Below the pieces are notes generated by a model. That model was not told the DNA's origin. It was given only the letters and a program-made list of their open reading frames with translations, and did no database searches. A stretch of 64,000 nt of DNA, from positions 1 to 64,000 of IMG/VR virus record IMGVR_UViG_3300027763_002034; one strand, written 5' to 3'. This document shows, in pieces, positions 1-64,000 of this stretch. Position numbers and translations under genes: made by a program. Numbering within the stretch: position 1 is the first letter of the stretch; each line of letters starts with the position of its first letter. The DNA is from an uncultured virus (IMG/VR IMGVR_UViG_3300027763_002034) (Duplodnaviria; Heunggongvirae; Uroviricota; Caudoviricetes).

Positions 1-2409
1 TGGTGTACCATGTTTTGTAAGATATTCTTCTAAAACTTTCTTACTTGGTCTACTAACTTTCTGAACGTCTCCTGATGATTTCTTTGTACCATTGTTTATA
101 TAATAGATTGTGTCTCCTAATCCTGCCGGATAATCACTTCTCATAATTAATTCCATATGTGCTTGACGAGACATTAATGAACCAGCTTTAGTTGTCTTCT
201 GAACATACTTTCTATAATCATTAATAGATTGTTTAACACGAGCTTTATTTGCAATTTTTGATAACGGAATTTCTTTATTATAAATTTTACTTACAAATTC
301 ATAATATAATTCCACAAAAGATAATCCATCACCATTTAACAAATACTTTAATCCTTCATCTAAAAACTCTACAATATATGTTTGTAATTTTTTTGATTTA
401 ATTGTATTACCTGTTAATTTAATTTTCTCTTTTCCTTTCTTCATCATCTTAATGATATAGTTCTTACGAGAAACATTAATACATGATGGTGCAACATAAT
501 CAATATCTAATCCCATTTCATTTCTCATAAAGATATCATTGAACTCTGCAGTATCCGCTTCAATACCTTTATATTCTTTTCCTAATGTAACCATTTCATT
601 TAATCCTTTACCAATATAAACCGTATCATCAATATTCGGTGGTGTTTCAAAGTTTACACCATCCGTGTCCATTACGAGAGGTTTATAACCTTTCTTCATA
701 TAAAACATAATCATCATTCTTAAACACTGACGACCAACACAGGTAATGGTTTCACCCATATTCATATCCCCCCAAGGGAATACTTGTGGTGCGGATAAAC
801 TACCGAAATACGCATTGATAAAAATCTTAATTGGTAATTGTTTTCTATCATACATTTCAGCAAGAACTGGATCACTATTTTTTAATTCACCGGCAAGTAA
901 TTTATATTTGATACGAATATCACGGAAATATTTTAACATTGATTTCTGAACACCCATCACATCACAATCAGGAAACACATCATATACAAGTTGAATAGAT
1001 GGATAGAGTGATGCATAGTCAAACTTAACAATATTCTTTGAATAACCTACGTTAAGTAATCTTGATAAACCACCAGTGATTGCACGTTTCTCGTCTTTTG
1101 CTGGTATTGCTAAATTGTTTTCATAAGACCATGCTAACATAATAATTTTCCATAGTGTTGCAGTTCCCATTGTTGCAATTCTTTCATACGTGGTAGGTAC
1201 GAGTTTTGATAATAAGAATGTTGATTGAGAAAATGAATCATCTACAACCATGGTCTCGTACAAGTCATCATCAAGATATTGTTCTACAATTTTTCTTCCT
1301 GTCCATATCTCAAATTTACCAGGATATTTCTGTGTTAAATTTTCTGTACCAGGTTCTCCAATTTGTTTATAATTTCCTGTCTTTGGATTTACATAATAAC
1401 TTTCGTTATCAAGATATATTTTGGAAATCTTTGCACCATCCACATAAACCCGATTAGGTTTTTCTTTCTCCAAATATGTGGTAATATATTTCAACCCCCA
1501 ACTTTTAATTTCAGAGTTGATTGCCTGAGCACGTCTTACGGAATGTGCAATATCAATAATATTGAATCCCCATATAACGTGTTGTTTATATGGTTCAATT
1601 TCATTTGCAAGTTTTAACATTCCTTCTTTCTCTTTCATTCCTTGCGTTGTGAATATTTGTGTAAGACCATTAACGTCAACACCAAGTATTTCTGCACGTT
1701 TTAATATAAATGGCCAGTCAAAGAACGCGGAGTTATAACCTGCAACAATGGTTGGTTTTAAATCTTTAATATATTTGAAAAATCTTTCAATACATTTCTT
1801 TTCCCCATCTTCACCAAATGCAGCAATGGTTTCATTCATACCACGATTATCTTTAACCCCTATTAATATAATAACACAAGTTTCAGGGTCAAGACCAGTG
1901 GTCTCAATATCAAATACAAATCTATTAACACCACTATACTCATCAATACCTTTAAATAATCTTTTTTTCTTTTGTATAAGATATTGTTCAACAGGGTTTA
2001 ATACAGTAAAATGATGTCTTACTTTTTCGTCCCATGGATTTAATCCGCCCATTCTAAAGAACGATACTAAATCCGTATATGATTTAATACTCTTAACGAT
2101 ATGGGTCATACCATTTTCTAAACGTTCGTTGCCGTGAGTATCTAACTTCTCAATTAATATTCCAAACTCACCCATACGTTTCTTTTGCATGGCCTTTGAG
2201 TTGTTATAGAAATTTAATCCTGTTAAATCACCCACCCATATAAACGGTGTAAATGTATCAGATTTAATAATTTTTCCTTCAATTGGGTCTTGGATAATTT
2301 TCCAAATTGTATTGGTTGGGTAGTCATATTCAACTCCGACGATATACATTTCGTCGTCACCACCATTGAGGAAGCCTTCAATAACTTCCTGAGAGATAAC
2401 CTCTTTCAT
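1..2409 (-). CDS. polB: Family B DNA polymerase with 3'-5' exonuclease (C-terminus runs off window start; not in ORF track)
   Basis: Manual translation from ATG at 2409: ExoI FDIETTG, ExoII GYNSAFFDWP, motif A KFDYASLYPS, motif B KIFINAYFG, motif C MDTDG. Confidence 0.95.
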   Translation of the reverse strand, partial: MKEVISQEVIEGFLNGGDDEMYIVGVEYDYPTNTIWKIIQDPIEGKIIKSDTFTPFIWVGDLTGLNFYNNSKAMQKKRMGEFGILIEKLDTHGNERLENGMTHIVKSIKSYTDLVSFFRMGGLNPWDEKVRHHFTVLNPVEQYLIQKKKRLFKGIDEYSGVNRFVFDIETTGLDPETCVIILIGVKDNRGMNETIAAFGEDGEKKCIERFFKYIKDLKPTIVAGYNSAFFDWPFILKRAEILGVDVNGLTQIFTTQGMKEKEGMLKLANEIEPYKQHVIWGFNIIDIAHSVRRAQAINSEIKSWGLKYITTYLEKEKPNRVYVDGAKISKIYLDNESYYVNPKTGNYKQIGEPGTENLTQKYPGKFEIWTGRKIVEQYLDDDLYETMVVDDSFSQSTFLLSKLVPTTYERIATMGTATLWKIIMLAWSYENNLAIPAKDEKRAITGGLSRLLNVGYSKNIVKFDYASLYPSIQLVYDVFPDCDVMGVQKSMLKYFRDIRIKYKLLAGELKNSDPVLAEMYDRKQLPIKIFINAYFGSLSAPQVFPWGDMNMGETITCVGRQCLRMMIMFYMKKGYKPLVMDTDGVNFETPPNIDDTVYIGKGLNEMVTLGKEYKGIEADTAEFNDIFMRNEMGLDIDYVAPSCINVSRKNYIIKMMKKGKEKIKLTGNTIKSKKLQTYIVEFLDEGLKYLLNGDGLSFVELYYEFVSKIYNKEIPLSKIANKARVKQSINDYRKYVQKTTKAGSLMSRQAHMELIMRSDYPAGLGDTIYYINNGTKKSSGDVQKVSRPSKKVLEEYLTKHGTP

Positions 2410-2500
2410 GTTTTATATTTTTTTAATGTGACGTATTAGCTTGTGGATAACCACAGTTTGCCTTGTTTACATTAATAAATATACATAAAAAAATCGGTAA

Positions 2501-2532
2501 TAAAAAAAAGGAGGACTTTTTGGGTCCTCCTT
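2501..2532 (-). terminator. Intrinsic terminator after the DUF1566 gene
   Basis: Hairpin AAGGAGGAC-N7-GTCCTCCTT preceded on + by an A-run (U-run on -). Confidence 0.75.
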
Positions 2533-2552
2533 GTGAATTATTTGTTTTACGT

Positions 2553-3380
2553 TTAGAAGCTTCTCACTGCACGTACATATAAATCAGAGTTCTTAGGTGT
2601 TGCAGTTACAAAACCATTAGTGAAATCTTGGTAATATGCTGCAGATGCAATGTGATATTCCGTAGAAGACCAATAGGCGTCATTCGCAAAACCTCCAATA
2701 GAAGCTTTGTTTGTATATAATGCATTTAACTCATCTTTACTTGGTAAATACCAATCAGAATATCCACTTTGTGTTAAATCTCCACAAATTCTAGCTGCAA
2801 TTCCTGCGGTAGCACATCCAGCCATTATATCTATTGTATTTTGATTTCCAGTTCCTATAGCGGTACCATCTGCACCCGATATCGCCGTTCCAATACATCC
2901 CCATGATGCATTACCTGAAGAAACATCTGCAACTGTAGCAACTAATCCTGATGTACCTGTAGAACCACCACCATCAATATAAGCGATTATACCACCTAAG
3001 GCTGCTTGACCTATAGTATAAGTTACTGGAGCACCTGGTAAATCACCAAGAGTTAATTCTGCACTTAAAACTGCCATATTTGCTTGACCATCAGCCCACG
3101 CCAATACATTTTCTATTGTACTACCTGTAGCACCAATTGCTAATAACATACCAATACATTGAGCATTGTTAGATGCCACATGAATACTTGGACCTTGTGA
3201 TGCTTTATCTACGTAAATGGTGTATCCACCTACTGGTGGTTTTACTCCGTTCCAAAAACCTGTTGATGAGGTTGGGCCATAATCGGCACCCTCCTTTACT
3301 CCAACGCTGAAGCCACCTCTTGTGGCTGAACTTATTCCGGATGCTCCGAATTTAAAATGATTTGTACTTGGTTGTGACAT
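2553..3380 (-). CDS. Putative virion fibre/decoration protein, C-terminal DUF1566/Lcl (C-type lectin-fold) domain
   Basis: WYLPSKDEL, YWSSTE, VRAVRSF motifs; N-terminal ~115 aa shared with 3398..4468. Confidence 0.75.
   Translation of the reverse strand: MSQPSTNHFKFGASGISSATRGGFSVGVKEGADYGPTSSTGFWNGVKPPVGGYTIYVDKASQGPSIHVASNNAQCIGMLLAIGATGSTIENVLAWADGQANMAVLSAELTLGDLPGAPVTYTIGQAALGGIIAYIDGGGSTGTSGLVATVADVSSGNASWGCIGTAISGADGTAIGTGNQNTIDIMAGCATAGIAARICGDLTQSGYSDWYLPSKDELNALYTNKASIGGFANDAYWSSTEYHIASAAYYQDFTNGFVTATPKNSDLYVRAVRSF
3031..3370. repeat. Diverged direct repeat copy 1 (encodes shared N-terminal domain); copy 2 at ~4125..4460
   Basis: Long near-identical blocks, e.g. CCATATTTGCTTGACCATCAGCCCACGCCAATACATTTTCTATTGTACTACCTGT in both. 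Confidence 0.9.
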
Positions 3381-3397
3381 ATATTTTTTGTTTTATT

Positions 3398-4468
3398 TTA
3401 TAATCCAAATCTTGATTTTACAGTGTTAAAGTTTTGAGTGACTTCAGTTGAATTTAATGCTCGATTATAAACTCTTAATGTATTTAATCGTCCGTCAAAT
3501 GCTGAACAACAACCATCATAAGATATGTTAGGTGCTGCTAATGACATTCCTGAACGTGGCGAAATACCCGTTGATCCTTTTGATATACCGTTTGAATATG
3601 CATATATATTAACACCTCCACCTAATGCGTTCGTTCTATCAAATACTCCAACAATATGATACCATGCTCCAACAGTTACACTTCCGTTACCTACAGTTGC
3701 ATTATCAGTTCCACTACCATCTCCAATCATAAAGTATAAAGAATCATCATTAAGAATACCAAATCTATAACCATCACCTGTACCTGAATTTAAGAATATA
3801 GAATTTTGTCCATTCCCAAAGTTGTAAGATGATATATAATACATAAATTCAATTGTGAAACCATTAGTTTGTGGTATTCCAGTATTAGTTGCAAATGTAA
3901 ATCCTTGTACACTTGTATCGTGGTTGTATATGTATTTATTGTTATTAGATAAGTTAAAGTAACTAGCTGCACCGTTACTTACAAATGTTGGGTTAGAACT
4001 AGTCATTGTAGCTGTATATCCATTTCCACTTAAGTCATTCCAAACTGTTCCAGTTCCGGAATATGAAGAAACATTTCCAGCATCCAAGTTTAATACTAAA
4101 CCTGATGTTACAATACTTGGTCCCGCACCTGGTAAATCACCTATAACTAATTCTTCACTTAAAACTACCATATTTGCTTGACCATCAGCCCACGCCAATA
4201 CATTTTCTATTGTACTACCTGTGGCACCCATCGCCAATAACATACCAATACATTGTGAATTGTTAGACGCAACGTGTATACTAGGACCTTGTGAAGCTTT
4301 ATCTACGTAAATGGTGTATCCACTTACTGGTGGAGTTACTCCGTTCCAAAAACCTGTTGTTGATGTTGGTCCGTAATCGGCCCCTTCTTTTACTCCAACA
4401 CTAAAACCGCCTCTAGTTGCTGAACTTATTCCTGAGGCTCCGAATTTAAAATGATTTGTTGATGGCAT
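3398..4468 (-). CDS. Putative virion fibre protein, C-terminal LamG/concanavalin-like domain
   Basis: GLVLNLDAGN..SYSGTGT.W.DLSGNG, WYHIVGV, RVYNRAL..EV.QNF motifs. Confidence 0.8.
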   Translation of the reverse strand: MPSTNHFKFGASGISSATRGGFSVGVKEGADYGPTSTTGFWNGVTPPVSGYTIYVDKASQGPSIHVASNNSQCIGMLLAMGATGSTIENVLAWADGQANMVVLSEELVIGDLPGAGPSIVTSGLVLNLDAGNVSSYSGTGTVWNDLSGNGYTATMTSSNPTFVSNGAASYFNLSNNNKYIYNHDTSVQGFTFATNTGIPQTNGFTIEFMYYISSYNFGNGQNSIFLNSGTGDGYRFGILNDDSLYFMIGDGSGTDNATVGNGSVTVGAWYHIVGVFDRTNALGGGVNIYAYSNGISKGSTGISPRSGMSLAAPNISYDGCCSAFDGRLNTLRVYNRALNSTEVTQNFNTVKSRFGL

Positions 4469-4517
4469 CTATTTTTTGTTTATCATAAATAGTATAAATT
4501 CTACTAATGAAATGAAA

Positions 4518-4871
4518 TTAAAAAATATTAATGTAAAGTTTTTCTTTAACAGGTAATATAAGTTTATTACCATTATCAAACGACACATTTACCTTTCCTT
4601 CAAATTTACCTATTTCAGATGTCTGTTCTTCGGTAAATCTATAAATGATATAATATTCATCAGTCGTTTGGTTATATAGTTTTGTTCTTGTTGTGATATT
4701 ACAAGTTTCATTTAATAACACGGGTTCACCGGTACTAACATCAAACATGTCAAATGTGATTGTTGCATTTTCCAATAAATCGTTAAATGATGATTTGTCG
4801 TTTTTACCATCATCAATCATCCTCAATTTTAATATTGGGTCAGATGCCCCTTGTCTTATAAAGAATTCCAT
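4518..4871 (-). CDS. BppU N-terminal-like baseplate/adaptor Ig-fold protein
   Basis: FFIRQGASDPILKLRM start, YRFTEEQT..IGKFEG..LILP pattern typical of BppU_N-like proteins. Confidence 0.55.
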   Translation of the reverse strand: MEFFIRQGASDPILKLRMIDDGKNDKSSFNDLLENATITFDMFDVSTGEPVLLNETCNITTRTKLYNQTTDEYYIIYRFTEEQTSEIGKFEGKVNVSFDNGNKLILPVKEKLYINIF

Positions 4872-4893
4872 ATGTTATAAATATATATTTTTA

Positions 4894-7764
4894 TTATAAA
4901 CCGTATCTTGACTTGGTGTTATTATATTCGTCTGAAATATTGGAATCACTTCTCAATGTTTTATATACTCTAAATTCACCTAAATTAGCATTCATAAAGA
5001 ACGCATCATCAATAAATGACCCAATAACCCAAGGTTGGTTTGTTATAACACCAACAGATGTAATCTGTTCAGCACCTAAAAGAATACCATTATGGTAAAA
5101 ACTAATTTTTCTATTGGTCTTATCAAACTTATATGCAATATGTTGCCAAGTATTTCCTATTATTGGTTGGCTACTTGTAAAACGTGTTGAACCACCGCTT
5201 GCACCCGCATTTTCAAACAACATTTGATTAGAATAGGCGTTAATATCATTATAATTAAGTCTCCACACCATTTTAAATCCAGGGCTAGATGAATTTTGTA
5301 CAGCATTTGACATTAATGTAATGAAATAATCGTTATGTTCGTAATCACGAGGATAAATCCAAGCTGTAGTTGTCATTTCATTTCCAAAATCAAATGTGTC
5401 AAATGTAATTTTATTTCTTAAGTTTGCAAAAGTGTTTCCACTAAAATTAAATACTCCACGAGCAATTCCACTTTCAAATGTTACACCACTTATAGTACCT
5501 AACGTTCCACTAACATTTCCCAATGTACCAATATTTGTTAATGTTGTACCACCAGAGTATGACAAAGCATTTGCAGCGTCGTAAAAAATCTCTGCGGTGT
5601 TAGTATATGTACTCAATATAGTTGGAGTAGGTGTTACCGTGTTTGTTGGCGTTATAGTTGGTGTTGGTGTATTTGTAGGTGTCTCCGTAGGTGTAACCGT
5701 ATTTGTTGGTGTAGGTGTTGGAGTTTCACTTCCTGTTGGTGTTGGTGTATTGGTAGGCGTAACCGTAGGTGTTGGGGTATTAGTAGGGGTTTCAGTAACA
5801 GTAGGTGTTGGTGTATTAGTTGGAGTTTCAGTAACAGTAGGTGTTGGTGTTGGAGTTTCACTTCCTGTTGGTGTTGGTGTATTGGTAGGTGTAACCGTAG
5901 GTGTTGGCGTTGAGGTAGGAGTTTCAGTATTTGTTGGTGTAGGTGTTGGTGTTGGAGTTTGATTACCATTTAAGAAGTAACCATTTTTGGATGATATATT
6001 AAATTCAAATTTATCAACAATTTCAAATGCCTCGCAATTTTGTGTATTACTTGTTATAATTGTACCGTTAGATTTAACTAATTTTGTTTGAGTGGCACCT
6101 GTATTAATAAATGTGTAACCATCTTGAATCGGTGTTCCTCCTTTCCACATTGTTGATTTCATAATAACAGGTATAAATCCTTTTGAACCGTACCATGTTG
6201 CCGTAAACGTTAATTCTAAATCTGTTGTGGAGGGATACTGTGTTTTAAATTTATTTAAATCAAATAAAATTGCCTCAGTTCCTGTTCCTAAATTATCACC
6301 ACCATAAAGTAAAAATGGATCAATCCAATTTCCATTAGACGGTCCATTAGACGATGATGCACATGTTCCAACATAATCACCAGGTAAACCATTGGTAAAG
6401 TCATTATTCATTATTAATGGATTAGATACATAAGTCATAGTATCCATATCAGAACCATCACTAAAGAAATATTCACATAACATATAATCAAAATCAAAAT
6501 TAAATAACCCTGTTTCAAATACTGGTGCCTGTGTAGGTGATGGGGTTATAGTTGGTGTATTGGTTGGCGTTACAGTATTGGTTGGTGTGATACTAGGTGT
6601 TGGTGTTGGTGTTGGTGTTCCTGTCTGTGTAGGTGTTGGGGTCGGTGTTACCGTTTTAGTTGGAGTAATACTCGGAGTTGGTGTTGGTGTAGGACTTGGT
6701 AAAACATCTGAACAACCATATATTGAATAATTTGGTTTAATTGATGTTAAATAATGATGATTAACATGAACAAAATCCAACGGTTCTTCAAAATACTTAA
6801 CTTGTTTTAAAACACCATTAAGACCATTACTACCAAAAATTTGTACGATTTCATTTTCAGAAGACCTTAATGATGGAATTATTTCCTCAAAGTTTTCTAA
6901 TTTATATATTCTTTTACCGTTATGATAAATTTTAAGTGTTCCTAATCTTTTTTGTTTTTCGCTGGCCCATTTCTTATTTAATTCTTCAACATAACTATAT
7001 TCAGTATCACCCGTAATCCAATTTAATGAACCTGTAGTCATTGTGTATCCTGTGGTGATTTGTGTTGAATGTCCTATAAATGAACCCGAAAAGAAACTAC
7101 CAGTATCTCCAGTCGTCGGAGCCCATAATTCATCAGTATAACTAACCGCGTGCGGACCTAATATTAAATCATTAAATCCTCCCTCATTCTCAATCTCACA
7201 ATCATAAAGATATGTGTATCTATCAAATGTGATTGTAATATTAAAATCGTCATATATTCCATTCGCACACAATTCAGGAGTATTACCTGTTAATGTGTAA
7301 TATGACTCCGTGTACCCGCTATCTGGATTACACGACCCCGAATAATGGTAAGATTCCCATTTTATTTTTTTATTATTGGTAAATGAGAATGTTAAATTAT
7401 TATCCGCGTAATTCCCATTGGCTAAATCATCTTTAATTCCTAAATAGTAAAATGTCGATCCAGTTACTAATCTATCGAAAACTAAATCTAATGTCCAACC
7501 CTTCTCTGTTCTTCTACGAACAGTAAAATCACAGGTACCGCCAGTGTATGGTTTATTTACCTCTACTTCCCAAGGTGAAGTTAGTCCTGTTAAACAAGAA
7601 GAATCTATTGTTAGTCCTGTATATGTTATTTCCGTATCGAAATCTAAGACCTCTTCATTATAATCCATTTGAACTTTTGATAGTTCATAGTCATATAATT
7701 CGGAATAATCTACCTTCAAATCGAGTTTGGAACCGTAAAATCTTAAAATATTCTGATTAGCCAT
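4894..7764 (-). CDS. Large virion/tail-associated protein with Pro-Thr linkers and C-terminal LamG domain
   Basis: Two (PT)n tracts, C-terminal WQHIAY/FRVY LamG motifs; start moved to ATG 7764 just downstream of a TATTTAT motif. Confidence 0.7.
5620..5960. repeat. Low-complexity tandem repeat encoding (PT)n / [10 protein letters not shown] linker; shorter tract at ~6530..6700
   Basis: Repeated GGTGTTGGTGT/GTAGGTGTT units. Confidence 0.9.
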
Positions 7765-7765
7765 G

Positions 7766-7806
7766 TTTATATAAATATCTTTCATAACATTTGATATTTA
7801 TATAAA
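7766..7806. promoter_or_regulatory. Back-to-back divergent TATTTAT promoters forming a perfect 14-bp inverted repeat
   Basis: TTTATATAAATATC-N13-GATATTTATATAAA between divergent ATGs at 7764 and 7818. Confidence 0.7.
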
Positions 7807-7817
7807 AGTCCATTTAG

Positions 7818-8603
7818 ATGAATAATTTTATAAAACAGGTAATTGAGGAGAAATTTGCATCAAAAGCACAACAAAGATTCTTCTATGCAAAAGCCAAAGG
7901 GGGTAAAAATAAGAAGTGGTCCAAATGGGCCAAAGAGTTTTCTGATAAGACGGATTATAGTAAAATACCTGATAAGGTAGAGAAAGAAGAAGAAGTGGAT
8001 GAGATTATAGATAAAAATGGTAATATCTTAACAAGTAAAAAACCTTCGGATTTAGATGCTAAAGGTGTTAGTTCCGATTCAACAAGTGACGAAGTGGTGA
8101 GAACGGGTAAAGGTATGATGGGTAATTATGGTATGACCAAGGTTCAAAACTACACAAAGTTTTGGGGAGAGGGTAAATTAACCAAAGGAGAACTAATTGA
8201 AATTGCAATGAAAGATGCTCTTGGATTTGACGCTACAATGGGAAATGACGCAGATTACGAAGAGGCTGAAGAATATTTTGAAAAAGATTTAGGTTTGGAT
8301 AGTGAAGAAACTAAAGATAGAATGGATCAAATGGGATATGACGAAAATTTACCTGACGATAAAGTTAGATTAGTTGAGAACCCAAAGAAGTATATGGAGG
8401 AATATATTGAGAGTATTCTTAAAGGTAGAAGTAAAGATAATGATGTTTTAGAAAAGGAAAAGGAAGAAGTTGAACCAAAAGAGATACATCCAATTATTAA
8501 AAGACAACTTAATTCATTAAAAAATAGTATGGATAATCATAATTTATCAATGGAAACAATTGTAAAATATTTATCTGACGTCGAAGTTAATTTGAAAAAA
8601 TAA
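7818..8603 (+). CDS. Hypothetical protein, probable internal head protein
   Basis: 261-aa ORF; IEE/KFASKAQQRFFYA basic module after Glu site, acidic body. Confidence 0.55.
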   Translation: MNNFIKQVIEEKFASKAQQRFFYAKAKGGKNKKWSKWAKEFSDKTDYSKIPDKVEKEEEVDEIIDKNGNILTSKKPSDLDAKGVSSDSTSDEVVRTGKGMMGNYGMTKVQNYTKFWGEGKLTKGELIEIAMKDALGFDATMGNDADYEEAEEYFEKDLGLDSEETKDRMDQMGYDENLPDDKVRLVENPKKYMEEYIESILKGRSKDNDVLEKEKEEVEPKEIHPIIKRQLNSLKNSMDNHNLSMETIVKYLSDVEVNLKK

Positions 8604-9097
8604 TGAATAAGGATTTAAAACATAGGATATTTGATATACCGCAGAACATTTTAGATAAGATTAACCATACAATCGTTGGTCTTAACGGAACACATGTTCA
8701 TGGTGTACAAAGAGCCAAGAAACTTTTAATGGATAAAAAAGTTAAATACGGACAGTTAAAAAGAATTATACATGACTTACAAAATATTGATAAAATTGGT
8801 GATAGAGTTAGGTATGACTTGGCTGGTGGTGAGTTAATGGATAGATGGTCCAAACAATACCTACAAGGTGAAAGAGATATGGTGAGTAATAGAAAAGACG
8901 GAAGAAAACAGGCTGATGATATTGGTGGGATAACTGGAGAAAGAAAAAATAGTCATTTGAAAAAACATTCAAAAAAACCAGATTTCTTACCTCCGTTGAA
9001 TATGATGAAAAGTAATTCACATAAATCTTCAATATCAAGTATTAAATTATCGGGTTTGTTTGAACAATTACAAAGAATAAAAAAATTAATGTTATAA
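8603..9097 (+). CDS. Hypothetical basic protein with C-terminal LFEQLQRIKKLM motif
   Basis: 164-aa ORF coupled (TAATG) to upstream gene. Confidence 0.6.
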   Translation: MNKDLKHRIFDIPQNILDKINHTIVGLNGTHVHGVQRAKKLLMDKKVKYGQLKRIIHDLQNIDKIGDRVRYDLAGGELMDRWSKQYLQGERDMVSNRKDGRKQADDIGGITGERKNSHLKKHSKKPDFLPPLNMMKSNSHKSSISSIKLSGLFEQLQRIKKLML

Positions 9098-9098
9098 T

Positions 9099-9494
9099 AT
9101 GGCAAAGACACAATTAGAAGTTATCGCTGAAAAATTAAGAACACAAGAAGTTGTTATTAATAGATATTCAGAAAAAAATGGTTATGGTATCACAAGTAAA
9201 AACGCACTTTCCGATGGAGATGAATTAGGTAAAGGACAAGTTGGTGATACGGGTACTGTCGGTTCTTTAACTGATATTAACACAAGAATTCAAATTATGG
9301 CAACCAATAAATATAGTGGTGAAAATGGATATGGTGTTACAAATCCTAATGCTATGTCAGATGGTGACGAATTTGGTAAAGGACAAATTGGTGATAACGG
9401 ACAAGTTGGTTCATTAACTGATATTAATACAAGAATACAAGTTATTAATAAAAATAAATTTGGTGAATCCAACAAATATCCTGATTTCGAATAA
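9099..9494 (+). CDS. Hypothetical protein with two tandem ~49-aa repeats
   Basis: NxYSxxNGYGxTxxNAxSDGDExGKGQxGDxGxVGSLTDINTRIQ occurs twice. Confidence 0.7.
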   Translation: MAKTQLEVIAEKLRTQEVVINRYSEKNGYGITSKNALSDGDELGKGQVGDTGTVGSLTDINTRIQIMATNKYSGENGYGVTNPNAMSDGDEFGKGQIGDNGQVGSLTDINTRIQVINKNKFGESNKYPDFE

Positions 9495-10249
9495 TGAATT
9501 TTAATCAAACATTCTTCGATGTTATTGAAGAACAAAATATATTAAAGACGACTAAAACAAAACCTATTGTTGACGCAATCAAAAGTAGGAATAAAATATC
9601 TTTTTTTTATAGTGGTCCAAGAAAACCCGCAAAAAATAGTGTTAAACCAGGTAATAGAATTGACGCAGAAGCTGTTGCATTAGGTTTAAATAAAAAAGGT
9701 AATTTAGTTGTTCGTGCGTATGTTCAACCACCATCAGTATCCAAAAAAGGATTTGATAAAACAGGTTGGAGAACTTTTATGGTTGGTCGTATGAGTAATT
9801 TAAAGGTTAGTGATAGTAAGTTTGACCAAAAAAGACCTGACTATAAAGAAGGTGATGATAAATCTATGAGTGTTACTTATGTAACTGCTGATTGGACAAA
9901 TAAACCTGAAGTTAAAAAACCAAGGATTGTTAAACCTACAGTTAGTAAACCAACACCTAAACCAGTTCAACCACAACCTACAGAACCTCAACCAGTTGAG
10001 CCTGAAGTTAAACCTACTGAACCTACGGAACCAACACCAACAGAATTACCACAACCAACACCACAAACAAAACCAACAAAGACACCAACGCCACCGAAAG
10101 AACCGACTCAACCAACACCCGAAGAACCTAAAACACAAGAACCTCCTCAACCAAAACCACAGGAAAAACCTGAAGTTAATCCAGAAGAGGATGAAAATAA
10201 AAAACTTCAAGAAAGTATTAAAAACATTAAGCGTTTAATGTTTTCATAA
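9494..10249 (+). CDS. WYL-domain-like protein with Pro-rich tail
   Basis: AIKSRNKISFFY...R..E..ALG...VRAY...GWRTFMVGRMSNL pattern; C-terminal LQESIKNIKRLM. Confidence 0.7.
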   Translation: MNFNQTFFDVIEEQNILKTTKTKPIVDAIKSRNKISFFYSGPRKPAKNSVKPGNRIDAEAVALGLNKKGNLVVRAYVQPPSVSKKGFDKTGWRTFMVGRMSNLKVSDSKFDQKRPDYKEGDDKSMSVTYVTADWTNKPEVKKPRIVKPTVSKPTPKPVQPQPTEPQPVEPEVKPTEPTEPTPTELPQPTPQTKPTKTPTPPKEPTQPTPEEPKTQEPPQPKPQEKPEVNPEEDENKKLQESIKNIKRLMFS

Positions 10250-10282
10250 AAAATATTATATTAAAATAAAATATTTATTAGT

Positions 10283-10855
10283 ATGTCACAAGGAAAAGGA
10301 ACAATATCATCTAACGATTTAATGCAAAAATTAGTTAACGCTAAAAAGGTTATGAATAAAGTAGACGGCGGAAACTACGAAAGAGGTCATGTAAATGAAG
10401 AAATGTTAAGGTCTAACCCTGAAGATTTAATGAATAGTCAAGATTTACCACAACAATCTTCTACAAAACAAATGGGAATGCCGTCAGTTGATAAAATACA
10501 AAATTCTAAATTACCTGACGCAATTAAAAAAGCAATGATTGAGAATCCAATTCAACAAATATCTTTAAATGACACACTTGATATGGATTTCTTAAAAGGT
10601 GCTAAAAGATTAATGGAACAAGAAGGTGTTGGTAAAAAACAACCACAACAAAAACAAGTAGTACAATATAATAATAATATTGATATGGGGGCAATTGCCA
10701 CACTTATTGAAAATACAGTTCGTAAAGTAATGGACGAAAAGTTAAATCAAATATTATCAGCATCAACCACTGCGTCAATTAACGAAAATTTAGTATTAAA
10801 AGTGGGTGATTCCATATTCAAAGGTAAAATCACTGGCGTAAATAAAGCAAAGTAA
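10283..10855 (+). CDS. Hypothetical protein
   Basis: 190-aa ORF preceded by TATTTAT motif. Confidence 0.6.
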   Translation: MSQGKGTISSNDLMQKLVNAKKVMNKVDGGNYERGHVNEEMLRSNPEDLMNSQDLPQQSSTKQMGMPSVDKIQNSKLPDAIKKAMIENPIQQISLNDTLDMDFLKGAKRLMEQEGVGKKQPQQKQVVQYNNNIDMGAIATLIENTVRKVMDEKLNQILSASTTASINENLVLKVGDSIFKGKITGVNKAK

Positions 10856-10906
10856 TTTTGTTTTCTCATTTTTATTTCTTATATTATAGACATATAATAG
10901 TAATTA

Positions 10907-12127
10907 ATGTCAAAAATTAGAATTTTAGCAATTCCCTCGGATAAACACGGAGTAGGTAAGTTTAGGATGATGGACCCTTACCAATTTATTGGTGATAATC
11001 ATTCGGATGATGTCCATGTTGATATCTCATATAATGCAGATAACAATGATGAATATTTTTTAAATTACGATATCGTCGTATTTCATACATTCATACATCA
11101 AACAAATCACGAACAAAACATTGGAAGAATAAAATGGTTACAATCCAAAGGTATTAAAGTTATTATGGATATTGATGATTTGTGGTTTGTTGATCAAAGA
11201 CACCCAATGTATCATCACGTTAAAGCATCTAAGATTGGTGAAATGAAAATTGACATGTTAAAAGTAGTTGATTATGTTACAACGACAACACCAATTTTCA
11301 CTAAAACCATCAAAGATAAATTACATATAAAAAATATTGAAATTTTTCCAAATGCGGTTAATGAAGATGAACCTCAGTTTAAAAGAGAAACAATTAAGTC
11401 AGATAAAATTAGATTTGGTTGGTTAGGTGGTTCATCACATTTACATGATATTGAATTAATGTCAAATGGTATTTCTTCAACACATAACAGTTTCAAAGAT
11501 AAAGTACAATTTGTGTTATGTGGGTTTGACTTAAGAGGTACTGTGACTGAAATTGACCAAGAAGGAAAACAAAGACAACGTTCAATTCAACCAACAGAAA
11601 CTGTTTGGTATAAGTATGAAAAATTCTTTACTGAAGATTATAAAGTATTAAGTCCTCAATATAAAAGTTTTTTAAATACATTTGTTGATACGCCATATGA
11701 TGATGAAAATGAATCATATAGAAGAAGGTGGACAAAGGACATTAAAACATATGCATCAAATTATAATACATTTGATGTGTCTTTGGCACCATTAGTTGAA
11801 TCTCAATTTAACGCTAACAAATCACAATTAAAAGTTATTGAAGCGGGGTTTCATAAGAAAGCAATTATTGCAAGTGAAACTGACCCATATACATTAGATT
11901 TAATTTCAGCAATTAACGACGGTAAGTTTAATGATAACGGTAACGCATTATTAGTTAACCCAAGAAGAAATCATAAGGATTGGGCAAAACATATGAAACG
12001 TTTAGTTGAAAATCCAAATATGATTGAAGATTTAGGTAATCGTTTATATGAAACAGTTAAAGACAAATATTCATTAAAAAAAGTTTGTCAAGATAGAGTA
12101 GAATTTTTTAAATCAATAATAAAATAA
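10907..12127 (+). CDS. Glycosyltransferase (GT-B, family 4-like)
   Basis: MDIDDLW, FGWLGGSSHLHD, DVSLAPL...FNANKSQLKVIEAG motifs. Confidence 0.85.
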   Translation: MSKIRILAIPSDKHGVGKFRMMDPYQFIGDNHSDDVHVDISYNADNNDEYFLNYDIVVFHTFIHQTNHEQNIGRIKWLQSKGIKVIMDIDDLWFVDQRHPMYHHVKASKIGEMKIDMLKVVDYVTTTTPIFTKTIKDKLHIKNIEIFPNAVNEDEPQFKRETIKSDKIRFGWLGGSSHLHDIELMSNGISSTHNSFKDKVQFVLCGFDLRGTVTEIDQEGKQRQRSIQPTETVWYKYEKFFTEDYKVLSPQYKSFLNTFVDTPYDDENESYRRRWTKDIKTYASNYNTFDVSLAPLVESQFNANKSQLKVIEAGFHKKAIIASETDPYTLDLISAINDGKFNDNGNALLVNPRRNHKDWAKHMKRLVENPNMIEDLGNRLYETVKDKYSLKKVCQDRVEFFKSIIK

Positions 12128-12133
12128 AACAAC

Positions 12134-12370
12134 ATGCATTATTTAGTTACAATCGGTTATGAAACCGAACAAATGGACAGAGAAGGAAACCCTCGTGTTA
12201 AAAAGTACAAGTACATTATCGAAGCGGAATCAGTAGAAGAGGCAACCATTGTTGCATCAAAATACAGAGCTGGTGACACACGTTCAAGTGAAAGTATTTC
12301 AGTTGCAAAAATGGCAATTGAATGTATCATTGACAGTAAGAACACACCAGAGTATTACAAAAGTAAATAA
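12134..12370 (+). CDS. Small hypothetical protein, DUF4494-like
   Basis: YE...G..KK.KY..EAESVEEA resembles Bacteroidota DUF4494 proteins. Confidence 0.5.
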   Translation: MHYLVTIGYETEQMDREGNPRVKKYKYIIEAESVEEATIVASKYRAGDTRSSESISVAKMAIECIIDSKNTPEYYKSK

Positions 12371-12389
12371 CAATTAAACACCAACTGAT

Positions 12390-12602
12390 ATGGAATTCTA
12401 TAGTCGTGAAATACAAATTATGCGTCAATCACAAAGTAAAATGGCTTTAGAGTATGTCACAACAGTTGGTGTTTCTGTTACTTTAGAAGAATTAATTCGA
12501 ATAACTGATTTATTCGTAGAAATATGTTTAAGACCCCAAGATGATGACCTTAAAAGAAGAATAAAGGCGTTAGATAAATGGTTGGAAGAAAAGAAAAAAT
12601 AA
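12390..12602 (+). CDS. Hypothetical protein
   Basis: 70-aa ORF in operon context. Confidence 0.6.
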   Translation: MEFYSREIQIMRQSQSKMALEYVTTVGVSVTLEELIRITDLFVEICLRPQDDDLKRRIKALDKWLEEKKK

Positions 12603-12603
12603 A

Positions 12604-13257
12604 ATGGAAAAAGAAGAAATAGAACAGTACCTAAAAAAATTAGAAGAGATTGAAAAAACACTTAATGACGATACTGATGAAAGTCAGGATATGAGTTATT
12701 TAAGTGAGTTAGAAGAAGTTCTAAATAAATTATCTGGTGAAATTACTAATGACGAAGTTTCAAAAAATATTAATACCCCTGTTAACAGACAAAACATAAT
12801 TAACACTCAACCAACAATGACGGGAGGTGGTACTTTAGTTAAAGTTAAAAAATTAGTTCCTGAAGCTGTAATTCCATCATATTCAAAAGTTGGGGATGCT
12901 GGTATGGATTTAACAATCACAAAAGAAATTGAAAATACATCATTTAGCGTATCATATGGATTTGGTATTGCAATAGAAATTCCTAAAGGTTATGTTGGGT
13001 TAGTATTCCCTCGTTCTTCAGTTAGAAACCAAGATTTAATATTATCAAATTGTGTTGGTGTAATTGATAGTGGATATAGAGGAGAATTACAAGCCACCTT
13101 TAAGAAAACAAATGGTTTGGACTCAATTAAATACAAAGTTGGAGATAGAGGAGCTCAAATCATCATATTACCTTATCCTACCATATATATGACGGAGGTT
13201 CCTGAATTATCTAATACAGAAAGAGGCGAGGGAGGATTTGGATCTACCGGTGTTTGA
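12604..13257 (+). CDS. dut: Trimeric dUTPase with acidic N-terminal extension
   Basis: AGMDL, PRSS, GVIDSGYRGE, AQIII, RGEGGFGSTG motifs. Confidence 0.95.
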   Translation: MEKEEIEQYLKKLEEIEKTLNDDTDESQDMSYLSELEEVLNKLSGEITNDEVSKNINTPVNRQNIINTQPTMTGGGTLVKVKKLVPEAVIPSYSKVGDAGMDLTITKEIENTSFSVSYGFGIAIEIPKGYVGLVFPRSSVRNQDLILSNCVGVIDSGYRGELQATFKKTNGLDSIKYKVGDRGAQIIILPYPTIYMTEVPELSNTERGEGGFGSTGV

Positions 13258-13300
13258 TGATATTTATAAACAATAAACAGAACTTTTAAAACTATCAATT

Positions 13301-14032
13301 TTGGCATATAAAACTAGAACCAAAACAACCAACCACCCACCCGTATTAGTAGAAGAGAAGAAGATATCACATAAGGATAGGATAAGACAAATCATCAAAC
13401 GTCCTAAAGAAAAGTTCCTAACGAAAAACCAAGAAATTTATTGGAACATTCTTGGAGAAAATCAAATAACATTATGTTTCGGTCCCGCAGGTGTAGGTAA
13501 GTCCTACATAGCAATGAAACGTGCTGTGGACCTATTATACGACGATTCTAACAAGTATGAGAAGATTATCATAGTTAGGCCCGCAGTTGAAGCTGAAGAG
13601 AAATTAGGGTCACTTCCAGGGGGTTTAGAGGAGAAATTAGACCCATACATTTATCCGTCATATTACCTTTTAAATAAGATTATTGGTAAGGAAGCGAGAG
13701 AAGAACTAAAAGACCAAGGTTATATTGAAGTTGCCGCACTCGCTTACATGAGAGGTTGGAACGTAGATAATACAATCCTTGTTTTTGAGGAAGCACAAAA
13801 TGCCACCCCATCACAGATTAAGTTATTATTAACTCGTATTGGATTTAATTCCAAATTTTTCTTATCAGGTGATTTGGAACAATCAGATAAATTTAGAGAT
13901 AAAACTAAATCTGGTTTATTTGATGCTAAAATGAGATTACAAGATGTTAAGGGAATTGGGATTTTTGAATTTGGAATGCAAGACATTGTACGAAACCCAA
14001 TCATTGGTGAAATATTGAATAGATACGATTAA
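13301..14032 (+). CDS. phoH: PhoH-family ATPase
   Basis: GPAGVGKS, RPAVE, LPG, YMRG, EEAQN, GDLEQSD, DIVRNP. Confidence 0.95.
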   Translation: MAYKTRTKTTNHPPVLVEEKKISHKDRIRQIIKRPKEKFLTKNQEIYWNILGENQITLCFGPAGVGKSYIAMKRAVDLLYDDSNKYEKIIIVRPAVEAEEKLGSLPGGLEEKLDPYIYPSYYLLNKIIGKEAREELKDQGYIEVAALAYMRGWNVDNTILVFEEAQNATPSQIKLLLTRIGFNSKFFLSGDLEQSDKFRDKTKSGLFDAKMRLQDVKGIGIFEFGMQDIVRNPIIGEILNRYD

Positions 14033-14057
14033 AATAATTATTAGATTATATAATTGA

Positions 14058-14097
14058 ACCCACACCGTTTATCATAATGGTGTGGGTTTATTATTTA
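14058..14097 (+). terminator. Intrinsic terminator after phoH
   Basis: AACCCACACCGTT-TATCAT-AATGGTGTGGGTT followed by T-rich tract. Confidence 0.7.
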
Positions 14098-14128
14098 CTT
14101 ATGATTATGAATGTGTTATATTTTTATT

Positions 14129-14773
14129 ATGGAAATTTTTATTAGTATAGATGGTGTTATAAGAAACACAATTCAAAAATTTGACTTTCATTATAAGGAT
14201 TCTTATTTAGATAGTGAAAGTGAAGATGTCTTTGAATACGACATAACGGAACCAATTCAAAACGATAATTTATTAAATTCTTATAAATTTCAATCACAAG
14301 AAGAATTTGAATATTTTTTATTTGTTGAGTATCCAATTGAAATATTTGGTCACGCCGGATTGAGTTATTCCACCACATTTACGGATTTACATAAAATGAT
14401 TTTTGACAATCCAGAACATAATTTTACATTAGTTGGTTTAGATGAATTAGGTAAAGCAAAACCTGCAACACTTTTCTTCTTATCAAAAAATGGATTTATG
14501 GGTAACAATATTAAATCAATTAAAACTGAAAACTTAGATGAGAATTGGAACAAGTGTGATGTTTGGATTACTGATTGTAAAAAAATTGTTGACTCGTGTC
14601 CAAGTGATAAAGTTGTAATTAAATTTAACACGACTTATAATCAATACTTTACAAATAAAAAAGAAATAACTAAATTAACTGAAATACAAGAACCATGGTT
14701 GAAATCTTTGGAAAAACCTACTACATTGACCTTGACGGAGTCACAGACAAATGTAGAACAGGAAAAAATATAA
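14129..14773 (+). CDS. HAD-fold 5'(3')-deoxyribonucleotidase-like protein (degenerate DxD)
   Basis: IFISIDGVIRN, CDVWITD, KFNTTYN pattern; start at second ATG. Confidence 0.55.
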   Translation: MEIFISIDGVIRNTIQKFDFHYKDSYLDSESEDVFEYDITEPIQNDNLLNSYKFQSQEEFEYFLFVEYPIEIFGHAGLSYSTTFTDLHKMIFDNPEHNFTLVGLDELGKAKPATLFFLSKNGFMGNNIKSIKTENLDENWNKCDVWITDCKKIVDSCPSDKVVIKFNTTYNQYFTNKKEITKLTEIQEPWLKSLEKPTTLTLTESQTNVEQEKI

Positions 14774-14976
14774 AAGACGAGGATGGAGAAGATGTTACCG
14801 AGGTAAACATTTTCAAATATGAAATTATAAAAATGTGTTTAGATAGAGTGTTGGCCGAGTTTGAACAAGTAGATGAAGAACTTGGTGAATTCGCACAAAA
14901 CAACACAACCACATCATTTAAAATTGCATTTAACACACTAATAAAAAATCAAATATTAATAGAAGACGATGAGTAA
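14695..14976 (+). CDS. Hypothetical protein
   Basis: 93-aa ORF overlapping both neighbours. Confidence 0.6.
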   Translation: MVEIFGKTYYIDLDGVTDKCRTGKNIKDEDGEDVTEVNIFKYEIIKMCLDRVLAEFEQVDEELGEFAQNNTTTSFKIAFNTLIKNQILIEDDE

Positions 14977-16033
14977 TAACGAAAACATAGAAAAATTAGA
15001 ATCTGCTTTAGGTAGATTAAATAACAATGAAAGTGTTGTGTATTTTTTAACATACGACACTAAAACAAACGCGAGAGCATCTGTAAAATACATTTACGAT
15101 TTGGCATTAACACTTAATAGAAATGGTAGAAAGTCCAAAATTTTAGTTGAAGATAAAAACTATGTTGGGGTTAGTTCTTGGTTAAGTGAAGAATATAGTG
15201 AATTAGAGATTGTATCTATCAAAGAAGATAAAGTTGAAATTAAAATTGAAGATGTTTTAGTTGTTCCCGAGTATTACGGAAACACATTACAACAATTATC
15301 AAGTATTAGATGTATTAAAGTTTTATTGATACAACAAAAAGAATATATGTTTGAGACATTACCAATTGGTAGTAGGTATAGCGAATATGGATTTGATAAA
15401 GTTATTACCACAACTGAAAGTACAAAAAAATACATTTTAGATTACTTCCCTGAAAGTTTAGTGTATATTATTCCACCGATTATCGGAGATGATTTTAAAC
15501 CAATTAATTTACCATTAAAACCTTATGTGGCAATCAGTTGTAGAGATAGAGCGGTACATAGAAAATTAATTTCTGAATTTTATTTGAAGTTTCCACAATT
15601 ACGTTGGATTACATTTAGAGATATGGTCCAAATGTCTTATGATGAATTTTCGTCAAACTTAAAGGAATGTATGGTATCGGTATGGGTTGATGATGAAAGT
15701 ACGTTCGGTACATTTCCATTAGAATCTATGAAATGTGGTGTACCTGTAGTTGGTAAAATTCCTGACACTGAACCAGATTGGTTAAGTGAAAATGGTATGT
15801 GGACATACGACGGTAATAAATTAGTTGAATTATTAGGTTCATATATTTTAGCGTGGATTGAGGGTGTTGAATTAACTGATGAAGTTAAAGATAAAATGAA
15901 AGAAACGTTATTACCTTATGACACTGAAATTACAAAAAATAATATTTTATCAATATTTGGTTCATTAATAAATAAAAGAGTTGAATCTATTCAATCAGCA
16001 TTAGACAAATTAAAACAAGAAGAAACAGTATAA
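14969..16033 (+). CDS. Glycosyltransferase (GT-B, family 4-like)
   Basis: VVPE, STFGTFPLESMKCGVPVVG (EGFGLPPLEAM-like). Confidence 0.8.
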   Translation: MSNNENIEKLESALGRLNNNESVVYFLTYDTKTNARASVKYIYDLALTLNRNGRKSKILVEDKNYVGVSSWLSEEYSELEIVSIKEDKVEIKIEDVLVVPEYYGNTLQQLSSIRCIKVLLIQQKEYMFETLPIGSRYSEYGFDKVITTTESTKKYILDYFPESLVYIIPPIIGDDFKPINLPLKPYVAISCRDRAVHRKLISEFYLKFPQLRWITFRDMVQMSYDEFSSNLKECMVSVWVDDESTFGTFPLESMKCGVPVVGKIPDTEPDWLSENGMWTYDGNKLVELLGSYILAWIEGVELTDEVKDKMKETLLPYDTEITKNNILSIFGSLINKRVESIQSALDKLKQEETV

Positions 16034-16034
16034 T

Positions 16035-16814
16035 ATGAAAAATATAACAGTAATTTTACCTTTACATAAATTAGATGACGATTATAAAGTTATGTTAGAT
16101 AACGCGTTATCGTCTATTGAGGATTTCCACAATGATGTTAAAGTATCAATTGTTTGTCCAAGTAAATTAAAAAAAGATTTAGAAAATCTTTCTGAAAAAT
16201 TAGAAATTGAAATAGTGGTTAATAAAGGTGAAACAGATTTTTGTTCACAAGTTAATTTAGGTATTGAGAAATGTGATACTGAATGGTTTACTATTTTAGA
16301 AGTTGATGATGAATTTAGACCTATTTGGTTAAAATCAATCAACGATTATATGAAAATTTATAAAGATGTTGATGTATTTTTACCTATTGTAAGAGACATT
16401 AATACTGATGGTAAATTTGTAAGTTTTACAAATGAATCAGCTTGGGCATATGGTTTTACTGAAATGCAAGGATTCATTGACAATGAAGTATTATTAGATT
16501 TCCAAAATTATCAAATAAGTGGTGGTTTATATAGAACCCAAGTTATTAAGGATAATGGTAGCTTAAAAGAAAATATCAAATTAACATTCGCATACGAATT
16601 CTTTTTAAGATTAACACACAATGGTATTAGGGTCATGACAGTTCCTAAAATTGGTTATCAACATGTTAACTTAAGAGAAGATTCATTATTTTGGAGTTAC
16701 AAGAATAATGAAAAACAAAAACTGTCAGAAAATGAGGTTAAATTTTGGTTGGAGACGGCCAAAAAGGAATTCTTTTTTAAGAATAAACGAGATGTAAATT
16801 ATGAAACAGTTTAA
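16035..16814 (+). CDS. Glycosyltransferase family 2 (GT-A)
   Basis: ITVILP, QVNLGI, FTILEVDD, YEFFLRL. Confidence 0.8.
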   Translation: MKNITVILPLHKLDDDYKVMLDNALSSIEDFHNDVKVSIVCPSKLKKDLENLSEKLEIEIVVNKGETDFCSQVNLGIEKCDTEWFTILEVDDEFRPIWLKSINDYMKIYKDVDVFLPIVRDINTDGKFVSFTNESAWAYGFTEMQGFIDNEVLLDFQNYQISGGLYRTQVIKDNGSLKENIKLTFAYEFFLRLTHNGIRVMTVPKIGYQHVNLREDSLFWSYKNNEKQKLSENEVKFWLETAKKEFFFKNKRDVNYETV

Positions 16815-17513
16815 ATGCCGAGACCACGAACCCAAAAAATATACTTTGGTGAGGATCAAGAAAAAGCCGTCGTTAAGTATCTAGAGAGTACCGATGAAGA
16901 TGAAAAAAACAAAATATTCAATGAGTTTTTAAGAGAACCATTAGTTATTATGGTTGAGAGTATTATTAGAAGATATAAATTATATAGGAAGGATATGGAA
17001 TTTGAAGAAATTCACACCGATACTATGTCTTTTTTAATCACTAAAATTAATAAATTCGACCACACAAAGAACACTAAAGCGTATTCATACTTTGGTACTA
17101 TCTGTAAAAACTACCTTATGGGGGCAATACAGAAAGACACTAAAGAACAGAATAGACAAGTATCTTACGATGACATATCATCCGATATTGAAGATAGGAA
17201 AGATTTGTCTTATGTTATTGACGAACACATTATTGATTACCAAAGTGTTATAATTAAATTAACCATTTCTTTAGAAAACTTTATTGAGAAGGAAAACCTA
17301 ACAGAAAACGAACAAAAATTGGGATATGCATTGTTAGAGATTTTTAGCAATTTTGATAAAATATTCCAAGTTGGTGATGGTAATAAATTCAATAAGAACC
17401 TTATCTTACTCTCATTACGAGAAATGACCTCATTATCCACAAAAGAGATTAGAGTATCCCTAAAACGTTTTAAAAAGATGTATGACGGTATTTTGGTTGG
17501 ATTTTTAGAATAA
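16815..17513 (+). CDS. Phage RNA polymerase sigma factor (gp55-like region 2)
   Basis: KINKFDHTKNTKAYSYFGTICKNYL resembles sigma region 2.2-2.4; C-terminal helical/HTH-like segment. Confidence 0.7.
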   Translation: MPRPRTQKIYFGEDQEKAVVKYLESTDEDEKNKIFNEFLREPLVIMVESIIRRYKLYRKDMEFEEIHTDTMSFLITKINKFDHTKNTKAYSYFGTICKNYLMGAIQKDTKEQNRQVSYDDISSDIEDRKDLSYVIDEHIIDYQSVIIKLTISLENFIEKENLTENEQKLGYALLEIFSNFDKIFQVGDGNKFNKNLILLSLREMTSLSTKEIRVSLKRFKKMYDGILVGFLE

Positions 17514-17527
17514 ATCTATTTATAGAT

Positions 17528-17905
17528 ATGAGAACACAAAGAAACAATATTACTTTAGATGTTGATTCGGCGTTAGCCCTAATGCAGGAAATCTACAACG
17601 ATGTTGTTGAGAATAGAAATACTGCATCCCAAATTTTGAGAAAAATGATGGGATTTATGAAGGACGCTGAAGATATGAGTACAATTGGACCTGTTATTAA
17701 AGAACAACAGAAGATTTTAAACGATTGTACCGAGAAGAAAATTTCATTAGTTAAATTACAAAGTTTACTATTAAAACAAACTACAAGTGGTGGTAATGGA
17801 GGTGGTCCAATGGGTAAACTTACATTGTCAGATGAAGATAGGGAGTTATTAGATAAACTGGTAAATGATGGTTCAGATAATAAACCAAATAATTATTCAT
17901 TATAA
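17528..17905 (+). CDS. Helical hypothetical protein, possible terminase small subunit
   Basis: Size and helical-hairpin pattern (IGPVIKEQQKILND..EKKISLVKL) loosely like T4 gp16; weak. Confidence 0.35.
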   Translation: MRTQRNNITLDVDSALALMQEIYNDVVENRNTASQILRKMMGFMKDAEDMSTIGPVIKEQQKILNDCTEKKISLVKLQSLLLKQTTSGGNGGGPMGKLTLSDEDRELLDKLVNDGSDNKPNNYSL

Positions 17906-19950
17906 TGGGAGAATATTTTAATGTTAGTAGTAACCCAATTATTCCATTTTCATATGCGACTGCAAATGATTTACCAACTAAAAGTAAAACAAAGATTTTA
18001 ATCGCTAAAATTAAAAGAAAAATTGGGGCTGTTAAGGAATTTGCCGATAAGTGGAACTTTAACAATACTATAGATAAGGATGGTTTTGGGTCTATTATTG
18101 ATTTTAATGGAGATGGTCCATTACTTGCGGACGCAAAAAAAAGATTAAAGAAAAAAATTACAGATTTAAAAGAGAAAAAAAAGAAAAAAGATGCTGGAAA
18201 ATTAAAAACTGATATTTTTAGTCAAATTCTTGATTTGGTTGATACTTTTTTAGATAAAAAAAAATCTACAACTTTTACAGTTAAAAAAACTTACGGGTCT
18301 AAATTTACAAGACAAAACTTTGTATCTAAAGACAGATTACATTTTTTAGCACATGAAGCCATTAATACAACAATAACGTCTTCTAAAAACATTGTGATGG
18401 ATAATGTTAAAAATATTCTTTTTGCTGGTGATGGTATTTGTGGATCATCAACACCAATCACGGGTAATACATTAACTATACGTCCTGGTGAATTTGATTT
18501 TATGAATGTTTTGACAGTAAACCCAACTAGTAATAGTGGTCAAATTGTGTATGAACCACAAAATCCAGATAGGAAATTAATTAAGATGAATCGTACATTA
18601 TATTCTGGATTTACATCAGATCAATCGGTTGAAACATCTGATGAAAAAAAATTATTTGATTTACATTGGGATGAAGCAAATCAAGAATTTGAATTATCTG
18701 GATTAACAGGGATGACAACCACAACTCAAACAGGAACCACTGTTGGTGGTTTTTTTAATGATTATTATAGTAATATTGAACAGTTAGATTTATCTGCGGT
18801 AGTTAAAACTGCAACGATGATGGTTTTGAAGGGTGATAAATCTGAACCCCCGTTATTTGATATCGGTATGAATGATTTAAATAGATTATTAAATAAATTG
18901 ATGAGGGTTTGTAATAACCCAAGTCAAGGATTAAATCAAAGTGCGGAAAATCAATTTAATGAAGATGATGATGATATAGAATCTTTCTTTGATTTTGATG
19001 ATATGGAAGGTATTGATTTAGACGACGAGGCGAATAGATTTAATAAAGTTTTAAAATTTACAGACTGTAATAATTTTACAATACCATCAAATCCATCACA
19101 CTATGAAGATTTTGTGTACCTTTCAAAAAACAATTTAGATGATGCGGTAAATGACGTCTTTTTAAATACTGCAACAACGTCATATCAAGAAGCCGGTGGA
19201 ACAATACCATTAGTTAATTTTCAAATATCGTTATTAAACAATTATATTTTAAACTTACCTAAAGCATTAATTGGTTCTATTTTATCACCAAAGTATATAT
19301 TACCAATTGTAATAATTTATAAATATGTAAATTCAGCAGGTGGTAATGTTGTTTTATTGGCGAAAGAAATAATGAAAAAATTACATAAATTATTTTTTAA
19401 AATAATTAAGGATATTTTATGGAAATTTATAAGTGAGTTTTGGAAATTGGTTAAAAAAGATTTACTTGAATTTTTAAAAATTACAGCATATAATATATTA
19501 AAAGAAAAAATTAAAAAATATAGAGATTATATTCTTTCTATTATAAATTTATTACGTGGACTGTTGGACACAAAGCTTAATAACTGTAACGCATTATTTA
19601 CTGTGATTGACAAAACAATAGATGCTGCATTATTTGGTGGTCCTAATTTTGAAGTTCCTGGTATTATTGATTCCTTTGCCGATAAAAAATCAGGATTTAG
19701 TGGTATTAGAACTATTGTTAATATTGTGAACCAATTAGAAGAACAAGGTATAAACGCATCTCAACCAATATTTGGTAAAGATAATAACTTATTAAGTGTT
19801 TTGGCAACAACAGTTCAACAACACACTAAAGAAGTGAATAATAACTCTTACGTACACGTCGCAAATAAAAAAACGCTAAAGTTTCCAGTTGTTGGTGGAA
19901 TGGTACTAATACCACAAGGATTACTTAAAGCGACCGGAGGACTAGCATAA
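17905..19950 (+). CDS. Large hypothetical protein (probable tail/baseplate)
   Basis: 681-aa ORF upstream of gp5-like gene. Confidence 0.55.
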   Translation: MGEYFNVSSNPIIPFSYATANDLPTKSKTKILIAKIKRKIGAVKEFADKWNFNNTIDKDGFGSIIDFNGDGPLLADAKKRLKKKITDLKEKKKKKDAGKLKTDIFSQILDLVDTFLDKKKSTTFTVKKTYGSKFTRQNFVSKDRLHFLAHEAINTTITSSKNIVMDNVKNILFAGDGICGSSTPITGNTLTIRPGEFDFMNVLTVNPTSNSGQIVYEPQNPDRKLIKMNRTLYSGFTSDQSVETSDEKKLFDLHWDEANQEFELSGLTGMTTTTQTGTTVGGFFNDYYSNIEQLDLSAVVKTATMMVLKGDKSEPPLFDIGMNDLNRLLNKLMRVCNNPSQGLNQSAENQFNEDDDDIESFFDFDDMEGIDLDDEANRFNKVLKFTDCNNFTIPSNPSHYEDFVYLSKNNLDDAVNDVFLNTATTSYQEAGGTIPLVNFQISLLNNYILNLPKALIGSILSPKYILPIVIIYKYVNSAGGNVVLLAKEIMKKLHKLFFKIIKDILWKFISEFWKLVKKDLLEFLKITAYNILKEKIKKYRDYILSIINLLRGLLDTKLNNCNALFTVIDKTIDAALFGGPNFEVPGIIDSFADKKSGFSGIRTIVNIVNQLEEQGINASQPIFGKDNNLLSVLATTVQQHTKEVNNNSYVHVANKKTLKFPVVGGMVLIPQGLLKATGGLA

Positions 19951-19953
19951 TAT

Positions 19954-20154
19954 ATGGAAAAAGAAAAAATTATAGAAGTGGTGTATGACGTCGAAAATAA
20001 ATCAAATAAAGATTTATTTATCGTTGTTAATGAATTATACGAAGAATTTGAAAAGACAAAACAATTAATAATTGATTTAACAAGACATATGGAGAGTGTT
20101 GAAAATTCATATAATAAAGTTAATAAAGAAATTGAAAAAAGGCTTAAGAAATGA
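19954..20154 (+). CDS. Small coiled-coil hypothetical protein
   Basis: 66-aa ORF, ATGA overlap with next gene. Confidence 0.6.
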   Translation: MEKEKIIEVVYDVENKSNKDLFIVVNELYEEFEKTKQLIIDLTRHMESVENSYNKVNKEIEKRLKK

Positions 20155-21662
20155 AAATAATAGATATTGCAATTTGTATTGATAATAATGACCCAAAAGG
20201 TATTGGTCGTATCCGTGCAGTTAGGTATAGTTCATATACAGGTGAATTAGAAAAAGCTTTTGATTATAATGCTTGGGATGATAAGGATTTATTTACTGCA
20301 ATTCCATTTTTACCAACAAATCTGAATTTTATACCTGAAAAAGGACAGTCAGTTAAAATTATAAATTACGATACTGAAAAAGATACTGTTAATCTTGAAT
20401 ATATTGCAGGTCCCTTTACAACTGTTCACGATTTTAACGGACAAACACATTCCGCACAACTTGAAAATACAACTTACCATAAAGGAGCGGTGCATGGTGA
20501 AGATGTTAAAGATAAAGACGGAAATTATATTAAACCAAAATCTAATGGTTCGTTAGCAAAAAATACTGATTATGGTGTTTATGGGAAATACGGTTCTGAT
20601 GTTATTTTTACAGAAAATGGTGTGAATATTAGAGGTGGTAAATTGTTAAGTAAATCATTTGCAACAAGTGCACAAAAAAAGGTATTGATAACGCACCCGA
20701 CAATGTCGGACAATTCATCAACAATACATTTAAAAAAATATCCAAAAAAATTAGAATATAACAACCAAGATGTTATCACTAATACCTTACAAATCCAACA
20801 AATAAAATATTTTGTTGAATATAACGTTACTAATTTTTATGGTGGTGGAGTTAATATTGAATTTTATGTTTATGACACTAGAAATGCTGGACCACAATTT
20901 TTAAGTTCAAACTCAAAATTAGAAGATACAATTTTAACCACTGGTTGTACGTTAATCAACGAATATAACATTAATAATAGAGTAAATACTTCGACAGGCG
21001 CAACACTCACATTTACGGCTGCAGATTTAACGGAAGCGTGTGTTAAAATACGATTAAACCTCTATAAATTACATCACGATGGATTAAACTACTTCAACCC
21101 AATTTACGGAGAAACTGAAATGCATCCATTTTATTTTAGATGTACAAAAGAATGTAAAGAGAGAGATTTAGCGAATCCATTTGAATTAACAAATAGAAAA
21201 ACACTATTAACAAACGTTACTTTTGGTAAAAGAATCCAAGAAGGTATCGTTTTCTCAAAATCAAGTTTTGATGCTCCAACAGTAACTAGTGTAACAAAAA
21301 AGAATGTTTTGGAAGAAAGTGATGATACTGTTGAACAAACATTTGCAACCGTTAAATCTGACAAAATATACCTAATTTCAACAGATACCAACGAATATAA
21401 CATACCAATTGATTTTACCAAAATTGATAAGTATGAACCTACCCACGAGAATTATATTAAAGACATTGAACCAAATACATATGCGTTAGTTAGGGGGGAA
21501 GTTTTAATTGACGTACTTCAATCAATAATTAAATTAATGATTAGTCACCAACACAATTTGATGGGTCCATTAGTCCAAACTGACCCGAGTTTCGTTAATT
21601 TAATGAAAAAAATCACGACTTTAGAAAATGACATGTTAAACAAATCGATTAGAACCAATTAA
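20151..21662 (+). CDS. Baseplate hub/spike protein, gp5/VgrG-like OB fold
   Basis: N-terminal IDNNDPKGIGRIRA ... FIPEKGQSV, C-terminal SHQH. Confidence 0.7.
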   Translation: MKIIDIAICIDNNDPKGIGRIRAVRYSSYTGELEKAFDYNAWDDKDLFTAIPFLPTNLNFIPEKGQSVKIINYDTEKDTVNLEYIAGPFTTVHDFNGQTHSAQLENTTYHKGAVHGEDVKDKDGNYIKPKSNGSLAKNTDYGVYGKYGSDVIFTENGVNIRGGKLLSKSFATSAQKKVLITHPTMSDNSSTIHLKKYPKKLEYNNQDVITNTLQIQQIKYFVEYNVTNFYGGGVNIEFYVYDTRNAGPQFLSSNSKLEDTILTTGCTLINEYNINNRVNTSTGATLTFTAADLTEACVKIRLNLYKLHHDGLNYFNPIYGETEMHPFYFRCTKECKERDLANPFELTNRKTLLTNVTFGKRIQEGIVFSKSSFDAPTVTSVTKKNVLEESDDTVEQTFATVKSDKIYLISTDTNEYNIPIDFTKIDKYEPTHENYIKDIEPNTYALVRGEVLIDVLQSIIKLMISHQHNLMGPLVQTDPSFVNLMKKITTLENDMLNKSIRTN

Positions 21663-21686
21663 TTTGATATTTATAATAAAAAAGAG

Positions 21687-23075
21687 ATGTCATATTTCCG
21701 TTCCTATTTTGAAAAGAATAATACTATTATTAAGGATTCACAGGTTAACACCGCAAAAAACCCTGCAACAGAGATTTTTTATGGTTCTTCATTTTCTAAA
21801 TTTTTATTTAAAGTTGACTTTACCGATTTAAAAAATAAAGTTAATAATGATGAATTAGTGGTAGATTCTAACACTAGACATACTTTACATTTAACAAATA
21901 CAATCTTTGGTGATGAGGGTCAAAAGGGTTTAAACAGAACTACCGGTAGAGACAGAACAAGTTCATTTGATTTAATATTATTTAAATTAGATCAATTTTG
22001 GGATGAAGGTTTAGGGTTTGATTATGCAGATTCTGGTTATGACTTTGTAACTGGAAATAGAACATTTGACGAAAGACCGTCAAACTGGTATTATAGAACA
22101 ACATTGAATCAATGGTCAACTGCAGGTGTATTTCATGACTCCCCAACAGTCATTTCAGGGTACACAGGTAATAAAATACATATGGATAATGGTGGTGAAA
22201 ACATTGATTTTGATATTACCGATTATGTAAATGGTATTATTACAGGTAATACAAATCATGGTTTAGGATTATCATTCGCTGTTGTTTATCAATATTTAAC
22301 ACCTGATAGAGACCAATCAGTAGCATTTTTTACCAAATACACACAAACATTCTTTGAACCATACGTTGACACACATTTTGAAGATACCATAATGGACGAT
22401 AGAAATAATTTTGTTGAGAAAGTATCACAGAATTTATATCTATACGTTACAAAAGGAACCAATTTTTATAATTTAGATTCAAACCCAACGGTTGACATAT
22501 TAAACTCTGACGGTGCTGTTATTACAGGTCTTTCAGGTTTAACCACAACATTAATTAGAAAAGGTATCTATAAGGTTACATTTACAATAACCACACCAGA
22601 ATGTGACGGAAAGAAATTCTTTACTGACCATTGGAAAGGTGTTATTTTAGATGGTAATACAATTTCTGGTGGAGTAAGACAAAAGTTCATTCCAAAACCA
22701 TATACCGCCGGATTTACGGTAGGTGAAAATCAAACAGAATTACAAAGGTATGCCATTCAATTTTTTGGAATTAAACAAAATGAAAAAATAGTAAGTGGTG
22801 AAATAAGAAAAGTAGTTATTACATTTAAATCTATTGACGTACCTAAAACGGTATTGTTAGATGAGGTTTATTATAGAATTTATATCGAAGAAGGTGCGAC
22901 TCAAGTAATTGTACACGATTGGACGTTATTAGATAAAACGAATGAAAACTCATTTCAATTAGATAGTTCTTATTTAATACCAAGACAGTATTTCCTACAG
23001 ATTAAAGGAAAAACTCACACTGAAGAGATATACTATAAAGAATCAATAAATTTTGAAATCGTATCAGAAAAATAA
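21687..23075 (+). CDS. Virion structural protein (beta-rich, DNRLRE-like N-terminal domain)
   Basis: WDEG.G, FDITDYV, NHGLGL, FFTKYTQTFFEPY pattern; late-type motif upstream. Confidence 0.55.
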   Translation: MSYFRSYFEKNNTIIKDSQVNTAKNPATEIFYGSSFSKFLFKVDFTDLKNKVNNDELVVDSNTRHTLHLTNTIFGDEGQKGLNRTTGRDRTSSFDLILFKLDQFWDEGLGFDYADSGYDFVTGNRTFDERPSNWYYRTTLNQWSTAGVFHDSPTVISGYTGNKIHMDNGGENIDFDITDYVNGIITGNTNHGLGLSFAVVYQYLTPDRDQSVAFFTKYTQTFFEPYVDTHFEDTIMDDRNNFVEKVSQNLYLYVTKGTNFYNLDSNPTVDILNSDGAVITGLSGLTTTLIRKGIYKVTFTITTPECDGKKFFTDHWKGVILDGNTISGGVRQKFIPKPYTAGFTVGENQTELQRYAIQFFGIKQNEKIVSGEIRKVVITFKSIDVPKTVLLDEVYYRIYIEEGATQVIVHDWTLLDKTNENSFQLDSSYLIPRQYFLQIKGKTHTEEIYYKESINFEIVSEK

Positions 23076-23088
23076 AGTATTTATTAAT

Positions 23089-23745
23089 ATGAAGAAAATT
23101 ATAATCAGCGAAGCTCAATTAAAGAAAATAATTGAAAGTCAAACAACTGAAAACTATATGTTTTTTGGTAATTTACAACAAATACATAGACAATGTGAAA
23201 TGTTGATGAAAATGAATCCACAAGAATTGGATAACATTATTAAAAATGGTCACGATTGGGCGGACGATCACGTATCTGAGGCGAAGAACAATATGGACCA
23301 AGTTTTTGATTTCTTCATGAATGAAACTAAAAGTAAAGATAAACAAGATGTAACTGCTGACGTGGATCAGTTTAGTATGAACGAAGAAGGACAACTTGAC
23401 GAAAAATGTTGGGATGGTTACAAACAAGTTGGTAGTAAGAAAAAAGGTGGAAAAATGGTACCAAATTGTGTACCTGTAAGTGAAGCAAAAAATCTTACAC
23501 AACAAGCCGCTATTGCAATTGCTATGAAAAAAGCCGGTAAGAAACCTAAGAATGAATCAGAAAAGGAAATGTATGAAGCTATGGAAATAGATGAAAGTAA
23601 GAATTGTCCAACAGACCCTGCAAAATGGGCAGCATCTAAAGCTAAAGCTAAATCAAAATTTGACGTATACCCCTCAGCTTATGCAAATGGATTCGCGGCA
23701 AAAGATTATAAAGCAAAAGGTGGTGGTTGGAGAAAATGTAAATAG
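23089..23745 (+). CDS. Probable internal head polyprotein of small basic modules
   Basis: MKKIIISEAQLKKIIE leader; modules CWDGY..VPNCVP, AAIAIAMKK, FDVYPSAYA each after (L/I/V)xE. Confidence 0.6.
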   Translation: MKKIIISEAQLKKIIESQTTENYMFFGNLQQIHRQCEMLMKMNPQELDNIIKNGHDWADDHVSEAKNNMDQVFDFFMNETKSKDKQDVTADVDQFSMNEEGQLDEKCWDGYKQVGSKKKGGKMVPNCVPVSEAKNLTQQAAIAIAMKKAGKKPKNESEKEMYEAMEIDESKNCPTDPAKWAASKAKAKSKFDVYPSAYANGFAAKDYKAKGGGWRKCK

Positions 23746-24507
23746 ATGAATTTAGAAGAGAACATACAAAGGATTAGACAAATGATGATTTCTGAGGAGA
23801 TGGTACAATCTGATGCTTGGAAATCTTTAAAGAAAACATTGGATGTTCTTAAAAAGAAGAAAAAAGTTTTATTATTAAGTTGTTCTAATAGACACAATTG
23901 GGACAAAAATGATATTGATATACCAAAATCTAAAATGATTGCAATGTACCTTAATGAAGAATTAGGTGATAACTCAACATTAATGGACGTTTCAGAACTA
24001 AATATTGTTCCTTGTGAGGGTAATGTATCAAGAAAAGATGGTAATAGTTGCGGTTTATTAAAGGCAAAACTTAAGGATAAAGATAAAAACCCAACTGGTC
24101 ATCATAGATGTTGGGCCAGTGTTAATAACCCTAAAGATGAACTTTGGAAAATAAGTAAAGAATTGTTTGAATCCGATGCTGTGATATTCCTTAGTTCTGT
24201 TAGATGGGGACAAACAAATATGTTTTACCAAAATCTAATTGAACGTCTAACTTGGATAGAAAATAGACACACAGCGTTAGGTGAATCTAATTTAGTTAAA
24301 GATATTGAAACTGGATTTATATGTACGGGACAAAATTTTAACGGTGTTAATGTTAATGATTTACAAAAGAAAGTTCATGAATTTTACGGTTTCAAAACAA
24401 ATGACGATTTATATTGGAATTGGCAATATACTAAAAATGTAAATGATGAATCATTAAAATCATATAAAGATTCTCACAAAAAATTTATAAAAGATACTAA
24501 ATTATAA
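23746..24507 (+). CDS. Flavodoxin-fold NAD(P)H-dependent FMN reductase / iron-sulfur flavoprotein-like
   Basis: LLLSCSNR, PCEG..C..C, DELWKI..ESDAVIF..VRWG..LIERL. Confidence 0.75.
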   Translation: MNLEENIQRIRQMMISEEMVQSDAWKSLKKTLDVLKKKKKVLLLSCSNRHNWDKNDIDIPKSKMIAMYLNEELGDNSTLMDVSELNIVPCEGNVSRKDGNSCGLLKAKLKDKDKNPTGHHRCWASVNNPKDELWKISKELFESDAVIFLSSVRWGQTNMFYQNLIERLTWIENRHTALGESNLVKDIETGFICTGQNFNGVNVNDLQKKVHEFYGFKTNDDLYWNWQYTKNVNDESLKSYKDSHKKFIKDTKL

Positions 24508-24508
24508 T

Positions 24509-24787
24509 ATGAGAATAATAATAACTGAAGACCAAAAAAATACAATTATGAATAGTAATAATTGGGAGGAAGTAAGTGGTAAACTAATTAAAACATTTTA
24601 TTTTAAAGATTATAAGGAGGTTATGTCATTTGCGAATGAGGTGATGAAAATTGCCAACAAACAAAATCATCACCCCGATATGACGGTTCATTATGATAAT
24701 GTAAAGTTATCAATTACAGACCACGATAAGGGTAAGGTGTCCGATAAGTGTCATAAATTTGTTAATGAGGTAAATAAAATTATATAA
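24509..24787 (+). CDS. phhB: Pterin-4-alpha-carbinolamine dehydratase
   Basis: F.FKDY, A.KQNHHPD, ITDHD.G.VS. Confidence 0.9.
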   Translation: MRIIITEDQKNTIMNSNNWEEVSGKLIKTFYFKDYKEVMSFANEVMKIANKQNHHPDMTVHYDNVKLSITDHDKGKVSDKCHKFVNEVNKII

Positions 24788-24788
24788 C

Positions 24789-25541
24789 ATGAAAATTATT
24801 GTTTCAAAGGAAGATAAAGAATATATAAACGAATGTCTTAAATCAGGTGAGGTTTTAAAAGAAGATCTTACAAGGTGGTTTAAAGAGAAGTGGGTAGATG
24901 TTAGTAAAAAGGTAGATGGTAAACACCCACCTTGTGGTAGAAAAGATGCCGATGGTAAATCATATCCTAAATGTCGTCCATCTAAGAAAGTTTCAAAAGA
25001 AACACCAAAAGTTGCATCTTCATATGATAAAAAAGAAAAGAAGGCTATGACATCACAAAAAAGAAGAGCCGAAAAGAAAGACCCAAAAGTAGGTAAGGGT
25101 AATAAACCAACAATGACTAAATTTGATGAGAGTATGAAAAAAAGAACAATAATTCAAATATCTGAAGAACAATTCCAAAGATTATTTGAATACAACGAAG
25201 AAACTCCCGTATTAATATATGAAGATGAGGACGGTTCCGTTGAAAACACCAATTTTGAATATAACGGTGGTTTATTAAATGAAGCAGAATACCAAGGACG
25301 TAAAGTTCAATTAGGTAAAATCATGCAAGGTGATGTAAAGAAATCAAAAGTATATGTTAAAAACGACAAAGGTAAAGTCGTTAAGGTTAATTTTGGATTT
25401 GGTGGTAAATCTGCCAAAGGTAAAAGAATGGTTATTAAGAAAAATAACCCTGCAAGACGTAAATCATTCAGGGCACGTATGAATTGTGATAATCCAGGTC
25501 CACGTTGGAAACCAAGATATTGGGCCTGTCGTAGCTGGTAA
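24789..25541 (+). CDS. Probable internal head polyprotein (two basic domains)
   Basis: LKE/DLTRWFKEKW..CGR..YPKCRP and LNE/AEYQGRKV..RRKSFRARMNC..YWAC modules. Confidence 0.6.
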   Translation: MKIIVSKEDKEYINECLKSGEVLKEDLTRWFKEKWVDVSKKVDGKHPPCGRKDADGKSYPKCRPSKKVSKETPKVASSYDKKEKKAMTSQKRRAEKKDPKVGKGNKPTMTKFDESMKKRTIIQISEEQFQRLFEYNEETPVLIYEDEDGSVENTNFEYNGGLLNEAEYQGRKVQLGKIMQGDVKKSKVYVKNDKGKVVKVNFGFGGKSAKGKRMVIKKNNPARRKSFRARMNCDNPGPRWKPRYWACRSW

Positions 25542-25847
25542 TTATATTAATTTTTGATTTGATATGAAATATATCCTATCTGACGCATACAGACCTTTAG
25601 GGTGTGCCTCTTTCTTTTCCACTAACTTACCCATTTGAATCAATTGAGAGTGATTTTTGAGGTCTATACCCACCAAAAACCGACCTCCTTCCTTTTCGTA
25701 GGTTGTCTCACGGATATACTTACCCTCATCGTCCATTTTAAGGTATTCAATCATCACATCTTTCTTGTTTTTACAAGAAATCCCCCTCTCATCAATGAGT
25801 TTGGTTAATACGTCCAATCTTAATATTTCATAGTTAATTTCTGACAT
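25542..25847 (-). CDS. Small protein with SAP/HeH-like DNA-binding motif
   Basis: YEILRLDVLTKLIDERGISCKNKKDVMIEYLK; start moved to ATG 25847 after a Bacteroidota-type promoter. Confidence 0.55.
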   Translation of the reverse strand: MSEINYEILRLDVLTKLIDERGISCKNKKDVMIEYLKMDDEGKYIRETTYEKEGGRFLVGIDLKNHSQLIQMGKLVEKKEAHPKGLYASDRIYFISNQKLI

Positions 25848-25852
25848 AATAG

Positions 25853-25884
25853 CAAATATAAGTAATATTCTGGAATATCCCAAA
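25853..25884 (-). promoter_or_regulatory. Bacteroidota-type housekeeping promoter (-33 TTTG / -7 TATATTTG)
   Basis: TTTG-N20-TATATTTG on minus strand. Confidence 0.7.
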
Positions 25885-25885
25885 A

Positions 25886-25919
25886 ATAAAAAACCCCCGT
25901 ATTTCTACGAGGGTCTTTT
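25886..25919 (-). terminator. Intrinsic terminator after major capsid gene
   Basis: ACCCCCGTA-TTTC-TACGAGGGT flanked by A-run and T-run. Confidence 0.75.
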
Positions 25920-25937
25920 GTATTGTGAATCCTAAGA

Positions 25938-27677
25938 TTATCTTAATGTATTCATATCAAATGTTGCAATACCTTGTACATCGATGATACCAAAGTAACG
26001 GTTGTTCACCATTTTCTTTGCGTAACGAGTCATGATACCTTTGATAGGAGTCATTGTGAAAGGATTGTACATTGTTGGAGTCAATTGTAATGGCACATAT
26101 GGTGCGTATACATAACCTGCATCCAATAAAGATTTTCCTTTATGACCAATCAAGATTTTGTTAGCTGGGAAGTAAGGATCACGGTATACTTGGTAGCGAC
26201 CTGCCAAAGAACCGATTTTCTCAATACCCATGTTGTAAGAATCTTGCTCAGGAGCTGCGTTTGATACGTGGAAATATTCCAAATCATCAAATACTGCAGA
26301 AACTTCAGAAGAAACTACAATCCAGTTAGCACCACCTCTTAAGGTTGTTTTATGGATTTGAGCTGAAATTTGGTTAACTTTAGTAACTAAAGTTTGGTTC
26401 CAGTCTTTTTGTGTGTAACCTTGTAAAGTTGCACCACCAGTTCCACCGTATTTCCACTCATTGTAATCCCATTTAGATTTCCATGCTGCACCTTTACGTA
26501 AATCACGTAAGATTTCACGGTCAACTTCAGCTGCAATTTGCTCTGATAATAAAGCTGTTAATTCAGCTTCAGCATCAATGTTGTGGAATGCACTAACGTC
26601 TTGAGCCAATTCAGGAGACCAGCTAGCTCTTAATTTTCTTTCAGTTACAGAAACTGTTACTGATTCTAAATCAAAAGAAACCTCACCAATTTGATCTTCA
26701 AATTCTAAAGTTGCATAACGACGATAAGTCGCTGTAAAGTCATCACCTTGTAATGTTGTAACTGTAATTTCCGTATCTGCAAAACCTTCAGTTGAACTGT
26801 AAGTTTGTAAATCAACATTTAAGTAGATTGTACCAGCTTCATCGCAAATATCATTGAATAAGTTACCGTTTGTACCTGCAGATTTTTGTCCGTAAGATAC
26901 GATACCTTTACCATATTTTTGAGTTACAACGTTGAAAGGTAAGAAAGTTCTACCACTTAACGCATTTGCACGAGGTGCAGTGATTGTTAATGAAGCTAAA
27001 AACTCTTCTGTATCCATTTCGTTACCGTCTGGACCAGCTAATTTACCTTGACCTAATCTAGAGAAACCTGTTAACTTTAAGATAACTGATGAAACATCGG
27101 TACCTGTAGCGATAGTTACTGCGTTACTTTCAACACCATTTGCAAAAGTTACAATAGATGTACCAGTTAAAGAAACATCAGTGAATGAACCTTTTGAATA
27201 ATCAAAAAGACCTTCACCTACTGCGTCACTACCTTCGTAGAAACGATCGTAAAGATTCTTAGCACCTGTGTCATAACCTTGACTTGTTGCACCTGTATTT
27301 GGATATCCATAAGGAGAATAGTGATTATTACTATTATCTCTTTCTTGGATTTTAGGTACGAAGAAGAACAATTTACCAATTGGTAAGTTCATTGCTTGTA
27401 CTGATACGATGTCATTCGCTAATAATTTAGAGAATACACGACGGATGATAGGGAAAACTACAGTTTCAAAAGAACCTGAAGAATCTGCTACTGCCGCTTC
27501 GTTAATCAAATATGACGCTTGGTTTTCATACAATTGCGCGATATTATCTTTTTGGTGACCTTCTAAGTTTTCTAAGAAACCTAATTCGTCCCATTTTTTA
27601 ATGGTATCTTCCTTGATAACACGTAAATGTTTTAATCCGATGTTACCAACCATACCTGATTCTAATAATGCTCCCAT
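25938..27677 (-). CDS. Major capsid protein, T4 gp23-like
   Basis: VSVQAMNLP.G, RKLRASWSPELAQD..AFHNIDAEAELT.LLSEQIAAEVDREI, YAPYVPL, IMTRYA. Confidence 0.97.
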   Translation of the reverse strand: MGALLESGMVGNIGLKHLRVIKEDTIKKWDELGFLENLEGHQKDNIAQLYENQASYLINEAAVADSSGSFETVVFPIIRRVFSKLLANDIVSVQAMNLPIGKLFFFVPKIQERDNSNNHYSPYGYPNTGATSQGYDTGAKNLYDRFYEGSDAVGEGLFDYSKGSFTDVSLTGTSIVTFANGVESNAVTIATGTDVSSVILKLTGFSRLGQGKLAGPDGNEMDTEEFLASLTITAPRANALSGRTFLPFNVVTQKYGKGIVSYGQKSAGTNGNLFNDICDEAGTIYLNVDLQTYSSTEGFADTEITVTTLQGDDFTATYRRYATLEFEDQIGEVSFDLESVTVSVTERKLRASWSPELAQDVSAFHNIDAEAELTALLSEQIAAEVDREILRDLRKGAAWKSKWDYNEWKYGGTGGATLQGYTQKDWNQTLVTKVNQISAQIHKTTLRGGANWIVVSSEVSAVFDDLEYFHVSNAAPEQDSYNMGIEKIGSLAGRYQVYRDPYFPANKILIGHKGKSLLDAGYVYAPYVPLQLTPTMYNPFTMTPIKGIMTRYAKKMVNNRYFGIIDVQGIATFDMNTLR

Positions 27678-27702
27678 TTTTAAAATATTTTGTTTTTTTA
27701 GT

Positions 27703-28935
27703 TTATTTTATTTTTGTCATCAAATCTTTCATTCTTTTGAACTGTGGATTTTCGTAAGCTTTTGACTCAGCTAAAACCTCAGTAGAAGTAGATGTTGATG
27801 GCATGTTAGTGATTTTTTCAGCCACTGATTCAGTTACAGTTGTTTTAGTACCTAATTCAGTTTTTATTGTGTTGAATAAAGTTTTAGCTTCATTCATAGA
27901 GGAAATAGAATCAAATCTCTTTAAAATATTCAATTTCTCTTGTTTTGTTGTAGAATGTTCAGTGAATAAACGAGTAGCGTAAGCTAAGTTTGCGTTGAAT
28001 ACAGCAACTTCATTAAGCTTGTCTTTGAAAAGAATTAAAGCTTTCTTGTATTCAGAATTTTGTTTCTTCAACTTTTCAACTTCTTCGTTCATTTCATGAC
28101 GACCTGCTTTATATTTTTTACCTTGGTCAGCTGGCTTTCTAACATCGTTACCCAATGTTCTTGCCGCTTCACCAACTTCAACTTCTTTAGCTTCACCTTC
28201 AGAAGCTTCTACTTCCTTAACTTCATCTTCGTCTTCACCTAACTCAATTTCATATAAAGTTTCATCCATATCTGTTTCGTCAGAAGTTTCGTCAGTTTCA
28301 GTATCTAAATCTGCGTCCATTTCAGAACCCATATCAGTATCTAAATCTGTGTCCATATCTGCATCAACATCAGGAGTTTCCTCACTATCAAGTTTGATGA
28401 TATACTCATCTTGACCGTCAGCAAATTCAACGTTATTACCATCTTTCTTAACTACAATACCATCTTCTGGTTTCATAGCCTTGAAAACTTTAAGAACCTC
28501 ATCATCTGAAGCTCCTGTCATGTCCATAACGTCTTCGTCATCCATACCTTCTTCTGGAGATGGTTCAGTACCTAAATCATCCATAGATGTGTCGGTATCG
28601 TCACCAGCTTCAGAATCTAAGTCATCGATTCCTTTACTTGGTTCATTATCGAGGTCTGTGTCATCATCTTCAACATCAGTGTCAGCATCTTCACCATCGG
28701 TGTCAGCTTCATCATCTGTTGTTACATCATCTTCCTCTTCGTCAGGTTTAGTTTCGTCTTCAGGTTGTTCACCCATTGGATCTAACTTCTCCTCTTCTTC
28801 TAACGATTCTTTAAGCAAGTCGCTTAGTTCTTGTTTCATTGTTGAAGCAAGTATACCTTTTGCATTTTGCTTAACAGCTTCTTCAAGGTTTTGCACTTGA
28901 AGTAACGCTTGTTCTAAAATAGATTTTTCGCTCAT
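27703..28935 (-). CDS. Prohead core/scaffold protein (gp22-like)
   Basis: Highly acidic centre, coiled-coil C-terminus, between protease and capsid. Confidence 0.8.
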   Translation of the reverse strand: MSEKSILEQALLQVQNLEEAVKQNAKGILASTMKQELSDLLKESLEEEEKLDPMGEQPEDETKPDEEEDDVTTDDEADTDGEDADTDVEDDDTDLDNEPSKGIDDLDSEAGDDTDTSMDDLGTEPSPEEGMDDEDVMDMTGASDDEVLKVFKAMKPEDGIVVKKDGNNVEFADGQDEYIIKLDSEETPDVDADMDTDLDTDMGSEMDADLDTETDETSDETDMDETLYEIELGEDEDEVKEVEASEGEAKEVEVGEAARTLGNDVRKPADQGKKYKAGRHEMNEEVEKLKKQNSEYKKALILFKDKLNEVAVFNANLAYATRLFTEHSTTKQEKLNILKRFDSISSMNEAKTLFNTIKTELGTKTTVTESVAEKITNMPSTSTSTEVLAESKAYENPQFKRMKDLMTKIK

Positions 28936-29023
28936 TTGTAAAATTTGTTGTTTTATTACCTTATAAATACTTGGAAATTTGGAAAAATTGACTATTTCAA
29001 TATTCCCACCCCTAATAAATTAA

Positions 29024-29707
29024 TTATTTAGATAGAAATGTATCTAATCTACCCATTAGTTTTTTCATTCTGTCCTCAACTACGGGTTTTTCAATTGTAG
29101 ATTCTTGATATTGGTCTCTTTCAGATGGGTCACTAAAAACATATGCACCAGGTGTAGATGGAGATGAAACTAAATCAAAACAAACTAATTCAAAGTCGTC
29201 TTGTACAATGTTCTCACCTTTAACTTGTTTAAGTGAACCTACTCCACGTGAAGAGATACCCAAAGTTGCTCCGTTCATTAATAACATAGCCGCTTGGTCT
29301 CCTTTGGTAGAAACAATACCCATCTTCTTCCAACCTGGCGAAGTGAATAGTTTTATCTTACCCATAAGGATTTTACCATCCCACCATGTTTCTAGAATTG
29401 AATGTGAAATTCTATCTAAATCGATAAGTGAAGATGTTGGGTGATTTAATTCATTTAAAGCTCCACCCTTCTTAATAATTGTTTGGTATTTTTCGTTTTC
29501 TCTCTTAAGTAACATCTCAGGATAAATCCTTCCGTTCTTATTCGGAGTGTCGTATTTTTGTAAAACAGCATAAAGAATCATGTCCTGTGAAAAGTCCATG
29601 TTCTTCATTTCTGAAATTATTTTTTTATTCTCTTCTGGAGATACGTGACCAGCATCATACTCAATTAATAATCCTCTGCCGGTTTCTTTTGGTCCTAATA
29701 CCTTCAT
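29024..29707 (-). CDS. Prohead protease, T4 gp21-like
   Basis: NKNGRIYP, ELNHP, GISSRGVGS, FDLVSSPSTPGA. Confidence 0.95.
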   Translation of the reverse strand: MKVLGPKETGRGLLIEYDAGHVSPEENKKIISEMKNMDFSQDMILYAVLQKYDTPNKNGRIYPEMLLKRENEKYQTIIKKGGALNELNHPTSSLIDLDRISHSILETWWDGKILMGKIKLFTSPGWKKMGIVSTKGDQAAMLLMNGATLGISSRGVGSLKQVKGENIVQDDFELVCFDLVSSPSTPGAYVFSDPSERDQYQESTIEKPVVEDRMKKLMGRLDTFLSK

Positions 29708-29745
29708 TTATAGTTTTTATTACTATAAATACATCAATATCTAAC

Positions 29746-30171
29746 TTATTTCTTTGTTTTGTAAAAATTGAATAGTTTTTTATCAGATAACCCTTCATCT
29801 ATGATATGTTCGAATAAATCATTAATGATTATTTTAACATCTTTTGATTTAATGTCGAATTGATTGTTAACATATAATGTTACCTCCAAATTCATAAAGG
29901 ACCTCTTTTCTAACTTAATCCCTTTAGTTCTAACATCTAAATCTACAATAGATTGGTCTTTAAAATACGGACTTTTTAAGTTGTAAATTATTTCTTTAAT
30001 CTTTCTTCTTGATTTTCCAATCAAATGGTTGAAGTCGTCCGTTTCGTTTTCGGGTTGTAACCACGAATTTAATTTAAGATATATGGTTTTCAGATTTTTA
30101 AAATCTACGGTACCATAACCGATTTTTACTTCATTGTACGTTCCCAATGGAATATACTTACCAATTTTCAT
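29746..30171 (-). CDS. Hypothetical protein in head module
   Basis: 141-aa ORF. Confidence 0.65.
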   Translation of the reverse strand: MKIGKYIPLGTYNEVKIGYGTVDFKNLKTIYLKLNSWLQPENETDDFNHLIGKSRRKIKEIIYNLKSPYFKDQSIVDLDVRTKGIKLEKRSFMNLEVTLYVNNQFDIKSKDVKIIINDLFEHIIDEGLSDKKLFNFYKTKK

Positions 30172-30225
30172 TATAATTTCATATTATTTTTATTTTATGG
30201 TGTTTTATAAAAAATAAATAAAATA

Positions 30226-30270
30226 TTTGATTATTCCAAAAATACTTTCATATATTTGTAATATATTTAT
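30226..30270 (+). promoter_or_regulatory. Host-type promoter (TTTG-N21-TATATTTG) plus TATTTAT motif upstream of bS21
   Basis: TTTG 30226-29, TATATTTG 30251-58, TATTTAT 30264-70. Confidence 0.6.
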
Positions 30271-30276
30271 TTATAT

Positions 30277-30468
30277 ATGATTATAATTGATTTACAAAAA
30301 GAGAAAAGTATTGAGACTGCGTTAAGAACTTATAAACAAAAAGTTCAGAAAACAAAACAAGTTCAAAAATTAAGGGAGAGACAACAGTTTGTTAAACCTT
30401 CTGTTAAGAAAAGAACTGAAAAATTGAAAGCGGTATATCTACAACAAAAAAGAAATGGACTTAGTTAA
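30277..30468 (+). CDS. rpsU: Ribosomal protein bS21
   Basis: SIETALRTYKQKV..LRERQQFVKPSVKKR matches bS21 consensus. Confidence 0.92.
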   Translation: MIIIDLQKEKSIETALRTYKQKVQKTKQVQKLRERQQFVKPSVKKRTEKLKAVYLQQKRNGLS

Positions 30469-30480
30469 GTCCATTTTTTA
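30446..30480. terminator. Bidirectional terminator hairpin in the overlap of convergent genes
   Basis: AAATGGACTT-AGTT-AAGTCCATTT flanked by A- and T-runs. Confidence 0.6.
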
Positions 30481-31198
30481 ATTCTGTTAATCTGTAATAA
30501 TTTAATTTGGATGGGAACATTTCGTTAACCTCATCTTTCACTTTCTTTAATTTAGTTGATAAATCAGTTTCATTTGATTCACTTATAAGTGTAGATACTT
30601 GATTGATAATAGATTCCTTTAATTCAGTTGTTTTAGTTAATACATCTTCATGAGATAAAGAAAGGATGTTCTTTAACTCTTCTTTTTGTTGTTCCGATAA
30701 TGTATTAGAATAAAGAACATTAAAGTTATTTGTTAAAACGGCATTTAATAAATTTTCATTTGGGATTAATGTTGAATCTTTAGATTCCTTTATTTCCTTT
30801 TTAGTTGTTAAATGTTCTACTAATTTCTTCTTTGCAATTACTTTCTTTTCAATATTAGATAATTTATCGTTTTCTATTAATACGTCTAAAGAACTATAAA
30901 TTTCATTTTCATTAATTGTCTCTACATTAATCATTTTATTTAATGATGTACAAAATGTTGTTAAATCTTCCATTTGTTGTTTTAAGATTCCAATAACCCC
31001 CTCGACATATAATTTTGCAGTTTCTTTATCTTCAATATATTTGTTTTCAATTTCTTCATAGAACAAATACATTTCTTTAAAATCTTTGTTTTCTTTAATT
31101 GTAGTTAGTATATCCTTTATCTCGGCTTTATTTTCATTAGCGTAAGACTCAGTTAATTTAGTTAATAATTTACTTTTTATTGTTCCGAATTTGTTCAT
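30461..31198 (-). CDS. Hypothetical helical head-module protein
   Basis: 245-aa ORF directly downstream of portal. Confidence 0.65.
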   Translation of the reverse strand: MNKFGTIKSKLLTKLTESYANENKAEIKDILTTIKENKDFKEMYLFYEEIENKYIEDKETAKLYVEGVIGILKQQMEDLTTFCTSLNKMINVETINENEIYSSLDVLIENDKLSNIEKKVIAKKKLVEHLTTKKEIKESKDSTLIPNENLLNAVLTNNFNVLYSNTLSEQQKEELKNILSLSHEDVLTKTTELKESIINQVSTLISESNETDLSTKLKKVKDEVNEMFPSKLNYYRLTELKNGLN

Positions 31199-31200
31199 TT

Positions 31201-33024
31201 TTAGTCATTTAAAATATCCTTCAATTTATTCTCTATCTCATAAATATTCTGTTGTGCGCGTTTCATATCAAATAGTGAGCTAAAATCTTCTTTCTCTTCA
31301 CCTAACATACCTAATATTTTAGATTTCTTTGATTTAGATTCACTTAACGGTGGTTCTCCTCCACCTGCTGCTGGTGGTTCAGGTGCTCCACCGCCACCCA
31401 TATCCATACCACCTCCTTCAGGATTTTCACCACCCAATGCACCGGCAGCTTCAAGTTTTTCTCTCTCTTCTTCAGGGATTCCGTATTTGGAATCAACCTC
31501 ATCGAACACACCTGATCGTTTAATAATATTCTGTGTATTAGTTAATTCAAAACCTATAGCTCTTTCTAAACGTTGTTGTTGTAAATCAAGTACGACTTCA
31601 CTGTCACTAAACCCTAAAATATTCTTCTTTGCCCATGTATGCGACACCGGCAAGATACCAACTTGTGACTGGTCGGAAGTCGCATCTTTGTAAAGTGTTA
31701 CCTTTTCCTTCCACTGCTCAAGCCTTAACAAATCAGATTGTGCTGATGGGTTAGTTAATGATAAAGTAAAATTATTCAATTCATCTTCCATACCTAAAAG
31801 ATATAAATGAATTAATGCAACTTTATTTAACTCTTGTATTAATGATTTTTGTATTTTATTAATTGTTCTTGCAAAACGGATATCCATTAATGCAAGATTC
31901 TTTCCGTCACCAACTACTTCTTCAAATCCTAAAAATGCTTTAGGAATACGAAGTGCTGCTAACATTTTCTTTTGAATATATTCAATGTCAGCAATTTCAC
32001 CTAAGTTTTGTGCACCAGGTAAAGTTTCAATTGGCATTGTTTGAGATGCATCACGAACAGGAACAAAATAATCTTGGTCAACTGCCATTTGATTATATCT
32101 CATATCCACCTGACCATTACGTGGGTCGGCTATTGGACTACGTTTAAATTTATTTGCAACTTTTTGTACGTAAGATTCAATATCTTTATCGTCCATATTA
32201 CCAACAAATATTTTAAACACACGTCTTTCGGGTGCTCTTGATGTTCTATAGATTAACATTGCATCTTCAGCAAGTAAAAGTTGTTTCCAAATTCTTCTAA
32301 TTTTATCTAACATAGAAGTTCCATAAGGAAGTTTTCTATCATCACCTAATAATCTAAAGTGAGCGACTTCCCATGCTTGAAATTCCAAATCTTTATTCTT
32401 CCATTGAAATCTTAATTCACGTGTTGGAACTTTAATATCATGAGGTCCTGCGGTTTTTGTTCCAGCACCTTCGATTCTTTCAATTTCAATATTTGGTAAT
32501 TGTTGAACTCCAACAATACCTTTTTCAGGGTCAATCTTTAAATAAACAAAATCATCACCGTACTTAGACATACCACGAGCCCACATTTGTAGGTTAGTAT
32601 TGATATCCATTTTTGTGTGGAATAAATCTTGAAGTATTGATTTAATTCTATCTGATTCAGAATATATTGTAAGGATTTCACCCTTCTCTGACATTGTAGT
32701 TGATTCTTCAGCGTATATATCTAATGCTGCTGAAACTTCAGGAGTAAACTCCATAGATTCATAGTCGTAGTATGCTGCCATTCTATTCGGTTCATAATAA
32801 ACCGATTGATTATAAAGAGATTGATCTAATTTTGTCCACTTGTCAGCAATGTATTGACTCTGTTGAGCCTGTAACATTGCCTTTTCATAATCTTCTTTAC
32901 TATCCGTTTTTAATAATTCATCTTTGTTGAAATTAAATGATGGTGCCTGATCAGCTTTAATTTGACCCGGAAAACCAAACATTCTTGTTAGTTTCTGAAA
33001 GACGGTAGGATTTTGATTTGCCAT
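31201..33024 (-). CDS. Portal protein, T4 gp20-like
   Basis: PEVSAALDIYAEE, LAEDAMLIYRTSRAPERRVF, IETLPGAQNLGEIADIEY, ALRIP. Confidence 0.95.
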   Translation of the reverse strand: MANQNPTVFQKLTRMFGFPGQIKADQAPSFNFNKDELLKTDSKEDYEKAMLQAQQSQYIADKWTKLDQSLYNQSVYYEPNRMAAYYDYESMEFTPEVSAALDIYAEESTTMSEKGEILTIYSESDRIKSILQDLFHTKMDINTNLQMWARGMSKYGDDFVYLKIDPEKGIVGVQQLPNIEIERIEGAGTKTAGPHDIKVPTRELRFQWKNKDLEFQAWEVAHFRLLGDDRKLPYGTSMLDKIRRIWKQLLLAEDAMLIYRTSRAPERRVFKIFVGNMDDKDIESYVQKVANKFKRSPIADPRNGQVDMRYNQMAVDQDYFVPVRDASQTMPIETLPGAQNLGEIADIEYIQKKMLAALRIPKAFLGFEEVVGDGKNLALMDIRFARTINKIQKSLIQELNKVALIHLYLLGMEDELNNFTLSLTNPSAQSDLLRLEQWKEKVTLYKDATSDQSQVGILPVSHTWAKKNILGFSDSEVVLDLQQQRLERAIGFELTNTQNIIKRSGVFDEVDSKYGIPEEEREKLEAAGALGGENPEGGGMDMGGGGAPEPPAAGGGEPPLSESKSKKSKILGMLGEEKEDFSSLFDMKRAQQNIYEIENKLKDILND

Positions 33025-33078
33025 TCTATATAAATACTTTTCTTTATAATATAAACTAAATATTTGGTATTTGGAATA

Positions 33079-34854
33079 TTATTTAGATTTCCCAAATAAC
33101 CACATATGTTCTTTATATGCGTCTTTAGGTACGTTTGTTGGGTTGTCTTTGTGATAAATGTCGTTAGTGTCCATACCCATAGCCCCTATTTGGTCAAAAG
33201 ATGAACCATAAGAATAATGAGTTTTGGCCGGTTCGTAAGTTCTTTCAGACATAACCCATGAATCTATCATTGCTTTATTTTTGGAATCATTTTTTTGTAA
33301 TTGATTGAATGAAATATCACCAGCATATAATGCCATAGACATACTCATAATTGAGTCATCGTGCATTCCTTTCATATGGTCAGGTCTTCCATTCAGATAA
33401 ACAAACGTATTGAGTTCATTTAATAATCTACTAGACCTTACTAAAAATCCTTTTCTAAGTTGTTCTTCAAAGGCCGCCACGATTTGGGTTCTTTTATTGT
33501 TAAAACTAATTCCTGGTATTTTATCTAAAGCCTTTTTATTGTATTCCCAAATGTTCTGTGTGTTAATACCATCAATGAATAAACTTTTATAATTCATTTC
33601 TTGTAACTTTCTAGATGTTGCAACTCCCATACCACCTGTGATATCAATTACAATGAAAGCGTCATATAAAATACCCCATTTGTATGCTATATTCGCCAAA
33701 TCATCTGGAGGTATTTTACCAATATATTCAACAACTTGTTCTCTATCGTCAAAATCAATAATATTAATTGATGAAAAGTCCTCACTATCCCCTCTACTAA
33801 CATCCACACCCATAATATAACGATGACCTTCAATTGGTTCTTTCCATTGCCAGAAAGTACCTTGCATGTATTTTTCTTTAGGAATACGAATCATATTTTT
33901 TGCTATGTTCTCTTGAATATCAGTAGGTATAACCCCATCACCTGAACCTAAGAAATCACATTCCAACTCCTGAGCAATTTTACGTCTATCGTATTTGAAT
34001 TTTTTAGACATTGATTCAAACCAAGATGAAAATGGTTTATAACCATCCTCAATTAGTTTATTGTACTCTTTCATATCAAAATCATGTAGAACAACTTCAT
34101 CATCATTATATTGTTCTCTATTCAACATGTAGTGACAGATGTCTTGACATTTAACCCAACGTAAATCTTTGGTGTAACGAGGGTCTTTAAACCATCTTAA
34201 ATCAGTTATATGGAAATCATTGATTCCACGTAATGCTTGGTCGTAAACACCGTAATAGATAGCATCATAACCATTTGGTGTGGAGATAAGAATAATCTTA
34301 CCACCCGTTGATAGGGATGCCATAGATGCCGCCCAAAAATCATCACCCGCTTCAATATATGCAGCCTCATCAAATACAAGTATGGTAGGTGTATAACCAC
34401 GAAGGGCATCCGCCGATGTTGCAACCGCCTTAACCTCACAACCATTATTTAATCTAAATCTACTTTCTGAGTTTTTATCAGGTGAGAACCCAACATTAAT
34501 CCAATCAGGCCATTGTTCTATGAAATGTCTAACCTTATTAGCCATCTCCACCGCGGTATCACGTTTGTTCGCGATAAGTAGAACCCTTTCAGGATTATCA
34601 GGTTTTGCTAATTGTAATTTTTTTGATAACCATGCTGCAGTTACAGTTGTAACTCCAGCTTGTCTATACTTTCTTGTAATGTTTTCGTTGTAATTTTCGT
34701 AATCGTTAATTAATTGAATTTGGTCCTCAAACAAATCCATCGGGACATACTTCTTCTGTGTATTGTCAAACGTTTGAAGGTATGTTCTAAGGGCGTATGG
34801 GGTATCTTTAATAATCTTAGCATACTCCATTAATTGTTCTGCTCTGGTATTCAT
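33079..34854 (-). CDS. terL: Terminase large subunit, T4 gp17-like
   Basis: KYRQAGVTT, LVFDEAA, ISTPNG, MGVDVSRG..D.S, HDDSIM. Confidence 0.95.
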   Translation of the reverse strand: MNTRAEQLMEYAKIIKDTPYALRTYLQTFDNTQKKYVPMDLFEDQIQLINDYENYNENITRKYRQAGVTTVTAAWLSKKLQLAKPDNPERVLLIANKRDTAVEMANKVRHFIEQWPDWINVGFSPDKNSESRFRLNNGCEVKAVATSADALRGYTPTILVFDEAAYIEAGDDFWAASMASLSTGGKIILISTPNGYDAIYYGVYDQALRGINDFHITDLRWFKDPRYTKDLRWVKCQDICHYMLNREQYNDDEVVLHDFDMKEYNKLIEDGYKPFSSWFESMSKKFKYDRRKIAQELECDFLGSGDGVIPTDIQENIAKNMIRIPKEKYMQGTFWQWKEPIEGHRYIMGVDVSRGDSEDFSSINIIDFDDREQVVEYIGKIPPDDLANIAYKWGILYDAFIVIDITGGMGVATSRKLQEMNYKSLFIDGINTQNIWEYNKKALDKIPGISFNNKRTQIVAAFEEQLRKGFLVRSSRLLNELNTFVYLNGRPDHMKGMHDDSIMSMSMALYAGDISFNQLQKNDSKNKAMIDSWVMSERTYEPAKTHYSYGSSFDQIGAMGMDTNDIYHKDNPTNVPKDAYKEHMWLFGKSK

Positions 34855-34867
34855 ATATGTATAAATA

Positions 34868-34900
34868 CAAAAAAAGGTGGTTATTGTAAACCACCTTTGT
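34868..34900 (-). terminator. Intrinsic terminator
   Basis: AAAGGTGGTT-ATTGTA-AACCACCTTT with A-run. Confidence 0.7.
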
Positions 34901-34901
34901 A

Positions 34902-36299
34902 TTATTTCGTAGGTCTATCTAAACCTAACTCTTTAAAGAGGTCATCATCGTCATCCTCTTCGTCATTATCATTAGATAAACTAATACCAGGTATTCCTGA
35001 TATAAAATCTTTTAATTCATTGTTATCTGTTTCATCGGAAACATTATTTAAATCCTCATCAAATTCCGCCATTGTCTGTTCGTAATCGTAATTGTTAATG
35101 TCTTCTTCAATTGCTCTTACTAAAGTTTCCATTAAACGATTTCCACTTTCAGAGTTAGAAACAACTTCCTTCATAAACACTAAAAACTCTTTTGCTGGTT
35201 TTTTGAAAATATGTTGGAAAACCATTAATTGAATAATTGATTTTGTTTCGTCAGTTAATACATCTTCAGGAAATTTAGACCTAATTCTATCCCAAATTAC
35301 AGGTCCTAAACGTAAATCCCACATTTCTTTTTCTAATGTATCTTCACTATCTTCAATTGCTGTAAAATCTTCTTCATTACCTTCTTCATCTCTTTTTCTA
35401 CCGTGTAATGCAACCAACTCTAATGTTCCTTTAATTAATTCATGTATTAAAACTGGAAAGTTTACCGCTCTTGCTTTAACCGTTGGTGGGTCTGTTTGTC
35501 TATCAACATCTTCTCTACCTGCAATCGCACCCGCCTGTCCCATTGATTTCATAGTTTCATCAGGTAATTGCCAATATAATGCGTCATTTACTGACATCAT
35601 AATACCGTACAATCCAATGATTCTATCATTACCCACAATTTCTCTAACTCTATCTTCAACATAATGATACATATAGTGACCTCTTTTAGATGCCCCCTGT
35701 ATAATTGTATTAATAAATCTTCTTTTTGCTTTCTCTAAATTAAGATTTTCTAAATCATTAACGATTTCAATTTCATTACCAAAATTCATTTCCTCTTCAC
35801 CACCCTCTTCGTCACCACCTTGTTCTTCCTCATCATGACCAAAATCTTCAGGGTTAAATTCACCCATACCAATAATTCTTGCATCATATTGAACTGAACC
35901 TTCTGGAATACCTAATTCTTTTTTAACTAAATCTACCGCTAACGCTTCCAATTCTCTTCTATGATTTTGTTCAAACGATAAAATTTGATTATGAGCACTC
36001 ATCATTTGTTGCATCAATGGGCTCATACCTTGCATACCACTTATAGTTGAATTGGTACCCGTATATTGTCTCATTTTCTCAACAACTTGTTTATATCTTT
36101 CTGAAGCTAAAAGTTCTTGGAAGTTCTTATTAGGTTCATTTCCCGTCTGTGGTAATGGTATTTTTTTCAACGGAGTTTCTCCCGATGATAATTTATCTTG
36201 TACCCCTTGGTCAGGTCTATCTTGTGAATCAAAGTCCATCGGCATTTCGTTCAAATTTTCTTTGATTAAAGATAAGAGTTTTTTCTTAGATATTCTCAT
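34902..36299 (-). CDS. Hypothetical head-module protein with IKENLNE leader; HELIKG HExxx-like segment
   Basis: 465-aa ORF. Confidence 0.6.
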   Translation of the reverse strand: MRISKKKLLSLIKENLNEMPMDFDSQDRPDQGVQDKLSSGETPLKKIPLPQTGNEPNKNFQELLASERYKQVVEKMRQYTGTNSTISGMQGMSPLMQQMMSAHNQILSFEQNHRRELEALAVDLVKKELGIPEGSVQYDARIIGMGEFNPEDFGHDEEEQGGDEEGGEEEMNFGNEIEIVNDLENLNLEKAKRRFINTIIQGASKRGHYMYHYVEDRVREIVGNDRIIGLYGIMMSVNDALYWQLPDETMKSMGQAGAIAGREDVDRQTDPPTVKARAVNFPVLIHELIKGTLELVALHGRKRDEEGNEEDFTAIEDSEDTLEKEMWDLRLGPVIWDRIRSKFPEDVLTDETKSIIQLMVFQHIFKKPAKEFLVFMKEVVSNSESGNRLMETLVRAIEEDINNYDYEQTMAEFDEDLNNVSDETDNNELKDFISGIPGISLSNDNDEEDDDDDLFKELGLDRPTK

Positions 36300-36301
36300 T
36301 A

Positions 36302-37477
36302 TTAGTTAACTTTTTTTTCTTCCGCCATTTTAGCCTTTGGTTTTGGGTTTGGTCCCGGGCCAGGTTGTTTAAAAGGAGTTTTTCTTGGGTCTTCTCTTCT
36401 TGTCGGTGTAGGTCTTGTACCTGGTTTTGTTTGTGGTGCAGGTTTACTTGGTGCTGTTTTTGGTTCAGCATCTACAATTGCATCATATGACATAAACTCA
36501 GGAATACCGTTGTGTCCCTTTTTAACTTTAGGTCCGTGTTGAACCATTGTATTTGACTCGGTAAGTTTAGTTTGGATAAGTTCCATAATTTCGCTTTTAG
36601 ACGTAAAACTATGAAATTCTTTATTCTCTACCAAACCTTTAACCCAATTTTTTACTTCTTTAATATCTTCTTTTTTACACTTACATTTAGATTCCACCTT
36701 TCCACAATCATCACATTTTTTAATATTTTTAAGTTGTGGAAAATCTTCTTTAGATTTCTCTAACGCCTTTTCACTTCTTTCATTGTGATAATCACCTTCT
36801 TCCACATCTTCTTCTTTTTTCTTTTTATGACCGTTAAAATTTGGACTAGGTCGTTTTTCTGGTTTATAAGGATTTTTTTTCATTCTTTCTTTTGATTCGT
36901 TGTCTTTTTTCCAACTATTGACAAAATCTTCATGTGCTTTATCGATTTCGTGGTCCTCAGGTTCTCTACCTAAATCTTTACTTAATTTATCTTTAATTAC
37001 ACCAAGCATAAGACCATTTAATGATTCATCCACTTCTCCCTCTTCAGTTTCACCTTCTTCTTTTTTCTTTGGTGTAGATTTCTTTTTAGGAGAACTTGAT
37101 TTTTTAGGTGTTCCTCCAAATAGAGAGGTACTACTTGATTTTGAACCTTTTACGGTTAAACCCATATCAGCCTCATTTACATCTTCTTTAGCTTCACCTT
37201 TCTTTTCTTTGTTTAAAATTGCAAAGTCCTCAGCATCAATTTCACCGTTATGGTTTTTATCAATGTTCTTTTGTTTACCCTTTAATTCCTCTTCAACCTC
37301 AACCTCAGTATTTGGGTCATTTGCCAAATCTTTTAATTTTTGATCTGTTTTTAATTTGTCAGCATCAATAACAATTCTTTCATGTAAATCTGAAAGTTGT
37401 TTATCACTAAATCTAACCAATGTTTTTTCAGAAAATCCTTCTTTGATTAACTGACTAACTATAACGTCTCTTTTCAT
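36302..37477 (-). CDS. Low-complexity probable internal head protein with EF-hand-like motif
   Basis: DKNHNGEIDAEDF; many xxE sites; Pro/Lys tail. Confidence 0.6.
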   Translation of the reverse strand: MKRDVIVSQLIKEGFSEKTLVRFSDKQLSDLHERIVIDADKLKTDQKLKDLANDPNTEVEVEEELKGKQKNIDKNHNGEIDAEDFAILNKEKKGEAKEDVNEADMGLTVKGSKSSSTSLFGGTPKKSSSPKKKSTPKKKEEGETEEGEVDESLNGLMLGVIKDKLSKDLGREPEDHEIDKAHEDFVNSWKKDNESKERMKKNPYKPEKRPSPNFNGHKKKKEEDVEEGDYHNERSEKALEKSKEDFPQLKNIKKCDDCGKVESKCKCKKEDIKEVKNWVKGLVENKEFHSFTSKSEIMELIQTKLTESNTMVQHGPKVKKGHNGIPEFMSYDAIVDAEPKTAPSKPAPQTKPGTRPTPTRREDPRKTPFKQPGPGPNPKPKAKMAEEKKVN

Positions 37478-37875
37478 AATTCTTTGATTTTAATTTCTTC
37501 GTTTAATAAACTATAATTCCTATTTTTTAATTTTTTTGTGACAGATTCAATTGGTTCCCCGAATTTAAATGTTAATCTTTCAAATTCGTTATCAAAATCG
37601 AACTTTTCCCATGCCAATGATATTACACCATCTACGGCATCAATAACTCCGAAAAAATCGGAGTTTTGTATAAGTTCTAATTGTAAATCTGTATCTTTTA
37701 ATAATCCAACTACATCAACATATTCGACGTCAGGTGATTTAGACCTTGAGACAGACGATGCAGGTATTGCAAACCAATCTCCCATGTCAATTTCGGTACT
37801 TTCACTAAATACGAATTCGTACTGTTTTTGACCTTTGTAATCCGAACCGATTTCATTGACATATATAAGATGCAT
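37474..37875 (-). CDS. Hypothetical protein
   Basis: 133-aa ORF overlapping next gene. Confidence 0.65.
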   Translation of the reverse strand: MHLIYVNEIGSDYKGQKQYEFVFSESTEIDMGDWFAIPASSVSRSKSPDVEYVDVVGLLKDTDLQLELIQNSDFFGVIDAVDGVISLAWEKFDFDNEFERLTFKFGEPIESVTKKLKNRNYSLLNEEIKIKEL

Positions 37876-38850
37876 TTATTTAAAGTATTTGTGTAAAGTT
37901 TGACTAATACTACTATTGATTTCATTCTTGATTTCATCTAAATCAAGTTCTTGAATATTATCTTCGTTATATTCGTCACCTGTTTCTTTAATTGAGTATT
38001 TTGATAAATCAATTTCATCTGTGTCCATTGGGGTTTCAACAAATTCTTCTAATGAACCCATAGCATCGTATTCACCCATTTCAGCTTCAGGTTCTACTGC
38101 TGGTTCCTCAGAAGGAACTTCCGCACTTGGTTCTTCTGAACCCATTCCACCTTCTTCTTCCTCTCTTTCAAATTTCTTAGCAACATCTTCAATATCTTCA
38201 TCAGATAATTTATCCAAATCAACCGCCGAAATAATCATATTTAAAATATATTTGATATCGTCACTTTCCATTCTATCATGTAAATCTCTTAATTCTTGAC
38301 CTAATTTACCCGCATATTTTTGAGCTTCAGCCATATAACTTGAACGTTTTCCCATATCTTCTCCACCATCTGTTGGAGGTGTTTCTGAAGGTACAGAACC
38401 GCCATCTGTTGGTGCAGCATCGGGTGCTGGTTGAGTTGACATATCGTCCACAGGTGCCTCAGGAGCATCCATAGATGGTTCTGGCATTGGCATTTCTTCT
38501 TGTGGTTTGTTTTGTTTTAAAACATACTTTGTTGCTTCTTGTAATTCGTCTTGACCTTTTAACAATTCAAGTCTCTTAAAAGCATCACCATAAGATGAAA
38601 ATTTGTTTTTGTTTTTCATAAACATTCCACCGATATAATCAAGCGATTGCTCATTTAAACCTCTTTTAACATAGTATGCGTCTTTCTCTCTCACAATACC
38701 ATATACACCACCTGTTTTTGATTCCTGAACTAATTCAGCCTTCATAGATGATGATTTCTTATTATTGTTGTAGTATGTTAACTCAAGAATCCTTTTTAAT
38801 TTCTCATCTGAGTTAAGTTTTTCACTACCAAGTGGTTTTATTTCTGCCAT
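37876..38850 (-). CDS. Acidic probable prohead/core protein
   Basis: 324-aa ORF, DEKLKRILEL N-terminal motif, LQE/IKE sites. Confidence 0.55.
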   Translation of the reverse strand: MAEIKPLGSEKLNSDEKLKRILELTYYNNNKKSSSMKAELVQESKTGGVYGIVREKDAYYVKRGLNEQSLDYIGGMFMKNKNKFSSYGDAFKRLELLKGQDELQEATKYVLKQNKPQEEMPMPEPSMDAPEAPVDDMSTQPAPDAAPTDGGSVPSETPPTDGGEDMGKRSSYMAEAQKYAGKLGQELRDLHDRMESDDIKYILNMIISAVDLDKLSDEDIEDVAKKFEREEEEGGMGSEEPSAEVPSEEPAVEPEAEMGEYDAMGSLEEFVETPMDTDEIDLSKYSIKETGDEYNEDNIQELDLDEIKNEINSSISQTLHKYFK

Positions 38851-38920
38851 TTTATAAATTGTTAGATATACTTATTCTTATCCTATAAATACATAGATAT
38901 ATAGAAAAAAATAGGTATAG

Positions 38921-39679
38921 TTATTGTTCTACAGACAATTTTTTATCTGTTAGTGTTATTTTAAGTTTTAATAATTTCCCAATGTATCCGTTTCGTCTTA
39001 ATAATTTGAATGTTAGATTCTCGTAAGAGTACTCCCCACCTGAATCTAATCCACTTTGTCTAAACGATTTAATCTTAGCTCTGATGTTCTCAATATCATT
39101 TAATACGTCCACACCCTTATTCCCCTTTTCAACGATTTTATCTATTTTCTTTATATACTCCTCTCCCTTTTGAAGAATCATTCTATCATCAATATTAGGG
39201 TTCTTTTGTTCAGGTTCAATAATCCATTTGTTATGTAAGATAGAATAAACGCCAGATGAAACGTGTTCTTCATTGACGTCTTGTACGTATAATTCAACGT
39301 CATATCCTTTAATTACGATATCATGTTTTTCATTCCAAATATTCTTTTTAGCATCAAAAAACTCTTTAAGAATTTCAGAATTGTATTTAGATTCTTTATA
39401 ATCAATTACAATATGTAGGTCAACATCGGAAAAATTTGACCAATTGTAATTAGCCAATGAACCAGTTAAAACAATATCGTGTATGAAAAATTCAACTCCA
39501 AGGGATTCAATAAAGTCATCCGAAATTTTTAATAATGCGATTTTAATATCATCACGCATCAAAAATTTACCTTTATCCCCCTCAAAAATTTGATTAGATA
39601 AGGTATCTTTAGATTTAAAAGATTTGATAATTTTCTTATCACCTTTTTTATCTTCAATTAATTCTTCAAATAAACTCAT
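38921..39679 (-). CDS. Pol-beta-superfamily nucleotidyltransferase
   Basis: LTGSLANYNWS..SDVDLH and VELYVQD catalytic motifs. Confidence 0.8.
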   Translation of the reverse strand: MSLFEELIEDKKGDKKIIKSFKSKDTLSNQIFEGDKGKFLMRDDIKIALLKISDDFIESLGVEFFIHDIVLTGSLANYNWSNFSDVDLHIVIDYKESKYNSEILKEFFDAKKNIWNEKHDIVIKGYDVELYVQDVNEEHVSSGVYSILHNKWIIEPEQKNPNIDDRMILQKGEEYIKKIDKIVEKGNKGVDVLNDIENIRAKIKSFRQSGLDSGGEYSYENLTFKLLRRNGYIGKLLKLKITLTDKKLSVEQ

Positions 39680-39921
39680 CCTTGTTTTGTATACTTATGA
39701 CTTTTGGCGATATTCTCGTTGAAGTATTTTCCGTGGGATTCGGCTAACCTAAATTTGGTGAACTTCTGCCAAGGAACTTTATTGTATACATAAATACTTC
39801 CGTTGTTAAAAACGACGGTTAAGTCCTCTGTTTCTGTATTGTATGTTGATTCTTTAAGGTTGGAAGATTGGATAGTAACTGTAATAAGTTTACCCTCAAT
39901 TTTTTCTGATATGATACCCAT
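39676..39921 (-). CDS. KTSC domain protein
   Basis: SSNL...Y.....L.V.FNNG..Y.Y..VP......F..AESHGKYFN.NI. Confidence 0.9.
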   Translation of the reverse strand: MGIISEKIEGKLITVTIQSSNLKESTYNTETEDLTVVFNNGSIYVYNKVPWQKFTKFRLAESHGKYFNENIAKSHKYTKQG

Positions 39922-39963
39922 AGTATATTGTTTATATATTATAGATAATAAATATCAAAAAAT

Positions 39964-39990
39964 AAACCCCTCATTTAGAGGGGTTTAAAT
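39964..39990. terminator. Terminator-like hairpin between KTSC genes
   Basis: AAACCCCTC-ATTTA-GAGGGGTTT. Confidence 0.6.
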
Positions 39991-39994
39991 TTAA

Positions 39995-40246
39995 TTAGAT
40001 ACTTTTTACTTTTTTATAAGTAAAGTTGTTTGAAATGTTCTGATTAAAGAACTTTCCTTGTGACTTAGCCAATCTAAACTTAGTAAATGTTGTTGATGGT
40101 ACATTTTGGTACTCATAGGCAACTCCACTGTTGAACAAAACTCGTAAGTTTTCTTTTAAAGTGTCGTAAGACGCAGATTTAAGACTAGTTGATTTAATTG
40201 AGGCATAAATCATTTTTCCGTTGATTTTTTCTTTTTTTACTGACAT
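39995..40246 (-). CDS. KTSC domain protein (paralogue)
   Basis: STSL..ASYD...L.V.FNSG..YEYQNVP...F..AKSQGKFFN.NI. Confidence 0.9.
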   Translation of the reverse strand: MSVKKEKINGKMIYASIKSTSLKSASYDTLKENLRVLFNSGVAYEYQNVPSTTFTKFRLAKSQGKFFNQNISNNFTYKKVKSI

Positions 40247-40297
40247 GGTGTATAATTTTATATTACTAATTTAAGAAATAAAATTGATAAAAAAAAA

Positions 40298-40654
40298 TTA
40301 ATTCAAAGAAATTTGTCTTTCTAATGATTTTTTCCTGTCAATCGGTAAAACCAACTCTAATACTCCGTTCTCAACTTTACCTAAAATATCTTTTTCTCTC
40401 ACATCATCAGGTATGTTATAAGATTTAATGAAACTACCAATAAAGTGACGTGTTTTATCACCTTCAATTTTTTCATACGAAATCTTTAGTATACCATCTT
40501 TTGTTGTGATTTTTATGTCTTCCTTGGTCAAACCTGGAACACATATTGAAACTTTATATTCAGTTTCATTTTTGGCGATGTTAGTTTCAGGTGTAGATAA
40601 GAATCTGTTGTTATCTAATCCTGTAAAAAATGGGTCTTTAAATAATGTAATCAT
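40298..40654 (-). CDS. Small heat-shock protein Hsp20
   Basis: VPGLTKEDIKI..DGILKIS, F.KSY.IPDDV, ENGVLELVLP; start at ATG 40654. Confidence 0.9.
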   Translation of the reverse strand: MITLFKDPFFTGLDNNRFLSTPETNIAKNETEYKVSICVPGLTKEDIKITTKDGILKISYEKIEGDKTRHFIGSFIKSYNIPDDVREKDILGKVENGVLELVLPIDRKKSLERQISLN

Positions 40655-40707
40655 AGTTATATGTTTTTTTATTTTAATAACAAATACTTTACCAACATAT
40701 ATTTTTG

Positions 40708-40749
40708 GACAACTTGTCATTATATTTAAAAACTTTTTGACAATTTGTC
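40708..40749. promoter_or_regulatory. Pair of palindromic operator-like sites GACAAYTTGTC between divergent hsp20 and clpC
   Basis: GACAACTTGTC 40708-18 and GACAATTTGTC 40739-49. Confidence 0.55.
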
Positions 40750-40754
40750 TCACG

Positions 40755-40786
40755 TTTGTTTTTTAGTATTATTTGTGTTATGTTTG
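40755..40786 (+). promoter_or_regulatory. Bacteroidota-type promoter for clpC
   Basis: TTTG-N20-TATGTTTG. Confidence 0.65.
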
Positions 40787-40808
40787 TATTGAATTAAACT
40801 TATATCAT

Positions 40809-42821
40809 ATGTCAGTAGATTTTTTTGAAGATGGTCCAACCACAAACCCAAAGAAAGTTAGAAAAGGTTCTAACACCCCAATTTTAGATAACTTCTCTCG
40901 TGATCTTATTAAGATGGCCGAGGAAGGTAAGATTGACCCTATTGTTGGTAGGGACGTTGAAGTAAAAAGAATTGCACAAATTCTATCTCGTAAAAAGAAA
41001 AACAACGCAGTTATTGTTGGTGACGCTGGTGTCGGTAAATCTGCATTAGTTGAGAAACTTGCGTTAATGATTCACAAAGGTGATTGCCCAACAAATCTTT
41101 TAGATAAAAGAATTATGTCTTTGGATTTAACATCACTTGTTGCTGGAACAAAATATCGTGGTCAATTTGAAGAAAGAATTAAGGCAATTTTAAATGAGTT
41201 GGTTGAAGCACCGAACGTAATTGTTTTTATTGATGAACTTCATACCATGGTTGGTGCAGGAAATGCGAGTGGTTCTATGGATGCCGCAAATATTCTTAAA
41301 CCAGCATTAGCAAGAGGTGAAATACAATGTATTGGTGCAACAACTTTTGATGAATTTAAAAAACACATTGAAAAAGACAGTGCGCTCGTTAGAAGATTTC
41401 AAAAAATAATCCTAAAGGAACCAACAGAGTTAGAGACAATTGAAATTTTAAAAAATCTAACAACATCATATCAAGATTTTCATAAAGTAACGTATGAGGA
41501 TGGTGTAATTGAAGTAATTGTAAGGTTAGCAGGAAGATACATAACCGAAAGACAATTTCCCGATAAGGCAATTGACGTATTAGATGAATTGGGTTCTGAA
41601 AAAAGAATATCAACAAGAATTCCTGAATCAATTGAAAAATTAAAATTTCAAATTGATGAAATCAAAGAGAAAAAAATACAAGTTGTTAAAAGTCAGAATT
41701 ACGAACAAGCGGCAAAATTGAGAGACGAAGAAAAGAAAGTAGTTACTAAACTTGAAGATGAGAAATATAAATGGTCTGAAAAACAAAAAGACAATAAGAT
41801 ACCAATTACTATTGATAATGTTTATGAAATCATTTCTCAAATGACAGGGGTTCCAATTAGTAAACTTGATGCAAAAGAAACTCAAAAGTTATTACAACTC
41901 GAGGATTTGTTATCTGAAAAAGTTATTGGTCAACCTGAAGCGATTTCTACAATATCAAGGTCAATCAGAAGAAATAGAGTAGGTATTAAAGACGCGAATA
42001 AACCTATTGGTTCATTCATATTCTTAGGTTCAACTGGTGTAGGTAAAACTTATCTTGCTAAAACATTAGCACAATACTTGTTTGGTGATGAAGATAAAAT
42101 CATTCGTGTTGATATGAGTGAATATATGGATAGACACAACGTATCAAAATTAATTGGTTCTCCCCCAGGTTTTGTTGGGTATGATGAAGGAGGTCAGTTA
42201 ACCGAGAAAGTTAAAAATAACCCCTTCTCTGTCATTTTATTTGATGAAATTGAGAAAGCACATAAAGACGTGTTCAACATACTATTACAAATTTTAGATG
42301 AAGGTCATTTAACTGATTCATTTGGTAGAAAAGTTAATTTTACAAATTGTTTGGTTATTATGACATCTAACATTGGGGCGAAACGTGTTTCTGAATTTGG
42401 TGGTGGTGTTGGATTTAGTACATCATCAAGCGAAGTTCAAAAATATGAAGTTAGAAAAACAATGATACAAAAAGCGTTGAAACAACATTTTAATCCTGAG
42501 TTTTTAAATCGTATTGATGACATAATCTTATTTAATGCACTGAACGAAGAAACATTGAAAAAAATTATTGACCTTGAAATTAATAGATTGTCGAATAGAT
42601 TAAAAGATAAAGGATATAAAGTTAATTTTGATAAAACAGTCACCAATAGAGTATTTGAATTAAATTCGCAAGAAGAATATGGAGCTAGACCAGTAAAAAG
42701 AATTATTCAAAATCTTTGTGAGGATTTTTTAAGTGAAGAAATTTTAAAAGGTAATATTGTTGAGGGTAAATTAATAAATCTCAAATATAAAGACGAAAAA
42801 TTAACAATCTCAAAAAAATAA
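40809..42821 (+). CDS. clpC: ClpC-like Hsp100 AAA+ unfoldase lacking the N-terminal domain
   Basis: GDAGVGKS, FIDELH, UVR-like QNYEQAAKLRD, GSTGVGKT, FDEIEKAH, VGF loop, GARP. Confidence 0.88.
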   Translation: MSVDFFEDGPTTNPKKVRKGSNTPILDNFSRDLIKMAEEGKIDPIVGRDVEVKRIAQILSRKKKNNAVIVGDAGVGKSALVEKLALMIHKGDCPTNLLDKRIMSLDLTSLVAGTKYRGQFEERIKAILNELVEAPNVIVFIDELHTMVGAGNASGSMDAANILKPALARGEIQCIGATTFDEFKKHIEKDSALVRRFQKIILKEPTELETIEILKNLTTSYQDFHKVTYEDGVIEVIVRLAGRYITERQFPDKAIDVLDELGSEKRISTRIPESIEKLKFQIDEIKEKKIQVVKSQNYEQAAKLRDEEKKVVTKLEDEKYKWSEKQKDNKIPITIDNVYEIISQMTGVPISKLDAKETQKLLQLEDLLSEKVIGQPEAISTISRSIRRNRVGIKDANKPIGSFIFLGSTGVGKTYLAKTLAQYLFGDEDKIIRVDMSEYMDRHNVSKLIGSPPGFVGYDEGGQLTEKVKNNPFSVILFDEIEKAHKDVFNILLQILDEGHLTDSFGRKVNFTNCLVIMTSNIGAKRVSEFGGGVGFSTSSSEVQKYEVRKTMIQKALKQHFNPEFLNRIDDIILFNALNEETLKKIIDLEINRLSNRLKDKGYKVNFDKTVTNRVFELNSQEEYGARPVKRIIQNLCEDFLSEEILKGNIVEGKLINLKYKDEKLTISKK

Positions 42822-42832
42822 TTTTAAGTTTT

Positions 42833-43522
42833 ATGGATAAAAATTTATGGGTTTTTGGTGATTCGTTTACTTCATCGTTTAAATTACAAAAAGAAGGTAA
42901 AGTTTCGTATGATTATGTAAAATACAAAGGGTACCCACCGAAAGTTTTTTCTGAAATTATAAGTGAAACCATCAATATAAACTTAATTGATAAATCTATT
43001 GCGGGAACATGTAATCAAACAATATTTCATTGGTTTGTTGATAATATAAATCGAATAAATGATGGTGATATTGTTATTTTTGGTTGGACCCAAAATATGA
43101 GATTTAATGCTGCAACAAAAGATAATAGACTTTTTCCTATTTTAATTGGCGGTGCAAATGAAAAAGTTTACAATTTTATTGATGTTTCATTTGAATCATT
43201 AGTTGATTTATCAATGAATAGATTAAAATATTCAGTTTTTTGGACTGAGGTTACCGACTACATTAAGGTCATTAATCATATTTTAAAAAATAATTTGGTT
43301 TACCATTGGACATGGGTCGACCCATCTAACGATTATCAATTAGATAATGATGATTACCAAAAAGAATTTTATGATTTTTTAATTCCGTTTAAAAAACGTC
43401 CTTCTATTACAATTGAAACCAATAATCTTGTTGATGATTTTCATTGGGGGGAAGAGGCTCATAAAGATTTTGCGATTGAAATTTTAAAATATATCGAATT
43501 AAATAAAAATTTTAATAAATAG
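42833..43522 (+). CDS. SGNH/GDSL hydrolase-like protein
   Basis: FGDSFT ... DDFHW; paralogue at 61634..62296. Confidence 0.7.
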   Translation: MDKNLWVFGDSFTSSFKLQKEGKVSYDYVKYKGYPPKVFSEIISETININLIDKSIAGTCNQTIFHWFVDNINRINDGDIVIFGWTQNMRFNAATKDNRLFPILIGGANEKVYNFIDVSFESLVDLSMNRLKYSVFWTEVTDYIKVINHILKNNLVYHWTWVDPSNDYQLDNDDYQKEFYDFLIPFKKRPSITIETNNLVDDFHWGEEAHKDFAIEILKYIELNKNFNK

Positions 43523-43560
43523 TTGACTTTTTAGTAAAGTTATATATATTTATATCACTA

Positions 43561-43657
43561 TAGGTTCTCTTTGTCGATAACCTTTTCGTTTCTTAAATTA
43601 AGTGGGGTTGAACCCACCGAAAGACCTTAAACCCCGACATCTCGTTGGGGTTTTTTT
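43561..43657 (+). ncRNA. Candidate stand-alone structured small RNA ending in an intrinsic terminator
   Basis: Promoter-like TTGACT...TATATTTAT upstream; hairpins AGGTT/AACCT, GTGGG/CCCAC, TTTCG/CGAAA; terminator AAACCCCGAC-ATCTC-GTTGGGGTTTTTTT. Confidence 0.5.
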
Positions 43658-43701
43658 ATGGAATTTGGTTTTATCGTTAAACTTTCGTATATTTACTATA
43701 T

Positions 43702-43893
43702 ATGAAAAAATTAACATTTATCTTAGCTCTTGGTGTAGCACTTACACTAACAGCATGTGGTTCAGGGTCAGCCGCAACAGAAACAACGGACTCTACAATG
43801 GCTCCTGTTGCAGATACAACTGCAGTAGTTGCTGATTCAACAGTGGCACCTGTAACAGGTGGTGAAGTAAAAACTGAAATACCACAAAAATAA
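43702..43893 (+). CDS. Small lipoprotein
   Basis: MKK-hydrophobic-LTAC lipobox, Thr/Ala/Asp-rich tail; own promoter-like TTTG-N20-TATATTTA and terminator. Confidence 0.8.
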   Translation: MKKLTFILALGVALTLTACGSGSAATETTDSTMAPVADTTAVVADSTVAPVTGGEVKTEIPQK

Positions 43894-43899
43894 GAAATC

Positions 43900-43930
43900 G
43901 GGGTTGGTTTCATACTGACCCCAATTTTTT
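43900..43930 (+). terminator. Intrinsic terminator after lipoprotein
   Basis: GGGGTTGGT-TTCAT-ACTGACCCC + T-run. Confidence 0.7.
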
Positions 43931-43947
43931 AATTCTAAATCTCTCCT

Positions 43948-44376
43948 ATGGATAGTGTAAACGAAGCTCAGGGCGAATTAATATTATTAAGAGGGTTACC
44001 TGGTTCTGGTAAATCAACGTTAGCTAAAATCATATTACAACTTAGAAGTACAGATGAACCTGAGGTTTTATCGGCTGATGATTTTTTTATCAACGAAAAT
44101 AGTGAATACGATTTTGATTCACAAAAAATAAAAGAAGCGCATAACTATTGTCAATTTAGATGTTCAGAAAGGATGAGACAACAAAAGGCAAGGATAGTTG
44201 TTGCAAATACTTTTACTCAAGAATGGGAAATGGACGAATATTTTAAAATGGCAGAAAGGTACAATTATCGTGTTCATACGGTGGTTGTTGAAAATAGACA
44301 TGGTAATGAAAATGTTCACGGAGTTCCCGAAGATAAACTTCAACAAATGAAGAATAGATTTCAAGTTAAACTTTAA
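43948..44376 (+). CDS. P-loop polynucleotide kinase-like protein (AAA_33/N4BP2-like)
   Basis: LRGLPGSGKST, SADDFF, AH..C, VANT, NVHGVP. Confidence 0.85.
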   Translation: MDSVNEAQGELILLRGLPGSGKSTLAKIILQLRSTDEPEVLSADDFFINENSEYDFDSQKIKEAHNYCQFRCSERMRQQKARIVVANTFTQEWEMDEYFKMAERYNYRVHTVVVENRHGNENVHGVPEDKLQQMKNRFQVKL

Positions 44377-44618
44377 TGAGTCAATTTATTTCTTCTTATG
44401 TTAAAACAATTAACCCAAAACCAAAGATGAAATTTCACGCTAACTTACATAGAAACCAATGGTTAATATATCCATTACCTTTTGTTTATTTTTATTTTGA
44501 AACATGTCAACCCGATTCTCATGTATCAATTTGGAAAAACAAAATGTGTGGAGTATATTTGTCCTTTAATTGGTTGAAACATACCTACAACATCGGATTT
44601 CACAAAACAATAAACTAA
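44376..44618 (+). CDS. Hypothetical protein
   Basis: 80-aa ORF with TAATG coupling on both sides. Confidence 0.55.
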   Translation: MSQFISSYVKTINPKPKMKFHANLHRNQWLIYPLPFVYFYFETCQPDSHVSIWKNKMCGVYLSFNWLKHTYNIGFHKTIN

Positions 44619-45691
44619 TGTTAGAAATTTTAGAGAAATATTATACTGATGGTTTGTTGCATAAACAAACACATCCTACTAAAGATTTGACTATATGGAA
44701 TTATTCTCCTAAAGTTCAATATGAGCGTCTTTGGGATGAAATAACTATTATGTGCCGTGGATTGGTTACCAATTCAAAAGGTGAGATTGTTGCAAGACCA
44801 TTTAAGAAATTTTTTAACTACGAAGAACATAAACCAGAAGAAATACCTAATGAAGATTATGTGGTCTATGAAAAGATGGATGGATCGTTAGGTATTCTTT
44901 TTAATTATGAAAATGAATGGATATTATCAACACGCGGATCCTTCACATCACAACAGGCAATTAAGGGTAAAGAAATTCTTGATAAGAAATATGATGTTAG
45001 TTCATTAAGAAAAGACAACACATATTTGTTTGAAATAATTTTCAAAGAAAACCGAATAGTAGTAAATTACGGTGATGAAGAAAAGTTAGTTTTACTTGGT
45101 GCCATTCATACTGAAAGTGGAAATGAAGTTCCTGACAGTTCTTTATTCTTTATGCAAGAAGGTGGTTGGGAATTAGTAATGACATATAAAACATGGGGAG
45201 AAGGATATGATTTACTTAAAGAAGAAATACAAAAGGATAGAGAGGGATATGTAATTAAATTTAAGAATGGTTTTCGTATGAAAATCAAAGGGGAAGAGTA
45301 TAAAAGATTACATAAAATATTAACCAATTTTTCATCCAAAGATATTTGGGAATTATTGAGGGATGGAAAACCTATGGATGAATTTTTAGATAGGGTACCT
45401 GATGAATTTTACAAGTGGGTTAAACAACAAGTGAGTTCTTTTGAATATGCCAAATACAGAATTGGAGAACATTGTGGTAAGATACATGATTATTTTAGAT
45501 ACGGAAAATATGGAGATGTAGACCCTGAACCAACAAAAAAAGATTTTGCATTACATTTAGAAAAATGTGATGTTGAAACATTTTATAGACCAATATTATT
45601 TGCAATGTGGGACGGAAAACCATATGAACATATTATTTGGAGAATAATGAAACCTAAATACGAAAAACCATTTAAGAAAGATGAAAATTAA
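44618..45691 (+). CDS. RNA ligase, T4 Rnl1-like
   Basis: CRG, PFKKFFN, motif I EKMDGSLG, TRGSF, FEII, EGYV, MKIK. Confidence 0.9.
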   Translation: MLEILEKYYTDGLLHKQTHPTKDLTIWNYSPKVQYERLWDEITIMCRGLVTNSKGEIVARPFKKFFNYEEHKPEEIPNEDYVVYEKMDGSLGILFNYENEWILSTRGSFTSQQAIKGKEILDKKYDVSSLRKDNTYLFEIIFKENRIVVNYGDEEKLVLLGAIHTESGNEVPDSSLFFMQEGGWELVMTYKTWGEGYDLLKEEIQKDREGYVIKFKNGFRMKIKGEEYKRLHKILTNFSSKDIWELLRDGKPMDEFLDRVPDEFYKWVKQQVSSFEYAKYRIGEHCGKIHDYFRYGKYGDVDPEPTKKDFALHLEKCDVETFYRPILFAMWDGKPYEHIIWRIMKPKYEKPFKKDEN

Positions 45692-46169
45692 TAATAAATT
45701 GAGATTATATCTTGATGATGTAAGAACACCATTAGCTAAAGATTGGATAATTGCCCGTAATTATGATGAATTTGTGGCTGCAATTAAATTACACGGATTA
45801 GGTAATTTTGAAGTTATATCTTTAGATCATGATTTAGGTGAAGGTGCCATGATAGAATATTATACAAATGTAAAAAATAATTATATGTTGGATTATAACA
45901 ACATAGAAGAAAAAACTGGTATGGATTGTTGTAGATATTTGGTTGCTGAAAGTATGAATGAAAAAATACCCTTACCTCAAATTTATATTCATTCGGCAAA
46001 TCCTATTGGTAGTGCCAATATGATGGGATATATTAACAATTATTTAAAAAACTGTAGGTTACCTCAAACCTGTATAAGTGTTAAAATTGAACATACAATA
46101 GATGAACCGTTAATGTTATCCCCAGAGGCTAGAAAAGCAAAATGGGATAAATCTATGGATAACGAATAA
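45681..46169 (+). CDS. Cyclic-phosphate-processing receiver-domain protein
   Basis: LYLDDVR.P, ISLDHDLG, TG.D, IHSANP.G. Confidence 0.8.
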   Translation: MKINNKLRLYLDDVRTPLAKDWIIARNYDEFVAAIKLHGLGNFEVISLDHDLGEGAMIEYYTNVKNNYMLDYNNIEEKTGMDCCRYLVAESMNEKIPLPQIYIHSANPIGSANMMGYINNYLKNCRLPQTCISVKIEHTIDEPLMLSPEARKAKWDKSMDNE

Positions 46170-46173
46170 ATTT

Positions 46174-46204
46174 TTTGTTGTTTTATTAAAATGTTGTAAT
46201 TTTG
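46174..46204 (+). promoter_or_regulatory. Bacteroidota-type promoter
   Basis: TTTG-N19-TAATTTTG. Confidence 0.55.
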
Positions 46205-46244
46205 ATGTACGAACTAAATTAACTAACTTACTAAACACCATTTA

Positions 46245-46571
46245 ATGCGAAAAAATAAAAATGAAGAACCATTTAAGTCGTTGATAATCAAGGACAAGTA
46301 TAAAAATTACGAAGATTTTTATAGTGAGAATAAAACGTTAATTTATAAATCAATTTTAAATGTTTTTGAAGAATTTAAAACTACAAGTAAAGAAAATCTT
46401 ACTTTTTATATCTCGGCAAAAATAAAAAATGAAGAATGGGATACTGAATTTAAATTTCATAAACAAGAATCTATAATATTGAAAAGGGATTTAATTCCAC
46501 ATTTTGAAGAAATCGAGGATTATGAAACTTGTATTGAGATAAATAATTTATATAAAGAATTGACTTCTTAA
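46245..46571 (+). CDS. Hypothetical protein with C-terminal UVR-like EDYETC segment
   Basis: 108-aa ORF. Confidence 0.6.
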   Translation: MRKNKNEEPFKSLIIKDKYKNYEDFYSENKTLIYKSILNVFEEFKTTSKENLTFYISAKIKNEEWDTEFKFHKQESIILKRDLIPHFEEIEDYETCIEINNLYKELTS

Positions 46572-46593
46572 AATCTAATTAATATATTAGTAA

Positions 46594-46660
46594 AGTATCA
46601 GGAGAGAGGTACATTTATTTTTTGTCACATCCTCGAGGTTTATACTTCGGGGATTTTTTT
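46594..46660 (+). ncRNA. Candidate trans-acting antisense small RNA
   Basis: TTGACT...TATATTAG promoter-like site, 31-nt segment matching start regions of the minus-strand cluster, terminator ATCCTCGAGG-TTTATA-CTTCGGGAT-T8. Confidence 0.55.
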
Positions 46661-48252
46661 TATAATACCATTCTACTACCTATCTGAAAGTTGCTTAAAA
46701 ATACGGAATACGGTTTAGTATTACCACTTATTTTGTAATTAAACGCAAACCCAAATCTCTTACTAAGTTTATAATCAAATGCGGTTCCTAATAAGAAACC
46801 CATATGTCTATTAACTGTCGATGCCCCTGTGACACTATTCCAAGAGATAGGTGAGAACATCGTGAACACTTGAGGTGATATTGTAAGTTTTTTTGAATAG
46901 ACGTAAGGTTTGGTCCAAAATGCAATTGCAGAACTTGCCATATTATAATCAAACCCACCATTATCGTTTTTAAGAAATAAATTAATGACACCAACGTTAT
47001 AACCAAATGTTCCCTTTTTAGGTGTTGGTTTAATCCAAGTATAACCCATTAAGTTCATATAGTTACCTGCCAAATATGCAAATGCTGTTCCGTATGAGTG
47101 TATTGCGTCTAATTGTCCATCTTCGGTCATTTTCATTTTTGTAATACCTCCTGTTAATATAATAGAACTTAAGTCACTATTCACTATCAATCCACCACTA
47201 TAACTTACATCACCAGCCATAGATGATTTACTAAGTCCTAATGATATAGACGCTAAAAACTTACCTCGTTCCGTTTCTGCCGTTGTTATATCTGATGCAA
47301 GTAATGTTGGATTTGTTACTTCTTGTTTTTTCTTTTTTTCTTCTTCTTTTTTCTTTTCTTCCTCTTTCTTTTTCTCTTCCTCTTTTTTAGCTTCTTCCTT
47401 TTTTTCCTCAGTCTTTTTTTCTTCTGATTTCTTTTCTTCGGTTTTAGTTTCCTCTTTCTTTTCTTCGGTTTTAGCTTCAGTTTTCTTTTCCTCAGTTTTT
47501 TGTTCTGCGGGTTTATCCGATTTAGTTTCGGCAGGTTTAGTTTCTGTGGGTTTTGCCTCAGCAGGTTTTGCTTCCGTTGATGACGAACTACTTGATGAAG
47601 AAGATGAACCGCCACTTGCCGGAGGTGGGGATGACGAACTACTTGCAGGTGGTGGTGCCGCTGTTGGTGGGGGAGCGGCAACTACGGGTGGTGGCGGAGG
47701 AGGTGCAATGTTTATTGGTGGTGGAGTTGATGCTGCTGCGGATGCTGCCGCTCCACTTGCTGCGGATGATGCTGCCCCACTTGCCGCTCCGCTCGCTGCA
47801 GATGATGCAGCTCCACTTGCGGCTCCACTCGCCGCACTTGCCGCCGCCTTTGCGGCTGCATCTGATGCCGCTTTTGCTGCCGCGTCTGATGCAGCTTTCG
47901 CCGCGGCATCTGCGGCGGCCTTTGCGGCTGCGTCCGCCGCTGCTCTCGCCGCGGCATCTGCTGCTGCTCTTGCTGCGGCTTCCTGTGCTAATCTTATTGC
48001 GTCGTTTTGTGGACAAGGTGTTGCGAATATACTATTAACCCAAACTTGAAACGCACCACTACTCATGTCGGCTAACGTAACTATTTTAGACTTACCTCTA
48101 ATAACGGCTATTGTTTGATTTTGACCAAAGGGAATTGTTACCACGTAAACTTTATTGTCACATGGATCTATATATGTTTGTGTTATAGTACTTTGACTAA
48201 ATGACTTACTACAAAAAAATAATATTAGGAGAGAGATAATATATTTTTTCAT
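46660..48252 (-). CDS. Secreted/outer-membrane protein: signal peptide, Ala-, Pro/Ser- and Lys/Glu-rich spacer, C-terminal beta-barrel-like domain
   Basis: MKKYIISLLILFF signal; (KAAxDAAA)n; alternating-hydrophobic strands in last ~215 aa. Confidence 0.7.
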   Translation of the reverse strand: MKKYIISLLILFFCSKSFSQSTITQTYIDPCDNKVYVVTIPFGQNQTIAVIRGKSKIVTLADMSSGAFQVWVNSIFATPCPQNDAIRLAQEAAARAAADAAARAAADAAAKAAADAAAKAASDAAAKAASDAAAKAAASAASGAASGAASSAASGAASGAASSAASGAAASAAASTPPPINIAPPPPPPVVAAPPPTAAPPPASSSSSPPPASGGSSSSSSSSSSTEAKPAEAKPTETKPAETKSDKPAEQKTEEKKTEAKTEEKKEETKTEEKKSEEKKTEEKKEEAKKEEEKKKEEEKKKEEEKKKKQEVTNPTLLASDITTAETERGKFLASISLGLSKSSMAGDVSYSGGLIVNSDLSSIILTGGITKMKMTEDGQLDAIHSYGTAFAYLAGNYMNLMGYTWIKPTPKKGTFGYNVGVINLFLKNDNGGFDYNMASSAIAFWTKPYVYSKKLTISPQVFTMFSPISWNSVTGASTVNRHMGFLLGTAFDYKLSKRFGFAFNYKISGNTKPYSVFLSNFQIGSRMVL

Positions 48253-49100
48253 TATTTGTTATTCAAACCAATTGCTATTTGTGTGTATCCTCTTATTGGG
48301 TCAGCATCTACTTTTAATGTAACAAATTTAAAATCTTTTATAATACCAACTTTAAATGTTGTAAATGATGAATTTGATTTTGGAAACGATATACCACCAA
48401 TATCATCTTTACCTTGCCATCTAATAACTTCATTACCGAATCCTATCATACCGTGTATTCCTATTTTACCAATTCTTTTACCACCACCAACATAGAAAGT
48501 TGATTCTTTTTTCCAATCGTTTTTACTTAATGGGAAATCAACATTGTTAATTTGACCATATGGATAATAGCTGTTTTGGTCTATTGCGTAAGTCATTACA
48601 TAGTCCATAATAAAATATCCTTTATTACCACCAATCAATCCCCAGTAAGCAATTTGTTTATTATTTGTATGTCCTATACCCGCCGAAAATAATACAGGTG
48701 TTGAAGTGACCGTATCTCTTTTACCATTCTCATATATTCTAACTACACTTCTTTGTCTCCATCCATAATCATCATACCATATATAAGGATAAGGTTGATA
48801 CCATCCCCATACACCATATTGTAAACCATACGGATTGTATGTTGTAGGTCTATATCTTCTTGTTAAAGGTTGTCCCTGAAAATTATCACCTGGTCTTATT
48901 GGTGCAGTTTGTGTTCTCCATTGACTCACATTATTTTGTTGTTGTGGTACAGATGGTTGAACTCTTGGTGCTGATTGTGTTGTTTGTGGTGAAACACTTC
49001 CACCTGTTTGTCTCCAAGAACTAACTTGAGCATTCAACATTATTGTGCAGAATAATATTAATATTAATATTAAACCTGTAACTAATAAAACCTTTTTCAT
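48252..49100 (-). CDS. Secreted protein with probable small beta-barrel
   Basis: Signal peptide ending LNA/Q, Gln/Pro/Tyr-rich N-part, amphipathic strands. Confidence 0.65.
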   Translation of the reverse strand: MKKVLLVTGLILILILFCTIMLNAQVSSWRQTGGSVSPQTTQSAPRVQPSVPQQQNNVSQWRTQTAPIRPGDNFQGQPLTRRYRPTTYNPYGLQYGVWGWYQPYPYIWYDDYGWRQRSVVRIYENGKRDTVTSTPVLFSAGIGHTNNKQIAYWGLIGGNKGYFIMDYVMTYAIDQNSYYPYGQINNVDFPLSKNDWKKESTFYVGGGKRIGKIGIHGMIGFGNEVIRWQGKDDIGGISFPKSNSSFTTFKVGIIKDFKFVTLKVDADPIRGYTQIAIGLNNK

Positions 49101-49276
49101 ACTGTTTCAGTTAAAATTGTGGTTAGTAAATAACCGGTTATTATTGGGGCTGGTGAAAATATTAAAAAAAAGAACAACAACCTCCAAACTAATGGGTCAA
49201 CATTGGTACGGTGACTTAAACCACTACACACACCAAAGAAAACTTTATCGTCGTGAACTCTCTTAAACTTTTTCAT
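49097..49276 (-). CDS. pspC: PspC-domain membrane protein (59 aa, below ORF-track cutoff)
   Basis: MKKFKRVHDDKVFFGVCSGLSHRTNVDPLVWRLLFFFLIFSPAPIITGYLLTTILTETV. Confidence 0.8.
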   Translation of the reverse strand: MKKFKRVHDDKVFFGVCSGLSHRTNVDPLVWRLLFFFLIFSPAPIITGYLLTTILTETV

Positions 49277-49290
49277 ATAATATAAATATT

Positions 49291-49316
49291 AAAAAAGGGG
49301 TTATAAAACCCCTTTT
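49291..49316 (-). terminator. Terminator-like hairpin at end of feoA
   Basis: AAAAGGGGTT-ATAA-AACCCCTTTT. Confidence 0.6.
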
Positions 49317-49534
49317 AAACATATTCTATCTAATTCTTCTTGTCTTAAACCTATGGTTGAATCTATTTGTCCTCCCTCGGATAAAATATTTACCAAATAA
49401 AGACCAAATTTTTTATCACTTATCTCTATTTCTTGTCCATGTATAAACCCCATATCCATTAATCTTAATCTCATACATGGTACACAATTTTCACAAGGAT
49501 TATTTTGTGGAACGTCCACTACTTCGTATTTCAT
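49301..49534 (-). CDS. feoA: FeoA-like SH3-fold protein with CxxCxxC
   Basis: RLRLMDMGFIHGQEIEI ... IGLRQEE..RI. Confidence 0.7.
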   Translation of the reverse strand: MKYEVVDVPQNNPCENCVPCMRLRLMDMGFIHGQEIEISDKKFGLYLVNILSEGGQIDSTIGLRQEELDRICLKGVL

Positions 49535-50253
49535 TATTTCGTGAATATACCTTTTTTAATCATCCTATCCAAGATATTAGCACATGCAATATCTAAAGCT
49601 TTCTTTGTTGCAATACTAATTGTTGATTGATTGAATTTAATTGGGTCTATCGTAGCGTCTGATAAAAGGGTTAACTCTCTTTTTGTTGTTGCCTCACCTA
49701 ATCCTGACCCACCAAACAAGACTCCTGTCTCTGCATCTGTAAATCTAACTTGGAGACCTATACGAGTTACCATATTGTCTTTAATACCGTCTTTTAGGTT
49801 GATAGTTTCATCTTCTGACACCGAGTAGTCATAACACTCAATAGTTACAAAATACTTCGCCAAATTGATTTTACCACGACCATCTAATTTATTCTCTGAA
49901 ATACCTGCCTGAGATGCTTTAAATTGTAGAAGCATCCTATTTTTTATTTCCGTTTTATCTTCGGTAAATTTGAACCTGTTTAGGTTTTCAAGGTATTCCA
50001 TTGATATATTTGCAACCCCTAAACCAACTCTTTTTTCTTTCAATTCAGGATACATCTCATACATTTCATCAGAAATTCCAGCCTTTAATATTTGAATTGG
50101 AATTTGGGGACCATCGTAATCCATATACGCAGAAATATCTTTCTTTTTCTCAAAATCCGCTTTATAATCCTCTGTCTTAGTCTTACCTATTGTTTGACTA
50201 CTTGCAACAAGACTTACTAAACAAACGCTTAATAATATAAATAATTTTTTCAT
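49534..50253 (-). CDS. CsgG/HfaB-like protein with signal peptide
   Basis: GLGVANI..EYL...NRF..E, GKI..AKY.V...YDY, IGLQVRF.DAETG. Confidence 0.7.
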   Translation of the reverse strand: MKKLFILLSVCLVSLVASSQTIGKTKTEDYKADFEKKKDISAYMDYDGPQIPIQILKAGISDEMYEMYPELKEKRVGLGVANISMEYLENLNRFKFTEDKTEIKNRMLLQFKASQAGISENKLDGRGKINLAKYFVTIECYDYSVSEDETINLKDGIKDNMVTRIGLQVRFTDAETGVLFGGSGLGEATTKRELTLLSDATIDPIKFNQSTISIATKKALDIACANILDRMIKKGIFTK

Positions 50254-50262
50254 ATATTTTTT

Positions 50263-51006
50263 TTAAGGGTTCCATTTATTTAATGAACTAATATATCCAT
50301 CGGTCATGTGGTCTTTAATGTTCTTACCCGTTACCATAGATTTCAAATAATTCCAAGCACGTTCCCAATCAATCATGAACTTCTTAATATTACCCTCACT
50401 ATCGATACGTAACATCTGATTGACGTGATAGTATCCAATATATGGAGAATGTGTTACCACGTCGTTATTATGAACGATTCTTAATGACTCAATTGGTGAT
50501 TTATCAAAGTTCTGTTTGAATACTTTATTTCCAACTCTTGGACTACCGATAGTGCAACATATAATCTTATTTGATTTATAAATTGAATAAATCTCATATG
50601 CACACAAAGTAGAAACCGCAGCTCCCAAACTGTGTCCACAAACAACAATATTATCAACTTCACCTTCTCCACCTAATGTGGATAATGCTTTTTCAAATGA
50701 TTTATAAGTTTCGTCTTTAACAGCGTCCCAAGATGATTTAAAACCAATATGGACTTTCTCACCTTCTTGAATAAATGGAACTTTGTCAATTGACGCGTCG
50801 TTTTGGAAATCCTTTTTAGAAGAACTTCCTCTCCAAACGATATAGATGGATTTGTCTTTTGTTGCAACAAATCCTTGTGTGTCTGTTTTTTTATCGTCAA
50901 TCCATTTAATTAATTTTAATCTTTGTGCTTTAAAATCAATGTCTTTTTGTTCTGAATATACTTTGTCAGTTAAACCAACATTATATAGTATTTCGTTTTT
51001 TGTCAT
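50263..51006 (-). CDS. Class 3 lipase
   Basis: WRGS, VHIGF, GHSLG, GSPRVGN, DVV, terminal DH. Confidence 0.9.
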   Translation of the reverse strand: MTKNEILYNVGLTDKVYSEQKDIDFKAQRLKLIKWIDDKKTDTQGFVATKDKSIYIVWRGSSSKKDFQNDASIDKVPFIQEGEKVHIGFKSSWDAVKDETYKSFEKALSTLGGEGEVDNIVVCGHSLGAAVSTLCAYEIYSIYKSNKIICCTIGSPRVGNKVFKQNFDKSPIESLRIVHNNDVVTHSPYIGYYHVNQMLRIDSEGNIKKFMIDWERAWNYLKSMVTGKNIKDHMTDGYISSLNKWNP

Positions 51007-52076
51007 TTTGTTTTTGTTTTAGATTGATCACCCTTCTTTAAAAATATATCAAATATTGTTTTAGGACAATATTCTACAAGTAATATTAAACCCTTCCTCA
51101 ATGTGGAGTTTTTTACGACGTGATTTAAAATTTCCTTAATAACCTCTTTAATGGCGAAATTTTTAGTGTCAAAATATGTTCCATCAAAATATCTTGGACT
51201 TGTTCCCTCACCACCTGGTGAACCGTGATGAGCACCTATAGAAGTGCGCCAATAGTCAGCGTGATTTTGCCATTCAGGAATTGAAACTAATTCAGGTGAA
51301 TCAAAAAATAAGTTCCACGATAATACATTACCTTTTTGTAACATATTACCCGTACCTAAATTAAAAAGGTTTAAAAAGTATTGATTAAACTTATCTAATT
51401 TCTCATCGTTTGTTGGCACCATTCTTCCTATTTCCACATTGATATGTCCTGTACTATATGCTTCTTCCTTTATAGCAAAATCAGGATTCTTAAATCTTGG
51501 TGATAAACCCTTTCCAAGTTGGAATATAGGTTCTTTAGGATTTCCTGGTAGATGTGTTAAAACACGAATAGCATTATCTTTGTCGATAGGATATTTACGA
51601 GAACTATATTTTAATAATGGCCAAATTGCTCTTAATAGACCACCTTGATTTTCACCTGGTGTTAACCAAATTTTTCCCTCAACCATCATATCTGCCGCAA
51701 TTTCCTTTGTGTCTTCATTAACCCATCCTCTTTGTCCTGTAACAGTTACTTCCACATTGATACAAATTTCATCCCCAATCCACATCCCTTGTTGAGGACA
51801 TATTATGGAATAAATCCTACCTTCATTGGTGTATCCTATTCTAGAAATATAAGGAGCAAATTGTACATAACAACGCTTTGGGTCCTTTTCTCCATTTAGG
51901 GTATTCCAACTAAACATTGGCCATTTAACACCCCATTGTCTTTGTAGTAAATTAATGTTATCCATATTACCCAACATAGGTAATGAAGTTAAATCCGTAG
52001 TAGGATATAACATTTTCTTTTGTTTTTCAGATGGAAAGCCACCTTGCCATCCCGTAGGAATTTGTTCTTCTATCAT
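51003..52076 (-). CDS. Hypothetical protein
   Basis: 357-aa ORF overlapping lipase start. Confidence 0.65.
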   Translation of the reverse strand: MIEEQIPTGWQGGFPSEKQKKMLYPTTDLTSLPMLGNMDNINLLQRQWGVKWPMFSWNTLNGEKDPKRCYVQFAPYISRIGYTNEGRIYSIICPQQGMWIGDEICINVEVTVTGQRGWVNEDTKEIAADMMVEGKIWLTPGENQGGLLRAIWPLLKYSSRKYPIDKDNAIRVLTHLPGNPKEPIFQLGKGLSPRFKNPDFAIKEEAYSTGHINVEIGRMVPTNDEKLDKFNQYFLNLFNLGTGNMLQKGNVLSWNLFFDSPELVSIPEWQNHADYWRTSIGAHHGSPGGEGTSPRYFDGTYFDTKNFAIKEVIKEILNHVVKNSTLRKGLILLVEYCPKTIFDIFLKKGDQSKTKTK

Positions 52077-52095
52077 ATTGTATTTTGTTTTATAT

Positions 52096-52362
52096 TTATT
52101 TTTTATTTATTAATTCTTCAACATACTTATCCCTTTGTTCTTGAAGATATTTGGTTCTCTCAAGTAATCTTGTTCTTTCGTCGTCGGTTAATTTTAAAAC
52201 TAATGTTTCCTTCTCATCTACCATTTTCTTGTATTCATTAATTTGATTACTGAAATTGACGTTTTGATAATACAATATACCTACCAATAAAATGATGGTA
52301 AATGATTGTTCTTTTAATTTAGTAAAAAATACGTCTGTCCCGTTTTGTGATTGTCCCGCCAT
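52096..52362 (-). CDS. Single-TM protein with coiled coil
   Basis: SFTIILLVGILYY then heptad region. Confidence 0.6.
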   Translation of the reverse strand: MAGQSQNGTDVFFTKLKEQSFTIILLVGILYYQNVNFSNQINEYKKMVDEKETLVLKLTDDERTRLLERTKYLQEQRDKYVEELINKK

Positions 52363-52385
52363 AAAATACTTTAATATAAATACAC

Positions 52386-52411
52386 AAAAAAGGGAGTTTT
52401 TAACTCCCTTT
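52386..52411 (-). terminator. Intrinsic terminator
   Basis: AAAGGGAGTT-TTT-AACTCCCTTT with A-run. Confidence 0.6.
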
Positions 52412-52414
52412 CAT

Positions 52415-52663
52415 TTAACCTTCCGTTTCGTCTTTCTTTTTGTGAGAGAATTTATCCAAAGTATCAGCACCCATTCCAATTCCCGTGATTAACATTACCG
52501 CATTCACCAATTCAGGTGATGGGGCAAAATCCGCGTGAGAGAACGAATTTAACATCATTGTTATACATAGGAATAATGCACCTATCATTGCTATTACCGG
52601 TTTTACCGATATTGATCCTCTTTCGTCTTTGAAAATTTCAACTACCCATTCTTTAAAGTTCAT
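52415..52663 (-). CDS. Two-TM small membrane protein (holin-like)
   Basis: Two hydrophobic helices, charged tail. Confidence 0.6.
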   Translation of the reverse strand: MNFKEWVVEIFKDERGSISVKPVIAMIGALFLCITMMLNSFSHADFAPSPELVNAVMLITGIGMGADTLDKFSHKKKDETEG

Positions 52664-52688
52664 AATTATTATTTTTTGTCTTGTTTAT

Positions 52689-53261
52689 TTATCCCTCAAC
52701 GTCTTCACGTAAAAGTCCACATTTTTGACACTCCTCGTGTCCATCATGGTCAGAATCTCCCCACTCATGTACACATTGTCTGTGAGCGTGATGTTCAAAT
52801 TCCAATTTTTCCATTTCTTGTTCATGTTCTTGTTGGTCTTTTTCCAACTCAAAATTTTGTTGGTTTTCAACTACAGCCAATTCTCTCGCAGCTTGAGCTC
52901 CTTGAACAAATGCATCAGGAATAATCGGTGTAAATGGTTTGTTACTTTCCTTTATGTCATTAACACTACCCAATGATACACCATCTTCCTCATCCATTTT
53001 TTGAACTAACATTTTGTCCTTATCAGTATCACTAAACCAGTAATCTATGATTTTACCATAACTACCAATAAATGCACCTAACAATAATAAAAGTAATTCC
53101 TTCCATTCAGCCGCCATTGGGGTTTTCAATGCGATTGCTGTAAACATACCTGCAATTATCATCATAAAACCTCCCAACACCATTGCAGATATGAACCATC
53201 TGCGTTGCATCATTGAGTTTAATAATTCTTTAAATCCACTTGGCGGTTGTTGATTACTCAT
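52689..53261 (-). CDS. Two-TM membrane protein with acidic/His-Cys C-terminus
   Basis: LLLLLGAF...IIDYWF; C-terminal C.HEW..C.KCG. Confidence 0.65.
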   Translation of the reverse strand: MSNQQPPSGFKELLNSMMQRRWFISAMVLGGFMMIIAGMFTAIALKTPMAAEWKELLLLLLGAFIGSYGKIIDYWFSDTDKDKMLVQKMDEEDGVSLGSVNDIKESNKPFTPIIPDAFVQGAQAARELAVVENQQNFELEKDQQEHEQEMEKLEFEHHAHRQCVHEWGDSDHDGHEECQKCGLLREDVEG

Positions 53262-53349
53262 CTTTTTTTAATTTAAAACTATATCTTATTAAAAACGTTA
53301 ATAATCCAATAAAGAATATTACCGTTCCTATTTGATAGTATATTACCAT
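53254..53349 (-). CDS. 31-aa single-TM micropeptide (below ORF-track cutoff)
   Basis: MVIYYQIGTVIFFIGLLTFLIRYSFKLKKDE; overlaps both neighbours and fills the gap exactly. Confidence 0.55.
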   Translation of the reverse strand: MVIYYQIGTVIFFIGLLTFLIRYSFKLKKDE

Positions 53350-53654
53350 TTAGGTGCTTCTTCTTTAAACTCATCACCTTCTTTCTTCTTAGGTTTTGCA
53401 ACTGGTTGAGCTGGTTTACCGTCACCACCTTTATTGATGATTATAGTTTTACCTCCACCCGCTTGCTGAGTTTGAGTGTTTTGAATGTTGATTACAGGTG
53501 CCGCTTGTTGAACGGGAGCCTCTTTTTCGTCACCACCTGTTAATTTTGTTGTAAACCAACCACCAACACCTAATGTGATAGTGCTTACTAATCCGATAAT
53601 AATGTTCTTAATTGAACCACCGGTACTTTCTGATTTTTCTTGTTCTTCTGCCAT
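53343..53654 (-). CDS. Single-TM protein
   Basis: IIIGLVSTITLGVGGWF; PVINI motif. Confidence 0.65.
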   Translation of the reverse strand: MAEEQEKSESTGGSIKNIIIGLVSTITLGVGGWFTTKLTGGDEKEAPVQQAAPVINIQNTQTQQAGGGKTIIINKGGDGKPAQPVAKPKKKEGDEFKEEAPKW

Positions 53655-53686
53655 AATTTTGTGTTTTTTGTCTTTATATAATTATC

Positions 53687-54052
53687 TTAAATTTTATTAA
53701 AGTCCGTTATTGTTAACATATTACCTGCGGCGTCATATAAAGCGATTCTATACGCTGAGGACGGTAAAGCGGATGTATACACCCTTAAAATGTTATCACC
53801 AACCTTAACTTCACTTGTTGATTTTGATACGATTCTATTAGAAATATCAAATATTTTAACGGTTACGGTTTGATTTACATCACTTTTTATGTTCATAGCA
53901 ACCTCACTTGTTACAAATGGAGTTTCTAATTTTAACCCCACTGAACTTGAGATTTTAAGGTTGTCACTAATCACCTGTGGCATTGGGGTATCGTTTTTTC
54001 TACACCCAACCAATAAGATTAGTCCAAAGAGTACGAGAGATACTTTTTTCAT
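53687..54052 (-). CDS. Lipoprotein with T9SS-CTD/FlgD-like Ig domain
   Basis: LVGC lipobox; VTVKIFDI...ALPSSAY.I.L. Confidence 0.7.
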   Translation of the reverse strand: MKKVSLVLFGLILLVGCRKNDTPMPQVISDNLKISSSVGLKLETPFVTSEVAMNIKSDVNQTVTVKIFDISNRIVSKSTSEVKVGDNILRVYTSALPSSAYRIALYDAAGNMLTITDFNKI

Positions 54053-54064
54053 TTTTTGTCTTGT

Positions 54065-54412
54065 TTAATTTATAATTATTCTTGTTTTACCTATCTGTTG
54101 ATTATTTTGGTCTTTTAATACGACACTTAGGTTTTTTGTCGGTAAGGTATTAGTAAATATTTTAAGAGAGTTTAATCCTACTTTACCAGTAAATCTTTCC
54201 CTTGATACTACTTGGTTTTGAGCCGTATCAATCATTGTTAAAGTGTATACTCCTCCTGTAGTTAAATTAATATTAATAACATCCCCGTTTTTAACCGTGT
54301 TTTCGGACACACTAAAAAATTCTTTGTTATTGATTGACACAACGGGCGCCGAAGGTTCTATTTTTTTACACCCTACTAAAGTCAATACTAATATGAATAA
54401 TATCTTTTTCAT
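54065..54412 (-). CDS. Lipoprotein, paralogue of 53687..54052
   Basis: LVGC lipobox; VG.N.L..T..LP pattern shared. Confidence 0.7.
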   Translation of the reverse strand: MKKILFILVLTLVGCKKIEPSAPVVSINNKEFFSVSENTVKNGDVININLTTGGVYTLTMIDTAQNQVVSRERFTGKVGLNSLKIFTNTLPTKNLSVVLKDQNNQQIGKTRIIIN

Positions 54413-55305
54413 TAAAATTGAAAGTTTGTTCCTATCATAAACATTATTGGGTTACTCTTTTTATAACCAACTGACTCACTTAGTTTATCCCAAGTTTTAT
54501 TAAATCTGATATTAGTATTCAAAATAAATCTTTTAGTTATTTTCCAATCCATAGATGTACCATAATATAAGTCCAAATTGAAATCGTCTAAGTACGCTAA
54601 ATCGGATGACGTTCCATCTTTGAAATCTTTATAGATATCACTCATAGCAAATACTTGTGGTGAGATATTAACTAACTTTGTTTTGAATGTATACGTATAC
54701 ATCATCATACCTTTATAAGTTATTTGACTTGACGATGGAACCATTGGATAAATTAAATCTACAAAATTACCGTTTGCACCAACCGTATATTTTCCTTCCC
54801 ACGTACCTTCATATGACCCCCAAAATGATTTTGACGCAATTAAACTATAACCAAATGTTCCAAACTTTTTAGTTCTAAATACATCTATGAATGATAAGGT
54901 AATATCTTTTTGGAAATTAAAATCGGTTGAATAGAATGATTGTAATGTAGTAGTTCTTGTATTCGTATTTCTACTAAAACCATATCCTACTCCATAATAA
55001 TTCCATATCGGATTTATTGATGATGTGAATGAGTGACCCCATTTACCATTATTTGATGTTTTACTATATCCTAAATTTAAGGTAGTAGATACTTGCTTTC
55101 CAATTATACCTACTGAAAGGTTTGAAGATGAAAGAACATCTTTTGAAAAATCAATATACGACTCTAATATACCTAAATTATTCCAATCACCACTTTCTCC
55201 AAATAATTCTTTTGGTGATAGTTGTAATGTATCAGGTTTTACGATTTGTGCGTTTGCAACAAATCCAATTAAAACTAACGATATAATTAATAATATTTTT
55301 TTCAC
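54412..55305 (-). CDS. Outer-membrane beta-barrel protein
   Basis: Signal peptide ANA/Q, amphipathic strands, C-terminal GTNFQF BAM-type signal. Confidence 0.75.
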   Translation of the reverse strand: MKKILLIISLVLIGFVANAQIVKPDTLQLSPKELFGESGDWNNLGILESYIDFSKDVLSSSNLSVGIIGKQVSTTLNLGYSKTSNNGKWGHSFTSSINPIWNYYGVGYGFSRNTNTRTTTLQSFYSTDFNFQKDITLSFIDVFRTKKFGTFGYSLIASKSFWGSYEGTWEGKYTVGANGNFVDLIYPMVPSSSQITYKGMMMYTYTFKTKLVNISPQVFAMSDIYKDFKDGTSSDLAYLDDFNLDLYYGTSMDWKITKRFILNTNIRFNKTWDKLSESVGYKKSNPIMFMIGTNFQF

Positions 55306-55310
55306 TTATA

Positions 55311-55595
55311 TTATAAATTTAATAGTTTATTTTTCATCTCTTTGTAAAAAGCCGATTCAACATTCCACATCATAAGGCTATCTTTTCGTTTATTTTCACC
55401 ATTACATAACCATTCTTCACTTGCAATATCATCTATTTGGTATGCCACTTCTATAAATTCTTCTTCTTCCGTATATTGCCAATTATTAGAAGGGTTAGGA
55501 TGAATCCAACTAAAACACTTAACATTTACGATTTTATATTTTCCACCTTTAATGATAAAATTTTTCATTTCATCATATCCAAAATTAATTTCCAT
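55311..55595 (-). CDS. Hypothetical protein
   Basis: 94-aa ORF. Confidence 0.55.
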   Translation of the reverse strand: MEINFGYDEMKNFIIKGGKYKIVNVKCFSWIHPNPSNNWQYTEEEEFIEVAYQIDDIASEEWLCNGENKRKDSLMMWNVESAFYKEMKNKLLNL

Positions 55596-55600
55596 AATTT

Positions 55601-58198
55601 TTAATTTATTTTTATTTTTAATGTTTTTCCATCTTTATTAACTGCGTCCGTTGAACCTATTGAAATTAAACCCAATATGTTATCCAATTTTGTGTTTGAC
55701 GAAAATGAAATCTTATATGTTGTTGTCTTATCTAAACTTGTACTACCATCACTCACCAAAGAACCTAAATTAATGTAATTACCCTTGTTGGTTGCATAGT
55801 TGGTAGGTGAACCTTTTGTGGTAAATTGTATTCCTTTAAAATTTAAGACCGAATTATCATAGTTTAATTGAAATTGAGTTCCTACCACGTTTTGTTGTAA
55901 TGGGTCAAATGTGATGTAAGCATAAACACTATCACCAATTACTTCTGTTATTATAGATGCGTTAATATCGGTTGATATGGAGGTACTCATTGATGTTCTA
56001 ACCGACATTGTCGTAATATTATTTGATGGTGGTGTTGCTGAATGTGATAAGTTTACATCACCTTTCCAACTAACCGCTAAATCATAGTTATAACTTATTA
56101 CATCATCTAATAAACTGAATGAGTATGTTTTTCCTTTATATGATGTGAATGAACTCCACGTTGACTTACCTATTAAATTATAGATTGAGTCCGGTATTAC
56201 TTTTATTGTATTGTCTAATGTGTAACTACTAACTAAGTTTTGAGTACCTGTTAGATTTTGTAATAATTTGAAACAATCTGCTTCGTTAAAATATCCATCA
56301 TCATTTACATCTGCATTTATATACTGAATACCATATGTAAATTCATTTCCACTTTGATTTCCAAATATACCACCATTTGCCAATTCCTTAAATGCCAAAT
56401 AAACATCCGATACCGTTACAACACTATTATATAAAGTTCTCAATTGAACACTATCATATTCATTCAATTCCATTCTATGTTGTTTGTATGTACCTAATTG
56501 TGTAAATCCAAATTCCGCTTTTACCCCATAAAATCCATTTGCACTTCTTAAACTTGATGTATATGATGAACCCGTATAATTAAATTGCGTCGGTGTATAA
56601 ACATAATATTCAGCCCAACCATTTGGGTCATATGAATTAAATGTTACTGCACCATTCCATAAATCAAATAATTTTAATTTAGTTACATTACTCGGTGTTA
56701 TATTTGTTCCTATAAATTCTCTTGCATCAACACCAATTCTATATCTACCATTTGATGCATCATAATCATAAATTACACACCATTCAACTTGACCAGGAGA
56801 TGTAGTTGCTTTATATGACATTGGTGCCGATACAAATTGATAACTTAAATCCCAACCACCCCAATCAGATGTTGTTATACCATTACGGGTTGATGCGGTA
56901 TAATTATTTTTTCCTTCAACTACTTTAATATAAATTTCTTTTGTTTGTCCAATTGTTAAAACTCCAGCATGTACAGCCATGGCAGGAATATAAGAGTCGT
57001 TTGTGTAAATATCAGTTCCCCATCCACCACCACTTGCACCGGTTACGGTCATTTTATATATTTTACCGATATCTGCAGTAGTGAATTGTGTCATATCACT
57101 TACTCCATTTAAAGGTATTGCAACTGACGTGAATATTTGTGCAGTATCTATTTGGTTTGAAAGATATACTTTACCCAAACCACTTAATGATTTATATCCA
57201 TCTGCTGCAGTCCAATTAGATGTGTTATCGTTTCTTTTGAATATTTGAGCGGTGAATTTAGTTTTATCAATTGAACTATTAAACTTAAATCCAAATAGTG
57301 CTTTTATAGTTTGTCCGTTTGAGTGAGCAACACTATTAGTATAAAATTCAGTAAATGTTGCATCATCAGGATTACTCCAAGTCCCATATTCAATTACATA
57401 AGCACAACTAAAGTTATTTGGTAAATCATTCCATTGAGTGCCACCACCCCATTTAGTTACTGCGTAATCTTCGTTACCACTATTGTTTGGTTCACCACCT
57501 GCCCAGTTATTATATTGACCTGGAATGTTTCCGTTTGTTTGTCCATTGTTAATTTTAATCAGAGTTCCTTTTTCAGGTCCAGCATCTATTGTCCATCTAG
57601 CTTCACTTACTTCATCGGTTAATGCAAACCAAATATTTGATTGAGGTACATTATTATAAATAAATGCATCTTCATCTGCAGAAGTAATTGTTACCAAATA
57701 TCCTGTCTGTCCTTTGAATGTTGTTTGCAATGCTGCGGCTCTTGCTACTGTGTAATATGCTCCAGTTGATACGGGTTTGTAAAAGTGTCCGTTTACACCA
57801 TTAAAATAATATCCCGTTGGGTTTACAGTTGCAGCCACTGAAATATTAATATCTCCCGTTATTGTTCCTGTGTTTATCTTTAATGTTGCTAATGCTGTAT
57901 TGATACTAGCCATTGTTCCAGTTACCACCAAACGAGTTTTATTACCACTTAAAGTAAATCCACTTGCAGCAGTTAAACCTGTTGTTGTTCCTAAAGAAAA
58001 TGTTGTACCGGATGGAGGATTAACTAAACTGATTGAAGTTAGTAAAGTTGCTGTTGTACTAAATCCAGTTAATTCAAATCCACTAGCGTCTTGTCCTGTG
58101 GTATTCACAGTAAATGATTTAGGGTCTGGTGCCGTTACTGACTGACCAAACCCTAAAAATGATATAAATAAAAATAATACTATTAATAGTTTCTTCAT
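55601..58198 (-). CDS. Secreted multidomain adhesin-like protein: C-type lectin, LCCL, dockerin, cohesin
   Basis: YNNW..GEPNN..EDY..WNDL; WGTDIYTNDS....AVHAG; ADVNDDGYFNEAD; GTQFQLNYD. Confidence 0.75.
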   Translation of the reverse strand: MKKLLIVLFLFISFLGFGQSVTAPDPKSFTVNTTGQDASGFELTGFSTTATLLTSISLVNPPSGTTFSLGTTTGLTAASGFTLSGNKTRLVVTGTMASINTALATLKINTGTITGDINISVAATVNPTGYYFNGVNGHFYKPVSTGAYYTVARAAALQTTFKGQTGYLVTITSADEDAFIYNNVPQSNIWFALTDEVSEARWTIDAGPEKGTLIKINNGQTNGNIPGQYNNWAGGEPNNSGNEDYAVTKWGGGTQWNDLPNNFSCAYVIEYGTWSNPDDATFTEFYTNSVAHSNGQTIKALFGFKFNSSIDKTKFTAQIFKRNDNTSNWTAADGYKSLSGLGKVYLSNQIDTAQIFTSVAIPLNGVSDMTQFTTADIGKIYKMTVTGASGGGWGTDIYTNDSYIPAMAVHAGVLTIGQTKEIYIKVVEGKNNYTASTRNGITTSDWGGWDLSYQFVSAPMSYKATTSPGQVEWCVIYDYDASNGRYRIGVDAREFIGTNITPSNVTKLKLFDLWNGAVTFNSYDPNGWAEYYVYTPTQFNYTGSSYTSSLRSANGFYGVKAEFGFTQLGTYKQHRMELNEYDSVQLRTLYNSVVTVSDVYLAFKELANGGIFGNQSGNEFTYGIQYINADVNDDGYFNEADCFKLLQNLTGTQNLVSSYTLDNTIKVIPDSIYNLIGKSTWSSFTSYKGKTYSFSLLDDVISYNYDLAVSWKGDVNLSHSATPPSNNITTMSVRTSMSTSISTDINASIITEVIGDSVYAYITFDPLQQNVVGTQFQLNYDNSVLNFKGIQFTTKGSPTNYATNKGNYINLGSLVSDGSTSLDKTTTYKISFSSNTKLDNILGLISIGSTDAVNKDGKTLKIKIN

Positions 58199-58201
58199 AA
58201 A

Positions 58202-59845
58202 TTATTCAACAATCAAATTAATCTTGTTTCCGTTTCCATCAACCGCGTCAGCTAAAACTGTATAGAATAAACCTGCGGTATTTGTTATGGTTTCTTTTGG
58301 TATAAAAGTTAATTTATATGGTGTTCCTATTTTAATTCTTGCTGTTTTTGTTTGATCCATAGAACCAAATGTTAATCTACCATCTCCGTTTGTTGAGAAG
58401 TTAGTTACACTTGGACCCGCATCAAATGAGATATTATCAAATGTTAATTTTGTATTGTCGTATTGTAAGATTACTTCTAATCCCGCCAATCCATCTTTTG
58501 TTAATGTTCCTGTTAATACTACTTTACCATTAACTATTGTAGAATTTAATCCTAATGTTGCCTTTTCTGATGTTGGTGTATATGCCATTGATTGAACTGC
58601 AAATGATTTAATTGTTGTACCATCTTTTATTGAATTAAAGTATGTACCAGCTGCAATTCTACTTGCAATCTCAGTTGGGTCAGATGAATGAGACCAATCC
58701 AAATCTCCACCCCAAGCATAAACCATATCTACCGCTTGATTTGAAGATGTTACTTTTGTTTTATAAGTAGGAACACCATCTAACCAACTTTGATTTAATA
58801 ATCCACTAAACCATTTGTATAATCCACTATTTGTACTTAATGGAACCCATGCCTTTTCTTTTACATCAATACCCATCACATATGCAAACATATAATATGA
58901 ATCACTCTCACTAAATGTAGTTTTATCTTTTGTAATTTGAGCTATATTCTTTTGTAATGTTGGTCTTGTAAAATATGTTGGAGTACCTGTTAAATCTACT
59001 TGTGAAATACCTAAAAATGCTTTATATGCGTCCGATACTGTGATGATGTTATTCATAAACGACTTCCCTGTTGCTCCATACATCCATAATGCTAAACTAT
59101 CACCTACTTTAACTCCCGATGTGAATGTTGCCTCACCACTTGCGTCCAATACTTTAGTCGCAATTGGTGTTACCGTAAAATCAATAGTACCATCCGTTTT
59201 TATTGGAAATAACGCAACACTATGTGCTGTAATATCGTATCCTGTTGGGAATAATACCCTTACTTTGAATTGAGATGTGTTACCCGTTACATTTGATAAA
59301 GACATTGTGCCTGGATCAGTTGTAATTGGTGTGATATATGCACTCGCAGCGTCAATTGAATATGATAAGTCCAATTTATGAATGTTTGTGTATTCACCTA
59401 AATCTTTAATTACATATTTTTGAGTTGCTATATCTCCGTTGATTGATGCATCCGTTCTTTGAACAGTTAATTGACCTGCGTTCCAATCTGAATTAGTTGC
59501 GTATCCCCAAGGTGTCGCACCATATTGAGCATATAAACTTGTTGCGGTAATACTATTTGCAGTACTTGCGGTAAACTTATAAGATGACCAACTTGTATAG
59601 AATGTTTGAACTGATGTTCCTTGTGAGAACGTTGTTGAGACATATGCAAGTGCTTTGTTATTATAGTTATATCTTAACCAAAAATAACGAGGAGTTGTTG
59701 TGCCTCTAGCAACCGTATACTTTACCGAAACCGTATCACCAACCTTTAACCCTGTTGTTGGTGTTACAGATTGGTTAACCGTTAATTGCGCATTTGTTGC
59801 TATGGATATTACTAGTATTCCAAGTAGCGTTAATAATTTTTTCAT
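58202..59845 (-). CDS. Secreted cohesin-containing protein with degenerate dockerin
   Basis: Signal peptide; LRYNYNNKAL and GLEVILQYDNTKLTF cohesin-like strands; TVSDAY.AF and WGGDLDWSHS shared with upstream-paralogous 865-aa protein. Confidence 0.7.
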   Translation of the reverse strand: MKKLLTLLGILVISIATNAQLTVNQSVTPTTGLKVGDTVSVKYTVARGTTTPRYFWLRYNYNNKALAYVSTTFSQGTSVQTFYTSWSSYKFTASTANSITATSLYAQYGATPWGYATNSDWNAGQLTVQRTDASINGDIATQKYVIKDLGEYTNIHKLDLSYSIDAASAYITPITTDPGTMSLSNVTGNTSQFKVRVLFPTGYDITAHSVALFPIKTDGTIDFTVTPIATKVLDASGEATFTSGVKVGDSLALWMYGATGKSFMNNIITVSDAYKAFLGISQVDLTGTPTYFTRPTLQKNIAQITKDKTTFSESDSYYMFAYVMGIDVKEKAWVPLSTNSGLYKWFSGLLNQSWLDGVPTYKTKVTSSNQAVDMVYAWGGDLDWSHSSDPTEIASRIAAGTYFNSIKDGTTIKSFAVQSMAYTPTSEKATLGLNSTIVNGKVVLTGTLTKDGLAGLEVILQYDNTKLTFDNISFDAGPSVTNFSTNGDGRLTFGSMDQTKTARIKIGTPYKLTFIPKETITNTAGLFYTVLADAVDGNGNKINLIVE

Positions 59846-59847
59846 AG

Positions 59848-60495
59848 TTACTTTTCAAATAATTTGGTTATTAGTTTATCTGCCGACTTTTTCAAAGCAT
59901 TACTTAAAGATGTTTGATTGAATTGACCACCTTCATCCACGATTAATGTTGACATGGATATTTCTGAAGATGATTCTTCTACCATTATTTCTTTTTCTTT
60001 CTTACCATCCTTATATAAAATTCCTTTCATACGAATGACAACTTCTTCTTCATTTTTGTGAAAAACCGAAATGTTCTTTTTTGTTGTAAGAACGTCTAAA
60101 TAAACGATTTGAACTTTTAATTTGTACGGAGCCGACGGTGTCAAATCATACCCCTTCTCTTGTAAGAATTCTTCCAATGTGTTTTTAACACCGAAAGCTA
60201 AATTTCTATTACCTGCCAATTTACCCATCTTAACTTCATTGGTAACACTTTCAACCCAAATATGGTCTTCAGCATTGTATAATATATTTTCAGGTGAGTT
60301 CTTGAACGTACCGTCAATCCTCCACATAATCCAATTTGACACATCTCTTGTTATTTCTCTTTGACCTGAAAATTCCAAAACCGCCATTGATATCGCAAAC
60401 AAAAGTGCGAATATAATCCATAATAAAAACAAGGATAAAAATACCTGTGCTAATTTTTCTTTAATGTTAACCGATAATGTTCTTAATTTTTCCAT
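59848..60495 (-). CDS. Membrane-anchored protein with CsgG/LptE-like alpha-beta domain
   Basis: N-terminal TM; FGVKNTLEEFLQ, FNQTSLSNALKK resembling the CsgG-like paralogue (FNQSTISIATKK). Confidence 0.55.
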   Translation of the reverse strand: MEKLRTLSVNIKEKLAQVFLSLFLLWIIFALLFAISMAVLEFSGQREITRDVSNWIMWRIDGTFKNSPENILYNAEDHIWVESVTNEVKMGKLAGNRNLAFGVKNTLEEFLQEKGYDLTPSAPYKLKVQIVYLDVLTTKKNISVFHKNEEEVVIRMKGILYKDGKKEKEIMVEESSSEISMSTLIVDEGGQFNQTSLSNALKKSADKLITKLFEK

Positions 60496-60518
60496 AATGT
60501 TCCGAGTTTTTAATTCCC

Positions 60519-60548
60519 TCAGAACCACATATTATAATAATATGTCAT
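60519..60548 (-). CDS. Putative 9-aa leader peptide MTYYYNMWF
   Basis: uORF between TATTTAT motif (60584-90) and first gene of the cluster. Confidence 0.35.
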   Translation of the reverse strand: MTYYYNMWF

Positions 60549-60578
60549 ATCTTGAGAGAGATACGTTTATTTTTTGTC
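60548..60578. repeat. 31-bp direct repeat of 46596..46626 (27/31 identical)
   Basis: TATCTTGAGAGAGATACGTTTATTTTTTGTC vs TATCAGGAGAGAGGTACATTTATTTTTTGTC. Confidence 0.85.
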
Positions 60579-60681
60579 TGTTTATAAATACTTTACTTTA
60601 ATGGACTGACAATAGTCATTTATTATTTTTTAAAATAATTTCGTATATTCATATATATTTATTATCTTTGTAAAACAATAA

Positions 60682-60754
60682 GCCTTCTTAGCTCAGCAGG
60701 TAGAGCGCGAAATTTGTAATTTCGATGTCATTGGTTCGATTCCGATAGAAGGCT
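60682..60754 (+). tRNA. tRNA-Thr(TGT)
   Basis: GCCTTCT/AGAAGGC acceptor, CGAAA-TTTGTAA-TTTCG anticodon arm, TTCGATT T-loop. Confidence 0.92.
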
Positions 60755-60756
60755 CA

Positions 60757-60932
60757 ACAGGTGACGACGGTGGTGTAACCCCACTGTCTATGAATCCCAA
60801 AAGATCCGTCTGACTCGCGAGGTAGGGCGGTGAGGGTAGAGTTACTATAAGTCGGGAGTAATTAACCCAATACGAAAATGTAACCGCAGATTATGTCTGT
60901 TATGATGTACATAGATGGTACAAAAAACCTGT
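60757..60932 (+). ncRNA. Candidate multibranch structured RNA
   Basis: Closing ACAGGT/ACCTGT and five internal hairpins; no credible ORF. Confidence 0.55.
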
Positions 60933-60944
60933 AACTTTTTGAAA

Positions 60945-61009
60945 CTAACTCAACGAGGACTTTGTCAACCAGAGCAGTGACTCGGATGGTGCAACTTAAG
61001 GTGAGTTAG
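60945..61009 (+). ncRNA. Candidate small structured RNA
   Basis: Closing CTAACTCA/TGAGTTAG with inner ACC..GAG/CTC..GGT stem. Confidence 0.4.
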
Positions 61010-61035
61010 AATCAAATTTTTTTTGGCTATTAAAA

Positions 61036-61120
61036 TGACACGTTGCCATAGAGGCCGAATGGTCCAGACTGTTAATCTGGTGAGTAAAATCCACCGTAGG
61101 TTCGACTCCTACCGTGTCAG
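61036..61120 (+). tRNA. tRNA-Asn(GTT) with long variable region
   Basis: TGACACG/CGTGTCA, G73, CCAGA-CTGTTAA-TCTGG, GTAGG-TTCGACT-CCTAC. Confidence 0.85.
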
Positions 61121-61129
61121 CAAACAATA

Positions 61130-61202
61130 GGACTTGTAGCTCAGCTGGTAGAGCAAGACACTCATAATGTCGAGGTCGGGGGATCATACCCCTCCGGGTC
61201 CA
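61130..61202 (+). tRNA. tRNA with CAT anticodon (Ile2/lysidine type or Met)
   Basis: GGACTTG/CGGGTCC acceptor, CTCATAA loop, atypical T-loop ATCATAC. Confidence 0.85.
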
Positions 61203-61400
61203 CACGGTTCGGTTGGTCACCGAATAGTATGTCCAATATGAAGAGAAATGGTTTGACGACCATATGGAACTGATGATAGGACAAGGTTCTATTTAGATTG
61301 ACCGTCTACTATAAGGGGTAAATATAGTAACCCAATGGTCTATTCCTAACCTGAAAGGGGACAGCTAAGACACCTGTGAGTTGGATAAATAAAGGTGTCA
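61203..61400 (+). ncRNA. Candidate structured RNA between tRNAs
   Basis: Stems TTCGGT/ACCGAA, TGTCC/GGACA, ATGGT/ACCAT, TACTATA/TATAGTA, CCT-GAAA-GGG, GACACCT/AGGTGTC. Confidence 0.5.
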
Positions 61401-61402
61401 AC

Positions 61403-61486
61403 GGAAGAGTACTTCAGGCGGCCCTGAATCCAGTCTTGAAAACTGTGAGTACTGCAAGGTATGGCGATCGACACGTCACTCTTCCG
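61403..61486 (+). tRNA. tRNA-Ser(TGA) with 8/4, Sec-like fold
   Basis: 8-bp acceptor GGAAGAGT/ACTCTTCC, 6-bp D stem, long V arm, 4-bp T stem, G73. Confidence 0.8.
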
Positions 61487-61529
61487 CACGGGTCTTAGCC
61501 CAAGGAGAAATCTAGAATACTAAGTGGCA

Positions 61530-61554
61530 CCTCGGAAAGACGAGGATTTTTTTT
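61530..61554 (+). terminator. Terminator-like hairpin inside tRNA array
   Basis: CCTCG-GAAAGA-CGAGG + T8. Confidence 0.5.
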
Positions 61555-61626
61555 GATCCTATCGACTAAGGGTTAGGTCACCACCCTTTCACGGTGGTAA
61601 TACGGGTTCGAATCCCGTTGGGAGTA
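61555..61626 (+). tRNA. tRNA-Glu(TTC)
   Basis: CCACC-CTTTCAC-GGTGG, ACGGG-TTCGAAT-CCCGT; acceptor with one mismatch. Confidence 0.9.
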
Positions 61627-61633
61627 CAAATTT

Positions 61634-62296
61634 ATGAGTAAAACTTTATGGACATTCGGAGATTCATTTACACAAGGATTTTGTTGTGTACCGGTTGTGG
61701 GATACCCAATGCCCAAATATTATGAATATAAAAAATTAGGGGAAGATATTTGGTCTAATTTATTAAGTAAATATTTAGGTAACAAATTGATGAATAAAGG
61801 TTTAGCTGGAATTTCCAACGATTCTATAATCGATATAATCATAGATAATTGGGATTACATTAAACCAAATGATATTGTAATAATAGGAATAACCGCTAAT
61901 GTTAGAATTGATGTTCCGATTAGAGAAAATAAAAAATTAAACATTGATAAACCATGTCTGTATTCTATGAGTAATCTTTTAAATTCGGAATTAATGAATG
62001 ATATGACGGAAATAGAAAAAGAAACAATATTCAATTTTCAATACTATTTTTCGAATTCAGTGTTATATCAAGAAAGAAACTTAAAAAGATTTAATTATAT
62101 AAAAAAATTATTAGAATTAAATGGAATTTTAGTGTTTATATGGGAATTGGAAAAAGAAATAAATAAATATGAAACAATATCAACCGCAACAAATGATGTT
62201 ATAAAAGACAATCATTGGTCATTTAAAGGAAATTATGATTTTTGTCAAAATATTATTATGAATTTAAAATTAGAATATAGTACCAAATTAATATAA
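61634..62296 (+). CDS. SGNH/GDSL hydrolase-like protein
   Basis: FGDSFT, G.SND.I, DNHWS..G. Confidence 0.7.
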   Translation: MSKTLWTFGDSFTQGFCCVPVVGYPMPKYYEYKKLGEDIWSNLLSKYLGNKLMNKGLAGISNDSIIDIIIDNWDYIKPNDIVIIGITANVRIDVPIRENKKLNIDKPCLYSMSNLLNSELMNDMTEIEKETIFNFQYYFSNSVLYQERNLKRFNYIKKLLELNGILVFIWELEKEINKYETISTATNDVIKDNHWSFKGNYDFCQNIIMNLKLEYSTKLI

Positions 62297-62304
62297 TAAA
62301 AAAT

Positions 62305-62436
62305 AAGTAGATGACGAAGGATTCAGTAGAAACTGATGAGGCCGTCACACAATATCGGGGTCGGTTATACTTTGGTTTAACCTATACGTGATGTAACCCG
62401 AGGCCAAACCCCTGCTTTGGGTGCTGTCATCTATTT
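62305..62436 (+). ncRNA. Candidate structured RNA
   Basis: Closing AAGTAGATGAC/GTCATCTATTT, inner TCAGT-AGAA-ACTGA, GGCC/GGCC, GGTTA/TAACC. Confidence 0.5.
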
Positions 62437-62482
62437 TACACCATCTCCTTTATTTTTTACGTTTTATTGTATATATTTCAGT

Positions 62483-64000
62483 ATGGCGTATAGAAAAATT
62501 TTATTCATTATTAATAATGAAGAACAAAGAGAATTAGTCACATTTATTGATGATATGTTAGTTAGGTCTGATATTAATTCGAGCGTTTGGTTAATGACAA
62601 ATATTGAAGATTCATTATCCGTCATTAAGGAATATAACCCAAGTCATGTTTTTATTGAGGGTTCTTTTATTAATCCTACCGATTATAATCATCTACCTCA
62701 TACGTTTCCAAAAGTAAAATTTATCATTAGATTATTGAATGATTTGACTTTTACAGATAAAGATAATATTAACTATGATTGGTTACCTGGTTATTATAGT
62801 TTTAATAACACAGTAATTGGTGTTAGTTCAACAAAAACATTTGATAATCTTAAAACATTTTTGAAAATAAAAAATCATTGGGTTGGTGAACAAGGTAGTG
62901 ACAAAGTTCAGTATTTACCAAATTATTACCCTATTGATTTAAAATCAAAAATTTTCAATAGACATAAAGATACTATTGACATTTCTTTTTTCGGGCACAA
63001 TATACCATTAAAAAAATATATTTCAAATGCATTAGTCACTATCAATTTTGTTGATCACATGGACCATAAACAATTAAGATTTTATATCAATTCAAATGAT
63101 CTTAATGAAACAGATTTGGAAACGTTAAAAAATGTTTTTAACGGTTTATATACAAATCCTGAATTGGTTGAATGTAAATGGAAAACAAAAGAGGAATTTA
63201 TTGAGATTTCATCTCAAATTGATATTGCATTAGGAAGTTCATTTTCAAACAATGATAACCTATATGAAATGATTATGGTTAGTCAAGGTACACAATTAAT
63301 TACATCGAATGACATACCTTGGGTAGAAAATTCACATTGTATCGACACCGAAATTATGAACAATATTTTTGTAAAATATGTTAGATTATATGAGGAACCA
63401 TATTCAAATATATTTTCTTGTCAAGGTGGATTAAAAAAACAAATGGACATTAATAGAGATGTGTGGTTGGAATTTCTCTATAAAAATAAAATTGCAATTT
63501 TTATTAATGGTCAATTTAGAGAGTTTGATACTGCGGTAAAATCATGGGGATTTTTAGAGGAATTTGATTATGATATATATGTGTCCACTTGGAGTAAATC
63601 TAAACAAGTAAATAAGAGATTAGATATTGATATTGAAGAAGAGATTACTAGTGATATGATTACTAAACATTTTCCAAATGCAAAAATATCAATTTTAAAT
63701 CAAGATGATTATGAATTTCCTGGTGACGTCACATATCATAATGGTAAACAAATATTTCATTGGAAAAATTGTTTACAGATGTCAAAAGAATCTGGTGTCA
63801 AATATGATCAAATAATGTTAATTAGACCTGACGATTATTTATTCTATAATGAACCATATGAACATTTTTACCATTGTAAAGACGGAAGAATTATTTATGG
63901 TCAATCAAAAATACATATATCACCAAAAATGGAATATTTTCTTCCTGATTATTTTTTCTTCGGTAATTCGGTTCCAATGTCTAAAATGATTGAAACTTTA
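62483..64000 (+). CDS. Two-domain glycosyltransferase-like protein (runs off window end)
   Basis: N-part GT-B-like (LPNYY, DIAL..SFS); second domain KIAIFINGQFR..DIYVSTW..YDQIMLIRPD. Confidence 0.6.
   Translation, partial: MAYRKILFIINNEEQRELVTFIDDMLVRSDINSSVWLMTNIEDSLSVIKEYNPSHVFIEGSFINPTDYNHLPHTFPKVKFIIRLLNDLTFTDKDNINYDWLPGYYSFNNTVIGVSSTKTFDNLKTFLKIKNHWVGEQGSDKVQYLPNYYPIDLKSKIFNRHKDTIDISFFGHNIPLKKYISNALVTINFVDHMDHKQLRFYINSNDLNETDLETLKNVFNGLYTNPELVECKWKTKEEFIEISSQIDIALGSSFSNNDNLYEMIMVSQGTQLITSNDIPWVENSHCIDTEIMNNIFVKYVRLYEEPYSNIFSCQGGLKKQMDINRDVWLEFLYKNKIAIFINGQFREFDTAVKSWGFLEEFDYDIYVSTWSKSKQVNKRLDIDIEEEITSDMITKHFPNAKISILNQDDYEFPGDVTYHNGKQIFHWKNCLQMSKESGVKYDQIMLIRPDDYLFYNEPYEHFYHCKDGRIIYGQSKIHISPKMEYFLPDYFFFGNSVPMSKMIETL

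What the first reader, a model, noticed from the sequence alone, without database searches (positions are those of the whole stretch)
46594..46660. Candidate multi-target antisense sRNA aimed at the start regions of the envelope cluster
Seen: the + strand segment TATCAGGAGAGAGGTACATTTATTTTTTGTCA sits between a promoter-like site (TTGACT...TATATTAG, 46560-90) and a U8 terminator. Near-copies occur on the + strand (so the RNA would be complementary to the minus-strand mRNA) precisely at initiation regions in the cluster: 60548-78 (27/31, leader uORF start), 48223-49 (TATTAGGAGAGAGATA.ATATATTTTTT, first codons of the 530-aa gene), 54035-60 (GAGAGATAC..ATTTTTTGTC spanning ATG), 52669-80 (TTATTTTTTGTC), 53664-72 (TTTTTTGTC), 50996-51005 (TTTTTTGTCA at lipase ATG). 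The recurring G-for-A difference gives a G-U pair. Inference: a host-promoter (early) sRNA that silences translation of a late-promoter operon at several cistrons, i.e. a phage riboregulatory switch.
Basis: partly seen in the sequence, partly recalled or inferred. Interest (0 to 1): 0.85.

Follow-up and report, generated by a model that had tools for sequence, protein, structure and literature searches.

The report
Phage antisense RNA targeting envelope operon
A large uncultured lake phage carries a conserved gene for a small RNA of about 66 bases that mirrors the first bases of the message for its own block of exported-protein genes, and the two sequences change together across related phages, so it is very probably a built-in antisense regulator, although no one has yet seen the RNA.

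Summary
Real, and mostly as described. 46595-46661 (+) is a conserved unit: promoter, 5' hairpin, U-rich arm and terminator. It was found on 133 merged contigs of T4-like phages (about 310-335 kb where near-complete) and has no Rfam match. The family-wide target is the first ~30 nt of the late-promoter envelope operon (60548-60579). This was the top hit in 25 of 26 contigs long enough to show it. RNA and target co-vary, indels included (23 pairs; 0 of 20,000 permutations as good). Two internal starts (54035-61, 48222-50) are real but lineage-specific: they use a rare Leu codon only in phages whose RNA has the matching loop. The three short matches are not separable from background. The G-U argument is inconclusive (14 vs 8). 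'Host early promoter' is unsupported: 0 of 79 promoters fit the Bacteroidota consensus, and relatives encode their own sigma factors. Most likely a trans-encoded antisense RNA that dampens or delays this operon; direction and timing are inferred, and no RNA run was listed. This scan found the same family before in three other genomes; I found no paper on it.

The parts
46560..46588 (+). sigma70-type promoter of the sRNA (TTGACT, 17 nt, TATATT); the -35 box overlaps the last codons of the 108-aa gene
   Evidence: 17-nt spacer in 76 of 79 distinct promoters, spacer sequence variable; absent where the RNA is absent
46595..46661 (+). predicted sRNA gene, about 66 nt (start inferred 6-7 nt after the -10 box)
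   Evidence: no Rfam family at the gathering score
46595..46612 (+). 5' hairpin SL1 (5-bp stem, purine-rich loop AGGAGAGA); weak, loop differs between lineages
   Evidence: a 5' stem in most of 50 variants; median 10% of shuffles fold as well
46613..46628 (+). single-stranded U-rich arm, complementary to the first bases of the late message (candidate toehold)
46629..46661 (+). intrinsic terminator (11-bp stem, T8); the T-run overlaps the stop codon of the convergent 530-aa gene
   Evidence: z -4.6; 92 distinct regions, median -16.6 kcal/mol, 84 with at least 4 T; 5 stem pairs changed on both sides
60583..60590 (-). late-promoter motif TATTTATA at the head of the envelope operon
   Evidence: the same 8-mer precedes portal (33036), terminase (34867), protease (29731) and the gene upstream of the capsid gene (28969); late status inferred from these genes
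60548..60579 (-). primary target: first ~30 nt of the operon message, 53-84 nt upstream of the AUG at 60495
   Evidence: net -26.9 kcal/mol
60499..60546 (-). two predicted leader hairpins; the second ends 3 nt before the AUG of the 215-aa gene
   Evidence: prediction only
54035..54061 (-). secondary target covering the AUG (54052) of the 121-aa gene
   Evidence: net -17.5
48222..48250 (-). secondary target in codons 1-10 of the 530-aa gene
   Evidence: net -14.7
52669..52680 (-). weak arm-only match upstream of the 82-aa gene; possible, unproven
   Evidence: net -11.6 vs best background -10.9
53664..53672 (-). short match upstream of the 103-aa gene; not distinguishable from background
   Evidence: net -7.2
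50996..51005 (-). short match at the lipase start; not distinguishable from background
   Evidence: net -9.6
46660..60495 (-). 17-gene cluster, many with N-terminal hydrophobic signal-like segments (Lipoprotein_16-like, cohesin, LCCL, lipase, FeoA hits); the regulated operon
   Evidence: internal late motifs and terminators exist, so it is probably not one transcript
46245..46571 (+). 108-aa gene of unknown family that precedes the sRNA gene in relatives; preceded by a Bacteroidota-type promoter motif at 46175

Best explanation
A phage-encoded, trans-acting antisense sRNA that represses the phage's own late envelope-protein operon. SHOWN in sequence: the gene anatomy, its conservation, the complementarity, co-variation with the head site, and co-occurrence with the internal sites. 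INFERRED: (1) it is transcribed from its own sigma70-type promoter, possibly by the phage's ~270-aa sigma factor, before or alongside late transcription; (2) its U-rich arm and purine loop capture the first ~30 nt of the late message; (3) where the first gene is leaderless the duplex covers the AUG and blocks initiation; where there is a 72-97-nt leader, as here, it masks the single-stranded A-rich 5' end upstream of an often hairpin-flanked start (standby-type block) and/or invites double-strand cleavage; (4) in this lineage it also occludes the starts of the 121-aa and 530-aa genes. Net effect: a threshold that delays or dampens exported-protein synthesis relative to other late genes.
For: Top duplex hit directly after the late motif at the cluster head in 25 of 26 contigs with at least 12 kb downstream; the exception has no cluster in view. 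23 distinct pairs: cognate -33.9 vs non-cognate -26.0 kcal/mol, 0 of 20,000 permutations, also with one pair per 15 RNA classes. Matching indels and substitutions in L053, L267, L239/L347, L154, L222. A diverged 21-mer hit 16 viral loci: 11 RNA-type, 5 right after the late motif, none elsewhere. In 7 of 23 pairs the leader is 2-4 nt and the duplex covers the AUG. The CUCUC-type motif is in the first 12 codons of the 530-aa gene in 28 of 37 phages with a GGAGAG-loop RNA and 0 of 46 others; CTC makes up 63 of 192 Leu codons there vs 2 of 196, against a 1.7% background. In large genomes the start+TCTCTC motif occurs only in the cluster or the RNA gene itself, and is absent from two RNA-less genomes. 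29 operon heads from RNA-less or unknown contigs reach at best -23 with any variant.
Against: No transcript or reporter evidence. G-U asymmetry is not significant, and this genome's leader keeps an A-C mismatch. Internal sites are absent from lineages with other loops (0 of 25 for the 530-aa gene) and from 9 of 37 with the GGAGAG loop. In leadered lineages the duplex ends about 40-65 nt upstream of the AUG, so repression there is indirect, and the start-flanking hairpin is not predicted in all of them. The strict promoter motif is not enriched genome-wide (11 vs 9 control in G006), so its sigma and timing are unknown. Rows are related, so counts overstate independent events (quick tree only).
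Confidence: 0.7

Rival explanations
1. Same RNA-RNA pairing, but the effect on leadered messages is stabilising or activating (5'-end protection or refolding) rather than repressive.
For: In 16 of 23 pairs the site lies well upstream of the AUG; in L108 and L154 pairing refolds the leader.
Against: In 7 of 23 pairs and at both internal sites the duplex covers the start codon or first codons. In the window's leader the start-flanking hairpin is unchanged by pairing.
Confidence: 0.12
2. The copies are binding sites for one DNA- or RNA-binding protein (operators at two promoters and two starts), with no RNA-RNA pairing.
For: Both main copies lie just downstream of a promoter; G-U asymmetry is not significant.
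Against: The copies are non-palindromic, 25-30 nt long and co-vary by lineage-specific indels and several substitutions. One copy fills a promoter-terminator unit without an ORF. The shared sequence changes substantially between lineages while staying matched within each genome.
Confidence: 0.07
3. The 31-bp direct repeats are recombination sites or a duplication scar bracketing a mobile 14-kb module.
For: The two best copies flank the cluster in direct orientation, and cluster gene content varies between relatives.
Against: 0 hybrid junctions (promoter + core + late motif) among 225 merged loci. Extra genes lie between RNA gene and cluster in L119, L128, L154, L222. The second copy sits on the start codon of a different first gene in 7 pairs. 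Internal copies in signal-peptide codons are unexplained.
Confidence: 0.03
4. Only a terminator for the upstream genes; the matches reflect the generic A-rich start regions of Bacteroidota-type translation.
For: A-rich starts are typical of this phylum (PMC6847099, passages); this explains the three short matches.
Against: It cannot explain the 27/31 match, the cognate specificity, the conserved promoter or the rare-codon signal.
Confidence: 0.03

Closest known systems
c4 antisense RNA of phages P1/P7 (Rfam C4; as described in PMC5320573, passages read)
   Same: Short phage-encoded RNA that pairs through loops with non-overlapping sites on the phage's own mRNA, occludes initiation, and has phage-specific RNA/target variants.
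   Different: No Rfam match; two hairpins rather than three stem-loops; own promoter and intrinsic terminator rather than RNase P processing; target is a late exported-protein operon of a T4-like phage, not an antirepressor.
IstR-1/tisB standby-site repression (PMC6690012, search listing and start of abstract; the role of IstR-1 is recalled)
   Same: Antisense RNA binds a single-stranded 5' region far upstream of a structured start site.
   Different: Chromosomal toxin-antitoxin pair; here a polycistronic phage operon with extra internal sites. Standby use is untested.
Envelope-protein sRNAs MicA/RybB/MicC of enterobacteria (recalled, not tested)
   Same: Short 5' pairing region plus terminator; targets start regions or early codons of several exported proteins.
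   Different: Those use short Hfq-dependent seeds on host mRNAs; here pairing is about 30 bp, phage-on-phage.
Cis-antisense phage RNAs sar, OOP, aQ, PAK_P4as15, STnc6030 (PMC12197685, parts 1-2 of 6 read)
   Same: Phage RNA repressing phage mRNA, in some cases late or lysis genes.
   Different: Those are described as antisense RNAs of their target gene; this one lies 8-17 kb from its main target and pairs imperfectly with up to three sites.

Membership tests
Trans-encoded base-pairing sRNA | Own promoter and terminator around a short non-coding unit | tested here: met
   (by conservation; the detector required TT and TA..T positions, but one search shows them unconditioned)
Trans-encoded base-pairing sRNA | Imperfect complementarity to mRNA encoded elsewhere, beyond chance | tested here: met
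Trans-encoded base-pairing sRNA | Co-variation of RNA and target | tested here: met
   rows not phylogenetically independent
Trans-encoded base-pairing sRNA | G-U-tolerant asymmetry of mismatches | tested here: inconclusive
   14 vs 8 at the head site (p=0.14); 86 vs 47 at loosely chosen internal starts is confounded by base composition
Trans-encoded base-pairing sRNA | Discrete transcript and measurable effect on the target | not testable with these tools
   Needs RNA from infected cells and reporters
C4 antisense RNA (Rfam) | Match to the covariance model; three stem-loops | tested here: not met
   no match; fold has two hairpins
C4 antisense RNA (Rfam) | RNase P processing from a precursor; antirepressor target | tested here: not met
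   Targets are exported-protein genes; processing itself not testable
Cis-encoded antisense RNA | Transcribed opposite its target, perfect complement | tested here: not met
   Target 13.9 kb away, 27/31
Bacteroidota housekeeping-sigma promoter | TAnnTTTG -7 box | tested here: not met
   0 of 79 distinct promoters; neighbouring genes do carry it
Standby-site repression (IstR-1 type) | Single-stranded 5' landing site upstream of a structured start, needed for translation | tested here: inconclusive
   Predicted for the window's leader but variable among 16 leaders; function not testable

The most novel reading that the evidence does not exclude
The RNA/leader pairs form allele-specific compatibility groups (at least 15 RNA classes, each fitting its own leader better than the typical foreign one). 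A resident phage's RNA would then silence the envelope module of a co-infecting close relative but not of a diverged one. The RNA would be both a timer that uncouples one late operon from the rest of the late programme and an RNA-level kin-recognition device in T4-like jumbo phages, strong enough to have reshaped signal-peptide codons and residues.
Probability: 0.12. Interest if true: 0.88.

Novelty: new variant of a known kind. Interest (0 to 1): 0.7.

Why it matters
A 2010 review states that no small trans-acting regulatory RNA had been functionally characterised from T4 and hoped T4-related genomes would supply candidates (PMC3014915, passage). A 2024 study lists ncRNA candidates of virulent phages as awaiting functional study (PMC10914365, passages). 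This family comes with its target identified by co-variation, natural compensatory alleles and RNA-less sister lineages as controls, so it can be tested with reporters in a cultured Flavobacterium without culturing the phage. It would show RNA-level control of one late operon in a large phage, antisense control of leaderless and SD-less starts, and selection on signal-peptide codons by a small RNA. It also suggests that the timing or dose of the unexplained envelope module matters to the phage.

Tried and rejected
Expression: no RNA holder was listed for 45700-49100; this is no evidence either way, and no reads could be laid. Rfam: only tRNAs at the gathering score, nothing credible by E-value. 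Annotated phages: no significant DNA match. The 239-aa protein matches Flavobacterium phage immuto_2-6A at 55%, but model R1 found nothing credible in the 34 kb around that cluster (best E 0.84; the rest of that 160-kb genome was not searched). G-U asymmetry: not significant. Conserved uORF: not seen. Genome-wide enrichment of the promoter motif: none. Excision junctions: none. Net-binding values were a scripting error (constant 20.6) and were redone; the other results stand. Out-of-sample leader checks for L366 and L368 failed because their records are not held; L184 and L223 show no 215-aa homolog on their fragments. The careful tree did not finish; only a quick tree is available. A note about an inverted repeat at 43.6-43.9 kb was a misreading. 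Literature searches returned no paper on this RNA; the library lacks most subscription papers, and no supplements were read (the table of 38 undescribed phage sRNAs in PMC12197685 was not seen).

Full report
Setting. The window is the first 64 kb of a 71.5-kb virus contig with T4-like portal, terminase, prohead protease and gp23 genes. Near-complete relatives are 311-336 kb. A Bacteroidota host is inferred: TTG-N19-21-TAnnTTTG motifs precede several genes (consensus from PMC6847099, passages), and a cluster protein matches a Flavobacterium phage at 55%. The finding lies between a 108-aa plus-strand gene and the convergent end of a 17-gene minus-strand cluster (46660-60495), many of whose proteins begin with signal-like segments.

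1. Observation. The 27/31 copy at 60548-78 exceeds all 100 shuffled genomes (maximum 24). A duplex scan of both strands ranks 60548-79, 54035-61 and 48222-50 first to third among non-self hits (-37.5, -26.7, -26.0; background from -25.4). With intramolecular structure counted, net binding is -26.9, -17.5 and -14.7 kcal/mol, against a best of -10.9 and a median of -5.3 for 40 other starts. The three short matches give -11.6, -9.6 and -7.2, and the two shorter motifs are no more frequent than in shuffles. Without its two best members the cluster's starts are no better than others (p=0.57). GACAAAAA is nevertheless found in 4 of 17 cluster starts and 0 of 62 others, so weak arm-only binding is not excluded.

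2. It is a conserved gene-like unit. Of 160 loci fetched with the 108-aa protein (the best 80 of 170 and of 119 relatives), 125 were anchored by motif. They gave 82 distinct downstream sequences, of which 80 show promoter and core, with the terminator wherever the contig reaches it. The other 35 loci were read by hand: 12 distinct sequences carry the unit and 14 lack it, which with L270 and L302 makes 16 RNA-less sequences. In total 133 merged contigs carry it, with 49 distinct cores. The promoter has a 17-nt spacer in 76 of 79 distinct versions with a variable spacer sequence. The terminator is kept in 92 distinct versions, with compensatory changes in 5 stem pairs of a 24-row alignment. RNA-less lineages lose the TTGAC box as well, so its conservation is not simply coding. 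A weak 5' hairpin with a purine-rich loop recurs in most of 50 variants, followed by a U-rich arm. Rfam has no match.

3. The main target is the 5' end of a late message. The motif TATTTATA precedes portal, terminase, protease and the gene upstream of the capsid gene, and lies 3 nt before the target. In 25 of 26 merged contigs with at least 12 kb downstream, the best duplex lies directly after this motif at the head of the cluster; the exception shows no cluster. For 23 distinct RNA/head pairs (26 collected, kept if below -25 kcal/mol and over 8 kb away, L154 added by hand), cognate duplexes average -33.9 and non-cognate -26.0. No permutation out of 20,000 matched this, nor did any with one pair per 15 RNA classes. 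The own RNA ranks first for 12 of 23 targets and never below fifth. Examples: a 5-U arm with a 5-A leader (L053); a two-base insertion in both (L267); a single A/U swap in both (L239 vs L347); three matched substitutions (L154); a rebuilt 3' arm (L222). A diverged 21-mer searched over the viral collection hit only RNA-type loci (11) and late-leader loci (5); a second, looser pattern gave 4 RNA-type and 6 unrelated hits. In 7 of 23 pairs the first gene has a 2-4-nt leader and the duplex covers its AUG; in 16 the leader is 72-97 nt. The 29 heads from RNA-less or undetermined contigs reach at best -23 with the best of all variants.

4. Internal targets are real but lineage-specific. After dropping L329 (detector miss) and L133 (distant), the CUCUC-type motif is in the first 12 codons of the 530-aa gene in 28 of 37 contigs whose RNA has GGAGAG. 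It is in 0 of 25 with other loops, 0 of 9 RNA-less and 0 of 12 undetermined contigs. For the 121-aa gene the counts are 18 of 26, 0 of 17 and 0 of 18. CTC is 1.7% of 935 Leu codons in 25 window genes, but 63 of 192 in these starts, against 2 of 196 in the other groups. Loop length tracks target length (11, 2, 0, 5; Fisher p=0.0025), and in L251, L170 and L246 a G in the RNA faces a Ser-to-Pro codon change. Homologs 83-91% identical in the barrel domain, with no RNA gene beside them, start with ordinary codons. In three large RNA-bearing genomes the start+TCTCTC pattern occurs only in the cluster or the RNA gene, and in two without the RNA beside the cluster not at all. All these counts are inflated by kinship; the quick tree on the 239-aa protein spreads the groups over several clades but is poorly resolved.

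5. What is not supported. A G-U-blind alignment gives 14 G-U-type and 8 A-C-type changes at the head site (p=0.14). Part of the G/A variation fits the RNA's own 5' stem, and the leader's mismatches fit a mirror hairpin with a CUCUC loop predicted in 6 of 16 leaders. That suggests loop-loop initiation in this lineage, a reading also raised in earlier scan note e1-6010967. The promoter never has the host -7 box (0 of 79). Five large relatives encode a ~270-aa sigma70-family protein and four a second, divergent one, so a phage sigma is as plausible as the host's. The strict motif is not enriched genome-wide; timing is open.

6. Mechanism. Best reading (0.70): a trans-encoded antisense RNA that captures the 5' end of the envelope-operon message and represses it. 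It would do so by covering the AUG of leaderless heads, by masking the A-rich 5' landing region or triggering cleavage in leadered heads, and in this lineage by also occluding two internal starts. Anatomy, complementarity and co-variation are shown; transcription, pairing in vivo, direction and timing are inferred. Rivals: activation or stabilisation (0.12), protein operators (0.07), recombination repeats (0.03; no hybrid junction among 225 merged loci), terminator plus chance (0.03).

7. Comparison and novelty. It works like c4 of P1/P7 (PMC5320573, passages) and like start-blocking envelope sRNAs (recalled), but fails the C4 membership tests and is not cis-encoded. Six literature searches returned no description. 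A T4 review notes that no trans-acting small RNA had been characterised there as of 2010 (PMC3014915, passage). This scan reported the same family in three other genomes. My tests were computed independently and agree; they add the rare-codon and RNA-less controls, the leaderless heads and the promoter class. Verdict: new variant of a known kind, interest 0.70.

Noticed in passing
window 43556-43658 (+): A second, even more conserved ~100-nt non-coding unit: late motif TATTTATA at 43547, two hairpins with compensatory-looking changes, and a terminator. 92 distinct homologous stretches among fetched loci, including lineages that lack the antisense RNA. No Rfam match near a gathering score, no earlier scan note, no convincing antisense target in this genome. 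A candidate late structured RNA that deserves its own study.
   Followed up: partly
L371, L373, L374 (G006, G051, G039) and L372: Relatives encode a 266-285-aa sigma70-family factor and a divergent ~235-aa one; candidates for the TTGAC-17-TAnAnT and TATTTATA promoters.
   Followed up: partly
window 59848-60495 (-); G052, G053, G054, G055, G067, G068: The 215-aa head protein is split in several relatives into an N-terminal ~75-aa part and a separate C-terminal part; in several of these the C-terminal gene is the leaderless head of the operon.
   Followed up: partly
window 43703-43893 (+): Small 63-aa lipoprotein-like ORF below the ORF cut-off, just after the second RNA.
   Followed up: no
window 49281-88, 50236-43, 52375-82, 57655-62, 58163-70 (-); terminators 52412-52388 and 49316-49293 (-): Further late motifs and two terminators inside the cluster, so the 530-aa gene may be on a different transcript from the head target.
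   Followed up: no
window ~27711-27719 (-); G055:84900, G044:183870, G055:190701: Arm-only matches (GACAAAA) upstream of the capsid gene and after other late motifs; possibly chance.
   Followed up: no
L184/L264, L223: The RNA gene persists where the cluster is not adjacent on the contig fragment, which would fit action in trans; the targets were not in view.
   Followed up: partly
window 43948-46169 (+): AAA_33 kinase-like gene, T4-type RNA ligase and cyclic-phosphate receiver domain: a likely RNA-repair set between the two RNA genes.
   Followed up: no
window 60682-61627 (+): Four tRNA genes (Thr, Asn, Met, Glu) diverge from the operon head, with further GC-rich spacers that may hide other RNAs.
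   Followed up: no
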